NCBI GenBank assembly: GCA_946965045.2 | Contig: OX337229.1 | Location: 2,480,001 to 2,544,000 of the forward strand | Reading direction: 5' to 3' | Length of the DNA stretch: 64,000 nt | DNA from: Epithemia pelagica | Taxonomy: Eukaryota > Protista > Bacillariophyta | In this document: positions 1 through 64,000 of the stretch, piece by piece | Numbering within the stretch: the first letter of the stretch is position 1 | Layout of the letters: every line of letters begins with the position of its first letter | Translations under genes and position numbers: made by a program | The notes under the pieces: generated by a model | Databases searched by the model: none | Told to the model about the DNA's origin: nothing | The model's input: the letters and a program-made list of their open reading frames with translations, nothing else

Positions 1-3000
1 TTTGAACTTTCGGAGAACCTTCGTTTGGCTCGTCTCTTTTTATGAGTTTCTCTTTTGAAAGACAGAATTCCACTGTTGATCAGAAAAGCATGAACCCTGT
101 GAAGTTTCCCGAGTTTCCCTTCCGTCGCTCGCGCCAAAGAATCTGCCCAGGCTGCTCGTCGTTCTAGTACCTCTCGATGACCGGCTTTACGGCGAGCTTC
201 AACAAGTTCCTTTTGAAGCCGACGAATCATTGACCTATCATCCAGAACTTCGTTGACAATTGGATTTGTGGTGACAAGCTTTGCCCGTGCAGCAAATGCC
301 AACGTCGACCTTGTCTCCTCTAGGTACAGTTCCGACGGTGTTGCGCAACAGATAACTGCCATTCTAGCGTTTCCTGACAAGGATGGCTGAAGTATCCTGG
401 TAAGCTTGGAATCCCGAAAATTGATATGGGTCCGAGTTGAGGATCCTAGGGCAACAATAACTCGAGATAGAGTCAAGAGACTAGAATTTGATGAGAGACG
501 AGCCCATTCGCTATCATCTACCGGACAATCATAGCTTACCTTTGGTTTATCATACCTCCTTCTTTCTGACGGTCCCCACTCGCTCCAGTGTGTCGAACAC
601 TCTCTGATCCAGCCAAGTCAACCAGATCCAAAGTTGACACAAGAATAGGACCGGAATTTTTCCCTTGGGCACTCCGCGGAGAGGCGACACTGTCATTGCC
701 ATTTTTGACTGGTTCCTTTGCCCTACTTTCAACGGTGATGCGGAAAACGGTGTGACTTCGAGACGAACGTTCATTCATTGAAGTTGCAGCAATCGAGCGT
801 TTCTTGTTCCCATGGTGAAGAACCCGTTGTAGTGCATTGGAGTCAACAACGATTTCCTCACGAGAAGGAACGAAGAACCCACGTTGCGGATCCTCACGAA
901 CAGCTAGTTTTTCTTCTTTCCCTCTTGCAAGTAGATCTCGAATTTCTTCGTTATAAATTTCAAGAAAGCTCACTCGGACCAAAAAATCTCTGTTCCTTGA
1001 TTTCTCAATGCTCCGAAATATGTCGGATGCGGCCATTTGGAGTATCCCTTCATCCTTTCCACCCATTCCCGACCCCTGCATCGTGTACGTCTTCCCACTA
1101 GATGTTTGACCATAAGTAAATACGACTCCATTCAGTCCTCCTATTACGGAATGGACGATCCCCTTGGCCATTGACGCATAAACATCTTTGGTACCGTTTG
1201 ATTCTGCAAAGGTTCTGTCAAACGTGAAGAACGTTCTTCCTATGATCTTCTCCTTTATGGGCTTGCCCTCTGGTGTTGTTTGAGTCACAGACGAGTACTG
1301 CGGGAACACCTCCCAGACCCGTTTATGTTGTCCCTCGTTGTCATTGAGTGGGCGCATCCGAATAGCAACTAGAACAAAGAATACCAATTTGAGCATTTTG
1401 ATGCAGGATTTTGTCAGTATCAACAAATCTGGCTTACCGCGAATTCCCTCTTCTGTGGACGGTACCGTTGCAGAATCACTCTCCGGTGATTCTACCTGCA
1501 CAACTTCTTTCTTCTTTGTCGTTGGGGTAGCCAGGGTCTCATTTTCTGCAAATCGAATGCAAGATCCTGCTACAGACCGTCCTTTCTTGCCACTTTTGGA
1601 AGCTTGTATGCTAGTGTCAGATGATACTGTGAGATGTTTGCTTGGTGTGGTCTTTGGTGATAATAACGGGATAGCTGAGACTCGATGAGAAGACGAGCAG
1701 GTTTCTTGTAGATTTTCTGAATTGAAGGATGGTACTATGAGAACCAAACTGCAACGATCACCGCGGTATCATAGTTCTACACTTACCTTGGCCTTTCATA
1801 TTCTTCGATTCATCTTCCACTGGCTGGGACACGGTGTCTAGCACCTCGTTCTTTGTACTTTGAATTGTCATTCCTTTATCAGTATCAGGAATTTTCTCCT
1901 TGTTTGGGGATGGCACTGGTTGTTTGTCCGCATTTGCGTTTGCTATCTCAGAACCTGGCTTCGATTGGTTGTTGTGGTCTTGATGATTGCCACATGCGTC
2001 ATTTGTTGAAGTGTCATTATCCATGGCAAGGTTCAAAGATCTGTTGAGTGACTTTGGCTTCAAATTCGATTTCGCGACTTCATGTTTGGATTTTCCTTCT
2101 TGTTGATCTTTCATAGGCGAAGGTTGGATAGCGAGGTTCGTGGAGTCGACCTCTCGCTTCGGTCGGTCCTTCACGAGTAGCGGACTTTTTGATTCAACTC
2201 GAGATATAGGCCGGGGTATGCTTGTTCTTCTTCCTCCTACACTGTCTTTGTGAGACACGTTCTCATGGTGTGCACAGCCTGTTTGCGCTCCAAGCGGTTT
2301 TGCTCTCCGTGATGTGCTGTTGTTGTCTAGAGGAGTGCGTTCAGTCTTAACCGGGCTGGCAATGGGTGTAGCTCCTCGAGGGGATTCCAGTCCTTTTTTG
2401 TCACGAGTTGGTGATGCGTGGAATTTGATGGATGACTTGCGGCCGCCACATTGAGCTTGATTCGGTTTGCCTCGAGGAGGTGTACGGTTCAGACCTATCC
2501 TATGAGTGTGCGAATTTTTCGGCGACGGACAAAAACGGCTGTGTACAGAACCGCTCGTAGTTGCCTCATCCGATGAGGGCTTGAGAGGTCTTGCCTTCTC
2601 TGGATGGTCTCCTTGAGGCTTGGGCTCTAATGCCTTGTTCGGAGCTGCCTCTCTATTTGGTGCGTTTGATGATTCCGGCACGTTTGTTTCTTTCCAGGGT
2701 GCTCTTGAATCGCTGACAATATCATCTCCGTCTGAAGGATCAGCGGATAGCGTTTTCTTAGGCTGCACTTTGCTGTCTTTTCCAATGGGATCATATGCTG
2801 CCTTGGTCATGGACGATGGTGCTCTAGGGACTTCAATGCTAGATCCTAGCGACAATCCTCGACTATGGGTTCGGTTCCGGAGAGGTGTTGATACCACTTC
2901 TTCACTACGACCTTGTTTGTTGTTATGCCGAGCTGGTGACGGTGTGAAACGACGAGAGTTTAATTTGAATCGAACCGGAGAACACGAAACAGCGTTGGCT

Positions 3001-4277
3001 TTCTCCTTTTCCTCTCGTCGCCGTGCGCTGCTTTGGGTCTCACGCATGAAATTTGCTCGACGAGGTTTCGACTCTGTTGGTTTCGGAGTTTTTGGTTCGT
3101 CGCTTTGGTGGACGCATGCCTCTTCTACAGCGACAACGTCACTCACATTTTCGGTCTTTGCTTGTTTCGGGCTACTGGGATCAAGGTGTTCATTCTTGAT
3201 ACCTTCGTCATCACCCCCTTCGTCTTCGTCACTTTTGTCTTCGTCACTTTTGTCTTCGTCACTTTCGTTATTGTCGTCGTCATCGTCATCATCACTTTCG
3301 TCGTCATCACTACTTTCACTGCTTTCGTCCCACTTTAGAACTGGAAGCCCTTGTGACTCTGTCTTATCAGGCTGTCGGAGAGATGTTACGTCACTTTCGC
3401 GCTCGACAGGTTTCTCAGGCATCGTAGGTTCTGGTTGGACACTTTCGGTTGTTTCCACTGGTGCGGTCGCCTTGTCTTCGTTACCATCATCACCAATCTG
3501 TCGCAGTACGAACCCCTTGCTTGGGACGTCTGCATTGTCGTAGTCCAGCAAATGTTTTGTGCTTATGGTCGAAGCACCAAACGACTTGGTCGCAATGCTT
3601 GGAAGCCTGTTCTCACTTTCGGATTCCACTGTGGAAAGGCTCTTGTCGGAGGATTCCGATTGGCTACATGTGCTGGCCTGATCGCTTGTGTTGGTCGTCG
3701 TCCCTCCTCGACCAAGAATTCTTCGAACTCTTTCAAGAAACATTCTGTCATCTTCCTTTTCTTGTTCTTCTGGTTTAGATGAAGCTTTGGACTCGTCTGT
3801 TTTGTTGGAGGGTGATTTTGCGAGAACAACTTGCTGTTGATGTTGCTGCTGCTGTTTTTGCCTTTGCATCATGTGCTGTTGCTTTTCCCTTAGCATTTGT
3901 TGTTGATGAAGCATTTGGTGCTGCTGTTCTAATTTTACGAGCTGTTGCTGTTGCTGCATCCTTCTATGCATCATTGAATCCCCATGAGCCAGTCGGGCCG
4001 CTTGAATCCGATCCTCTTCCAGCGCCCAATGGTCTCGGTCTTGTTCAATCTCATCTCTTTCTGACCTCGGAGTTGTTATCGGTTTATTATTATGAAGATC
4101 ATTGATTCTCTCCTGCGCAAACCATTCCTCCTCCTCAAAGTTCAAGCAATAGTCGTTAACAGTTCGATGCTTTGGAGCGTCTTGAACCTGCTGTTGTTCA
4201 GCTGGTATTTGGTTGTTCCCAGAGTCCAAGCTGACTGGGACTCGGCTTTTCATTTTCCTTGGTTGAGGTACCTCCAT
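1..4277 (-). CDS. Kinesin (kinesin-7/CENP-E-like motor) with a ~900-aa disordered N-terminal extension; 3' end runs off the window. Predicted exons 4277-1787, 1734-1438, 1368-540, 480-<1
   Basis: Motor motifs IRVAIRMRPL (after removing a 69-nt in-frame GTAAG..TAG intron), YGQTSSGKT, NERSSRSH, LVDLAGSE. After a 59-nt intron (539-481) the frame continues SLLTLSRVI..INFRDSKLTRILQPSLSGNARMAVICC..EETRSTLAFAARAK. The upstream ORF joins in frame via a 52-nt GTAAGT..ATAG intron (1786-1735), which is the least certain junction. Confidence 0.85.
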
Positions 4278-4522
4278 GATGGACAAGATGCGTGCATTGG
4301 GACTGGTTCGACCCTCAAATCTCCATAAAAATTTAGGATCGAATATATTCCAGCTCTTCTCTTTTGACCTTTTTTTGTTGTCTCGCTCAAAATAAAAAAT
4401 GGGCACGTCGCCCCGCGTGCGAACGAGAAGAGACGACTGCGCAGGGGCTATAGTAATTTAACGTCTATCCTGCTGGCATGCTATTGTAGTTCGAGTCGGT
4501 TATCATACAATAATAATATTGT

Positions 4523-4593
4523 AGACTTTCAAATTTCACGGTGATTCCCCTCACATTTTCTTTCGCAATGACCATGGCAGTCTTCCAATGTTG
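4523..4593. repeat. ~70-bp direct repeat; the second copy is split by the retrotransposon (6469-6505 + 12807-12847)
   Basis: AGACTTTCAAATTTCACGGTGATTCCCCTCACATTTTCTTTCGCAATGACCATGGCAGTCTTCCAATGTTG matches the joined flanks of the LTR element apart from a few substitutions and a 7-nt GTGATTC duplication. Confidence 0.9.
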
Positions 4594-4716
4594 TCAAAGG
4601 TACAAACAAAAAAGGCACGGATTCCACGCAGTCACATCCACTCATTGATCTATAGCATCGTCGATTAGCAACCACCATCACAGCAAGATTCTGAAAACAA
4701 CGAGGCATGGACACAG

Positions 4717-6295
4717 TCAAAAAACGAGTCGTTGCACCATAAATTGGTCATGTTCCTTCAACATAACCTGCGCAGCCTGCACTCCTGGGGCCCAAGTCTC
4801 TTCGGGATTTACGGCGATTGGATACTTGTCCACTCCATGGGTTCCTGCCCAATCAAAATCAACCACTCTAACTCTTCCTTCCTTGGTGACAAGAATATTC
4901 GGAGACCGTAGATCACCATGGACGAGATCCACTTTTTCAAATACGCTTAGGAGGCTCTTCAGCTGCTCTTGTACGTTCTCGCTTTCTTCCGTGCCACCGG
5001 CACCCCAACGGCGAAAACCCACGAGCAGTTCCATCACGACCATCATCAACCCTGAGACCTCTTGGACGCAATAAAGCTTTGGGGCCAAATCGGCACCAGC
5101 TGCGACCCTGTGTGCCTTTTCATTGTACTGTTCCGTGAATTTGACGAGGACGGGAGTATTTGTTGCTGTCAGCTCTGCAATAAACAGCATCCTGCGACTT
5201 TCAATATAAAAGGGCCTCAGGTATTTGAGACTAACTTCACCTTCTTCTATTTGACAACTTCTCGTATAGGGGAAGCCAGCTTGTGGATCAACCACTGGTG
5301 CTGCGGTATCCACTTCTTCGTAGAATTTCAACAGAGTCGAAAATCCATGACGGATAGCCATACAAAGTCGGGCTTGCTGCAGTCTTGCCTGCTTGTCGGC
5401 TGGGACTGGCAAAAATGGAACATTGCCGCTGAGGGGTTGAGCGCAAGGATAGTCGCACGCCCATACAGCCCCAGTAACACCAATTTCCTGTCCCAGTCCC
5501 AGTACTTCTACCAACATCCATGGGCAACAATGTCGACGGGGACCAATGTTTTTATCGCTTCCCCAAAACTGTACGTAGTACCCCATGTTCTCCATGTACG
5601 GATCTGAATCCCCTCTACCTTTCTCATTCTTAAACACAATGTTCGTACCGGCTTGCGAGCATGTTCCATCAGTGTCAAACTTGTCTGCAATGCATTGAAC
5701 GCCTATTGCTTCTAAGGCTCTCATATTCGTCATGATGTGCTTGTTGAAAATTTTGTTAATTTTATCCCGTCGGGAATTCTCGATTGTGTAACCATCGGGC
5801 ATAAATGCACATAGCTCCGCTGCAAAGAGGAAGTCTTCACCTTGTGCATCACCAGAGTTGATAATCTGAATCATTTCATGGAAAACTGGATGCATTATTC
5901 GAATACTGATCCAAGAGCATTCTGTAGGTCTAAGGCACATAACTTGAAGGTTGTCCTGGCTCTGCCACTTGGTCCAACCGGACGGCTTTCGGAAATCAGA
6001 AGGAGCGCCAATTCCTTGGTACTTCTCCAACCTGGTGAGAACTCTCTGTTTTTTTAAACCCAGGCTTACTCCACTCTTGACACGAAAACCAGAACGAACC
6101 GACTAGACTTTGTTCGTGATACGTGTTGGAAGAGGTGTCCGGCTTTGCAATTCTGGCTTTCCCATTAGAAAAATAATTGGCTACCTTATCTTGCATCATC
6201 AGGTCCCCAAAAACGCCCGCAATGAAAACCCTTTCGTTGGTCGAAAAAGCAGTGTCGTCCAAAACATCCTGCAGGGTGGCTACGGCTTCCGCCAT
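4717..6295 (-). CDS. Crinkler/fungal-type protein with restriction-endonuclease-like domain plus C-terminal protein kinase; predicted exons 6295-6185, 6102-4717
   Basis: Kinase motifs VLVKF, HGDLRSPNILV and VVDFDWAG. The upstream TDG..FKNEKGRGDSDPY..GYY motif resembles the CR-REase domains found next to this kinase class. The frame is open from 6102, and an 82-nt AAG|GTAGCC..CTAG intron links it to an ATG at 6295 (the start is tentative). Confidence 0.65.
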
Positions 6296-6505
6296 TGCTG
6301 TACAAGATACACTAGGTAGTAGGTCATGTTGGACCTCTTTCGTTCTCTCAAAGCACCAACAGCTGACCTGTGAGAGAAGTAGATGACAATCTTGGAGCAA
6401 TGCATGAAAACCTGAGAGAACGCTTGCTGCAATGCTACGGGGCCGTATAGGGTTAAGGATTTTACCACAGATTTTCAAATTTCGCGGTGATTCGTGATTC
6501 CCCTC

Positions 6506-6804
6506 TGTTGGAAATAATGAGCAAGAAAGAAAACACTGCGACGCGGGAACGCCTGGCGAATCAAGACCAAAGACAATGAAAGCAAGACCAAAGACAATGA
6601 AGAATACTATGGAGAACAAAACAAGCAAGACGAGCTCCGCACGCGTGTCGTTCGCTGACGTAGTCAGAAAAGGCAAGGCGAACAAATCGCCAACAAATGA
6701 ACCTAGAGCTCATTCTTTGGAAACAATCAAGCCAGTAAATTAGGATCATTTTCGACTTTACAGTATAGTGGGCAAAGCTGACGGCTACGACACTCTACTC
6801 AACA
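6506..6804 (+). repeat. 5' LTR
   Basis: TGTTGGAAATAATG...CTACTCAACA, identical to 12503-12801. Confidence 0.97.
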
Positions 6805-6818
6805 TTGTTTCCAAAGAA
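6804..6818 (+). other. Primer-binding-site position; not tRNA-like, and complementary to LTR 6713-6727 (candidate self-priming PBS)
   Basis: ATTGTTTCCAAAGAA is the exact reverse complement of TTCTTTGGAAACAAT at 6713-6727. There is no TGG start as in canonical tRNA PBSs. Confidence 0.7.
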
Positions 6819-6853
6819 AATTTACCTTTTTCCCTTTGTTGCACCTCTCCTCC

Positions 6854-7540
6854 ATGAACACTGACCCCACAGTGAGACACCTACAAGAAATCGACGAACT
6901 CATCCAAGAACTTGCCGAACTGAGTGTTCGCCAGCAAGAGATTGTCCGACGGCTCAAGGACCTACGAGATCCATCATCGGCGCCCGTGGCTACCGTGCCC
7001 GTGGCAAGAGCGCAGCCCAGCGGATACGAAACAGGAGACAGTGAGGACGGAGAGGAAGCGTCTGAAGAACACACCGGAACTTTCAAGACGAGTCGGGAGT
7101 CGGTCTCAAGTGCAAGCATTGCCAGTTCCACAGTTGAAGTTGTCGGCACTTTTTCCCCCAGATCAAACAATCAGGTGATCTACACTCCCGCTGAGAGAGC
7201 AGCATTACAATCCGGCTGCAGTCTGTGGACGTCCGACGTCACGGGGAATCGATATATTATACACCCCAGACGACGCAAATTTTGCGTGGGTGATATCGTC
7301 AAGGTCCTGAACCCAGCCTCACGTTTTTCCACCCGCACACCGACGATCCGCGACGGAACAGGAGTTGTGGCTAAGGTGTGCGACAAACAAGTGGTCATCC
7401 ATACCGACAGCGGTTACGACCTAAGACGAGGACAAGGCAACGTCCGCTATCTATCTGCCCAACAAGATGAGCAGTACGCAAGGGTCCAGCCCGTCAAACC
7501 CGGGCGGCGCCCAACCTACGCCCGGTACCACGCCGCCTAA
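6854..7540 (+). CDS. Extra retrotransposon ORF upstream of gag-pol (coiled coil, acidic linker, SH3/KOW-like barrel)
   Basis: 228-aa ATG-initiated ORF between the PBS and gag, overlapping gag-pol by 74 nt in another frame. Heptad-like LQEIDELIQELAELSVRQQEIVRRLKDL, and FCVGDIVKVLNP..GVVAKVCDKQVVIHTDSG..NVRYL. Confidence 0.65.
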   Translation: MNTDPTVRHLQEIDELIQELAELSVRQQEIVRRLKDLRDPSSAPVATVPVARAQPSGYETGDSEDGEEASEEHTGTFKTSRESVSSASIASSTVEVVGTFSPRSNNQVIYTPAERAALQSGCSLWTSDVTGNRYIIHPRRRKFCVGDIVKVLNPASRFSTRTPTIRDGTGVVAKVCDKQVVIHTDSGYDLRRGQGNVRYLSAQQDEQYARVQPVKPGRRPTYARYHAA

Positions 7541-10500
7541 TGATGGTGGAACTTCCAGTCCGAATCAAGGCAATCAAGGACGAGGACGAAGAGGAGGACG
7601 AGGACGTGGACGTGGTGGACGAGGAGGACGTGGTGGGCGCGGTGGTTATGCTACCAACCCCAGCACGTTCAAAGGAAACACTGATGACATGAACGGTCAT
7701 GTTTTTCAAGTTTTTTATGAGTGTAATGATAAGCGACAGTTTACCCGGACAATTGAAGCTTTAGAAGAATATTTTGCGAAGAATCTGAAGCACGCAGGAG
7801 ACATGACCACGCTCACGAGAGAATTGAAGAACCCAACGATCGAGGAGCCACCGGATTTACCAGAAGAAGAAACCAGTCGGCTCAAGATTGCGATTTTTGA
7901 AAAGAAGGTTGCCGCGTACGTCACGCGTTGCGACATCCTCGAGAGCAATTTGCAAGCGGCCTATGCAGTCATTTGGGGCCAGTGCAGTGAGGCCATGAAG
8001 GCCAAACTCCAAGGCCTCGAAAAATACAATTCCGCTCGGGACGGATGTGATTGTGGTTGGTTGTTGACTCAAATCAAAGCCATTCGACATAAATTCGAAG
8101 AGAAGCGATACGGGTACGCGTCACTCAATGATGCGTACACAAATTTTTATATGCATCGACAACAAGCAGAAGAGAGCCTCGCCGATTACCTTCACCAATT
8201 CAAAGAGAACATTGACGTTTTGGAGCATTATGGTGGCTCGGTTGGAATTGACAAAGGTTCCCAAGAATTGGTGGAGAAGTATTTGGACCCCGACGAGTCC
8301 ATCTCCTCCGATGAGAAGAAACGAGTCAGTCGCGAGCGTGCTCTTGCCATCCAGTTTCTCAAAGGTGCTGATCGAAAAAGATTTGGCAATCTGTTGATTG
8401 AGTTGGAGAACCAATTCACTAGGGGCACAGACCAATACCCCCCTGATCTGACCTCCGCTTATGGCATGTTGGTCAGCTATCGCGGTCCGAAGCAGCCATC
8501 CAACCCCTCTCAGTCCCCTGGAACACCAAGTTTGATTCCTGCTGGTGGTGGTGGCGGTTTACAATTCGCCCAAACGGCGTCCCCCGTTCCTGGTTTGGAT
8601 GGTATCCTTCATGAGGCCATCACGTGTTTCCATTGCCAAGGACCCGGCCACTATGCAAGTCAGTGCCCATTGCGTGGTGGTGATAATGGTGCTTCCAATA
8701 GTGCCAGTGGCAACTCGGGTGTCACTATGCTCCAGCAGCATGCTCCTTCCCCTCCACAGTACAATTTTACGTTCGCCATTGTTGATTGTTGCTTTTCGCA
8801 GCCACCACACCATTCCATCCCCGACACCTGGGTTCTGCTCGATAGTCAGTCGACCATTTCAGTTTTTCGGAATGCTTCCCTCCTTTCCAACATTCGCCCG
8901 TCGATGCACCCTTTAACCGTCTATACCAACGGCGGTCAACAAGTCTCACGCCTCCTCGGTGATATTCCCAACTTCGGTGAGGTCTGGTACAACCCCCAGT
9001 CTTTGGCCAACATCCTCTCCCTCGCCGCCGTTCGGCAAAGGTGCCGCATCACTATGGACACTGCCGGTGATCCTTCCATCTCAGTCCATCGTCGCGATGG
9101 CTCGGTAATGATTTTTCGTGAAAGTGCGATGGGACTTTACTATTTTGATGTTGCAGACCCGTCTAACTTTATTAACTCTACCTCTACTCCCTACCTGTTC
9201 CTTAACTCGGTCCCTCGTAATGCGACTGGTTTTTCGCCCCGGGAGGTCGAAGGAGCGGATCGTGCCCGTACTCTGTACAGACAACTCGGTCGCCCCTCCC
9301 AACGCGATTTTCTCGACGCCCTCACCAACAACGTCATCCGAAACTGTCCCGTCACCCCCGAAGATGCACGACGCGCCCTCCAAATTTACGGACCGGATCC
9401 CGCCACCCTCAAAGGAAAGACAGTGAAACGACCAACGGCCGCCGTGCCTCAACAGACGATAACGGACATTCCCGACCACATCAAACAAGAACACAAGCGC
9501 GTGACGATCTGCGCGGACAATTTTTACGTTCAAGGGCTCATTTTTTGCCACACTATTTCGCGACACATCAATTTCCGCACCGTTGCGGCCATAGCAAACA
9601 GGCGAAAGACAACGTTGGAGCAAGAACTAAAGGACGTATTTCACCTTTACAAGTCCCGCGGTTTCGAAGTGGTAGACCTCCACGCGGACAACGAGTTTGC
9701 GCCCCTACAAAACAGCATTCAACCAGTCATAGCCAACATCGTCGCCGCCGATGACCATGTGGGCCAAGTCGAACGATCCATTCGCACGATTAAGGAGCGA
9801 GTGCGATCAACGGTCCATGGTCTCCCTTTCCGACGGTATCCAGTCCTCATGGTACGCGAGCTCGTATCCCATGCGGTTCGGACCTTGAACCAGCTCCCCA
9901 ACCGAAAAGGAATCTCACCCACCATGAGTCCACGAAAAATCATCACTGGACTACCGGATCCTGACTACAATAGCATGAGGATAGAATTCGGGCAATATGC
10001 CCAGGTTTTTGAGGAGCGCCGCAGAACAAGCACAACAGAACCGCGTACCATCGGCGCCATCGCCCTCAACCCCACTGGAAACGCACAAGGGAGCTACTAC
10101 TTCATGTCCCTCGCGACCGGAGCGCGAATCTCCCGACACCAGTGGACGGAAGTACCTATCACCCAAGATGTCATCAACCGGGTAGAAGAGTTGGCAGCCG
10201 AACAAGAACAACCCATCATTAACGGCGAGCTTGTTTTTGAATGGGCACCCAATGTCCCGATCGAAGACCCTGAAAACATTGACAATGCAGCAGACGATGA
10301 CGATGAAGAAGACAACGGAAATAATGATCTACACAACGATGAAGATGAAGGAGCGATTTCCGATGAAGACAATGAAGACGACCCCGATGTGGACGAAGGA
10401 GCGAACGAAAATAGCTCCGACAGTGACGAACCATCGGAGCCTCCCATGGTATCAACCACGGATGAGGACAGCACAACAGAAGATGAATCTGATGTTGGTG

Positions 10501-12740
10501 CCGTCGATGAAACGGGCGAAAATGAAGGAGCGTACGACCACGACGACGATGTTGACGAGGAAGAAGTGGAAGATGAAGGAGCGCAAATTGAGGAGCGCGA
10601 GGAGTTCCCAGACGTATCTGAAGAATACGAGGATGACCATGACAGGGACGAACCAACCGACAACACCGAGTCTAGACACGAGTACAACCTTCGAGGAAAT
10701 CGGGAGCGATCGTACGCCCACCGGCTCGACCATCAGATGGACATGGCAGATGGCGCAACCTCTTATTTGCACGCACAGTTCTTGCAACAGGCCATCAAAC
10801 ACGCTACAACCAACGTGAATGACCGAACACCCATCCACTCCCTGATGGCAAATTTCATTTTCACTCAGATGTCTGCGAAAGCCGGCATAAAGAAACACGG
10901 GCAACGAGCCATTGACGCATTATTGAAGGAGTTCACTCAATTGGACGGCCAAGATACTTTCGATCCACAGGACGCGTCCAAATTGACCCCTCAACAAAAA
11001 AAGGCGGCCCTACGATCAGTCAACGTAATCAAAGAGAAACGTTGCGGGAAATTGAAGGGACGTTCATGTGCAGACGGCCGACCACAACGAACCCAATATG
11101 ACAAGAGTGAGACAGCATCACCAGCACTATCGGTGGATGCCCTCATCATGTCTCTCGTTATCGACGCCCAAGAACGACGAAAGGTTATCACGGCCGACAT
11201 CGCCGGCGCTTACCTCAACGCCTACATGAAGGATTTTGTCTTAATGCGACTGACGGGAGAGGTCGTCGACATTTTTTGCAAACTGGACAAGAAATACGAG
11301 AAATACGTCGTCACGGAAGATGGCGTAAAAGTCCTATACGTACGCCTTAACAAGGCCCTATATGGATGCGTACAATCCGCATTACTCTGGTACGAGTTGT
11401 TCGCGTCGACCCTGAAAGAAATGGGTTTCGAGCTAAACCCCTATGATCCATGCGTCGCGAATAAGATTATAAACGGCAAACAATGCACAATTACGTGGTA
11501 CGTGGACGACCTCAAGGCGTCCCACGTAGAAGAAGAAGTCGTCAAACAAATCATTGAGACGATCGAGGCCAAGTTTGGAAAGATGACAGTCTGCAGAGGA
11601 CGCAAGCACACATATTTGGGAATGAACATCACAATCAACGAAAACGGCACGGTCAGTATCCTGATGCCGCAATACATAAAAGAAGCAATCGAAATGTTCG
11701 GTGAAGACGTGTCCCAAGGTGCATCCTCACCAGCAAAGAAAGGCCTTTTCAACGTCAAAAGCGCCCCTGAACTGGATTCGAAACGAAAGGAGAAATTTCA
11801 CAGCATCGTCGCCAAGTTGCTCTACCTATCACAGAGGTCAAGGATTGACATCCAAACAGCAATCGCCTTCCTTTGCACACGCGTATCAAAGGCCACCACT
11901 GAGGATTGGGACAAACTTAGACGAGTACTCCAGTACTTATATGCTACAGAAGGGATGGAATACATCGTGGGAGCGGATGATGTCCCGCACCTTCTCAACT
12001 GGGTGGACGCATCATTCGCAGTACACGAGGACATGAAAAGTCACACAGGCGGCGTAATGTCACTGGGACGAGGCGCAATCATGGCGAAATCGAAAAAACA
12101 AAAGCTTAATACAAAAAGTTCTACGGAAGCGGAGGTCGTTGGAGCCAGCGATTACCTCCCGAATACTCTATGGGCCAAACGTTTTCTCGAGGCCCAAGGA
12201 TACAACATTGAAAGCACACGCTTCGCACAAGACAACCAAAGCGCCATACGGCTTGAGAAAAATGGAAGAGCATCGGCAGGTAAACAATCAAGACACGTGG
12301 ACATCAGATACTTCTTCATTAAGGACCAAATCCAACAAGAGAAGATCGATATCCACTACTGTCCCACCGAAGAGATGCTGGCGGATTTCTACACAAAACC
12401 GCTACAGGGAGCACTTTTCAACAAGTTTCGGGATGTACTATTGGGGCATAAACCCGTCAGTACCCTACAAACACACAACGTTCCCACGCCTTGTGAGGAG
12501 CGTGTTGGAAATAATGAGCAAGAAAGAAAACACTGCGACGCGGGAACGCCTGGCGAATCAAGACCAAAGACAATGAAAGCAAGACCAAAGACAATGAAGA
12601 ATACTATGGAGAACAAAACAAGCAAGACGAGCTCCGCACGCGTGTCGTTCGCTGACGTAGTCAGAAAAGGCAAGGCGAACAAATCGCCAACAAATGAACC
12701 TAGAGCTCATTCTTTGGAAACAATCAAGCCAGTAAATTAG
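7467..12740 (+). CDS. Copia Gag-Pol polyprotein (1757 aa)
   Basis: RGG-rich N-terminus; zinc knuckle CFHCQGPGHYASQC; protease LLDSQST; integrase CADN/HADNEF/QVERSIRTIKE; RT DIAGAYLNA, KALYG, WYVDDLK; RNase H WVDASFA, STEAE, QDNQSAI. Confidence 0.98.
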   Translation: MSSTQGSSPSNPGGAQPTPGTTPPNDGGTSSPNQGNQGRGRRGGRGRGRGGRGGRGGRGGYATNPSTFKGNTDDMNGHVFQVFYECNDKRQFTRTIEALEEYFAKNLKHAGDMTTLTRELKNPTIEEPPDLPEEETSRLKIAIFEKKVAAYVTRCDILESNLQAAYAVIWGQCSEAMKAKLQGLEKYNSARDGCDCGWLLTQIKAIRHKFEEKRYGYASLNDAYTNFYMHRQQAEESLADYLHQFKENIDVLEHYGGSVGIDKGSQELVEKYLDPDESISSDEKKRVSRERALAIQFLKGADRKRFGNLLIELENQFTRGTDQYPPDLTSAYGMLVSYRGPKQPSNPSQSPGTPSLIPAGGGGGLQFAQTASPVPGLDGILHEAITCFHCQGPGHYASQCPLRGGDNGASNSASGNSGVTMLQQHAPSPPQYNFTFAIVDCCFSQPPHHSIPDTWVLLDSQSTISVFRNASLLSNIRPSMHPLTVYTNGGQQVSRLLGDIPNFGEVWYNPQSLANILSLAAVRQRCRITMDTAGDPSISVHRRDGSVMIFRESAMGLYYFDVADPSNFINSTSTPYLFLNSVPRNATGFSPREVEGADRARTLYRQLGRPSQRDFLDALTNNVIRNCPVTPEDARRALQIYGPDPATLKGKTVKRPTAAVPQQTITDIPDHIKQEHKRVTICADNFYVQGLIFCHTISRHINFRTVAAIANRRKTTLEQELKDVFHLYKSRGFEVVDLHADNEFAPLQNSIQPVIANIVAADDHVGQVERSIRTIKERVRSTVHGLPFRRYPVLMVRELVSHAVRTLNQLPNRKGISPTMSPRKIITGLPDPDYNSMRIEFGQYAQVFEERRRTSTTEPRTIGAIALNPTGNAQGSYYFMSLATGARISRHQWTEVPITQDVINRVEELAAEQEQPIINGELVFEWAPNVPIEDPENIDNAADDDDEEDNGNNDLHNDEDEGAISDEDNEDDPDVDEGANENSSDSDEPSEPPMVSTTDEDSTTEDESDVGAVDETGENEGAYDHDDDVDEEEVEDEGAQIEEREEFPDVSEEYEDDHDRDEPTDNTESRHEYNLRGNRERSYAHRLDHQMDMADGATSYLHAQFLQQAIKHATTNVNDRTPIHSLMANFIFTQMSAKAGIKKHGQRAIDALLKEFTQLDGQDTFDPQDASKLTPQQKKAALRSVNVIKEKRCGKLKGRSCADGRPQRTQYDKSETASPALSVDALIMSLVIDAQERRKVITADIAGAYLNAYMKDFVLMRLTGEVVDIFCKLDKKYEKYVVTEDGVKVLYVRLNKALYGCVQSALLWYELFASTLKEMGFELNPYDPCVANKIINGKQCTITWYVDDLKASHVEEEVVKQIIETIEAKFGKMTVCRGRKHTYLGMNITINENGTVSILMPQYIKEAIEMFGEDVSQGASSPAKKGLFNVKSAPELDSKRKEKFHSIVAKLLYLSQRSRIDIQTAIAFLCTRVSKATTEDWDKLRRVLQYLYATEGMEYIVGADDVPHLLNWVDASFAVHEDMKSHTGGVMSLGRGAIMAKSKKQKLNTKSSTEAEVVGASDYLPNTLWAKRFLEAQGYNIESTRFAQDNQSAIRLEKNGRASAGKQSRHVDIRYFFIKDQIQQEKIDIHYCPTEEMLADFYTKPLQGALFNKFRDVLLGHKPVSTLQTHNVPTPCEERVGNNEQERKHCDAGTPGESRPKTMKARPKTMKNTMENKTSKTSSARVSFADVVRKGKANKSPTNEPRAHSLETIKPVN
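12495..12502 (+). other. Polypurine tract
   Basis: GAGGAGCG directly abutting the 3' LTR TG. Confidence 0.7.
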
Positions 12741-12801
12741 GATCATTTTCGACTTTACAGTATAGTGGGCAAAGCTGACGGCTACGACACTCTACTCAAC
12801 A
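12503..12801 (+). repeat. 3' LTR (also encodes the C-terminus of Pol)
   Basis: Identical to the 5' LTR; the gag-pol stop codon at 12738-12740 lies inside it. Confidence 0.97.
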
Positions 12802-13930
12802 CCCTCACATTTTCTTTCGCAATGACCATGGAAGTCTTCCAATGTTGATTGAGAGTACCGTCGTCAAAAGCCCGTGCACAAAATACAATAGGGAGAGTAA
12901 GATAAGACTCTAGGGAACACATTGATGCCATTTTGTGCACGGGGATTTTTGAAATGAGCTCAAAAAGTAATGTTTCCGAAGCCATCATGAAAACTCTACA
13001 ACGTAACCTGGTCTTTCCCATCTTCTGGGCTACTTGAATGCCGCCATCCCCAAACATGAAGCTATGTCCACCAATTTCGACTCATTTCTCATTTTCCAAA
13101 TTGTGCGTAGAGAATGTGGACTAACTAAGGTATCCTCTTATCGTCTCACAAATTGTGATTACTCCTGCGATCATGTCAAGTAACCATCATTCTCAACAGT
13201 TGCAAGAGGATACAGAAAGATAAAGGAAGGCCATTCGTCTCAATAGACTATATTAGGGAGTAGGGATATGTTTTGGTGGTTGCAATCTCTCGCTTGCCAG
13301 ATTCTTTACCTCCAGAACTCAGATCAAGTAGGTACTTTCTTTCTGTCTCAACCAGTCAAATTGGCGCCGTAGCATTTGTCGATTTCGATTCGTATAGAGG
13401 TAGATGCTCGCCGGCAACACGAGGACTTGGGGTATCCAAAATCCAAAATCCCAATTCAAAGCACGTGGGTCCTCCATCCAAAAGAGACGACGGAATCCAT
13501 AACGTTGTACGTCCCCCACAATTTTGCCAGTTCGCCCAGTCTTGTCTCGGCCGCGTCCCGATGGAGAGTAGACTTCGCACCGCCCAAAACTCGCGTACGT
13601 TGATTGCCCCAATTTTGGCCCTCCGGGGTGTGAAATAGGTTGAATCTTGGCGGGATAAAACGTCAACGTACAATCCGGACGATCGATACGACTGGATTGT
13701 TATGTGACGCGAGGCCGGCGGGAACAAAATTAATTGTCAGAGTGCTCCGCGTACTGGTGAGCCGTTAAACCATCCAAACGAGACCAACGACAAAGTATAG
13801 TAGGGTGAATTGTGAATTTATACACAGAGTAACTCGTCCTATATCCAGTTTCCCTTCTTCATGTGCCGAGGAAGACGATCCCACCCAACTGGAGCCTTGC
13901 CATTAATTCGTTCGTGAGATACAGGATTTC

Positions 13931-15355
13931 ATGCAAAGCAGTGAAGAAGTCGTTGTTGTTGTAGCAATTCACACGGACACTCCTAGTGGGATGTCGGGCG
14001 AAGCCATCACGACACAACTCGAACCTCCAACGAGGAGCCGTAGCTCGACTAGTAGTAGCGGTGGCGAGGAGACCACAATAACGGGAACCAACACCATGAA
14101 CAGCACAACTACTGTATTGATGAGAGATCGAAGACTTGACTTCAGTCCAGAAAGAGCGCGACGCAGATGCGTCTCTCCAAGTAATAGCTATAGCGATACT
14201 ACGGCGGCAATCATTGAACCCATTTCTCCAAAACAACAAGGACAACGGACATCTTTGCGGTTCGATGAAGCAACCTACAACTTATTGACCGGAAACATTG
14301 CCTTGCCCTCGATGACGACATCAACTGGAGCGAACAAAACAACAAGGAACAGCCCTACTAGAATGGGTTCTTGTCCCAATTTGAAACTTGCTATGCAGGA
14401 TCTTAATATATCTGACCGAGGAAATCAAAGTAAGGGACAGTTGTTGTTCTCCACACCACCGCCCAGATCAACCGCTGCACCAGTGGACTCTTCGGAACGA
14501 AAGGAAGGAGAGGAGAAATCTGCCGATCAGGAATCGGACGGTCTTGCCTCTATTGTAGCTGGAGGAGTTGTGTACTATCCAGAAGAAGTCTTAGCGGAAG
14601 GATGGTTGCAAAAGAAAGGTACTGGTCATGACTGGTTAGGAAGTCGAGGATGGAAAGCTCGCTGGGCACGTCTTTGTATGGCCACAACAAAACCTGCGGA
14701 CAGCTCCCATGGAGATTCTCAGACGCAAACGAATGTCTCGAGGGAACGCCCCACGAGTCCGGAACCTTTCATGCCGCAAACGCCCTTTCTACAACAGCAC
14801 GCTGCTACAAATTCTGAAAGTCCCATTGTTCCAATTCTCCTATTGTATTGGTTCCCCTATTCGACTACTGTTTCAACGGCTATTTTGCTGGATTCGACTG
14901 TTGTCATGGGAGTGGATTTGGAGGACAAGACCCGCGTCAACCCCTATCGCTTTGAGGTCCGACATGCTACCACACAAGAAAATGTCACACTGCCGACCAT
15001 TACTCGAACCTTTGCAGCCCCACAGCGCGAACGAGATGCCTGGGTGTACGCGATTTCTCAGGCACTTTTGACCTATGGCAAGGCCAAACAAAAGGCTCGG
15101 AAAGAGCAAAAGGCTATGATAATGTCCCATCGCATTTCCCCACGAGGTGTAGTCTTGGGAGCAGAAGATGAATGTCCTTGGAGATCCATGAGTCCCTTGT
15201 CGGATCGGGGTGCTGCAACGATTGCTCGCGAAAAGTCGGCTGCGCCGCCCTTGTCACCAACCATGCCCACGCGGCGTCTGTCCCTCCAGAGGCCCTCCCC
15301 ACCGACTCGGTCCAGCAGCACCCCGTCCATTCTATCTGAGAGCAGCGAAAAATAG
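13931..15355 (+). CDS. PH-domain protein with Ser/Thr/Pro-rich disordered flanks
   Basis: LAEGWLQKKGTG..GWKARWARLC...RTFAAPQRERDAWVYAISQAL is a typical PH N- and C-terminal signature. Confidence 0.8.
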   Translation: MQSSEEVVVVVAIHTDTPSGMSGEAITTQLEPPTRSRSSTSSSGGEETTITGTNTMNSTTTVLMRDRRLDFSPERARRRCVSPSNSYSDTTAAIIEPISPKQQGQRTSLRFDEATYNLLTGNIALPSMTTSTGANKTTRNSPTRMGSCPNLKLAMQDLNISDRGNQSKGQLLFSTPPPRSTAAPVDSSERKEGEEKSADQESDGLASIVAGGVVYYPEEVLAEGWLQKKGTGHDWLGSRGWKARWARLCMATTKPADSSHGDSQTQTNVSRERPTSPEPFMPQTPFLQQHAATNSESPIVPILLLYWFPYSTTVSTAILLDSTVVMGVDLEDKTRVNPYRFEVRHATTQENVTLPTITRTFAAPQRERDAWVYAISQALLTYGKAKQKARKEQKAMIMSHRISPRGVVLGAEDECPWRSMSPLSDRGAATIAREKSAAPPLSPTMPTRRLSLQRPSPPTRSSSTPSILSESSEK

Positions 15356-15939
15356 ATGAAATTCCCATGACACCAGTGTCGTGTTGTCGTCTCGACAGCT
15401 TCTGTTTGTTCATCATGTTCCCCAATCCTCATGAAGATAATGTCTATCTCCAGCGCTCACGCACACTTTTACTGCACTCCCAGCAGCTCCTTCATTCATG
15501 TCCATTTTGAATTTCTTCGTTTCTTCCACTATATAGACAAACCATTCACCAGGCATGCGTATGGTGCATGTCCTGAACTATTAGATGATATCATGCGTTT
15601 GAAGCTTAGTCAAAATAGGTTGTTGTGCAGTGGCCAATTCTACTTTTAGAGAAACTAAACAAGTCCGGTCACGCACTTCAAATGTTCCATCAACACTTTG
15701 TTCGTCGCCACAAGCGAACCAAAGCTCCGGCAAAGATTCAAGATCTGCGAATGACTTCAATAGCATGGACAAGGTCGTTCAACAACCCAGCCACAGACCT
15801 ACGTTTCTGTTGCTTTCCAATCTCAAGAGAGGATGCATTGGCGCTCCACTCATTCTGACACGCACACACAAGACGGGGCAAGTCACTTGCCGCTTGGCGG
15901 CAGGAAAGCATAACTTGAGCGTTTTTCGCTGCGATCCAT

Positions 15940-16575
15940 CTACAAAAACTGGGATATCCATTGAAAAGCTTGTGGATATCCCTCTCCTTTGAGCACAGAT
16001 ATTCGAAAAATGGCAATGCGGTCGGAGGAGTACTGCTGTACTAAAGCATCGTAGTCGAGTCGTTGGCATATCTCATCCGTCGACAAGACTTGATCCTCTA
16101 AATCACACTTGTTGAGCAAAATCGCCACGGGTGGAAAGATGGGAGAATCGTCCTCTTCTTGAGATACTCCATTTTGGCTCTCCTCTTTAATATTGTGTAG
16201 TAGCAAGTTATCGAGTTCAAAGGCAGCTTCCTCCAATCGATCGGGATCGGCAGCATCCAACAAAAACAGAATGGCCAACTTTTTTCGTTTCTCATCCGAC
16301 TCATCCATCAAGTAGTCAGCCCACAAATGTCGGACCACTTCATGACCACCCAAATCCCATGCTTGAAATTGGATACCTTTGTAATGAAATTCATTTTGCG
16401 ATGGCCGATCGGTGGGCGGGAAGTTCTGGGGCAAATGGCCCGTCCGTAATCGATGCAGCAAGGTGGTCTTTCCTGCATTGTCTAATCCCAGTAGTAATAA
16501 ATTCCCTTTCTTCTGACTCAAACCCAATGATTGGAATAAGGCATCCCATAATCGAGAAAGAAGGGCAAACAACAT
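15940..16575 (-). CDS. Divergent Sar1-family small GTPase (Sar1/SarB-like)
   Basis: Amphipathic N-terminal helix MLFALLSRLWDALFQSLGL, GLDNAGKTT, WDLGGH (the Sar-specific His), NKCD. ATG at 16575; the longer track ORF starts at a non-ATG codon. Confidence 0.88.
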   Translation of the reverse strand: MLFALLSRLWDALFQSLGLSQKKGNLLLLGLDNAGKTTLLHRLRTGHLPQNFPPTDRPSQNEFHYKGIQFQAWDLGGHEVVRHLWADYLMDESDEKRKKLAILFLLDAADPDRLEEAAFELDNLLLHNIKEESQNGVSQEEDDSPIFPPVAILLNKCDLEDQVLSTDEICQRLDYDALVQQYSSDRIAIFRISVLKGEGYPQAFQWISQFL

Positions 16576-17050
16576 GGTCACATACGAGTCAGGAAGACCA
16601 AGGACTTTTTGAAAAAAATTCTGCTTCGGTGGTATCCTATTAGAGTTAGAGCTATATAATCTTATGGCGTCTGTCTGTACGTGCGTGGGAGGGACGCCAG
16701 ACAAACGTGTCACGCCGAGGCAGTCATTTTTGAAAAAAGTCTGTCTGAGACACGAATACCTATCAGTTGTAAGAGAAAAAGTATTATTCGATTTGGAGTT
16801 GTTCATGTTGGGCCTTTGCAGTAAGTTGTAAGTGTATGGGAACGCGCGATGAGCATTGGCGTCGCTGTCCCCGCGCTCTCTCCTCCCACACATTACCACA
16901 CAACGGTTTTTTCTTGCGCTCTCTAACAATAACTAAGACAACTTGTCAGTTTCTCGTTGCTATTCTGGAGACAAACCCAAAGCTCTCCTTGTTATCCGAT
17001 TTGGAACCTCAACGATTCATCTTACAACACTTTACTACAAAAAGAGGGCC

Positions 17051-19834
17051 ATGGAGGAACAGCTTACAAACGCCCTGGTGGCGGCAGGACAAGCCGGTAC
17101 GTTTGACTCTTCGTCTGACCATGAAAAGACTGTTTGGCCGTCTCACTTCCATGTTCTCTGTTTCCTTTTGCTTGCTGCCTGTTGCCGGTATTTCTACAGA
17201 CAAGGAAGCGGAAAAGTTTCTGGAAGGATTGATGAATCAAAACTATGGACAATTGATCCAAATGCTGGCTGCAGAGATTGCGAACGAAGCGAAACCCTTC
17301 CCAGCTCGACAAATGGCCTGTATCTATATTAAAAACACTCTCATGGGACAATCGAATACAGTTCAGAAGGAGAAGCATGATAGGTGGAAGTCGTTGACCA
17401 GTGATATACGTACTGCCTGCAAAGAAAATATGTTGAAAGCAATGCGGAGCGCATCGGTTCCGCAATTGCCTCATTTTGTTGCTGTGGCCGCTTCCGAGAT
17501 TGCCGTGGTGGAGTTGCCCTTTCGTGAATGGCCTACCTTTGTGGGATCCCTTATGGAAAACGTGACATCGCCTCAAGCACACGAAAAAGTCAAAATTGCC
17601 AGTTTGGAGTGTTTGGGTTATGTCTGCGATCGAATTGTAGGAGTGGAAGAACTCATTGGAACTTTACCGGATTTGGATTCCTCCATTGTCGATTCTATGC
17701 TCACTACAATCGTGGATGCGGTGCAACCGGGAAGACCGGATGACATGCGATATTCGGCCCTTCAGGCCTTGCAGAGCTCTCTCTTGTTTATCCGCAAGAA
17801 TATGGACAACAAGCAAGAGCGAGACTTTATCATGAATGCGATCAGCGAAGCCTGTCGGAACCCGCAATCGCGTATCCGATCCTTGGCGTTTTTGTGCTTT
17901 GATACGGTCACGGAATATTATTACGAAGTTTTGCAAGACTACATGACCAACATTTTTCAATTCACGACCGAAGCGATCAAAGGCGATGCGGACGAGACGG
18001 TAAAGGCAAACGCTATTGAAGTTTGGAATACATTGGCGGAAACTGAAACCTCGTTGATTGAGGAAGAAAAGGAGGCAGCGGCGATGGGTCTAACTGTTTC
18101 TCATAGAGCTCCCTGTCCGCGATACGTACAAGCTGCCATGGAACATCTCGTCCCTCTTCTCTTGGCCTTATTTACCCAACAGAACGAAGATGATGAAGAT
18201 GACACAACGGACTTGCAAGAGAAAGCCGCGACTTGCCTCGAACTTATCAGTCTGACAGTGGAAGGACTCGTTGTACCGCACGTCATGCCATACGTCCAGC
18301 AACACATTCAATCTCAGGAATGGCGACTTCGTGACGCTGCGATTGTGGCCTTTATGACGATTCTCGATGGCCCGTCCACTGAGGATATTGGTCAGTTCGT
18401 CGATCAATCCATTCAAGTAATGCTTCAATCATTCAGTGATGAACATGCTGTTGTACGCGGATCCGCTGTACATTGTGTGCGAAAGATTTGTTCCTTCCAC
18501 TTGTCGAGTTTGTCCTCGGAAAAACTCACGGCCATTTTGACAGCGGTGGATCAAAAGCTCACCGACAAACCCAGTATTGCTGCAGCGGCGTGCTCTGTGA
18601 TTTATGAGATCGGTCAAAATTTGAAAGTAATTCCGCCACCACCTACCAACATTCTATCACCGTGCTTGGTCCAGCTGATGAAGGATTTGTTGATGGTGAC
18701 GGAGCGAAGCGATGCGGCGGAGCATAATATCCGAGTTGTCGCCATGTCCGCAGCTGGAGCGATAATCCAAGCGTCCGCCGCAGACGTCGAAAACGTCTTT
18801 AGTGAACTATTGCCAGCCATTGCGGGCCGTTTGGAAAGTGCCCTGGCATTCCAGGCAGTTACCAATGATGACAAGGAAAGCAAGGCTCAAATGATTGCGC
18901 AACTCGCTGCTTTGATTCAAAGTCTTTACCAAAGAATGTCAAAAGAGACTGTCTTGCCTCAATCCGATAGAGTCATGAGTCTACTGTTGCAATCAGTCCA
19001 AGTGCGAAACGCTGCCGAAGAAGCCTTTATGACCATTGGCAGTGTCGTGTCCAATTTGGAGCACGACTTTGTGGTGAGTTTTAGAGAAACGACACTGTCA
19101 TGCTTTGGATTCACTTCCCTCACGCTCTGATTGCTTCACATCCACAGAAATATTTGGAAGCCTTTATTCCGATGCTTCTTCAAGGCTTGAAGAGTCTTGA
19201 ATTGACCAATTTATGTCTAATTTGTACAGGCGGAGTAGTGGACCTTTGTGGTGGTCTGGGACCCCTTATTCAACCCCATGCAGATGGTATCATGGAAGCA
19301 ATGTTCAACATCATTCGAGATGGCTCCGTCCATCGCGATGTGAAGCCCGCTGTTATTTCGTGTTTTGGAGACATGGCAATGGCAGTTGGAGCTGCCTACC
19401 AGCCGTACATGCAATTGACCATGATGCTACTAATGCAGGCATCTCAACAAAGTGCACCTCCCGACAATGAAGACATGGTGGGTTTCATCAACAAACTTCG
19501 GTGCTCCGTCTTGGAAGCTTACTCAGGTATTCTGGTTGGTCTAGCGGAAGGAGGCGCCATCGATGTGTTTTTGTCAAGCCTTCCAAACGTGTTGCAATTT
19601 TTGAACTTTCTGGCTTCGGATGGAAGTAAGGATGAACTTGTTTTGCAAAAGGCTGTCGTTCTTGTGGGTGATATTGCACATGAAGCCGGTTCCAAGCCGG
19701 ACGTGAAACACCAAATCAACTTACCATTTGTGGGGCAATTAATTCGGGAAGCCCTCTCCTCACAAAATAAAACAATGCAACAAGACGCACAATGGGCAGC
19801 CAGTGTTGTGGAAAAAGCTGTAAGACCTCAATGA
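17051..19834 (+). CDS. KPNB1: Importin beta-1; exons 17051-17096, 17200-19073, 19148-19834
   Basis: HEAT-repeat protein with ARQMACIYIKNTL, KIASLECLGYVC, acidic loop EDDEDD, EWRLRDAAIVAF and VKPAVISCFGDMAMAVG. Both introns are GT-AG and restore the frame. Confidence 0.93.
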
Positions 19835-20278
19835 GTTTTGACCGTCTTGAGCCCCAAAGAGTAACCGGTCGCGGTCCCTAGAGATTCAACGAAACCATCC
19901 CTTTGATGGGTGGTTGGATGTCGAGGCACCGTGCAGCATGAAAAAAGGATAAATAAATGGGATAGAGGGAGGACAAGTTTTGTCAGCAGACAGTCTCCTG
20001 TATCTACGACGACGACATGACCTATGTCGGGAAACGACTGTCTGCTGCCTTCTCCTCCCTCTTCTCTTGGCTAGATAGATTTCTCTCTTCCATGGAATAT
20101 TCTTCTGGCTTTTGACGTTGTGTAGACTAGCATGCTCAATGTTTTAGGATGAAGAATCCATCCTTTGGGCTTCGAGGGAGAGACGTTGATCAAGAGAGGG
20201 GTCGATCATACGACCGACGGCTGAATAGTCCAGTCTTGTTTGCACCCCAAAAGGGATTCAAAATTTTTCATATCAACG

Positions 20279-20962
20279 ATGATGACCTTGACGGTACGGT
20301 TGCTACTTCTTGGAATCATTGTTCTGGGTTTTGACCTACTGTCATGTCTGATGGGAGAACAACAAAAGCAAGGCATTGCTGTTGCGTCCGCATGGACCCT
20401 GCCTTTCCCAGGAGGACGACAAGTATCGTATCGTGATGGCATTATCCGCATCCAATTGGAAAACCAAGCCAACTTGCCAACCATACCACCACTCGGTACA
20501 TCCTGTTCCGAGCAAGTTCTCAATTGTATAGAGCTTAAAGATACCAAAACACCGAAAGGATGGGGAGCCTTTTGTTGCGACGCTCCCATTCCGAAACATG
20601 CGTTTCTTGGCTTTTACGAAGGGACCTTGATGGACTTGTCAGACCCAAGCAGCAGGGAAATCGACAAAGCAATCCTCTCACTTGACCAAATTCCAAAACA
20701 TAAAAGCGGATACGTCTTGTCGTTGGATGGAGGTGAAACGTTTTTGGATGGATACGATCGTGCTCAGGATCGTACAAGATTCTCTCCTGTACATTTGAAC
20801 CATGCCGATAAAACAACGCCCTTGTGCAATTGCCTGCGATTGCTGTGTGAAGATTCCCAGAATGTGGCCTTTTTCACGTCCCGAACTGTTGCAGTCGGAG
20901 AAGAATTGTGTTTTGATTATGGAGCCAATTATTGGAAAGGCCGAGAAGCCGAAAAACTTTAA
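20279..20962 (+). CDS. Small SET-domain protein lysine methyltransferase with N-terminal signal/bipartite targeting peptide
   Basis: KGWGAF, FLGFYEG, HLNHA and GEELCFDYG SET motifs. Hydrophobic leader followed by ASA-W, an ASAFAP-like motif. Confidence 0.82.
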   Translation: MMTLTVRLLLLGIIVLGFDLLSCLMGEQQKQGIAVASAWTLPFPGGRQVSYRDGIIRIQLENQANLPTIPPLGTSCSEQVLNCIELKDTKTPKGWGAFCCDAPIPKHAFLGFYEGTLMDLSDPSSREIDKAILSLDQIPKHKSGYVLSLDGGETFLDGYDRAQDRTRFSPVHLNHADKTTPLCNCLRLLCEDSQNVAFFTSRTVAVGEELCFDYGANYWKGREAEKL

Positions 20963-21581
20963 CACACAGACGGAGATATGGAGGAGACCATGATTTCAAT
21001 CCTGGCTCAAGACCACCTTGAATTGCATCTTTCCAGTCTGCCCCAACCAAATGTTTACTACACTGTACTGAAGAATGGGAGCAACGGTACTCGTAGTGCA
21101 CGGTGTAAACTGCTTTGATTGTTCATGGAATGGATTGAAACTTGGACATTTTCTCGCCGTTGGACAACAACCACTTGGGTACCAAAGACAAAGTATCGAA
21201 CTGTTCTCTCGAGGGGTTCAGGTCACCAAGTGGTTGAGCCCAGCACTTCAACATGTTGATTTTATTTAGAGTGAGCAAAGGTTGTGGATCAGCTAGTGCT
21301 GGTTCATGGATGGTTCTCAGAGGCCATGGCTCGAAGGCGGCATCTTTAATTCGGTCTCTCAAGGAGTCGCCATGACGGTCATTCGCTTGTGCCATGCTCA
21401 CGTTCTTTGCTGGTCGCACACTGGTTCTGACTTTTTCTGGCGTGAGAGACGAGCAATGGTTCGAAGAACACATATTATGAATAAGAAATTAACATCCCTA
21501 TAATAAAATTATGTGCGATGGTTACACGACTGCTTCATCAGAGAAACTGTTCCTGCATCACGCTCCTGTTTCCACCAAAGT

Positions 21582-23835
21582 TTAAGCATACAAGGCTTCA
21601 ATGGTGCTCTTGTATTTATCCGCGGCAACCGAGCGTTTGAGTTTCAAGGTCGGAGTTAGTTCTCCTCCCTTTTCGGTAAAATCCGTAGGAACAATGGCAT
21701 ATTTGGCAATTCGTTGTGCGCGACTGGTCGCTTTGGAATTGGCCACTTCGACTCCCTTTTCAAAGTATGCTTTCCATTTGGGATCCTTTTCAACTTCTTT
21801 GGTGGAGGTGGCATCACTGTCGGGTACCTCTTCCCGGGCCGCGGGTGCCAAGGTGCTCGTCGCCACGCCCTCTTCGTCAATCACCACCTTGAGGCAAAAC
21901 AAGACGGTCAAGAATTTTCTCTTGTCACCAATCACCATGGCATTGCTCAAGGCTGGCATGGCCGCCTTGAGTTCATCCTCAATCAACACGGGAGGAATGT
22001 TTTCACCACCAGCGGTAATAATGAGTTCCTTGATCCGACCCGTAATGGAAATAAATCCCGAAGATCCGGCAATGCGTGGATCGTCATTGTCGTCCATGGA
22101 AATCACATCCCCGGAATGCAACCATCCCTCCGGATCAATGGTTTCCTTGGTCTTTTCGGGCATTCCCATGTATCCGGCAAAAATATGACGACCTCGGTAG
22201 ACAAGTTCTCCCGTTTCCGGTGCCCGTTGCGTTTCCGTTCCTTGCAAGGGACGACCCACGGATCCCACCATAAAGGCCGTGTAGGTATTAATGGAATGAG
22301 GCCCGGTACATTCCGACTGACCAAACAATTCCATAATGGGTATATCCAAACTCATAAAGTATTTGAGAATCTTGACTTCAATGGGAGCCGCACTGACATA
22401 AAATTGCATACAACGATCCAAACCCAAGGCTTGATGCGCCTTGCTCAACAAGACCTTGGCCGTGTAGTACGACAAGGGCATCATGCGAGTAATCGAGAAG
22501 GATTTGAGAGCATTGAATTCCATACTCTCCCAATAGGCCAAGGCTTCGCCCTTGGCCCAGGTGGACAACATTTTCTTGACTCCCGTCGTGGACTTGGCCA
22601 CCTCTTGCAGTTTTTCTACAAACAAGAACACACGCGAAATGAGATTCTTCCTTTCTCTTCTCCATATACAATCCCCGTCCTCAGGATGATTCTTTCCTTC
22701 CTTCATCTACACACACACACGTACGTACCATAAATCTTTTCCCACACACGAGGAACCCCAAAAAAGACCGTGGGTCGCACCTCCTTGAGCGTCGCACCAA
22801 GCGAACCTTTGAGGGCATCGGGTTGGGCAAAATACACTTGCATTCCGGTCGTAATGGGGGAAAAAATATCCAACATTTGCGCGGCAATATGACTGAGGGG
22901 CAAATAGGAAATCATGATATCGGATTCGGTAAAGCCCCCATAGCGAGAAGCTTGCAAAGAGTTTTCCACTTGCCACGTGATGTTGTCATGAGTAATCATG
23001 ACCGCCTTGGGAGGACCGGTCGTACCACTGGTGTAAATCAAGGAACAGGTATGGCCCGGTTGCGCCGCGGCAATGCGACTCTCCAATGTGGCTTGTTCGA
23101 CGGTCGCACCCAATTTGCAAAATTCCTCAAAGGTGTAGACAGGGACGGAGCATTTCTGTTTGGCGTCCGCCAGAATGGTGGCATGGTCGTCGTGGAGACC
23201 ATAGACAACGAGGGCTTTGAGATTTTTGAGCCGTTTGCTTATGGTATAATACTTTTCCAACTGTTTCAGTCCCTCACAGACGACCACTTTGGCTTGCGAG
23301 TGATTGGAAATGTAAAAACAGGCTTCCGATTCGTTGGTGGCATAAATTCCGGCCGCGACACCACCGGCCGCCATGGCACCCAAACAGGAAAAGAACCATT
23401 CCGGTGAGTTGAATCCCAAAATATTGACCGTATCAAAGGGCTGGAATCCCAAACTCAAGAGCGCCTTTCCAAAGGCATAGACCTGCACTTGATAGTCCTT
23501 CCACGAATACGTCGTCCACGACACGTCGGACGCCTTTTCCGTCTGGAGTCGAAGCATTATACAGACAAAGATTCGGTCAGAGCTTACCCCCCAAAAACAG
23601 AATGGTTCCACAATCCAGTGGTGATGGCACGTACCGACTTGGGTCGCTTTTGATGAAGGGCCGGAGCATTGGGAATGCGTTCGACCGTGGCATTAAAGAC
23701 TTGAAAGACGGTTTCCGTAGGACGAGCCGCCAATCCTTCCTTGCCCATGCGAATGCGCACTTGTTGTTTCACATCCGCCGTCGAAAGAGGCAAGGACGGA
23801 TCGTCCACGGGGAGAGTTTTTGTAGAAGTAGCCAT
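21582..23835 (-). CDS. ACSBG: Long-chain acyl-CoA synthetase, bubblegum family (paralog A, intact); exons 23835-23635, 23542-22729, 22615-21582
   Basis: YTSGTTGPPKAV, SYLPLSHIAAQ, FFGVPRVWEK, FGQSECTG, LHSGD, TGRIKELIITAGGENIPP, ELTPTLKLKR. Both introns are GT-AG and in frame. Confidence 0.93.
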
Positions 23836-25219
23836 GGTTTCCAGACAAGATTCGAAACACTCGTTTTCAACAAGAAAGAAGAAACGATTTTATGACACAG
23901 CTTTGTAGAAAACACGTCGAGCTTTGGATCTCTCTCTCTCTCTGTGCTCAACTGTCGTCGTCGAATTGGATACAAGATACAATCAACAGAGAGATAGACG
24001 CGCAGTCTGTGCAGGAATCAGGAATCTCTCCCCAAACAGAGCGAAAAAAGAAAGATCAAAGATCCAGTCCCGGTCGGACGTAAGGTACTCTTCATTTCTA
24101 TAGTGATATCTTCCTTTCCCACTTCAACTTGTGGAGCCATGTCATCAGTCGCACTTTGCGCGTCGTCCATCCTTTCTTCGATCTTCGATCGTTCTACCGA
24201 GAACGACTCGTCGACCGATCGTCTCACAAAATCCAAAATCATACCATCCTTCTCCATCTCCCCGTGTTCCAAAAGGATCATCATCGGAACAGAAGGAAAA
24301 CCCAAGAACGTTCCTGAGATCATCGCAGAGAGAAGGAGTCCTTGCGTGCGTATTGCGTATGTGCGTGCGTACGAACGTCACGTGGCCTAGTTTGCCCCTT
24401 CTACCTAATAGCAGTAGTCGGTTGGTCCCAGAGCATGGGATCTGGAAACGCGTTCTGGGCACAACTCTTGTGTGTGGCCAAGTCATTGGGCCTTGTTTCA
24501 AATAACCCACGATCCCTATTGGATTGTTGGAGGTCCTGATGGTGGTACTCATGAGTCGTGAAAACCAGTAATGTATGTAACGTAAAACTATGACAACACT
24601 GGAACAAAAAAAGGTTGATGGACACCATCTTTCCAACAACCGAGACCTGTCGAGATTGCCATGGTGTTGTTGTGCGGCCACCACGGCCACTCGTTGTGGC
24701 AGGAGGAGTAGAAGTGGAATACTCTCAAGAGTCCAGCATCTCTGGACGGACCAATTGTGTCGAGTCACCCAACCATCCTGCTGTTGTGGACTCTTTTAAC
24801 CCAACGTGCCGGTAGGACTGGAATCAGGTTGTCACCAATGCCATGGCACTGGGCGAGGTCGTCCAATGGCCCGGCGAAGCTGTGGTCGTGATAGTGGTGT
24901 GATTCACTTGCAGCCAATTCCTGCCACCCATGCTCTCCAAAAGACACATTGAGATTATTGGTTCGTGTGCAGTGGCTCCAGAATTGGCATTCAAGACAAG
25001 GACGAGGAAGCGAGCTGTGGGGGTGTACCATCGGGAGTGGCCCCATTCCGTACTACACAAGGTCATTCTGGGCACTGTCTGTGACTGCGCTACCTTGTAA
25101 GTAGTAGAACACTTCTCTCTAGAGACTGGCAGTTTGCCCAAGTTGGGTGCTCTTTCTACTAAAGAGTTGTTGATATCCTCTTATCATTGTTTCCAAGTCC
25201 CAATCATCATGGGAGTTGT
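22497..25219. repeat. Segmental duplication, copy 1 (copy 2 = 28979-31723)
   Basis: Near-identical sequence at an offset of ~6.5 kb, covering the ACSBG 5' half and the intergenic region. Confidence 0.95.
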
Positions 25220-25417
25220 ATCCCATTATTTGAATCTCAAGATATTTGGTTCCCCCAAAAGTGCGATCCGAAGCCAGGACAGACAGACTGGAGCAACACG
25301 TGTCATCCAAAGATCGTCTTGTTCACATAAAAACCTAAAACATCAGCAGTTGGACAAGTGCCGTTGGAAATGACTCTCTCATGATCCGCGCGTTTTCATT
25401 TCATTCTCATCATCATC

Positions 25418-26818
25418 ATGGTTCTGAAGTCTCGTTTTGTCCTGCTGCTTCTGGTACTAGAAGGGGAGCTTCCGTCCTTGTCCTTGGCATTTTCGGCCTC
25501 GTCATCCTCCTCACGTATGGTTCGATCCATTCATTCACCGGTGTTGGTACAAATGACAACCTCTTCCTTCCAAGATTTGGATCCACAGCAAGAACAAGAA
25601 CCTTTTGCACGACCAACATCAACGACCACCAAGAATCCGACACCGGTATTGCTTTCCGTCTGGAAGGACTTGACACAGTCCATCTCTTCGTCATCCTCTG
25701 TGTCTCTGCCATCGATCATGGCCACTCTCTGTTTGGCCGCTGCACTTTCCTGGACACTCGTGTCGTCTCCGGATCCGGCGTGGGCGATCGTATCGGGAGG
25801 TCGCATGGAAGCTCGCAGCATGAGTCGTCCCGCACCCCGTGCCAGTTCTTATGGTGGTAGTTGTAGTCCAGGATCTTATGGTGGTGGTGGCTATCGGAGT
25901 AATGGTGTGACGATTGCGCCCGTTGTGCCCATTGCCCGGGGACGATCCCAGTCCGATCCAACGCCCATTGTCGCTGGACCGGGATTCACGACGGCCCTCC
26001 AACTGCAGGTACCCTCCTTGTATGATATGATTCTCGGATACTTTGCATTCGCTATGGTCGTCCTTGTTGGATTGTCTGTATATTTTACCGTTCTTTTGGT
26101 GAGGACCTTGATCCCTCCTGTGTTCCATGACGTAAATCGCGCCGTATCCGGAGTTTGGACCTCCTTATCCGGAGCTTCGACGACCTTGGATACCAAGGTG
26201 TCGTCGTCGGCTTTGGGACGCGGTGTCACGGTCGCCCAACTCAATGTCGCCTTGGAAATTCCCAATCGAGACGATGAGAATTCCCTCTTGTCCATTTTGG
26301 ATCGATTGGCCCAAACGGCTCGGACCGATTCTCGTGTGGGCCTTCAAAATTTGACCAGTCAAGTGGCCTTGGAAATCTTGAGACGCAAGGCTTCCATTGT
26401 TTTGGCCCATGCCGAGTCCCAAAAGTTCAAGTCGATCGAACCGGCGCAACGAAACTTTACTGTCCGCGTGGTTCAAGAACGAGCAAAATTTGAACAGGAA
26501 ACGGCGATCAGTCAATACGGTGGTGTCAATTATTCCAGCGAGAGTTCGACCACTTCTTCTTCATCATCGAGTAGTAGTAGTGGCAAGGCGACAGTGGCAG
26601 TGGTGACCTTGGTCATTGCCATTGACGGCGATTGCACGACCTTGCCGGCCATTCGATCCATGGCGAACGTGGAACAAGCCTTGCAACGCATTGCCACGGA
26701 TGCCAAGATTTCGGATTGTTTGCAAAGTGCCGAAATCTTGTGGACCCCTCAAGATCGATCGGAAACCTTGACCCTCCAAGATGTCATTGCGGATTATCCC
26801 AAACTACGGACCGTCTAG
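25418..26818 (+). CDS. DUF1517 (FLAP1-like) protein copy 1, intact, plastid-type leader
   Basis: Signal peptide plus SLA-FSA; Gly/Ser/Arg-rich SGGR..SYGG segment; TM segment; DUF1517 core GLQNLTSQVALEILRR..ERAKFEQET..VVTLVIA..AEILWTPQDRSETLT..YPKL. Confidence 0.88.
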   Translation: MVLKSRFVLLLLVLEGELPSLSLAFSASSSSSRMVRSIHSPVLVQMTTSSFQDLDPQQEQEPFARPTSTTTKNPTPVLLSVWKDLTQSISSSSSVSLPSIMATLCLAAALSWTLVSSPDPAWAIVSGGRMEARSMSRPAPRASSYGGSCSPGSYGGGGYRSNGVTIAPVVPIARGRSQSDPTPIVAGPGFTTALQLQVPSLYDMILGYFAFAMVVLVGLSVYFTVLLVRTLIPPVFHDVNRAVSGVWTSLSGASTTLDTKVSSSALGRGVTVAQLNVALEIPNRDDENSLLSILDRLAQTARTDSRVGLQNLTSQVALEILRRKASIVLAHAESQKFKSIEPAQRNFTVRVVQERAKFEQETAISQYGGVNYSSESSTTSSSSSSSSSGKATVAVVTLVIAIDGDCTTLPAIRSMANVEQALQRIATDAKISDCLQSAEILWTPQDRSETLTLQDVIADYPKLRTV

Positions 26819-27026
26819 AAGACAGACAAACATGTATACAGTGGTATATTGGGGGTGTCCCACATGTTTCGACCAACACAAGAAGTATAAATTGGAAATC
26901 GACAATGAATTGTCATGACTGTGACCTCCTAGAATGCACCAAATTCCTACATCCAGTAATCTTCTTTCTAGGTTCTTTTTGCTCGTCTCCCAGACTAGAA
27001 ATCGCGTTGTTCCACAGTCGGTCGCA

Positions 27027-27257
27027 TCATCTATGAGGCATAATGGTCTCAATAAGGTCCTTGTACTTGTCAGCAGTCACGGAACGCTTGAGTTTCAAGG
27101 TGGGTGTGAGTTCGCCTCCCTTTTCCGTAAACAAGTTGGTTGGTACCAGAGCATATTTGCCAATGCGTTGGGCATGACTGGTGGCCTTGTCATTGGCCAC
27201 CGCCAGGCCCTCTTTCAAATACTCGATCCAGTAGGCATCGTTGGCGGCTTCCTGGGG
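27027..27257 (-). pseudogene. 3' fragment of ACSBG paralog B
   Basis: ANDAYWIEYLKEGL..GKYALVPT..ELTPTLKLKRS matches 50515-50735. Homology stops at ~27257 and there is an indel near the stop codon. Confidence 0.85.
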
Positions 27258-27786
27258 TACACTTTTTCTTGTTACGAGAAAATATCGGTGGGAAGACAAT
27301 GAAATCATCAGGATCACAGTGTTGGAGAGACTTTTTTTTCGGGGGTGCACCAAACCTTTCAAGTCGGCAACATCATCAGGTGCTGGATGAATTTTTTAGG
27401 GTCGCCCTCCGGTCCATCCTTCCCCCTGGTAGTAGAGCTGAACCCAAACAGATGAACAAGACATGATGGCTATTGTTGTTGGTGCAGTTCTTGACGTATC
27501 GTCGGCTTTGTTGTTGTTTTTGTTGTTGCAACATTGAAAGCGCCTGCTGCTGTGGTTGCCGCCCCGGAGTTACTTGTTATTCTTGTTGCTGTTTGATGCT
27601 CAGTTGTTGCTGTTCCGGTGTTGTTGTAAGTGCGACATAAAGCTCCTGATGAAAGACAGACTGGAACAACACGTGTTGTATCGTTCACAAACAAAACTAA
27701 AACATCAGCAGTTGGACAAGTGCCGTTGGAAATCACTTTCTCATTATCCGCGCGTTTTTCATTTCATTCTCATCATCATCATCATC

Positions 27787-28989
27787 ATGGTTCTGAAGTC
27801 TCGCTTTGTCCTGCTGCTTCTGGTACTAGGAGGTGAAGTTCCGTCCTGGTCCTTGGCATTTTCGGCCTCGTCATCCTCCTCACGTCTGGTTCGTTCCATT
27901 CCACCACCGGTGTTGGTTCAAATGGCAACCTCTTCCTTCCAAGATTTGGATCCACAGCAAGAACAAGAACCTTTTGCTCGACCAACATCAACGACCACCA
28001 AGAATCCGACACCGGTATTGCTTTCCGTCTGGAAGGACTGGACACAGTCCCTCTCTTCGCCATCTTCATCATCCTCTGTGTCTCTGCCATCGATCATGGC
28101 CACACTCTGTTTGGCCGCTGCACTTTCCTGGACACTCGTGTCGTCTCCGGATCCGGCGTGGGCGATCGTATCGGGAGGTCGCATGGGTGGATCCTCCTTT
28201 CGATCTTCGGCGTCTCGCAGCATGAGTCGTCCCGTACCCCACGCCAGTTCTTATGGTGCCAGTCGTAGTCGAGGATCTTATGGTGGTGGTGTGTATCGGA
28301 GTAGTGGTGTGACGATTGCGCCCGTTGTGCCCATTGTCCGGGGACGATCCCATTCCGATCCAACGCCCATTGTCGCTGGACCGGGAGTCGCGACGCCCCT
28401 CTCACTGCAGGAACCCTCGGATGATGAGATCATTATCGGAATCTTGGGATTCTATATCTTTTTTGGGATTTGGATCTATGTCCCTCCTGTGCAGCATGCC
28501 GTAAATCGTGCCGTATCCGGAGTTTGGACGTCCCTATCCGGAGTTTGGAAGACTTTGGATATCATGTTGTCGTCATCGGCTTTGGGACGCGGTGTCACGG
28601 TCGCCCAACTCAGTGTCGCCTTGGAAATTCCCAATCAAGACGATGAGAATTCCCTGTTGTCCATTTTGGATCGATTGGCCCAAACGGCTCAGACCGATTC
28701 TAGTGTGGGCCTTCAAAATTTGACCAGTCAAGTGGCCTTGGAACTCTTGAGACGCAAGGCTTCCATTGTTTCGGCCCATGCCGAATCCAAAAAGTTCAAG
28801 TCCATCGAACCGGCGCAACGAAACTTTACTGTCCGCACGGTTCAAGAACGAGTTAATTTTGAACAAGAAACGGCGATCAGTCAATATGGTGGTGTCAATT
28901 ATTCCGGCGCGAGTCTGACCACTTCTTCTTCATCATCGAGTAGTAGTAGTGACAAGGCGACAGTGGCGACAGTTGCAGGAAGGATTTGA
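27787..28989 (+). pseudogene. DUF1517 copy 2, C-terminally truncated by a deletion junction
   Basis: Collinear with copy 1 until KATV, then ends ATVAGRI* on antisense ACSBG sequence. Confidence 0.85.
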
Positions 28990-30339
28990 GAGCATTGAAT
29001 TCCATACTTACCCAATAGGCCAAGGCTTCGCCCTTGGCCCAGGTGGACAACATTTTCTTGACTCCCGTGGTGGACTTGGCCACCTCTTGCAGTTTTTCTA
29101 GTAACGAGAACACAAGCGAAATGAGATTCTTCCTTTTCTCTTCTCCATATACAATCCCCGTCCTCAGGATGATGACCACCGGTCTTTCCTTCCTTCATCT
29201 ACAGAGACACACACACACACTCATACACGTACCATAAATCTTTTCCCACACACGAGGAACCCCAAAAAAGACCGTGGGTCGCACCTCCTTGAGCGTCGCA
29301 CCAAGCGAACCTTTGAGGGCATCGGGTTGGGCAAAATACACTGGCATTCCCGTCGCAATGGGGGAAAATATGTCCAACATTTGCGCGGCAATATGACTGA
29401 GGGGCAAATAGGAAATCATGATATCGGATTCGGTAAAGCCCCCATAGCGAGAAGCTTGCAAAGAGTTTTCCACTTGCCACGTGATGTTGTCATGAGTAAT
29501 CATGACCGCCTTGGGAGGACCGGTCGTACCACTGGTGTAAATCAAGGAACAGGTATGGCCCGGTTGCGCCGCGGCAATGCGACTCTCCAATGTGGCTTGT
29601 TCGACGGTCGCACCCAATTTGCAAAATTCCTCAAAGGTGTAGACAGGGACGGAGCATTTCTGTTTGGCGTCCGCCGGAATGGTGGCATGGTCGTCGTGGA
29701 GACCATAGACAACGAGGGCTTTGAGATTTTTGAGCCGTTTGCTTATGGTATAATACTTTTCCAACTGTTTCAGTCCCTCACAGACGACAACCTTGGCTTG
29801 CGAGTGATTGGAAATGTAAAAACAGGCTTCCGATTTGTTGGTGGCATAAATTCCGGCCGCGACACCACCGGCCGCCATGGCACCCAAACAGGAAAAGAAC
29901 CATTCCGGTGAGTTGAATCCCAAAATATTGACCGTATCAAAGGGCTGGAATCCCAAACTCAAGAGCGCCTTTCCAAAGGCATAGACCTGCACTTGATAGT
30001 CCTTCCACGAATACGTCGTCCACGACACGTCGGACGCCTTTTCCGTCTGGAGTCGAAGCATTATACAGACAAAGATTCGGTCAGAGCTTACCCCCCAAAA
30101 ACAGAATGGTTCCACAATCCAGTGGTGATGGCACGTACCGACTTGGGTCGCTTTTGATGAAGGGCCGGAGCATTGGGAATGCGTTCGACCGTGGCATTAA
30201 AGACTTGAAAGACGGTTTCCGTAGGACGAGCCGCCAATCCTTCCTTGCCCATGCGAATGCGCACTTGTTGTTTCACATCCGCCGTCGAAAGAGGCAAGGA
30301 CGGATCGTCCACGGGGAGAGTTTTTGTAGAAGTAGCCAT
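28979..30339 (-). pseudogene. ACSBG paralog A copy 2, truncated early in exon 3
   Basis: Exons 1-2 are nearly identical to 23835-22729; exon 3 ends at ALKSF where it meets DUF1517 copy 2. Confidence 0.88.
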
Positions 30340-31723
30340 GGTTTCCAGACAAGATTCGACACACTCGTTTTCAACAAGAAAGAAGAAACGATTTTATGAC
30401 ACAGCTTTGTAGAAAACACGTCGAGCTTTGGATCTCTCTCTCTCTCTGTGCTCAACTGTCGTCGTCGAATTGGATACAAGATACAATCAACAGAGAGATA
30501 GACGCGCAGTCTGTGCAGGAATCAGGAATCTCTCCCCAAACAGAGCGAAGAAAGAAAGATCAAAGATCCAGTCCCGGTCGGACGTAAGGTACTCTTCATT
30601 TCTATAGTGATATCTTCCTTTCCCACTTCAACTTGTGGAGCCATGTCATCAGTCGCACTTTGCGCGTCGTCCATCCTTTCTTCGATCTTCGATCGTTCTA
30701 CCGAGAACGACTCGTCGACCGATCGTCTCACAAAATCCAAAATCATACCATCCTTCTCCATCTCCCCGTGTTCCAAAAGGATCATCATCGGAACAGAAGG
30801 AAAACCCAAGAACGTTCCTGAGATCATCGCAGAGAGAAGGAGTCCTTGCGTGCGTATTGCGTATGTGCGTGCGTACGAACGTCACGTGGCCTAGTTTGCC
30901 CCTTCTACCTAATAGCAGTAGTCGGTTGGTCCCAGAGCATGGGATCTGGAAACGCGTTCTGGGCACAACTCTTGTGTGTGGCCAAGTCATTGGACCTTGT
31001 TTCAAATAACCCACGATCCCTATTGGATTGTTGGAGGTCCTGATGGTGGTACTCATGAGTCGTGAAAACCAGTAATGTATGTAACGTAAAACTATGACAA
31101 CACTGGAACAAAAAAAGGTTGATGGACACCATCTTTCCAACAACCGAGACCTGTCGAGATTGCCATGGTGTTGTTGTGCGGCCACCACGGCCACTCGTTG
31201 TGGCAGGAGGAGTAGTAGTGGAATACTCTCAAGAGTCCAGCATCTCTGGACGGACCAATTGTGTCGAGTCACCCAACCATCCTGCTGTTGTGGACTCTTT
31301 TAACCCAACGTGCCGGTAGGACTGGAATCTGGTTGTCACCAATGCCATGGCACTGGGCGAGGTCGTCCAATGGCCCGGCGAAGCTGTGGTCGTGATAGTG
31401 GTGTGATTCACTTGCAGCCAATTCCTGCCACCCATGCTCTCCAAAAGACACATTGAGATTATTGGTTCGTGTGCAGTGGCTCCAGAATTGGCATTCAAGA
31501 CAAGGACGAGGAAGCGAGCTGTGGGGGTGTACCATCGGGAGTGGCCCCATTCCGTACTACACAAGGTCATTCTGGGCACTGTCTGTGACTGCGCTACCTT
31601 GTAAGTAGTAGAACACTTCTCTCTAGAGACTGGCAGTTTGCCCAAGTTGGGTGCTCTTTCTACTAAAGAGTTGTTGATAGCCTCTAATCATTGTTTCCAA
31701 GTCCCAATCACCATGGGAGTTGT

Positions 31724-31744
31724 TCGTCTAAGTTCAGTATGAAC
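31724..31744 (+). other. Left terminus: TIR plus hairpin GTTCA-GTA-TGAAC
   Basis: TCGTCTAAGTTCAGTAT matches the reverse complement of 48634-48650; stem 31732-31736/31740-31744. Confidence 0.8.
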
Positions 31745-32159
31745 GTGATGGGTAGGCCGAAGGCTTTGGGGTCTGGGGTGGAACTTCCCAGAATGACCAG
31801 CTGTTCTGTCAACGGATGCAGAATAGCAGAAGCAGTACAAATGAGAGAAAAGGAGCGTTGTTGAAACCGTTAAATATATGCAGCTACGAATAGTTTAATG
31901 GTGAGTCATGGTATGATTTTGGGGTGCACCGTCAACCGCGTAATCTGTGAGTATGGTATTTCCCAAGCATATCTTTGGTATTAATGTAATACTCCCAACC
32001 ATCTGTTTATGACTGAAACAGGACTTTTACATTGAATGCTTGTTTGGGGCGTTATATTTTCGGTATCGGGCCTGCGTTCTCTCCTGTCACGTTCGTGGAG
32101 AGTGTTCTGTGCCATGCTTCCCATAACCATTCGTCGTCAGGTGGAAGCAGAACGAACAT

Positions 32160-32194
32160 GGGGAGTGGGGAGTGGGGAGTGGGGAGTGGGGAGT
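32160..32194 (+). repeat. (GGGGAGT)5 G-rich tandem repeat
   Basis: Five GGGG tracts separated by AGT. Confidence 0.9.
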
Positions 32195-32249
32195 TCATGC
32201 CTTGAAACTGCTCCCAAACAATCACCAACGTAGAACAGCCACATCAGGG

Positions 32250-33660
32250 CTGGCCTATCGAGAACAGGTTATCATGTCCCTACATAACGTATCGTCATAA
32301 GACACGAGCAACAAGAAGAATACCATGTTTGTTTGAGTGATTGTCGATCGATTGGGATTCCCGAACGAAGAGAGAGAGAGCATGTTTGTTCGAGGGATTG
32401 TCGATCGATTGGGATTCCCGAACGAAGAGAGAGAGCATGTTTGTTCGAGGGATTGTCGATTGATTGGGATTCACGAACGAAGAGAGAGAGAGGAACCAAG
32501 AATTCTCATGTGCAGAAGCGCAGTCGTTCAAAGGAGGTTTTCTTGAGACAGGTTATCATTTCCCTACATAAGCTGGCCACCCAACAAACGACGCCAGTAG
32601 CGTATCGGCATACGACACGAGCGACAAGAAGAATACCATGTTTGTTCGAGGGATTGTCGATCGATTGGGAAACCATTGGCGAATGCGGTTTGCTTTTCAC
32701 CATACGGCCCATGGTGTTTTCAAACCAAATGGCGCCCAACAAAATGGTCGCCAGTAAAACGGCATAAGACACGAGCAACAAGAAGAATACCATGTTTGTT
32801 CGAGTGATTATCGATCGATTGGGATTCACGAACGAAGAAATAGATAGAGAGAGAGAGGAACCAAGGATTCTTGGTGGAATTGGACATTCTCATGTGCAGA
32901 AGCGCAGTCGTTCAAAGGAGGTTTTCTTGAGACAGATATTATGGGTATCATCGAGAACTGGTTATCATTTCCCTACCTAAGCAAGACACGAGCAACAAGA
33001 AGAATACCATGTTTGTTCGAGGGATGGTCGATCGATTTGGAAACCATTTCAACACCACCTTCTTGAGGGACCAGAAGTCTTCCGCATGCGGTTTACTTTT
33101 CACCATACGGCCCATGGTGTTTTGAAACTAAATGACGCCCAACTAACGGTCGCAAGTAAAACCCAACAAACGGTCGCCAGTAAAACCCTGGACGTCATGA
33201 TGGCCGTCGGCATCTCGTGAATGACATCAAACATGGTGGCGGGCGTAAACATGTATTCGGTCACACCGTGCAGGGCACTCCCACCAGATTTGTCCTAGGC
33301 GGCCAAAATCCCTTGACCAGGGACCTTAATTTTGGTAACACACAAGGGAGCTGACGAAGACCCATCAACAAGTCTCTCAAGTTTGGAAGGAGATTGTGGA
33401 ATTGTGTGATGAGAGCTTGAATACCCCCGGCATTGGCCTCCTTGTCACATCTTGGTTCGAACAATACCACACTTGGCCGCGCGCGTCAATAATTTTCCCA
33501 ATTGTGGTATTAGGTTGATGAGTTGGACACCACTGTCCCTTGTCCCATTTCAAAAAGGGCACCACCTTCTTGAGGGACCGCAAGTACTCCGCATTCGACT
33601 TTCTTTACACCACATGGCCCATGGTGTTTTCAAACCAAATGGCGCCCAACAAACGTTAAC
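32250..33660. repeat. Modular repeat patchwork in the Helitron 5' arm
   Basis: 55-57-bp tandem units at 32324, 32381 and 32436; module AGACACGAGCAACAAGAAGAATACCATG at ~32296, 32609, 32763 and 32982; module CCCATGGTGTTTT at three sites. Confidence 0.85.
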
Positions 33661-34040
33661 ATGTATTTTCGATCACAGAGTTCCTTCCTTCGACAGTCAT
33701 GATTGCTGATGGCAATGATCGAGGGGAATATTCTTCAATTGCAAATTTTGGTGATTCCGATTTTTTTTCAAGTTCTGTTGTTGCGCGGCCAAGGCCAAAT
33801 GGAGAGCGTGTACGACTTTGTTGCTCGCACTGGGTCGTCAAGAGAAGACGGACAAAATTGTTTACTCGTCGGATGTTTCTGTTCTCGCAGTAATGTATGT
33901 TTTGCCGACACTGATTGTCGTCCTAAGTAGCCATCAATGCGGCTAACAACTCTATTTTTCGGATATATAACTACTAGAGCAACAAGTAGGGATAACGTGA
34001 ATAGAAACAAATCTACTATAGATATAATCTAAGTGATCTA

Positions 34041-34574
34041 CTAATCTTCCTTGTTTCCGTCAACAGCAGAGTCTTCAACTTCCTTCTGGTTATCGTTCTT
34101 GTTACCAGTTTCTTCATTGCTGGTGTCGCGAATTTCCGATTCATCCATCTCACCAAAGGAAGAATCAAAAGATTCTTCGTCTTCTTCTGACCAGTACCAG
34201 AGGTGGCGGGACAAAGCCTCCTGGTCAACTTTCATCATCACAAGCTCAAGCGTGATGGCGTTATCAATCACATCACTATCCTCGTTGAAGACGTACGAGT
34301 TCTTCGGGATCAGCTTGGAATTATCGATACGGCGAAGATGTGCAAGGTCTGTAAACACACCCAAGAAGTTTTTTACCTGGTTCACGACGTGACCAGCAGT
34401 CGTATGTTTTTTAATAACGTCAAGTTTCACTCGCAAACAGTCACTGACCAAGACATAACAACCAACGAATTGATGAGGACAGTGAGCCACAAGTGTTTTC
34501 ATCCGAAATGGTGAAGTCCCCATGGTGGGCATATTACCAGGGTGATGGATGAATCCAGGACGCTTCGACAACAT
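34041..34574 (-). CDS. Helitron accessory ORF: possible ubiquitin-like (beta-grasp) domain plus acidic tail
   Basis: Open frame with globular-looking CYVLVSD..RVKLDVIKKHTTAGHVVNQVKNFLGV..LRRIDNSKLI..TLELVMM followed by a D/E-rich tail. The start codon (34574, 34532 or 34502) is uncertain. Confidence 0.45.
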   Translation of the reverse strand: MLSKRPGFIHHPGNMPTMGTSPFRMKTLVAHCPHQFVGCYVLVSDCLRVKLDVIKKHTTAGHVVNQVKNFLGVFTDLAHLRRIDNSKLIPKNSYVFNEDSDVIDNAITLELVMMKVDQEALSRHLWYWSEEDEESFDSSFGEMDESEIRDTSNEETGNKNDNQKEVEDSAVDGNKED

Positions 34575-34663
34575 GATAAAAGCCAATTTGCACAAATATG
34601 ACACCCATGATCTGCACCTGTGATGACGTGTACAGATGACTTCGTCACCACCTGCCAAACCCT

Positions 34664-34795
34664 GGTTGAACCCAAATCCTGATGATGCCCCCGATCTGTC
34701 TGGTGGTTGAACCCAATCTGTGTGGTTGAACCCAAATCCATCTGGTCGAGCACCAATCCCTTGTTGGACCCAGTCCCTGGTTGAACCACAATCCA
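34664..34795. repeat. Iterated palindromic GGTTGAACC motif between divergent ORFs
   Basis: Perfect copies at 34664, 34705, 34724 and 34779; degenerate copies at ~34744 and ~34763. Confidence 0.8.
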
Positions 34796-34840
34796 ACCCA
34801 CAATCCCTGCGCAACAATCAACTGATGTTCCATATTCATC

Positions 34841-35710
34841 ATGCCCCCAACGAAGAAGGTAAGTGGTGATTTTTGTTTCTTATACTTCATTGAGGCATTT
34901 TCATCTAAGTTTGATTGTTGTTTGTGCAAGAAGTTCAAGTTTGCTACCGCCAAGAAGAAGGGAGTTGCTCCCTCTCCCGGTTGTAACAAGACCAAGGTAA
35001 CCGAGGTCCATTCCGAACGTTGTGGTCCGAATGGACAGTTTATTGTTGCATACATGCAACTTGCTGGGACCACGAAGCCCCGATCAGGCTTCATGGAGCC
35101 TGTGTTTGAGTTGATAAAGGACAAGGAGTCGCAGCTTTTCGATGAGTTTGATATCAGAATCGAGAAACTCTATCGTCGTGTTTCCCGTGACAATGATAAC
35201 ACCATGTTGAATGGAAACCCCGACAAGAATGGTCGGGAGTACAACTGGTCGGTTGTCGTAGGATTTTGTGAGGATGCCGAAAACGAGCTTCAGAAAGATC
35301 AAATGATGAAGAAGATGTGTGAGACGATGGTCAGGGTGATGGCTGCGGAGGACAAGAAAAATGGGTTTCTACGCACTTCCAAGACCAATGAAGCAGGACT
35401 TGTGCACTCCAAGAGTCCCCCTCGATCGTTGGACGAAGTCTTACCAAATGAGAATGTCGCCATGATTGTTAAGAATTATTTTCCACTTGAAAAGTGCCAG
35501 GACCTATACGAGTTCTTGGGTGGTGAGGAGGAAGGTGTGGCCGATTTGGTGTTCTCACGTGACCGCTACGACATGTTCGCGAAATGCGCGGTGGACAAGT
35601 GGGGATACCCCAAGGGTGTGCGTGAAAAGCAGGATGCCTCTCAGGATCAGGAGGAGTGTAGATCAGAGGTTGACGAATCCAAAATTGGCGACGAACCCAA
35701 TGACGAATGA
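34841..35710 (+). CDS. Helitron accessory protein of unknown function (probable 72-nt in-frame intron 34859-34930)
   Basis: 289-codon ORF directly upstream of and co-oriented with RepHel; AAG|GTAAGT donor after MPPTKK; basic N-terminus and acidic C-terminus. Confidence 0.6.
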   Translation: MPPTKKVSGDFCFLYFIEAFSSKFDCCLCKKFKFATAKKKGVAPSPGCNKTKVTEVHSERCGPNGQFIVAYMQLAGTTKPRSGFMEPVFELIKDKESQLFDEFDIRIEKLYRRVSRDNDNTMLNGNPDKNGREYNWSVVVGFCEDAENELQKDQMMKKMCETMVRVMAAEDKKNGFLRTSKTNEAGLVHSKSPPRSLDEVLPNENVAMIVKNYFPLEKCQDLYEFLGGEEEGVADLVFSRDRYDMFAKCAVDKWGYPKGVREKQDASQDQEECRSEVDESKIGDEPNDE

Positions 35711-35941
35711 AAATGGGCCCAAGGAGAATACAAACAGACATAACGGTTGCGACAAAATTAGTAGTAATAACACTTTGGCTGACGAGCCGACGAGCCCCAT
35801 GTTAGCGAGTAAGCGAAGTTGTCTACTTTCTACTTTCTACTTTCTACTTTGCGTCGACCAAATTATGCAAATCTTACTGCCACAAAATTTATATGCAGCT
35901 GCTTGGTAACACTCAGTGTTTCCATAGCAGGCCTAGCTAGC

Positions 35942-38900
35942 ATGTATGTTAGAGACTCTTCCATTGAGAAAGGGGTTGCTAAAGCAGCAGCATGCCGTGA
36001 CTCCCTATTGTATAAAGACGGAGACAAGTTTTTTCCAAAAGTGTGTTGTGTTTGCGACCAGTTCATCAAGGTTGGACATGAGAAATGTTTGAAACTAGAA
36101 GATCTAAAGCACAGACGAATTCAACCCAAGTTTCTGAAGGCAAATCTGGATTTCACCCATTGCAGCATCTCAGAAGACAGCAAGAAAATAATCAAGGGGC
36201 ATTACACACAAAGTTGTTATAATGCAAGAAACACTGCACGATATTGCTTTCTGCAGCAACTTGTTCTTTCCCCATCTTCATATGCATTGAAAAAGGGGCA
36301 GAAAAGTGAAGGACTGGGATGTTGTAGCATTTGTTACAATACTATTATTCAAATGAAGAAAGAATCATGTGATCCTGACAAGGTACCCAAATATGCCATA
36401 TTTAATGGATTGATGTTTGGTCCCACACCTGCCCGTTTGCAAGATTTGAATGAAGTTGAGCTGGCTTTGATTTCACCTGCAAGAACAAACAAACATATCT
36501 TTTCGTTTACCGCAGGGTCACATAAATCTATCAAGGGGTGGCATGCGTTGTACTACAATGACCTAAATGCAGTAAATGGAGTGATTAATTGGTGTCGTAC
36601 AGCAACAGGGCAGAATTCAACTAATGATAATGACGCGCAAAATGGGCAGGAACTCCCTGTACACTGGGCTGAAACTGCATTGTTTGATGAAGAAAGTATT
36701 GGTGATGATAATGACAGCAATGAAGATATCGAAAGTACGGCCAACAACTCCACTACAAATACATCTGAGGGGAACACCGGCAATGACGGCGAAGAAGAAA
36801 CTGAGCATCATGACGATGAAGACATTCAAGAAGATCCACAGGATTCTCCATTACTACCACAAATTGCTGTCATTCTAACAGGACCATTCACACCCAGACA
36901 GAAAGCTCTGACATACCAGCGTACAAAGGTTCGTTGGAATAAGGTCCATATGGCATTGCAATGGCTGAAGGACAACAATCATTTATACAAAGACTTAAAT
37001 TTGCCGGACGACAAAATCATTGAGCCAATAATTATTGACAAAAGTGAGGACATTGATGAAACAGCTTCATCAAATGTGGAACAAGTCTTTGAAATAACAG
37101 CTGTTTTCCCAGACTCCAATGAACCACAGTTAATCAATGGCGGCTGTTCATCACAAAATGATTTCAAGCAGTTAACACTTGATTGTCTTTTGGCTGACCA
37201 CGAGAAAAAGGATGCAACTTTGATTTCGCGTTCATCAAAAACATTATTGAAAGACTATCAGGGCGAAAATCTTCTTAAGGCTTTTCCGCTTCAGTTCCCA
37301 TTTGGTATTGGTGCATACGACAATCAAGGTCAACCACATTCTGGCATGAAATATTTTGAATATCTCATGAGACATTGAACTAAAAATTTCCATCGTGCCA
37401 ATTTTGTGTGCATTATTCACAACATGTTTGAGCGACAGAGAATGGTGTCAAACTCTTATTTGAGAACCAGTGAAGCACAGGCAGAATCATTTGCAACAAT
37501 CACAGATAAGCAGATTGAGGAAGCTATACAACGACATCTTGATTCCGCACAAGGATCAGCTCCAAGTGACAATTTTTTGAAAAAGATGAAAGCAATTACT
37601 TCATCAATGGGACACACAGGTGCTGCTGCAAAGAAAGCACGGCAGAATATGTTGGCAATGATTGCAAAATTTGGCCTGCCGAGTGTCATGTTTACCATTA
37701 CACCTGAGGATGCAGTGAATTTCAGAATACGTGTTATGGCAACCAAAAAAACTGGTGAAAGGAATCCTCCTGATCCAAACACAACACCGGTTCATGACCA
37801 ACACGAATATATACTTGAGTGTGGTGGAATTCGGCAAGTTCATCCAGGGCTTTGTGCCATTGAGTTTGAAAATGTGATAGCAATTACTATTCAGCATCTA
37901 CTTGGTTGGGATATGAACAAGAGGAAAAACATAAAAGATCTTGGAATTTTTGGTGATCTGTTAGCGTGGTGTTATGCAGTTGAGGAACAAGGCAGGAAAA
38001 CACTTCATGCACATTTCCTGTTGTATCTGATGAAATGGTCTGTGCTACTTCAAGGACTTGGAGATGAGGCAACAAGAGAACGGTTCTCGGAACAATTGGT
38101 TGAATATGCATCAAAAGTTATGAGCACATACATGCATGGTGAAGCCATTCCTTCCTGTGTTCAACAAGATTGTACTTCAAATGTTTTCGAATTCTGCTCA
38201 AAACAAGACATCAGGAATTTGCGCACAAAACTTGGAACTACATCACTTGGTGGGAAAGCGATTGCCAAGTGCACAACATGTAACACATGTATGACAAGTG
38301 AGGATTTGGTTTTCTCCCGATTGAAGGAAATCTTCCAAACAATGACTTTTACTCAAGAGCAAAGAGAAAATGAAACCAATGCTGAGTCAGATTTGTCTGA
38401 CAAAACAAAACTCACCAATGCCATGGAGTTACTCTTAATGCGGGAACAGCTCAAGAAGCCTTCCCGGATGACAAGCAAAGGCGTATTTGTCATGAACGTA
38501 TTGCGCAATCTGCATCGTTCAAAACATGCAAATTCCTGCTTCAAGAAAGGAGAAGAATGTCGCATGCATGTTCCATGTGCGTCATGTGACGAAACAGAAT
38601 TAAAATTTTCAGCAGACACGACTGATTGGTTTGACTGGAAAGGAAAGGAGCAGTCAAGACAATTGTTCACCTTGAACTCTAAACAGGCCCATGCTGATGC
38701 ATTTGTCAATATTCACAGTTCCCACGCAAGCAAGCTATTTGGTTGCAATACAAATGTTGTCACTGGAGTGGACGGAGGAAGTGTCATGTATATGACATGC
38801 TACATTTCAAAGAACACACAAACAGAAGACAATGAACTTTTTACAAATTCTGCAAAACATATGATCAAAAAAATGAGAGAGTCCTTACTCCAACTTGAGG

Positions 38901-41782
38901 ACGAGTCTTCGAACACAAATCAAGAGCAAGGAGGAGAAGACAATGAGAACAACAGAGTGGCTACAGTGATGAAAACATTGATTGGTGCAATGTTGCTTTC
39001 CACCTCTGCTCATATATGCAGTGCTCCTATGGCATCTTTTTTGGTGAGAAATGGAGGTTCACGTTTTCATTATTCTCATGATTTTGCATATGTCAATTTG
39101 AACCATTTTGAAACAGATGGTCTGAATGATTTGTCTGTTGATTCCATTGAGGGGACACCTTTTTTGACTTCAAGTGTCGCAAACTACTTATTGCGTCAAG
39201 AAGAACTAGAAGGCACTTGTTTGTATGATTTTTTGTCCCAGTTCACAGTGAGCAGAAGAACAAAAAGCAGTCTGGAATGGATAAAGGACCATCCATCAAA
39301 AAATCATCTTGGTGTGCAGGCTAGCAAACACATCAAGGTTCCTGTGGTCAATTACAGAGATTTCATGAACACCAGTTCTTTTGGAAACCAACCGATTGAT
39401 TCTTTTCAACTACCCGAAATTCTCGAGGAGGAGCATCATGCTATGGAACTTTATGCCAAGAAGGCAAACTTACTGTTTCATCCCTTTCGTTCAGTTCAAA
39501 CGGATTTGACCGTTGCAGGCTCATATGTTAGAAGTTTCCAGGAGGCACTTTGCAGTGGAATTATAACAGAAGCACATTGTGAGATTCTTGCAAATATTCA
39601 GGATTGTCGCAATAGTTTGGAAGCTGGGCGACCGTGTGATTCTCTTGAGTCTGAAACATCATGCCCGTCAGCTGCTTGTGGCCATGGGTCTTATAATGAG
39701 AACAATGCTGAAGAAACCAATCACGATGACATTGACAGTGCATTTGAAGAATTGGTTGAAACAATGAATGAACTAAATGACTCAGGACTTCAGTTGAGAA
39801 CGTCGAACAACATTTATCAGTTTTCCTCATCAATCATCCGAAAATGTGGCTCTGCAAAATGTGGTGTGCAAAACATTGCGACTCCCAATCTTGGAGAACG
39901 TGTGGGTGCAAACGTTTTTGAAACACAAAGCGAGGAAATGGATCCAGATCAACAGCATCCAAGTGGTCTAGACGATGATGATTTCATTTCTCGTTATTCA
40001 ACTTTTGTGACAAAGAAAGCACTTTATGAGCTAGCAATATCAAGAACAGAAAGGATTACCATGGATGATGGACACTACGAAATAAAAGCAACTGGAACAT
40101 TGAAGAATATCTGAGAATATGCTGTTCATCACTTCAGAGGTGATGAAGACCAGGAATATGCATTCGAGGCCATAATGTCTGCATTTGTACTTCGCCTCCA
40201 CGATGAAGCAGCAAAAGACACGACTGGACAAGAACAAATGCCTGCATTCCGTAGAAGAAAAATGAATCACATAAGAGAGACTTTGCAGAAGGTTAATCAA
40301 GGATCCCAGTTCATATCCTTTCTTTCTGGAGCAGGTGGATCTGGGAAAAGCCATGTCATCAAAACACTTGTGAGATATGCCAAAAATCTCTGTTCTAACC
40401 TCAAGGTCAGGTATGACAAACGTACAATTGTTGTTATAGCCCTTACTGGTGCAGCAGCTGTTGGAATCAATGGTGAAACGACACATATGGCTTGTGCATT
40501 AAACAGGGAAGTTACCAAGGAACCAGAAGAATGGAAGAATGCTTATCTCTTGATTGTAGATGAAATTTCTTTTGCATCAAGAGATGTTGTTGATAAACTG
40601 GATTACAAATTGAGACGCATTTTGAAGCCAGATCACAAATTTGGGGGGATTCCAATTGTCTTCGCTGGAGATTTTACGCAGCTCAAACCAGTGAAAGCTC
40701 AGCCCTTGTATTTATTCAAAGACTTTGAAAAATGGTATGAATGGGTCCATACTTTTCTTGAGCTAAGAACAAACCACAGGTTTCATTTGGATCCACCTTG
40801 GGGTAACTTACTTTCAATATTCCGGGATGAAGGGCCAAGTGACAGAGACGTTCAGAAGATTAACACTCGGGTTGTTGGTTCAAGAGGCGGACCAACAGAA
40901 AGTGATATACCCCCAAATGTGGTATATGCAACAAAAACCAACCTTGATTGCGCTGCCATCAATGATGCTATTTTTGGGAAACATCTCGAAAACACCCATT
41001 CAAAAGATCCAACTGTACAACCACCACTACACACAGTCTGTATAAAAGCCTCCAATTTGAAGTGGAGGAAAGCTGGGACACGTTCTGAATACATCAATTT
41101 TAACAAGTCGTGTGAAGATATCCTCTATGCAACATGTGGAGAAGGACATCTACAAGGAAAAGACAACAAAAGATATGACCCTCTGCTGAAACTGTACTAT
41201 GGAAGACCATTGTGCATCAATGAGAATAAAAAAGTTGATTCATGTATTGCAAATGGAGCAATGTGTGAATTCAAGGGACTTGTTCTCAAACAAGGTGTTA
41301 TGATGAATGACATGGAAAAAATAATGATTGATGGGTTCTATGTTTGGAGTATAAAGGTCTCCCAACTTGAAGGACTAAAAGTGGAGATGTTGGATGGTGG
41401 ACGTAACCAACTCGTCATTCTAAAACCAGCAACTGTCTGTCAACAAGAACAGTTTCCATTGCCACTGCTTAACATGACAAGAGTTCGGAAAATGATGAAG
41501 ATGACCCAGCTTCCTGTGAACGTGTCAAACGCAAGAACCGTCCATAAACTGCAAGGACGGTCAATTGAGTTCCTCTACATATCGAACTGGGATGACACTG
41601 GAAACTGGAACTATGTTTGCTTATCAAGAGTTTGTGAAATGAAGGGCCTCTTTCTAGCAAAACCTTTGATTGCAGAAAAGTGTCGCAGGATGTCAGCGGA
41701 ATGTCAAGAATTCCATGTCTGCTTTAGAACTACGAAGCATCCACCACCGAGGGTTCATATAGATGACAGACATAGCTCTTAG
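35942..41782 (+). pseudogene. RepHel transposase (DUF6570-like region, HUH Rep, PIF1 helicase) interrupted by two in-frame TGA codons
   Basis: One continuous frame across three track ORFs, with TGA at 37376-37378 and 40112-40114. Rep motifs FGLPSVMFTITP, VEEQGRKTLHAHFLLY, YMTCYISK. Helicase motifs GAGGSGKS, IVDEIS, FAGDFTQLKPV, LRTNHRF, TVHKLQGRS, YVCLSRV. No C-terminal endonuclease. Confidence 0.93.
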
Positions 41783-41832
41783 AAAATAGAAGCCATCATA
41801 TACCTGTATTCGGATGTGGGATAGCTTATACA

Positions 41833-44800
41833 GTGGGCTATAAGTGACACCATTTGCACATTCCAAAACCTGTGGATACTAGAGTTGTTCTCACGCGAAA
41901 CAAATGGCGACAAATCTTGTAGTACAATAGCCTCAAGTCAAACAGGAACAAGTATACCATCAAAGTTGCCGAACCCAAATTGCATTGCATCATCAGATAC
42001 CTTATGGCGTGGACTATAAGTGACAACAGTTTGACATTCCAAAACATGTGGATAATAGAGTTGTTCTCACGCGAAACAAATGGCGAAAAATCTTATAGTA
42101 CAATAGCCTCAAGTCGAACAAGAACAAGTATACCATCAAAGTTGCCGCACCCAAATTGCATTGCATTATTAGATACCTTATGGCGTAAACTATAAGTGAC
42201 AACAGTTTCACATTCCAAAACCTTTGGATACTAGAGTTGTTCTCACGCGAAACAAATGGCGACAATTCTTATAGTACAATAGCCTCAAGTCGAACAGGAA
42301 CAAGTATACCATCAAAGTTGCCACACACAAATTGCATTGCATCATCAGCTACCTTATGGCGTGGACTATAAGTGACAACAGTTTCACATTCCAAAACATG
42401 TGGATACTAGAGTTGTTCTCACGCGAAACAAATGGCGACAAATCTTAAAGTACTATAGCCTCAAGTCAAACAGGAACAAGTATACCATCAAAGTTGCCGC
42501 ACCCAAATTGCATTGCATCATCAGCTACCTTACGCGAAACAAATAGCGACAAATCTTATAGTACAATAGCCTCAAGTCGAACAGGAACAAGTATACCATC
42601 AAAGTTGCCGAACCCAAATTGCATTGCATCATCAGATACCCTATCGCGTGGACTATAAGTGACAACAGTTATACATTCCAAAACCTGTGGATACTACAGT
42701 TATCCTCACGCGAAACAAATGGCGACAAATCTTATAGTACAATAGCCTCAAGTCGAACAGGAACAAGTATACCATCAAAGTTGCCGCACCCAAATTGCAT
42801 TGCATCCTCAGATACCCTATCGCGTGGACAATAAGTGACAACAGTTTCACATTCCAAAACCTGTGGATACTAGAGTTGTTCTCACGGGAAACAAATGGCG
42901 ACAAATCATCTAGTACAATAGCCTCAAGTTGAACAGGAACAAGTATACCATCAAAGTTACCGAACCCAAATTGCATTGCATTATTAGATACCTTATGGCG
43001 TGGACTATAAGTGACATCAGTTTCACATTCCAAAACCTGTGGATACTAGAGTTGTTCTCACGCGAAACAAATGGCGACAAATCTTATAGTACAATAGCCT
43101 CAAGTCGAACAGGAACAAGTATACCATCAAAGTTGCCGCACCCAAATTGCATTCCATGATTAGATACCTTATGGCGTGGACTATAAGTGACAACAGTTTG
43201 AAATTCCAAAACCTGTGGATACTAGAGTTGTTCTCACGCGAAACAAATGGCGACAAATCATGAAGTACAATAGCCTCAAGTTGAACAGGAACAAGTATAC
43301 CATCAAAGTTGCCGCACCCAAATTGCATTGCATTATCAGCTACCTAATTACGTGGACTATAAGTGACATCAGTTTGACATTCCAAACCTGTGGATACTAG
43401 AGTTGTTCTCACGGGAAACAAATGGCGACAAATCTTATAGTACAATAGCCTCAAGTCGAACAGGAACAAGTATACCATCAAAGTTGCCGCACCCAAATTG
43501 CATTGCATCATTAGATACCTTATGGCGTGGACTATAAGTGACAACAGTTTCACATTCCAAAACCTGTGGATACAAGAGTTGTTTTCACGCGAAACAAATG
43601 GCGACAAATCTTGTAGTACAATAGCCTTAAGTCGAACAGGAACAAGTTTACCATTAAAGTAGCCACACCCAAATTTCATTGCATTATGAGATACCTTATG
43701 ACGTGGACTATAAATGAGAACAGATTCACATTCCAAAACCTGTGGATACTAGAGTTGTTCTCACGCGAAACAAATGGCGACAAATCATGTAGTGCAATAG
43801 CCTTAAGTCGAACAGGAACAAGTATACCATCAAAGTTCCCACACCCAAATTGCATTGCATTATAAGCTACTTTATGGCGTGGACTTTAAGTGACAGCAGT
43901 TTCACATTCCAAAACCTGTGGATACTAGAGTTGTTCTCACGCAAAACAAATGGCGACAAATCTTATAGTGCAATAGCCTCAAGTCGAACAGGACAAGTAT
44001 ACCATCAAAGTTGCCACACCCAAATTGCATTGTATGATCAGCTATCTTATAGCGTGGACTATAAGTCACATCAGTTTCACATTCCAAAACCTGTGGATAC
44101 TAGAGTTGTTCTCACGCGAAACAAATGGCGACAAATCTTATAGTACAATAGCCTCAAATCGAACAGGAACAAGTATACCATCAAAGTTGCCGAACCCAAA
44201 TTGCATTGCACCATCAGATACCTTATGGCGTGGACTATAAGTGACAACAGTTTCACATTCCAAAACCTGTGGATACAAGAGTTGTTCTCCCGCGAAACAA
44301 ATGGGGACAATTCTTATAGTACAATAGCCTCAAGTCGAACAGGAACAAGTAAACCATCAAAGTTGCCGCACCCAAATTGAATTGCATAATAAGATACCTT
44401 ATGTCGTGGACTATAAGTGACAACAGTTTCACATTCCAAAACCTTTGGATACTAGAGTTATTCTCACGCGAAACAAATGGCGACAAATCTTGTAGTACAA
44501 TAGCCTCAAGTCGAACAGGAACAAGTATACCATCAAAGTTGCCGCACCCAAATTGAATTGCATCATTAGATACCTTATGGCGTGGACTATAAGTGACAAC
44601 AGTTTGACATTCCAAAACCTGTGGATACTAGAGTTGTTCTCACGCGAAACAAATGGCAACAAATCTTATAGTACAATAGCCTCAAGTCAAACAGGAACAA
44701 GTATACCATCAAAGTTGCCGCACCCAAATTAAATTTCATCATCAGATACCTTATGGCGTGGACTATAAGTGACAACAGTTTCACATTCCAAAACCTGTGG

Positions 44801-47800
44801 ATACTAGAGTTATTCTCACGCGAAACAAATGGCGACAAATCTTATAGTACAATAGCCTCAAGTCAAACAGGAACAAGTATACCATCAAAGTTGCCGCACC
44901 CAAATTGCATTGCATCATCAGCTACCTTATGGCGTGGACTATAAGTGACAACAGTTTGACATTCCAAAACCTGTGGATACTAGAGTTGTTCTCACGCGAA
45001 ACAATTGGAGACAAATCATGTAGTACAATAGCTCAAGTGGAACAGGAACAAGTATACCATCAAAGTTGCCAAACCCAAATTGCATTGCATTATCAGCTAC
45101 CTAATGGCGTGGACAATAAGTGACAACAGTTTCACATTCCAAAACCTTTGGATACTAGAGTTGTTCTCACGCGAAACAAATGGCGACAAATCATGAAGTA
45201 CAATAGCCTCAAGTTGAACAGGAACAAGTATACCATCAAAGTTGCCGCACCTAAATTGCATTCCATGATTAGATACCTTATGGCGTGGACTATAAGTGAC
45301 AACAGTTTCACATTCCAAAACCTGTGGATACTAGAGTTGTTCTCACGCGAAACAAATGGCGACAAATCTTATAGTACAATAGCCTCAAGTCGAACAGGAA
45401 CAAGTATACCATCAAAGTTGCCGAACCCAAATTGCATTGCATCATCAGCTTCCTTATGGCGTGGACCATAAGTGAAATCAGTTTCACATTCCAAAACCTT
45501 TGGATACTAGAGTTGTTCTCACGCGAAACAAATGGCGACTAATCTTGTAGTACAATAGCCTCAAGTCGAACAGGAACAAGTTTACCATCAAAGTTGCCGC
45601 AACCGAATTGCATTGCATCATCAGCTACCTTATGGCGTGGACTATAAGTGACATCAGTTTCACATTCCAAAACCTGTGGATACTAGAGTTGTTCTCACGG
45701 GAAACAAATGGCGACAAATCATCTAGTACAATAGCCTCAAGTTGAACAGGAACAAGTATACCATCAAAGTTGCCGCACCCAAATTGCATTGCATTATCAG
45801 ATACTTTATGGCGTGGACTATAAGTGACAACAGTTTCACATTCCAAAACCTTTGGATACTAGAGTTGTTCTCACGCGAAACAAATGGCGACAAATCATGA
45901 AGTACAATAGCCTCAAGTTGAACAGGAACAAGTATACCATCAAAGTTGCCGCACCCAAATTGCATTCCATGATTAGATACCTTATGGCGTGGACTATAAG
46001 TGACAACAGTTTCACATTCCAAAACCTGTGGATACTAGAGTTGTTCTCACGCGAAACAAATGGCGACAAATCTTATAGTGCAATAGCCTCAAGTTGAACA
46101 GGAACAAGTATACCATCAAAGTTGCCGCACCCAAATTGCATTGCATTATCAGATACTTTATGGCGTGGACTATAAGTGACAACAGTTTCACATTCCAAAA
46201 CCTGTGGATACTAGAGTTGTTCTCACGCGAAACAAATGGCGACAAATCTTGTAGTGCAATAGCCTCAAGTTGAACAGGAACAAGTATACCATCAAAGTTG
46301 CCACACCCAAATTGCATTGTATGATCAGCTACCTTATGGCGTGGACTATAAGTCACATCAGTTTCACATTCCAAAACCTGTGGATACTAGAGTTGTTCTC
46401 ACGCGAAACAAATGGCGACAAATCTTGTAGTGCAATAGCCTCAAGTTGAACAGGAACAAGTATACCATCAAAGTTGCCACACCCAAATTGCATTGTATGA
46501 TCAGCTACCTTATGGCGTGGACTATAAGTCACATCAGTTTCACATTCCAAAACCTGTGGATACTAGAGTTGTTCTCACGCGAAACAAATGGCGACTAATC
46601 TTGTAGTACAATAGCCTCAAGTCGAACAGGAACAAGTTTACCATCAAAGTTGCCGAACCCAAATTGCATTGCATCATCAGATATCGTATGGCGTGGACTA
46701 TAAGTGACATCAGTTTCACATTCCAAAACCTGTGGATACTAGAGTTGTTCTCACGGGAAACAAATGGCGACAAATCATCTAGTACAATAGCCTCAAAAAA
46801 CAGGAACAAGTATACCATCAAAGTTGCCGCACCCAAATTGCATTGCATTATCAGATACTTTATGGCGTGGACTATAAGTGACAACAGTTTCACATTCCAA
46901 AACCTTTGGATACTAGAGTTGTTCTCACGCGAAACAAATGGCGACAAATCATGAAGTACAATAGCCTCAAGTTGAACAGGAACAAGTATACCATCAAAGT
47001 TGCCGCACCCAAATTGCATTCCATGATTAGATACCTTATGGCGTGGACTATAAGTGACAACAGTTTCACATTCCAAAACCTGTGGATACTAGAGTTGTTC
47101 TCACGCGAAACAAATGGCGACAAATCATGAAGTACAATAGCCTCAAGTTGAACAGGAACAAGTATACCATCAAAGTTGCCGCACCCAAATTGCATTCCAT
47201 GATTAGATACCTTATGGCGTGGACCATAAGTGAAATCAGTTTCACATTCCAAAACCTGTGGATACTAGAGTTGTTCTCACGGGAAACAAATGGCGACAAA
47301 TCTTATAGTACAATAGCCTCAAGTCGAACAGGAACAAGTATACCATCAAAGTTGCCGAACCCAAATTGCATTGCATCATCAGCTTCCTTATGGCGTGGAC
47401 CATAAGTGAAATCAGTTTCACATTCCAAAACCTTTGGATACTAGAGTTGTTCTCACGCGAAACAAATGGCGACTAATCTTGTAGTACAATAGCCTCAAGT
47501 CGAACAGGAACAAGTTTACCATCAAAGTTGCCGCAACCGAATTGCATTGCATCATCAGCTACCTTATGGCGTGGACTATAAGTGACATCAGTTTCACATT
47601 CCAAAACCTGTGGATACTAGAGTTGTTCTCACGGGAAACAAATGGCGACAAATCATCTAGTACAATAGCCTCAAGTTGAACAGGAACAAGTATACCATCA
47701 AAGTTGCCGCACCCAAATTGCATTGCATTATCAGATACTTTATGGCGTGGACTATAAGTGACAACAGTTTCACATTCCAAAACCTTTGGATACTAGAGTT

Positions 47801-48498
47801 GTTCTCACGCGAAACAAATGGCGACAAATCATGAAGTACAATAGCCTCAAGTTGAACAGGAACAAGTATACCATCAAAGTTGCCGCACCCAAATTGCATT
47901 CCATGATTAGATACCTTATGGCGTGGACTATAAGTGACAACAGTTTCACATTCCAAAACCTTTGGATACTAGAGTTGTTCTCACGCGAAACAAATGGCGA
48001 CAAATCTTATAGTGCAATAGCCTCAAGTTGAACAGGAACAAGTATACCATCAAAGTTGCCGCACCCAAATTGCATTGCATTATCAGATACTTTATGGCGT
48101 GGACTATAAGTGACAACAGTTTCACATTCCAAAACCTGTGGATACTAGAGTTGTTCTCACGCGAAACAAATGGCGACAAATCTTGTAGTGCAATAGCCTC
48201 AAGTTGAACAGGAACAAGTATACCATCAAAGTTGCCACACCCAAATTGCATTGTATGATCAGCTACCTTATGGCGTGGACTATAAGTCACATCAGTTTCA
48301 CATTCCAAAACCTGTGGATACTAGAGTTTTTTGCACGCGAAACAAATGGCGACTAATCTTGTAGTACAATAGCCTCAAGTCGAACGGAAACAAGTATACC
48401 ATCAAAGTTGCCGAACCCAAATTGCATTGCATCATCAGATATCGTATGGCGTGGAATATAAGTGACAACAGTTTCACATTCCGAAACCTGTGGATACT
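41833..48498. repeat. 176-bp tandem satellite, ~38 monomers, inside the Helitron 3' arm
   Basis: TAAGTGAC recurs at 41841, 42017, 42193 and 42369 (period 176). One monomer near 42530 lacks ~65 bp. Rare variants recur at an offset of 1934 bp. Confidence 0.98.
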
Positions 48499-48633
48499 TG
48501 AATTCCATAACTACTCCCAGGAGTACAGAGCAAGTTCAGCTAAACCGTCTCTCTTTATTCTCACTCCTAAGTAGTCTACATATTTCAGTACTTCTGGTTC
48601 GTTCAGTCACGGATTCCACTGCACAGATAAAAG

Positions 48634-48674
48634 ATACTGAACTTAGTCGACTCTTTACCGCGAAGCGGTCCAAT
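48634..48674 (+). other. Right terminus: subterminal TIR plus hairpin ACCGC-GAA-GCGGT
   Basis: ATACTGAACTTAGTCGA (48634-48650), hairpin at 48657-48669, then CCAAT and the host flank. Confidence 0.85.
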
Positions 48675-48880
48675 ATCCAATTATTTGAATCCCAAGATAT
48701 TTGGTTCCCCCATAAGTGCGATCCGAAGCCAGGACAGACAGACTGGAGCAACACGCGTCATTCAAAGATCGTATCGTTCACATAAAAACCTAAAACATCA
48801 GCAGTTGGACAAGTGCCGTTGGAAATCAATCACTCTCTCATGATCCGCGCGTTTTTCATTTCATTCTCATCATCATCATC

Positions 48881-50238
48881 ATGCTTCTGAAGTCTCGCTT
48901 TGTCCTGCTGCTTCTGGTACTAGGAGGGGAGGTTCCATCCTTGTCCTTGGCATTTTCGGCCTCGTCATCCTCCTCAGGTCTGGTTCGATCCATTCATTCA
49001 CCGGTGTTGGTTCAAATGACAACCTCTTCCTTCCAAGATTTGGATCCACAGCAAGAACAAGAACCTTTTGCACGACCAACATCAACGACCACCAAGAATC
49101 CGACACCGGTATTGCTTTCCGTCTGGAAGGACTTGACACAGTCCATCTCTTCGTCATCCTCTGTGTCTCTGCCATCGATCATGGCCACTCTCTGTTTGGC
49201 CGCTGCACTTTCCTTGACACTCTTGTCGTCTCCGGATCCGGCGTGGGCGATCGTATCGGGAAGTCGCATGGGTGCTCGCACCATGAGTCGTCCCGCACCC
49301 CGCGCCAGTTCTTATGGTGGTAGTCGTAGTCGAGGATCTTATGGTGGTGGTGGCTATCGGAGGAATGGTGTGACGATTGCGCCCGTTGTGCCCATTGTCC
49401 GGGGGCGATCCCATTCCCATCCAACGCCCATTGTCGCTGGACCGGAAGTCGCGACGCCCCTCTCACTGCGGGTACCCTCGGATGATGAGATCCTTCTCGG
49501 AGTCTTGGAATTTTTTTTATCTGGATCTGGGTCCCTCCTGTGCACCATGCCGTAAATCGTGCCGTATCCGGAGTTGGGACCTCCCTATCCGGAGTTTGGA
49601 CGACCTTGGATACCATGTTGTCGTCGTCGGCTTTGGGACGCGGTGTTACCGTCGCCCAACTCAGTGTCGCCTTGGAAATTCCCAATCGAGACGATGAGAA
49701 TTCCCTCTTGTCCATTTTGGATCGATTGGCCCAAACGGCTCGGACCGATTCTCGTGTGGGCCTTCAAAATTTGACCAGTCAAGTGGCCTTGGAACTCTTG
49801 AGACGCAAGGCTTCCATTGTTTCGGCGCATGCCGAATCCAAAAAGTTCATGTCGATCGAACCGGCGCAACGAAACTTTACTGTCCGCACGGTTCAAGAAC
49901 GAGCAAAATTTGAACAAGAAACGGCGATCAGTCAATATGGTGGTGTCATTTATTCCGGCGCGAGTTCGACCACTTCTTCTTCATCGAGTAGTAGTAGTAG
50001 CGATAAGGCGACAGTGGCAGTGGTGACCTTGGTCATTGCCATTGACGGCGATTCCACTACCTTGCCGGCCATTCGATCCATGGCGAACGTGGAACAAGCC
50101 TTGCAACGCATTGCCACGGATGCCAAGATTTCGGATTGTTTGCAAAGTGCCGAAATCTTGTGGACCCCTCAAGATCGATCGGAAACCTTGACCCTCCAAG
50201 ATGTCATTGCGGATTATCCCAAACTACGCACCGTCTAG
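48881..50238 (+). pseudogene. DUF1517 copy 3, full length but with a 1-nt frameshift in a T8 run (49511-49518); may be an assembly error
   Basis: Two overlapping ORFs; adding one T gives EFFFIWIWVPPVHHAVN, collinear with copy 2. Confidence 0.75.
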
Positions 50239-50514
50239 AAGACAGACAAACATATATACACACCGTAGATGCAGATTATTATTGGTGGGATCACATGTAC
50301 CACATAGGGTGTCCCACATGCTGCGACCAACACAAGAAGTATCAATTCAAATTCAAAACATGAAGTGTATCCACATCCATGACTGTGAACTCATAAAAAC
50401 CATTAAGGTCAAATGTGAATGCAGCAAATTCCTACATCCAGTAATGTTCTTGTAGGTTTCATTCGCTCCTCCCCCAGAATAGAAGTCCCGTTGTTCCACA
50501 GTCTGTAGCATCAT

Positions 50515-52922
50515 CTATGAGGCATACATGGCCTCAATAAGGTCCTTGTACTTGTCAGCAGTCACGGAACGCTTGAGTTTCAAGGTGGGTGTGAGTTCGC
50601 CTCCCTTTTCGGTAAAGTCGGTTGGTACCAGAGCATATTTGCCAATGCGTTGGGCATGACTTGTGGCCTTGTCATTGGCCGCCGCCAGGCCCTGTTTCAA
50701 ATAATCGATCCAGTAGGGATCGTTGGCGGCTTGCTGGGTCGTGGTGGCAGTGCTTTGAGGAACGGCTTGTCGGGCGGCCGGTGTCAAGGACGTGGTCGCA
50801 ACACCATCCTGGTCCATTTCCACCTGGAGACAGAGCAAGACGGTCAAGAATTTGCGTCGATCTCCAATGACCATGGCATTACTCAATGCCGGCATGGTCG
50901 ATTTGAGGACACTTTCAATCAAGACGGGTGGAATGTTTTCCCCACCCGACGTGACAATGAGTTCCTTGATGCGACCAGTAATGGAGATGAATCCCGACGG
51001 TCCCTCGTCAATCCGTGGGTCGTCATGATGGTCCATTTCAATGACATCGCCCGAATACAACCACCCCTGATCGTCCATGGTTTCCCTGGTTTTGTCCGGC
51101 ATGTTCATGTATCCCGCAAACAAGTGTCGTCCGGTGTAACTCAATTCTCCCGTTTCGGGGTTTCGACGGGTTTGGGAACCCACAATGGGACAACCGACGG
51201 TTCCTACACAAAAGGCGGAAAGCGTATTGGCCGAATGAGGTCCGGTACATTCCGATTGTCCAAAGACATCCATAATGGGCATGTCCAAACTCATAAAGTA
51301 ACGAATAACCTTGGGTTCCATGGGAGCAGCTCCCGCCATGAAGGAGTGGCACCGATCCAATCCCAAGGCTTGATGGACCTTGCTCAACAATATCTTGGAC
51401 ATGTAGTATGTAATGGGCAAGTATCGTGTCCAAGAAAAGGATTGGAGGGCATTATAATCCATACTCTCCCAATAGGCCAAGGCTTCACCCTTGGCCCATG
51501 AGGCGAAGACTTTCTTAATACCAGTCGTGGATTTGGACACCACTTGCAATTTTTCTGTCCATAGTAGTATGGGGTGGAACAAAGAAACCAACAACCGGGG
51601 GTCAGTGACACGAGACACAATCTCCATGACAAGGACAGCATGATGCCAAAGAACCCCTGGTGACCATCCGTTCTCTCTCGCATTGCCTGCCAGCCGCAAG
51701 CAGAATGACACGTACCATAAAATTTTTCCCAGACTCGAGGAACGCCAAAAAAGACGGTTGGTCGAACTTCCAGCAAGAGGGGTCCGAGGGAACCCTTGAG
51801 AGCATCGGGTTGGGCAAAGTAAATTTGCATGCCCGTTTGAATGGGAAGATAGATATCCAACAATTGGGCGGCAATGTGACTGAGGGGCAAATAGGAGACC
51901 ATGCAATCGCGTTCCGACAATTCTCCAGCATGCGAGACGGCCAAGTGGGATACTGTTTTGGCTTGCCAGGTAATATTGTAATGGGTAATCATGACAGCCT
52001 TGGGAGGACCGGTCGTACCACTGGTATAAATCAAGGAACAGGTATGACCCGGTTGCCATGCCTCAGTTCGTTGGGCCAACATGGCCTTCAACTGTTCGTC
52101 CTTGTCCTTGTCGTTGGTTGGATTCCCCAAGGCACAAAATTCGTCAAAGGTGTAGACGGGGATTCCTCCACATTGCGCTTTCACACTATCTGGAATGGTG
52201 GCCTTCTTGTCGTTGTCGTCGCTGTACAAGCCATAGACCACCAGGGCTTGCAATTGGGGTTTCAAGTCTTTCGCAATGGCATAGTACTTTTGCAATTGTG
52301 CCAGACCGTGAACGACCACCACCTTGGCCTTGGAATGCTGGGAAATGTATCGACAGGCCTCGGTTTCATTCGTGGCATAAATGCCCACCGAGACGCCACC
52401 GGCGGCCATGGCACCCAAACTGGCAAACAACCATTCGGGGGCATTGAATCCCAATATATTGACACTGTCAAAGGGTTGAAATCCCAATCGAAGCAAGGCC
52501 TTGCCAAACAAGGATACTTGATTCCGATACTCTTGCCACGTCCACGTCGTCCACGGTACTTGTGCCGCCGTTTGGCCCTGCAATAGGATGATATATGGTG
52601 TTGTTTCGGAATGGGTACTGTGTGAGAAGGGACACGAGGAGGTTGATACACCAAATGTTGTTTGTTTGTGTATTCCTTCGTTCTAGTATTCCGTACGTAC
52701 CGTTTTGGGTCGTTTGTGAAACAAGGCTGGTGTCTTGGGAATGCGTTGGACGGTCCGATCCATGGCTTGAAAAATAGTTTCGGGAGTTTCGGCCGCTCGA
52801 CCCGATGTGCCCATGCGAATGCGGACTTGTTGTTTGACATGGGAGGTGGACCATGGCAAGGATGGATCGTCCACGGGAAGAGTCGTCGTAGTCGTAGTCG
52901 TAGTCGTAGTCGTAGTGGTCAT
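50515..52922 (-). CDS. ACSBG: Long-chain acyl-CoA synthetase, bubblegum family (paralog B, intact); exons 52922-52701, 52577-51716, 51554-50515
   Basis: Same motifs and intron positions as paralog A; N-terminal poly-Thr encoded by (ACTACG)n. Confidence 0.92.
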
Positions 52923-53860
52923 GATGAGGATGAAGATGAGGAAATTGGATAATCTCGGATGATCTTGATTCTTCTCTAGGAAGTATTATGAGACCTTGTC
53001 GAATCAACTTGTTGTCTCCAGAAAGAGTATCTTGTGTATCTTGTTTGCATCTTTCACACTTCATACACCAAACAAAGAGATAAAAGATACCCTGTCTCGC
53101 CTGTTGTGTCTGTCAAAGTGCGGCGCGATTACGATTACCGCTTGTTGGTCTTGGTCTTGGTGTTCGCCGGGTGACGTGTCTTACTCGTGACTTTAGAAAC
53201 CAGATAGGGACTGGAGTCCTGGATTGGAGTCATTCGTGTGAGGGGGCATTTTTTCTGTCCCAAAATCTACTTCCCAGAAGAACTAACAGTTTTCGAATAT
53301 TGAGATCAATTCCCGTACAAATACTCCCTTGCATTCACATTCCGTAAGCGCTGGGGGATACATCGACGGCGCATCCAAGAAGACATTACGGAATTCCGTG
53401 GCACCGGGACTTTGGTGTAAACATTCCCGGAAGCACACATAAACTCGATCGGATACTTTGCCAAAGCATCCCTCTCTCATGCCATTGTCTCTTCTCTGGC
53501 GACACACCTCAACAGACAGATATCAGCAATACGCGCACAAGAATTTAAAAGCCGAATCCTAAAAACTCAGCGCGCCAGATTGGAACAACGAGGCTTCGCC
53601 CCACAGATGCCACTATACACGCCATTCTCTCTAGCACAATTCTTCCCGGCAGAACACCAGCCCCACCTGCTTTGCGGTACAGCCGCTTAGCAGCACCTGC
53701 ACATCATAGACCACTAAATTTAACAAACATTCCAAGTGCTTGGTTGCGATGGTGCTGATCATCATCACTTGTGGTACCGTTCCTATTGGTTCCTGCTCTA
53801 TCCTTGCAGCATAATATCATTCATTCGTTTTAGTGCCAGCGCGAGGCAACAACCTGTATC

Positions 53861-55024
53861 ATGAGCGCGTTCCACGAAACGCTCACTGTCACAGATGATG
53901 GCCTTTCGGCAGGTTCCTCCTCATCATCCGCAAGAAGTCTTCACTCAGCCTCCACCAAACAGATCTTGCTCCCTCTTGTATCCCTTGTCCTGGACCGTGG
54001 TGGTCCTGCAACAGTAAACGAGTATTCCCCTGGTAGTGGACGCATTCCCCTGCCGATGGAAGTCACCATGGCCAAAGAAGGTCAGTAGTACTTTCATCAT
54101 CCGTGTCAGTGTGTCACTCACGTTCAGTTTGTGAGTCGAGTCTCACCAAAGATTAAATCAACTCACACATGGCATTTTCCAGGAGCTGATTCCGACCAAG
54201 TACTCTTGCTGCAAAAAAAGCTTGCCGCCATGGAAGAAGAAAAGAATTATTGGAAGCACATGTATTTCTTGATGGAAAAAGACTTGCGCGGTAAAATTAA
54301 GGAAGTAAACTTGAAGATGCGCAAAGACATTGAGGAAGTCCAAGTAAAATTGTCTGGAAAGGAGACGGAGTTGTTGCATCTGAAAGCAGCCTTGATGGCT
54401 AAAGGAAACGCATCGCGAAAGACGGCACCCTTCATGTCTACACCTTTAACATCACTGCAAGGGAAACTCGACGAGGTCAATAGAGTTGGTTCTGTTGCCG
54501 ATTCTGACTCCACTGGGATTCAGCTTTCATGTCAATCTGATAATGCAACTGCTGAAGCGCAAAAGGAAATGAATAGCACCTACGTCGATGTCAACAACTG
54601 GATAATTGATACGGTCGCCAGTAGCTCAGAAATGGAAAGCAACGGGATCCTCCGCTCAGGCTTGCTCTATTGCCTCCAAGCTCATGGGACCAACCGACCT
54701 GCAGTTCTCAGCCTCGCAGAAACAAGCGAACGCGGAAAGGGATGCTTCATGAATCAAACGAATGATGATCATCCCTTTCCGCGTTCGTTTGTTTCTGCGA
54801 ACGCGGAAAGGGATGATCGTCATTCGTTTGATAAAAAGCCTTCACGAAGCGACAGTGAAGAGAGTGACGTTTCCAGTAGTAATGGAAACGATTCCTATGG
54901 AATACGCATGGAGTTCTGTGTGAACAGCACTGACACTATTGTTCCATGTCTAGCCATGAACGAAAGAGACCAATTGTGGCACCTTCCACATCCATCTTCA
55001 GCAAATCAATCGGTAAACTTCTAG
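53861..55024 (+). CDS. Coiled-coil protein of unknown function, copy 1; exons 53861-54080, 54183-55024
   Basis: The GTCAGT..CAG intron restores the frame into LLLQKKLAAMEEEKNYWK; exon structure is conserved with copy 2. Confidence 0.6.
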
Positions 55025-56067
55025 CTAGATACTAGATGAGGTCGATCCTGGGGCAAGGATGGAATTGCTTGTATCGTCTCTCATTGCCCTTGGAAGAACC
55101 TTGTGCGGCGGTGATTGATCCATCCCCACGATCTTTTTGAACCATTTTTTACGCCACTCGATTAAACAAACATGGTTCGATTCCGTGGGGACAATAGAGT
55201 GATGGGGTGTCAAGTGTGAAGGCCAAGGAAATGGCATTACATAAAAAGGGGAGATCTAATAACCTGCCGCACGCACCCCACAGAGTGACGCCGAGCTTGC
55301 TAGCTGCTAGAGACGAATTGAGTCTTAGGGCATCATGAGAGGAGCAAAAGACAGTTTCGATCTGATCCGAGCTCTCTTTACAGCCCGAATCGAGACTTGT
55401 GACGATGTGATTGTCTGCTATCGAAACAAAAAGGTAAAACTGTCTGTGCTTTTGTGGGGCTGCGCTTCTCGCTTCCCAGAAAGAACTATACATAACGAGA
55501 GAAAGATAAAGGTGAACCGTAGAGATACGCAGCCAATACATGAGAATCTGGAACAATGCAGCAAAGATTTGTAGTCATCCATCGTCCTGATACAACGATC
55601 AATTTTCCAAATCTACCTACTCTACCTTGTTCTGTTTGCTTGTGATTGGTGCAGCCATTCCGAGGGACATTTCCATCAGCGTGCCACCCGATTGTTGAGT
55701 CCCGGACTCTCTGGAGTCAACTTTAGGATATCTACGAATCAAGTAGGCTCTCCAATCCCCAGCGGGGTGGTTTCGAGGTTGTAGTTTCTGTGAGCCAGAT
55801 TACACCCAATAAGCCACCCCCGCTGGGGGCGGTAAGCTCGCACTTTCAATCCTTCACACCCCATCTGTTTCATCCCATATAGATTACGAAAGGCAATATT
55901 CTTATCCTTGTCTATTACGGAATTCCGTGGCACCGGGACTTTGGTGTGACCGTACCAAGTGCTTGGTTGCGATGGTGCTGGATCATCACTTGTGGTTCCT
56001 GCTTCATCCTCTTGCAGCATAATATCATTCATTCGTTAGTACCAGCGCGAGCCAACAACCCTGTATC

Positions 56068-57048
56068 ATGAGCGCGTTCAACGAAACGCTCACTGTCACA
56101 GATGATGGCCTTTCGGTAGGTTCCTCATCATCATCCGCAAGTCTTCACTCAGCCTCCACCGAACAGATCTTGCTCCCTCTTGTATCCCTTGTCCTGGACA
56201 GTGGTGGTCCTACAACAGTAAACGAGTATTCCTCTGGTAGTGGACGCATTCCCCTGCCGGTGGAAATCAACATGGCCAAAGAAGGTCAGTACTTTCATCA
56301 TCCGTGTCAGTGTTTCACTCACGTCCAGTTTGTGATTTGAGTCTCACCAAAGATTGAATCAACTCACACATGGCTTTCTTCAGGAGCTGATTCCGACCAA
56401 GTACTCTTGCTGCAAGAAAAGCTAGCAGCCATGGAAGAAGAAAAGAATTATTGGAAGCACAGCTATTTCTTGATGGAAGAAGAATCGCGCGATAAAATCA
56501 AGGAAGTGAACCTGAAGATGCGCAAAGAGATTGAGGAAGTGAACCTGAAGATGCGCAAAGAGATTGAGGAAGTGAACCTGAAGATGCGCAAAGAGATTGA
56601 GGAAGTGCAAGAAAAATTGACTGCAAAGGAGGGAGAGTTGTTGCATCTGAAAGCAGCCTTGATGGCTAAAGGAGACGCATCGCGAAAGACGGCACCCTTC
56701 ATGTCTACACCTTTCGCATCGCTGCAAGGGAAACTCGACGAGGTCAATGGAGGTAGTTCTGTTTCCGGTTCTGACTCCACTGGGAATCTGCTTTCATGTC
56801 AATCTGGTGTTGCAACAGCTGAAGCGCAAAAGGAAATGAATAGAACCTACGACGAAATGAAAAACTGGATAGGTGATACGGTCGCCACTAGCTCCGTAAT
56901 GGAAAGCAACGGGTTGCTTCAACCTATCAGAAAGGGCGTTGAGGTTTTGTCTATTACCTCAAAGCTCCTGGTACCAACCGACCTGCCCTCCCCAGCCCCG
57001 CAGAAACAAGCGAATGCGGAAAAGGATGATCGTAACTCGTGTGATTAA
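56068..57048 (+). CDS. Coiled-coil protein of unknown function, copy 2; exons 56068-56284, 56384-57048
   Basis: Paralog of 53861-55024 with a 33-nt unit (EEVNLKMRKEI) expanded to three copies and an earlier stop. Confidence 0.6.
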
Positions 57049-57704
57049 AAGCATCCACGAAGTCAAGCGAGTGAGGTTTCCAATAGTAATGGAAACTATT
57101 CTTATGGAAGTACGCATGGAGTTCTGTGTGAACAGCACTGACACTATTGTTCCATGTCTAGCCATAAACTAAAGAGACCAATTGTGGCACCTTCCACAGC
57201 CATCTTCAGCAAATCAATCTGTAAACTACTAGATACTAGGTAGGTAGATGAGGTCGATCCTGTGGCAAGGATTGAATTGCTTGTATCGTCACTCATTGCC
57301 CTTGGTTGGAAGAACCTTGTGCGGCGGTGGTTGATCCATCCACACGATCTTTTTGAATCATTTTTGCGCCACTCGATTAATACAACAGACATGGTTCGAT
57401 TCCGTCGGGACAATAGAGTGATGGGGTGTCCAAGGCCAAGGAAATGGCATCTTACATAGTACAGAGACATAGGTCTATGATCTATTATGGTCTATATCTG
57501 TATGTGCGACTGCTGCACACTTTGCTAGTATCTTTCGGGGGAATCCAAGATCTTGTTGCCGGCCTTGGGTTGTTGTTGTTCAACGGTTGACATTCAAGAC
57601 TGTGGGATTGGGGCAGTCTTCTCGGTCTCTGCGAGATTGAAACCACCACAACAACAAACACGAGGAGGGGCGACGACGACAAGCATAGCAATCGCATTCA
57701 CATC

Positions 57705-60700
57705 ATGAAGTATCGTTCGACACGGAGTGATGATTCCTCGTTGGTCTCCTTTCAAGAAGCCATTGGTCAAGGCTACGCCCGTTCCGATGGAGGCTTGTTT
57801 GTTCCAGCCGAATTACCCCAGATATCTCCCTATATTTTGCAACTTTGGTCTCGATTGGATTTTCCTCATTTGACCGTTTCCATTTTACGACTCTTTATTG
57901 ACGAAACGGAAATTCCCAATGCCGATTTGCATGCCTTGATTTGTGACTATGCCCTTGATCCAGCCTCGTGGAATATCCACCAAGACCAACAGCCAAGCCA
58001 TGGCAGCACCACTACCAACAACAACAACAACACTACGACAGCATCGTCCTCGTCGTCCCACATTCCGGTGCGGTGGGTGGGGACACCCAGTCAGCGCTTG
58101 TATCTGGCCGAATTGTTTCAAGGACCGACGCATTGTTTCAAGGATTTGGGCATGCGATTTTTGGTCGCCTGTTTGACCTATTTTGCCGCTCGCCACGATC
58201 ATACCGTCTTGTTGGTGGCCTCCACCACGGGCGATACCGGACCGGCGGCCGTCCAAGCCGTGGCCGATGTGGCCTCGAGTCATTGTACCGCCTTTCAACG
58301 TTCCTCCCCTACCAAGGCTCGAAGGACCAATCCTCGCTTGTCACCCTCGTCTCGCGCCCCACCTCCCGGGTTGGTGGTCCATTATCCCGTGGGTCGTATT
58401 ACACCCTTTCAACAAGCGCAATTGTTGCAACAGTCGGTCGAATCCAATGTCCGCATTGTGGCCTATCCAGGAGGAGGGGACGATATGGATGCACCCATTC
58501 AAGAAATTTTGCAAGAATCCAATTCCAACTCCACGTCTACGACCATTGTCACGGGTGTGAATTCCTACAACATTGGTCGTCCCTTGATGCAATTGGTCCA
58601 CTATGTCTGGACCTATTTGCGCATTGTGGAAGAACAACAACAACCACAACAAGCATCGAATGGCAATTCCTCCTCCTTGTGGTTTCCCACGGTCGATTTT
58701 GTGGTTCCGACGGGTGCCATGGGCAATTTGGTGGGTGGATACATGGCCAAACAAATGGGAGTGCCCATTGGACGATTGGTATGTGGATGCAATATCAATG
58801 ACGTGGCGCATCGCATTCTTTCCACGGGAGACTTTCCACCCCGTGCTCCGACCATGCACACAACCCTAAGTGAAGCCATGAATGTTCAAGGCATTCCCTA
58901 CAATATGGAACGAATCTTGTTTTATCTCACACGAGGACACAACACCCAACTCCTCCAAGACTTTGTTCAAGCCACCACCACCACCAAGACCAATCCATCC
59001 TCCTCCTCCGCGTCGTCGCCACTCTTTTCCTTACAAGCCTACCCGGACGTCATGGCTCGATTGCAAACCGACTTTGGCAGTGCTCGAATTACCGATGCGC
59101 AAGTCTGTGAAACGATTCAATGGTGTCATGGCAATTTCCATCATTTAGTGGATCCCCATACGGCCGTCGGTGTGTGTGCCGCCTTGACGTGTGGCTATCC
59201 ACAACGTTCCACGGCTCCGGCCGTCGTCTTGGCCACGGCGCGGCCGTGCAAATTTCAAACGGCCATGGAACAAGCCGTGGGCACGGACGTTTGGCAGCAC
59301 CATGTTCAGTCTCTGGACTGTCCGGAATCGGCCCAAACCTTGATTTCCAATTTGGAACAAGATGCGGCAGCCCAACAACACAAGGATCCAGCGACGGTGG
59401 CGGCCGAGGGAGGTGCCATTGTCTATCCCTCCGATCCCACAATGTCCTTGTCCGAACTCCAACAGGTGTGGAAACAACGAACCGTTGCATTGTTGACCGA
59501 ACTCAATCACGGCAGTTCCCCCACTGTTATTGGTGCTGCTGGTGGGCCCAGTAGTACTAAAATGGCAACCATGCCGCCGCCCTCGACCGAATTTTCCGTC
59601 CTTTCTTCTATGGAAGACCCCTTTGCTTCTGCTTCCAGTGCCGACTTTTCCACGTCAGAATTTTCCACCACCACCGAATCCGTCGTCTCGGCTGTGGCTC
59701 AAACAGCAGCCGCCACTGCCCTCCAGCAGCAGCAACAACAACAACAAGCACAACAACCGTCCACCGCAGTGCCTCGCGTGTCTCCTATTGTCGTGGAAGA
59801 AGCAGAAGACGAAGACGAAGAACCGCCAGTGCCACCTCCAAGCACTGCTACTAGTAGTAGTACTCCTCAACAACAACAACCCAGCAAACCAAAACAACCC
59901 TTTTCGTCGCTCATGAAAATGGCATTGCCCCCCGAAGCCAAACAACAACAACAAGTCTCGATGAACAACAACAACAACAACATGAGTGACCTTCCGGAAC
60001 CACGCACCTTACTCGACACGGAAGGACGATCCTTGGTTTCGCCCTCCATGAATAGTGTGGGTGCCACCTCGCAACACTCTGGTGTGGGAGGAGCAGCAGC
60101 AGCAGCTTCACCCACAATGATGATGATGGGAGCATCTCCCACCAATCTTGACGTCAACACCACGACAACGGGCCTTGGTCCCGCACGATCCTCCATGGCA
60201 TCTCCCATGGAACTGCCAGCCGCTGGTTCCATGGAGTTGCCACCACCCAGTGAGTTGCCACCACCCTCGAGCGACCATCTTTCACTAACGTCCTTTTCCA
60301 CCATGCCGCCACCAGTGACCATGGCAACGTCGTCGACGACGAGTGCGGAGATTCCGGCACCCACTGCGTTTGGAACGACGGAAGTGACTCGTACCGTCAC
60401 AACTGCCAGTGATATAACCTCGTCCTCGAGCATGCAACCTCCTCCTCTTACCACTGTCACCTCGTCAGAGATGCCAGCACCCAGTTCCTTTGCTGCCATG
60501 ACACAGACGGCCACGGCGTCGACCGAGTTTTCCTCCTCCACGAATACGGCTGCTGCTGTTGCTCCTCCTGTCCCGCCTGCCATGTCCCCCACCACCACGT
60601 CGTGGTCCCTTCCGGCACCCTCGGAATTGCCGGAAACCAACACGACTAGTATGACGACTACTACAATGGACCCGACACCCTTTTCCGCAACAACAAGTGG

Positions 60701-61217
60701 GATGAGTATTCCATCGGCTGCTCCAGTCATGACCATGGCACCACCCTCCGCTCAGCCGTCACTCGACGCCATGTCGCTTCCGGCACCAGGAGACTTGCCG
60801 GCGCCCGATTCCTTTGTCTCCTCGTCGTCTTTTGGTGGTGACACTGGTGTTGGTGGTAGTAGTAGCAGTGCGGCATGGGCGGTGCCTTCCTCGTCTTCCA
60901 TGGATCCCATGATGAGTGCTCCCACCACCACCGCCAATGATGATGGTCTGATGGGTACACCTGAAAATCGGCAACCCAATCCCAAACGCAGCGAATTTTC
61001 CTCTCTCATGAAAATGGCCATGCAACCCAGTCTGTCCCAACCCGATGCCACGGCCGGTTTGGTCGCGGCGGCTGCGGTTCCCCCCTCTCCCCTGGCTGGT
61101 ACAAGTATTCCAGAAGGAGGAGGAGGTGCCCCCACAGAACCAGTTGTGGGCTCATTGGAATTGGGGAGTGCGCCCGAAGATCCAGTCTTTCATGTCATGG
61201 ACAATCCCAATGAATAA
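57705..61217 (+). CDS. Threonine synthase-like PLP enzyme (THNSL2-like) with ~550-aa low-complexity C-terminal tail
   Basis: MKYRSTR, DGGLFVP, ELFQGPTHCFKD (PLP lysine), TTGDTGPAA, NSYNIGR, VPTGAMGN, PYNMER, DPHTAVG, LATARPCKF. Confidence 0.88.
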   Translation: MKYRSTRSDDSSLVSFQEAIGQGYARSDGGLFVPAELPQISPYILQLWSRLDFPHLTVSILRLFIDETEIPNADLHALICDYALDPASWNIHQDQQPSHGSTTTNNNNNTTTASSSSSHIPVRWVGTPSQRLYLAELFQGPTHCFKDLGMRFLVACLTYFAARHDHTVLLVASTTGDTGPAAVQAVADVASSHCTAFQRSSPTKARRTNPRLSPSSRAPPPGLVVHYPVGRITPFQQAQLLQQSVESNVRIVAYPGGGDDMDAPIQEILQESNSNSTSTTIVTGVNSYNIGRPLMQLVHYVWTYLRIVEEQQQPQQASNGNSSSLWFPTVDFVVPTGAMGNLVGGYMAKQMGVPIGRLVCGCNINDVAHRILSTGDFPPRAPTMHTTLSEAMNVQGIPYNMERILFYLTRGHNTQLLQDFVQATTTTKTNPSSSSASSPLFSLQAYPDVMARLQTDFGSARITDAQVCETIQWCHGNFHHLVDPHTAVGVCAALTCGYPQRSTAPAVVLATARPCKFQTAMEQAVGTDVWQHHVQSLDCPESAQTLISNLEQDAAAQQHKDPATVAAEGGAIVYPSDPTMSLSELQQVWKQRTVALLTELNHGSSPTVIGAAGGPSSTKMATMPPPSTEFSVLSSMEDPFASASSADFSTSEFSTTTESVVSAVAQTAAATALQQQQQQQQAQQPSTAVPRVSPIVVEEAEDEDEEPPVPPPSTATSSSTPQQQQPSKPKQPFSSLMKMALPPEAKQQQQVSMNNNNNNMSDLPEPRTLLDTEGRSLVSPSMNSVGATSQHSGVGGAAAAASPTMMMMGASPTNLDVNTTTTGLGPARSSMASPMELPAAGSMELPPPSELPPPSSDHLSLTSFSTMPPPVTMATSSTTSAEIPAPTAFGTTEVTRTVTTASDITSSSSMQPPPLTTVTSSEMPAPSSFAAMTQTATASTEFSSSTNTAAAVAPPVPPAMSPTTTSWSLPAPSELPETNTTSMTTTTMDPTPFSATTSGMSIPSAAPVMTMAPPSAQPSLDAMSLPAPGDLPAPDSFVSSSSFGGDTGVGGSSSSAAWAVPSSSSMDPMMSAPTTTANDDGLMGTPENRQPNPKRSEFSSLMKMAMQPSLSQPDATAGLVAAAAVPPSPLAGTSIPEGGGGAPTEPVVGSLELGSAPEDPVFHVMDNPNE

Positions 61218-61748
61218 TGGTCTGGTGTATGTAGTAGTAGTAGAAGAAGAGACAAGAAGAAGTAGAAACGTTAAATCCATGTTTATTTGTGTTCATAGGG
61301 CATTCTTGTTCCACCTCTTCACGAAATGGAAGTACTGCTATCCAATAACACTGTGTGAAGTGCAAAAGGATCTTAGGAAGAGCGTTCAAACAACAGTTTT
61401 CTGCAGAATCGGGTCAGTCGCGGATGGAAGGCCCTGCTTCCGGCGAATGATGAGGAAATGGATGGATGCGTCGTCTGTCCTCCCATGTCTCGTGGAGTTG
61501 CGACTCGTAGGAATCAGAAGCCTCACAACAACGGAGAGACAGCAGTCTTCAGATGATGCGACAATTCAGACAACAGTCTTCAGATGATGCGACAATGCAA
61601 ACGAAACGTGTTTGGTATCTTTTTGGGTTTCATCGCAAGAGTTGCCTGAACTCAATCGCGCAACTAGACAGAATCATACCATGCACCCACTGTTGCCACA
61701 ATTTTTCTGACATCATCTTGTCACAGGTTTTGATCAACAGAGGAGAAA

Positions 61749-62855
61749 ATGATGGTGGCCTTGCCAACGACCGAAGCTTTCTCGATTGGTTCACAGGTCC
61801 TGGAGCATCTTCTTCGGCGCTTTGGTCTATGGAAGACGCTGCGGGCTCGACGTGTGGTCAAGAGGTTTATTCGGTGCAAAAGGAAGAAAAACAAGAATCT
61901 TGTGATACGATCGGTACCACCGCCACAAGCCTGGATTGATAAAGCGATTTACAATCCAGTGCGTACGAGGTTGTGGTGGACTGCAACTGACCGTGCCCTC
62001 TTTTGGAACAGTTTACAGAATGATATATTTCGCATTCTTCGACATGGAACTGTACATGCACGAAGTGCGGTTTTATTCGTCATTCATATCAGCTGCCTCT
62101 TTCCGGAAGTTCCAGGTCCCGTTCTAGAAGCTGTTATAAGAGAATGCATCCGTCATATCGCCACATTTCCCATTGCCGATAACACTGTTTCTGAAACAAC
62201 TCAGAATGAAGGAAATAACTATGACAACAATGACCAAGAGTTCTCTCCATTTGAAGATGGCAGTCACCATATCACAGTTGTTGCTCGAAACAAGGGCCCG
62301 ACGTATGATGTGCTTGATATTACTTCTAGTACCCGAGGCAGCACACTTACGACCGACACGAACGAGGCTATCGAAGTACACAACATGGTGGATGGCATTG
62401 TGAGCAAAACTCTCATGCCAGAAGATGTAATTGCCGTGAGTTCCGTTCTACTGTGCGTGGCACAAGCGGTACGTCGAAAAGAATGGATGCCGGATGAACA
62501 TATTTCGAGATCCCTGTGTTTGGCTCCCGAAATATTGGCCGACCTGGATGTACGCAATGCCGTCTTTTTGACAGAGGCAGGATTGCCCCTGAATGCCGGA
62601 CTGGCCATTTTGGAAGCCGAGGGCCTGGTGGAGACCACTGTGGAACAGCGAGGTGTGTTTCGAAGCAAGACCGTTGTCCAGTTCGTTGCATCCAAACGAG
62701 ACATTGGGGTCGAGATTGAACATGGACCTGCCAGTGGCGTTAGCAACAAAATTCTTGGAGGTAGTACGGCACGCATGAATTACGGACGACGAATTGTAAG
62801 CTTGGACAGGACTCGAAATCGACGTGAACTGAACACAAAGATTCGATTGGCCTAG
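61749..62855 (+). CDS. Hypothetical protein
   Basis: 368-codon ORF with globular-looking composition. The N-terminal TEA-F resembles an ASAFAP motif, so an upstream exon is possible. No family recognised. Confidence 0.5.
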   Translation: MMVALPTTEAFSIGSQVLEHLLRRFGLWKTLRARRVVKRFIRCKRKKNKNLVIRSVPPPQAWIDKAIYNPVRTRLWWTATDRALFWNSLQNDIFRILRHGTVHARSAVLFVIHISCLFPEVPGPVLEAVIRECIRHIATFPIADNTVSETTQNEGNNYDNNDQEFSPFEDGSHHITVVARNKGPTYDVLDITSSTRGSTLTTDTNEAIEVHNMVDGIVSKTLMPEDVIAVSSVLLCVAQAVRRKEWMPDEHISRSLCLAPEILADLDVRNAVFLTEAGLPLNAGLAILEAEGLVETTVEQRGVFRSKTVVQFVASKRDIGVEIEHGPASGVSNKILGGSTARMNYGRRIVSLDRTRNRRELNTKIRLA

Positions 62856-63141
62856 ACATGCACGGTAGACTTGAAGAAACTGTTTTAAATGTTAGTAAGA
62901 GTGTAAAGCTTACTTGTTGATGAATCTTCCAATAAACGTAGGTCATAGTTTTAACTTCATACAAGGTGATTGATGAAGAGGGTAGAGAAACTTTATGTTA
63001 GGCGATCGGCGCCGTTGTTTGTCGCAGGTCTGCACGAAACAGTTTTCCTTGCTATCATTTCCTACTTGGTGCAAATTTATCTGTGCACTTGAAATTGGTA
63101 TGACAGTTCTTGTGGAATAAGTTTTCGATTGTTGCCGTTTA

Positions 63142-63984
63142 TTACCGTTCATGTGTGTAGGTTGCGCTAGGAAATTGACGACACAAGTAATAGATTACAT
63201 TTCGCTCTGGCCGCTTGCATGTTAGAGCGTACTGAAGGGGAAGTTTTCTCTCCACCGATGGAATCGAGATGGTGGAAGTGTCCATTGCTTGAATGGCTTC
63301 ATAGTCAAACGAGGCCTCACATGCAAGGTGAATTGGGAGTTTTCCATCCACACGACTCATGGTTTTGGTCGCCTCGGGACATATCATGGCCCATTTCTCC
63401 GCCACATAGGAGCTCCATCCACCAGGCACAAAGCTGCGTTCACCTAAATCTTTTTCCTTGTACAACCAGAGGCGTAAAAACATGTGCAGTGGGTACTCTG
63501 TGCAATCTGTCGGCAATGGTCGACACACCGAAGTTTCGCAATACTCGATGCACTTGTAAAGCACTCTGGAAATTACAAGACCCTGCGCCGCACACTGATA
63601 CCTTGTCCATTGTTTGCGCAGCAGAATATGGAGAGGATATTCATTGTCGTAGTTGGGTATTCCCCAACCTTGTGGGTACGTTTCAGTTAGGAATTCGATG
63701 AGATCATAGTTTCTGTCCTTACACGCCCTATGTAGAGGGATATTTCCGTTCGCGTCTCGTGCATGAACCGTCATTGGATTGTTTTTGTAGATACGAATCG
63801 TCCTATGAGGACGCCACCTAAAGAAGCTTTCATGATGGAGAGAAAGATCAACTTTGCCCTTGACGGGTTCTAGTGATGAAAATGTGAGAGATTTGAGGTT
63901 CAAGGATACCACAATGCACAATGACCGCACCACGTACCAGGAGAACGCCAGGACATTGTACCGCCTTTCTGAGACGAAGCACAA
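63142..63984 (-). CDS. Ankyrin-repeat protein (diatom-type); 5' end uncertain
   Basis: Repeated GNIPLHRAC, EYPLHILL, EYPLHMFL, KLPIHLACE and KLPLQYAL. The first clear ATG is at 63774. Confidence 0.75.
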   Translation of the reverse strand: MCFVSERRYNVLAFSWYVVRSLCIVVSLNLKSLTFSSLEPVKGKVDLSLHHESFFRWRPHRTIRIYKNNPMTVHARDANGNIPLHRACKDRNYDLIEFLTETYPQGWGIPNYDNEYPLHILLRKQWTRYQCAAQGLVISRVLYKCIEYCETSVCRPLPTDCTEYPLHMFLRLWLYKEKDLGERSFVPGGWSSYVAEKWAMICPEATKTMSRVDGKLPIHLACEASFDYEAIQAMDTSTISIPSVERKLPLQYALTCKRPERNVIYYLCRQFPSATYTHER

Positions 63985-64000
63985 TACGAATGGAGCCTCA

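What the first reader, a model, noticed from the sequence alone, without database searches (positions are those of the whole stretch)
41833..48498. 6.7-kb nucleosome-length satellite inside a rolling-circle transposon
About 38 well-conserved 176-bp monomers begin ~50 bp after the RepHel stop and end ~135 bp before the right TIR, making up ~40% of the element. The length matches a nucleosome repeat and the size class of centromeric satellites. Helentron-borne arrays seeding satellites are known in Drosophila and bivalves, whereas characterised diatom centromeres are not satellite-based. The element may act as a satellite-dispersal vehicle, a chromatin-organising module or an array-derived small-RNA source.
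Basis: partly seen in the sequence, partly recalled or inferred. Interest (0 to 1): 0.75.

Follow-up and report, generated by a model that had tools for sequence, protein, structure and literature searches.

The report
Satellite array built into a Helitron
The 6.7-kb block of 176-bp repeats is real and is a built-in passenger of a rolling-circle (Helitron2-type) jumping gene of a diatom, which carried it to eight places where each array then grew or shrank. This transposon-borne kind of satellite is already known from animals, plants and ciliates, and nothing in the sequence points to a centromere role.

Summary
Window 41833-48498 holds about 38 head-to-tail 176-bp monomers at about 93% pairwise identity. 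The array starts 50 bp after the RepHel stop and ends 135 bp before the right inverted repeat.

The element is 31724-48674 (16,951 bp). Its ends are fixed base-exactly by an uninterrupted paralogous empty site in the same window. The array makes up 39% of it.

All ~246 monomers in the 60.5-Mb genome lie in eight loci. Each sits between the RepHel stop and the same 176-bp 3' tail, and starts and ends at the same monomer phase. Lengths run from 2 to ~100 monomers. Edge monomers are orthologous between copies. Interiors are locus-specific, with 352- and 370-bp dimer repeats and an 11-monomer-offset duplication in this window. A sister family with near-identical termini has no array.

The array is therefore a transposon-internal satellite that travels with the element and turns over locally by unequal exchange. 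The centromere and chromatin ideas found no sequence support. Arrays occur on only 5 of 23 contigs, contain no low-GC windows, show no 10-bp WW periodicity, and show only marginal unevenness of variation along the monomer. All five RepHel-bearing copies are broken.

The scan had already reached the same reading from two other copies in this genome (s1-238760, s1-238893). I class it as a new member of a known kind, of modest interest.

The parts
31724..48674 (+). Complete Helitron2-type element (16,951 bp), family A, window copy
   Evidence: Other copies match from 31723/31724 and up to 48674. With the element removed, window 22497-26038 aligns without a break to 28979-31723 plus 48675-49501 at 97.2% over 3,573 bp. 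Junctions were read.
31724..31740 (+). 5' terminal inverted repeat (17 nt, begins TCGTC), preceded by T in all copies
   Evidence: Pairs with 48634-48650 at 94% complementarity. The 5' flank ends in T in 8 of 8 junctions.
32257..33665 (+). 5' internal repeats (55-bp x3 plus dispersed 88-106-nt units)
35819..41782 (+). RepHel gene, one reading frame. The three domains are DUF6570 (35819-37378), Helitron_like_N (37406-40114) and PIF1 helicase (40175-41782). It is broken by two in-frame TGA codons at 37376-37378 and 40112-40114, both private to this copy.
   Evidence: Pfam E-values 6.7e-21, 3e-17 and 4.3e-22. Stops and their sense counterparts in other copies.
41809..41892 (+). Degenerate leading partial monomer (monomer phase ~93-176), orthologous in all five full-length copies
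   Evidence: Profile hit. Shared variants 108G, 115C, 116A, 121G, 134C, 137T.
41833..48498 (+). 176-bp tandem array, about 38 monomers, 40% GC, about 93% pairwise identity
42421..42532 (+). Single internally truncated monomer (111-113 bp)
45301..46398 (+). Block duplicated within the array. Its partner is 47235-48332, 1,934 bp (11 monomers) downstream, at 99.5% identity.
48329..48498 (+). Terminal monomer, cut at phase 170 in every copy. It carries the edge signature 27G, 99C, 108T, 110G, 122A, 149G, 168A shared with four other loci.
48499..48674 (+). Unique 176-bp 3' tail, 92-98% identical at all eight loci. It holds the subterminal inverted repeat (48634-48650), the hairpin with a 5-bp stem and GAA loop (48657-48669) and the terminal CCAAT (48670-48674).
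25219..25220 (+). Paralogous empty site: the same sequence without the element and with no target-site duplication

Best explanation
The array is a non-coding satellite that forms part of one Helitron2-type rolling-circle transposon family (family A) of this diatom. It occupies the only long non-coding stretch on the 3' side, between the RepHel stop and the 3' recognition module (subterminal inverted repeat plus hairpin).

Shown: the array was already present, with a library of monomer variants, in the common ancestor of all eight loci. It was copied to new sites with the element. It exists nowhere else in the genome.

Inferred: after each insertion the array evolved on the spot by out-of-register exchange, replication slippage and gene conversion. 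This produced locus-specific variants, dimer higher-order repeats, block duplications and lengths of 13 to ~100 monomers in full copies. The two edge monomers cannot take part in such exchange and so stayed orthologous.

The array arose after family A split from its array-less sister family B. I lean towards tandem amplification in place (roughly 60:40 over capture of a host satellite that has since been lost). I take it to be a tolerated passenger with no demonstrated function for either element or host.
For: Census. A conserved 22-mer with up to 2 mismatches hits 246 times (88 forward, 158 reverse; control 0). These counts equal the monomers of the eight loci found by BLAST.

Fixed position. 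Every array ends at monomer phase 170 and is followed by the same tail, 92-98% identical. All five full-length copies start at phase ~93-105, just after the RepHel stop.

Edge orthology. The first partial monomer and the last monomer carry shared diagnostic variants across loci.

Ancestral variant library. Element bodies are 98.5-98.9% identical (C10-C17 99.5%), while monomers are only about 93% identical. Of that monomer divergence, 3.0-3.8% comes from variants shared between arrays (2.5-5.0% if the two 2-5-monomer remnants are included). Singletons are only 0.07-0.4%.

Local turnover. A monomer's nearest neighbour lies in its own array in 81% of cases, against 28% in label shuffles (maximum 38% in 1,000). 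C2b has 352-bp dimers and C6 has 370-bp dimers containing a 194-bp variant. The window array has a 1.1-kb internal duplication at 99.5%. C10 and C17 differ by 0.5% in the body but hold 13 and 47 monomers.

Sister family. Family B (74-80% identity, at least 12 copies) has the same kind of termini, with 21 of 22 bases shared in the 5' repeat. It runs from the stop through about 100 bp to its 3' end with no array.

Precedent. Tandem repeats just upstream of the 3' module are described for animal Helentron derivatives (PMC4067079, PMC7492417; up to ~90 monomers per PMC10048060) and for ORF-bearing Paramecium Helitrons (PMC13085455).
Against: In-place turnover cannot be fully separated from differences between unsampled master copies, because each locus is an independent insertion.

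The retention of an array in every copy, and its recurrence at the same position in Helitron-like elements of animals, ciliates and now a diatom, could reflect a cis function rather than mere tolerance.

The whole region between stop and subterminal repeat is unrelated between families A and B. That fits capture as well as in-place birth.

No reads, expression, chromatin or methylation data were available.
Confidence: 0.85

Rival explanations
1. The array is a cis-acting module that benefits the element. Possible roles are a multi-site platform for RepHel or a host factor, a spacer or terminator protecting the 3' recognition module, or a trigger of heterochromatin or small RNA that tempers element activity.
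For: The array is present in all eight loci at an invariant position. Satellites sit immediately upstream of the 3' terminal module in animal Helentron derivatives and Paramecium Helitrons (PMC4067079, PMC7492417, PMC13085455). The first half of the monomer varies somewhat less than positions 97-144 (my chi-square across windows is about 23 on 14 df, which is marginal).
Against: Sister family B, with near-identical termini, has no array yet has more copies. Variant events per column are not over-dispersed (mean 1.19, variance 0.80), so no clearly conserved box stands out. No inverted-repeat-like or hairpin-like motif occurs in the monomer above shuffles (local alignment). The single-stranded fold is weaker than shuffles (z +1.1). 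Array length ranges freely from 13 to ~100 monomers.
Confidence: 0.07
2. The array has a host-level chromatin role, as a centromere or neocentromere seed, a boundary element, or a nucleosome-phasing block.
For: The 176-bp unit falls in the size class of centromeric satellites. Helitron-linked Tyba repeats form CENH3-bound holocentromere units in Rhynchospora (PMC10048060). The element is 6-7 points lower in GC than its surroundings.
Against: Arrays occur on only 5 of 23 contigs, with three separate sites (four arrays) on contig 2, and total about 43 kb, or 0.07% of the genome. None of 132 100-bp windows has GC at or below 32% (minimum 36%), unlike the repeat-free low-GC centromeres of Phaeodactylum (10.1101/096016). 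WW periodicity near 10 bp is not above shuffles (fraction of shuffles at or above the observed value 0.93). Two arrays are 2-5-monomer remnants, and one is split by nested transposons.
Confidence: 0.04
3. The satellite was a host satellite captured by the ancestor of family A, for example by reading through its 3' end, rather than born inside the element.
For: Everything between the stop codon and the last ~45 bp differs between families A and B. Helitron-like elements are known to capture flanking DNA, and capture was proposed for the Paramecium satellites (PMC13085455).
Against: No free-standing copy or single-copy progenitor of the monomer was found in the genome, and there was no hit in JGI metagenome contigs. 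The array grades into unique sequence through a degenerate partial monomer.
Confidence: 0.3
4. The array or its length is an assembly artefact.
For: No read data were available to me, so the exact monomer number in this window is unverified.
Against: Monomers carry distinct, ordered variant patterns. Eight loci in unique flanks share the same junction phases. One array contains two nested transposon insertions. The assembly has 23 contigs for 60.5 Mb, which points to long reads.
Confidence: 0.02

Closest known systems
Tandem-repeat-bearing non-autonomous Helentrons (DINE-1/HINE in Drosophila and mites; Pearl and Cg_HINE in bivalves)
   Same: They are rolling-circle elements with a 5' terminal or subterminal inverted repeat, a 3' subterminal inverted repeat and a 3' hairpin. 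They insert next to T without target-site duplication. A central array of mostly 140-180-bp monomers sits upstream of the 3' module, and monomer number varies between copies (PMC4067079, PMC7492417, PMC10048060).
   Different: Those carriers have no ORF, number in the thousands, and average at most ~5 monomers (longest 29 in PMC7492417; ~90 quoted in PMC10048060). They usually have an adjoining microsatellite, and their autonomous partners encode an endonuclease domain. Here five of eight loci still encode a (broken) RepHel with no endonuclease domain. The Rep motif lacks the Helentron signature. Full copies hold 13 to ~100 monomers, and there are only eight loci.
Paramecium aurelia Helitrons with satellites flanking the ORF (PMC13085455)
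   Same: They are ORF-containing Helitron-like elements of another SAR lineage. Satellites fill the non-coding parts, including a satellite 42-168 nt before the 3' terminal sequence. Repeat numbers expand and contract between copies, and ORF-less derivatives carry the same satellites.
   Different: They belong to a different Helitron clade. [quoted passage not shown] Here a single 176-bp satellite sits on the 3' side at interstitial sites.
Tyba satellite of Rhynchospora holocentromeres, partly linked to a Helitron (as summarised in PMC10048060)
   Same: It is a satellite whose dispersal is attributed to a Helitron, and its arrays (20-25 kb) are of similar size to those here.
   Different: Tyba is CENH3-bound, spread uniformly along all chromosomes and conserved across about 70 species. 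The diatom array is on 5 of 23 contigs and has no evidence of centromere function.
Characterised diatom centromeres (Phaeodactylum tricornutum; 10.1101/096016)
   Same: Nothing beyond a GC content below the local average.
   Different: Those centromeres are unique, repeat-free regions rich in 100-bp windows at or below 32% GC. The array has none.

Membership tests
Helitron2-type rolling-circle transposon (carrier element) | Single large protein with HUH Rep and PIF1-type helicase domains | tested here: met
   Helitron_like_N 3e-17 and PIF1 4.3e-22, with an N-terminal DUF6570 at 6.7e-21, all in one frame.
Helitron2-type rolling-circle transposon (carrier element) | Asymmetric inverted repeats: 5' terminal and 3' subterminal | tested here: met
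   31724-31740 pairs with 48634-48650, 16 of 17 complementary. The 3' arm lies 24 bp inside the end.
Helitron2-type rolling-circle transposon (carrier element) | Short hairpin between the 3' subterminal repeat and the end | tested here: met
   5-bp stem with a GAA loop at 48657-48669, also present in family B with compensating sequence.
Helitron2-type rolling-circle transposon (carrier element) | Insertion after T (T^T or T^C) without target-site duplication | tested here: met
   The empty site shows no duplication. The 5' flank is T in 8 of 8 junctions. Across the eight 3' junctions read, the flank base is T in five and C, A and G in one each. Two of the T junctions are secondary duplicates (C2s2 of C2s1; C13s of C17), leaving T x3, C, A, G among six independent junctions. 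The downstream base is therefore looser than the textbook rule.
Helentron (endonuclease-encoding relative) | C-terminal apurinic/apyrimidinic endonuclease domain and the Helentron signature in Rep motif 2 | tested here: not met
   No endonuclease family appears among the Pfam hits of the C-terminal ORF. Rep motif 2 reads E-E-Q-G-R-K-T-L-H-A-H and lacks the G-S-P form (criterion from PMC4067079).
Satellite DNA carried inside a transposon (satDNA-like tandem repeats) | Head-to-tail non-coding monomers, inside the element boundaries, in multiple copies of the element | tested here: met
   There is no Rfam match. 176 is not a multiple of 3, and only short alternating-frame ORFs occur.
Satellite DNA carried inside a transposon (satDNA-like tandem repeats) | Local homogenisation (concerted evolution) with less-homogenised edge monomers | tested here: met
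   Nearest neighbour in the same array 81% against 28% in shuffles. Edge signatures are shared across loci.
Classical (heterochromatic) satellite | Long free-standing arrays making up an appreciable share of the genome | tested here: not met
   The largest locus holds about 17.7 kb of monomers. The total is about 246 monomers or 43 kb (0.07%), and none lies outside the element.
Centromeric satellite | Presence at one site on every chromosome | tested here: not met
   Present on 5 of 23 contigs, with three separate sites (four arrays) on contig 2.
Centromeric satellite | Association with CENH3 nucleosomes | not testable with these tools
   No chromatin data. The surrogate tests (low-GC windows, WW periodicity) were negative.

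The most novel reading that the evidence does not exclude
The monomers are a working cis-module rather than a passenger: a phased-chromatin or small-RNA-generating block that silences or licenses the element, or that can recruit CENH3. A Helitron would then be distributing chromatin-organising DNA in a lineage whose known centromeres are repeat-free.
Probability: 0.06. Interest if true: 0.7.

Novelty: new member of a known kind. Interest (0 to 1): 0.3.

Why it matters
This extends the link between Helitron-like transposons and satellite DNA to diatoms. That link is documented in insects, bivalves, sedges and ciliates.

It is also an unusually clean case. There are eight loci with base-exact element ends. 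A sister family lacks the array. The census is complete and shows the satellite exists only inside the element.

This makes it a tidy natural system for measuring how fast an array turns over relative to point mutation: here 13 versus 47 monomers at 0.5% body divergence. It could also be used to test whether such arrays affect mobilisation.

It does not change what is known about diatom centromeres.

Tried and rejected
Monomer derived from the element's own termini: rejected. Local alignment of the 176-bp tail, family B's tail and the pre-array spacer against a monomer dimer is no better than shuffles. Ungapped matches of the 5' repeat, the 3' subterminal repeat and the last 40 nt are also no better than shuffles. 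A CGCGAA/GCG/AAT resemblance to the 3' hairpin that I saw by eye does not survive these tests.

Structured DNA or RNA: rejected. The monomer folds less well than shuffles (z +1.1) and there is no Rfam hit across the element.

Nucleosome-positioning signal: 10-bp WW power is below the shuffle mean.

Low-GC centromere criterion: no qualifying windows.

Excess monomer divergence from CpG decay: rejected. The frequent polymorphic sites are mostly transversions, and most are shared between arrays.

Environmental or other-species copies: the 22-mer scan of metagenome contigs found nothing.

Pfam on ORFs of the 11.9-kb insertion in the C2b array gave only a RING finger, so that insertion remains unclassified.
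Full report
OBSERVATION

Tandem Repeats Finder reports a 176-bp period over 41833-42532 (4.0 copies) and 42532-48498 (33.9 copies), with 92-93% matches and no indels. A conserved anchor recurs 38 times at spacings of 174-176 bp, apart from one 111-bp unit at 42421-42532. A profile built from the monomers finds 39 pieces: a degenerate 84-bp leading partial at 41809-41892, 36 full units, the truncated unit and a final unit cut at phase 170. GC is 40% across the array and the coding part of the element, against about 47-50% outside.

THE CARRIER

Three ORFs in a single frame carry DUF6570, Helitron_like_N and PIF1 helicase domains. They are 35819-37378, 37406-40114 and 40175-41782. Two TGA codons separate them. 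The other copies have sense codons at those positions.

Searching the flanks against the whole genome fixed the element ends (window = contig 2, 2,480,001-2,544,000; 60.5 Mb in 23 contigs). All other copies stop matching at 31723/31724 and at 48674. With the element removed, window 22497-26038 aligns without interruption to 28979-31723 plus 48675-49501 at 97.2% over 3,573 bp. This is a paralogous empty site with no target-site duplication.

The element is therefore 31724-48674 (16,951 bp). It begins with a 17-nt terminal inverted repeat. At the 3' side it has the partner repeat placed subterminally, then a 5-bp-stem hairpin (48657-48669) and a terminal CCAAT. The base before the 5' end is T in 8 of 8 junctions. 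The base after the 3' end is T in five of the eight junctions read, and C, A and G in one each. Two of those T junctions (C2s2 and C13s) are secondary duplicates of other loci.

No endonuclease domain was found, and Rep motif 2 lacks the Helentron signature given in PMC4067079. The element is Helitron2-type, not a Helentron.

GENOME-WIDE CENSUS

A two-monomer query finds arrays at eight loci.

| Locus | Monomers | Notes |
|---|---|---|
| This window (contig 2, 2.52 Mb) | 38 | |
| Contig 10 (C10) | 13.4 | |
| Contig 17 (C17) | 47.4 | |
| Contig 6 (C6) | 38.4 | 194-bp monomer variant forming 370-bp dimers |
| Contig 2, 6.05-6.10 Mb (C2b) | about 100 | About 17.7 kb of monomers in three blocks with 352-bp dimers, split by insertions of 11,858 and 5,375 bp |
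| Contig 2, 2.17 and 2.18 Mb (C2s1, C2s2) | 4.6 each | Twin remnants |
| Contig 13 (C13s) | 2.1 | Remnant |

A conserved 22-mer with up to two mismatches occurs 88 times forward and 158 times reverse, with zero control hits. These counts match the monomers of the eight loci, so no array of this satellite exists outside them. Every array is followed by the same 176-bp tail at 92-98% identity. In the five full-length copies it is preceded by the RepHel 3' end at 96-98%. All arrays end at monomer phase 170, and full copies start at phase ~93-105.

HOW THE ARRAYS EVOLVE

Over 6,244 ungapped non-array positions, the five full copies are 98.5-98.9% identical and form a star-like tree. The exception is C10-C17, at 99.5% with 22 shared derived sites. 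The window copy has 35 private substitutions, or 0.56%.

Monomers are only about 93% identical, both within and between arrays. Partitioning the variants resolves this apparent conflict. In the five full-length arrays, 3.0-3.8% of bases are variants shared between arrays (2.5-5.0% if the two 2-5-monomer remnants are included). Array-private variants account for 0-1.2% and singletons for 0.07-0.4%. The last two are in the range of the body's private divergence. The ancestral element therefore already carried an array holding a library of monomer variants.

The first partial monomer and the last monomer carry diagnostic variants shared across loci. This is the classical weakly homogenised edge.

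Interiors are locus-specific:
- A monomer's nearest neighbour lies in its own array in 81% of cases, against 28% in label shuffles, with a maximum of 38% in 1,000 shuffles.
- C6 and C2b have their own dimer repeats.
- The window array contains a 1.1-kb block (45301-46398) repeated 11 monomers downstream at 99.5%.
- C10 and C17, only 0.5% apart in the body, hold 13 and 47 monomers.
- C13s shares at least 597 bp of 3' flank with C17 (96.5% over 1,145 bp). It keeps the ancestral edge monomer, which C17 has since overwritten with interior variants.

Array turnover is thus much faster than point substitution. I infer that it proceeds by unequal exchange, slippage or conversion at each locus. I cannot fully exclude that part of the difference arose in unsampled master copies.

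ORIGIN

A sister family B shares the terminal architecture. It is 74-80% identical and has at least 12 copies. It shares 21 of 22 bases of the 5' repeat and has a homologous subterminal repeat and hairpin. In three copies examined, family B runs from the stop codon through about 100 bp to its 3' end with no tandem array. Between stop and subterminal repeat, the two families share no detectable similarity.

The array is therefore a family A acquisition. The choice between in-place amplification and capture remains open. The absence of any free or single-copy progenitor in the genome makes me lean towards in-place birth.

TESTS OF THE FUNCTIONAL IDEAS

- Distribution: arrays lie on 5 of 23 contigs, with three separate sites (four arrays) on contig 2. 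They total about 43 kb.
- Low GC: none of 132 100-bp windows in the array is at or below 32% GC (minimum 36%). Phaeodactylum centromeres are repeat-free regions rich in such windows (10.1101/096016).
- Nucleosome positioning: WW dinucleotide power near 10 bp is below the shuffle mean.
- Structure: the monomer has no single-strand structure (z +1.1) and no Rfam match.
- Terminal motifs: no motif resembling the terminal repeats or hairpin occurs above chance.
- Conserved boxes: variant events per column are not over-dispersed (mean 1.19, variance 0.80). Positions 97-144 vary somewhat more than the first half, but only marginally.

No sequence evidence supports a centromeric, nucleosome-phasing or protein-binding role. 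Chromatin and small-RNA roles remain untestable here.

STATE OF THE FAMILY

All five RepHel-bearing copies are broken, each differently:
- The window copy has two nonsense codons.
- C2b has a 4-bp deletion.
- C6 has a 1,910-bp deletion.
- C10 and C17 share a 1-bp deletion.

That shared lesion lies in two copies with different flanks on both sides. It implies that an already defective copy was mobilised in trans. Family B or another relative with near-identical termini is a plausible helper, though this is inference. The dispersal-vehicle role is therefore historical as far as this assembly shows.

COMPARISON WITH WHAT IS KNOWN

Tandem repeats placed just upstream of the 3' module are a described feature of Helentron-derived non-autonomous elements. 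Examples are DINE-1/HINE, Pearl and oyster Cg_HINE. Their monomers are mostly 140-180 bp. Arrays average at most five monomers, and up to ~90 are quoted (PMC4067079; PMC7492417; PMC10048060). ORF-bearing Helitrons whose non-coding parts are filled with satellites, including one 42-168 nt before the 3' terminal sequence, were reported for Paramecium (PMC13085455). Helitron-linked Tyba repeats form holocentromere units in Rhynchospora (PMC10048060).

In the held library I found no report of a Helitron-borne satellite in diatoms. The present case is a new member of a known kind. Its distinctive points are the host lineage, the RepHel-encoding carrier, the long arrays, the complete census and the array-less sister family.

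EARLIER NOTES OF THIS SCAN

Two follow-ups on other copies in this genome reached the same reading. They are s1-238760, at the C2b locus, and s1-238893. They read the satellite as a built-in part of a Helitron carried to several places, where each array then grew or shrank. A first-reader note on my own stretch (s1-230699) gave the same element ends. I tested these claims independently here and they hold.

LIMITS

The second assembly (P0001, 97%) and the Nitzschia relatives could therefore not be examined.

Noticed in passing
window 22497-26038 versus 28979-31723 plus 48675-49501: A ~6.5-kb local segmental duplication at 97.2% identity. One copy carries the Helitron and the other is the empty site. 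Further partial repeats of the same sequence lie at 26103-28967 and 48771-50260.
   Followed up: partly
window 37376-37378, 40112-40114; L031/L033-L034 (C10, C17) at the position equivalent to window 37925: All five RepHel-bearing copies are broken in different ways. C10 and C17, which have different flanks, share a 1-bp deletion, so an already defective copy was mobilised in trans. Family B has near-identical termini (21 of 22 in the 5' repeat) and could be the helper.
   Followed up: partly
L038:1245-6620 and L039-L040 (contig 2, 6.05-6.07 Mb): The largest array (C2b) is split by two nested insertions. One is a 5,375-bp LTR retrotransposon with two identical 753-bp LTRs, so it is very young. 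The other is an 11,858-bp element with ~15-bp inverted termini and a 940-aa ORF whose only Pfam hit is a RING finger.
   Followed up: partly
L043 and L044 (contig 2, 2,164,001-2,184,000): Two 4.6-monomer remnants plus tail lie 11,980 bp apart. They sit inside a direct duplication that is 99.9% identical over at least 4.6 kb. The array is cut at its 5' side by an LTR end of the same family as the retrotransposon in C2b.
   Followed up: partly
L045:3545-4688 versus L033-L034 (contig 13 versus contig 17): The 2-monomer remnant on contig 13 shares at least 597 bp of 3' flank with the contig 17 copy (96.5%). It is either a duplicated junction fragment or a read-through transduction from that copy. 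It preserves an older state of the terminal monomer.
   Followed up: partly
window 34841-35710 (+): A 289-aa ORF with an ATG start and no Pfam hit lies upstream of RepHel. It is open (268-294 aa) in four copies, although RepHel is broken in all of them. Earlier notes of this scan describe ubiquitin-like accessory genes in sister Helitron2 families. I did not test whether this ORF is one.
   Followed up: no
G000 contigs 5, 7, 8, 10, 11, 13, 16 (coordinates): A third Helitron2 family at 59% helicase identity has about eight copies with open frames of 1,291-1,983 aa and near-identical scores, so it may be active. A fourth family lies at about 34% identity. Neither was examined for satellites.
   Followed up: no
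window 6506-6804 and 12503-12801: 299-bp direct repeats, 100% identical and 6 kb apart. These are the LTRs of a very young retrotransposon.
   Followed up: no
G000:C11:2101829-2101879: An isolated 49-51-bp match (92%) to the middle of the 176-bp 3' tail (window ~48571-48619), with no element around it in the searches.
   Followed up: no
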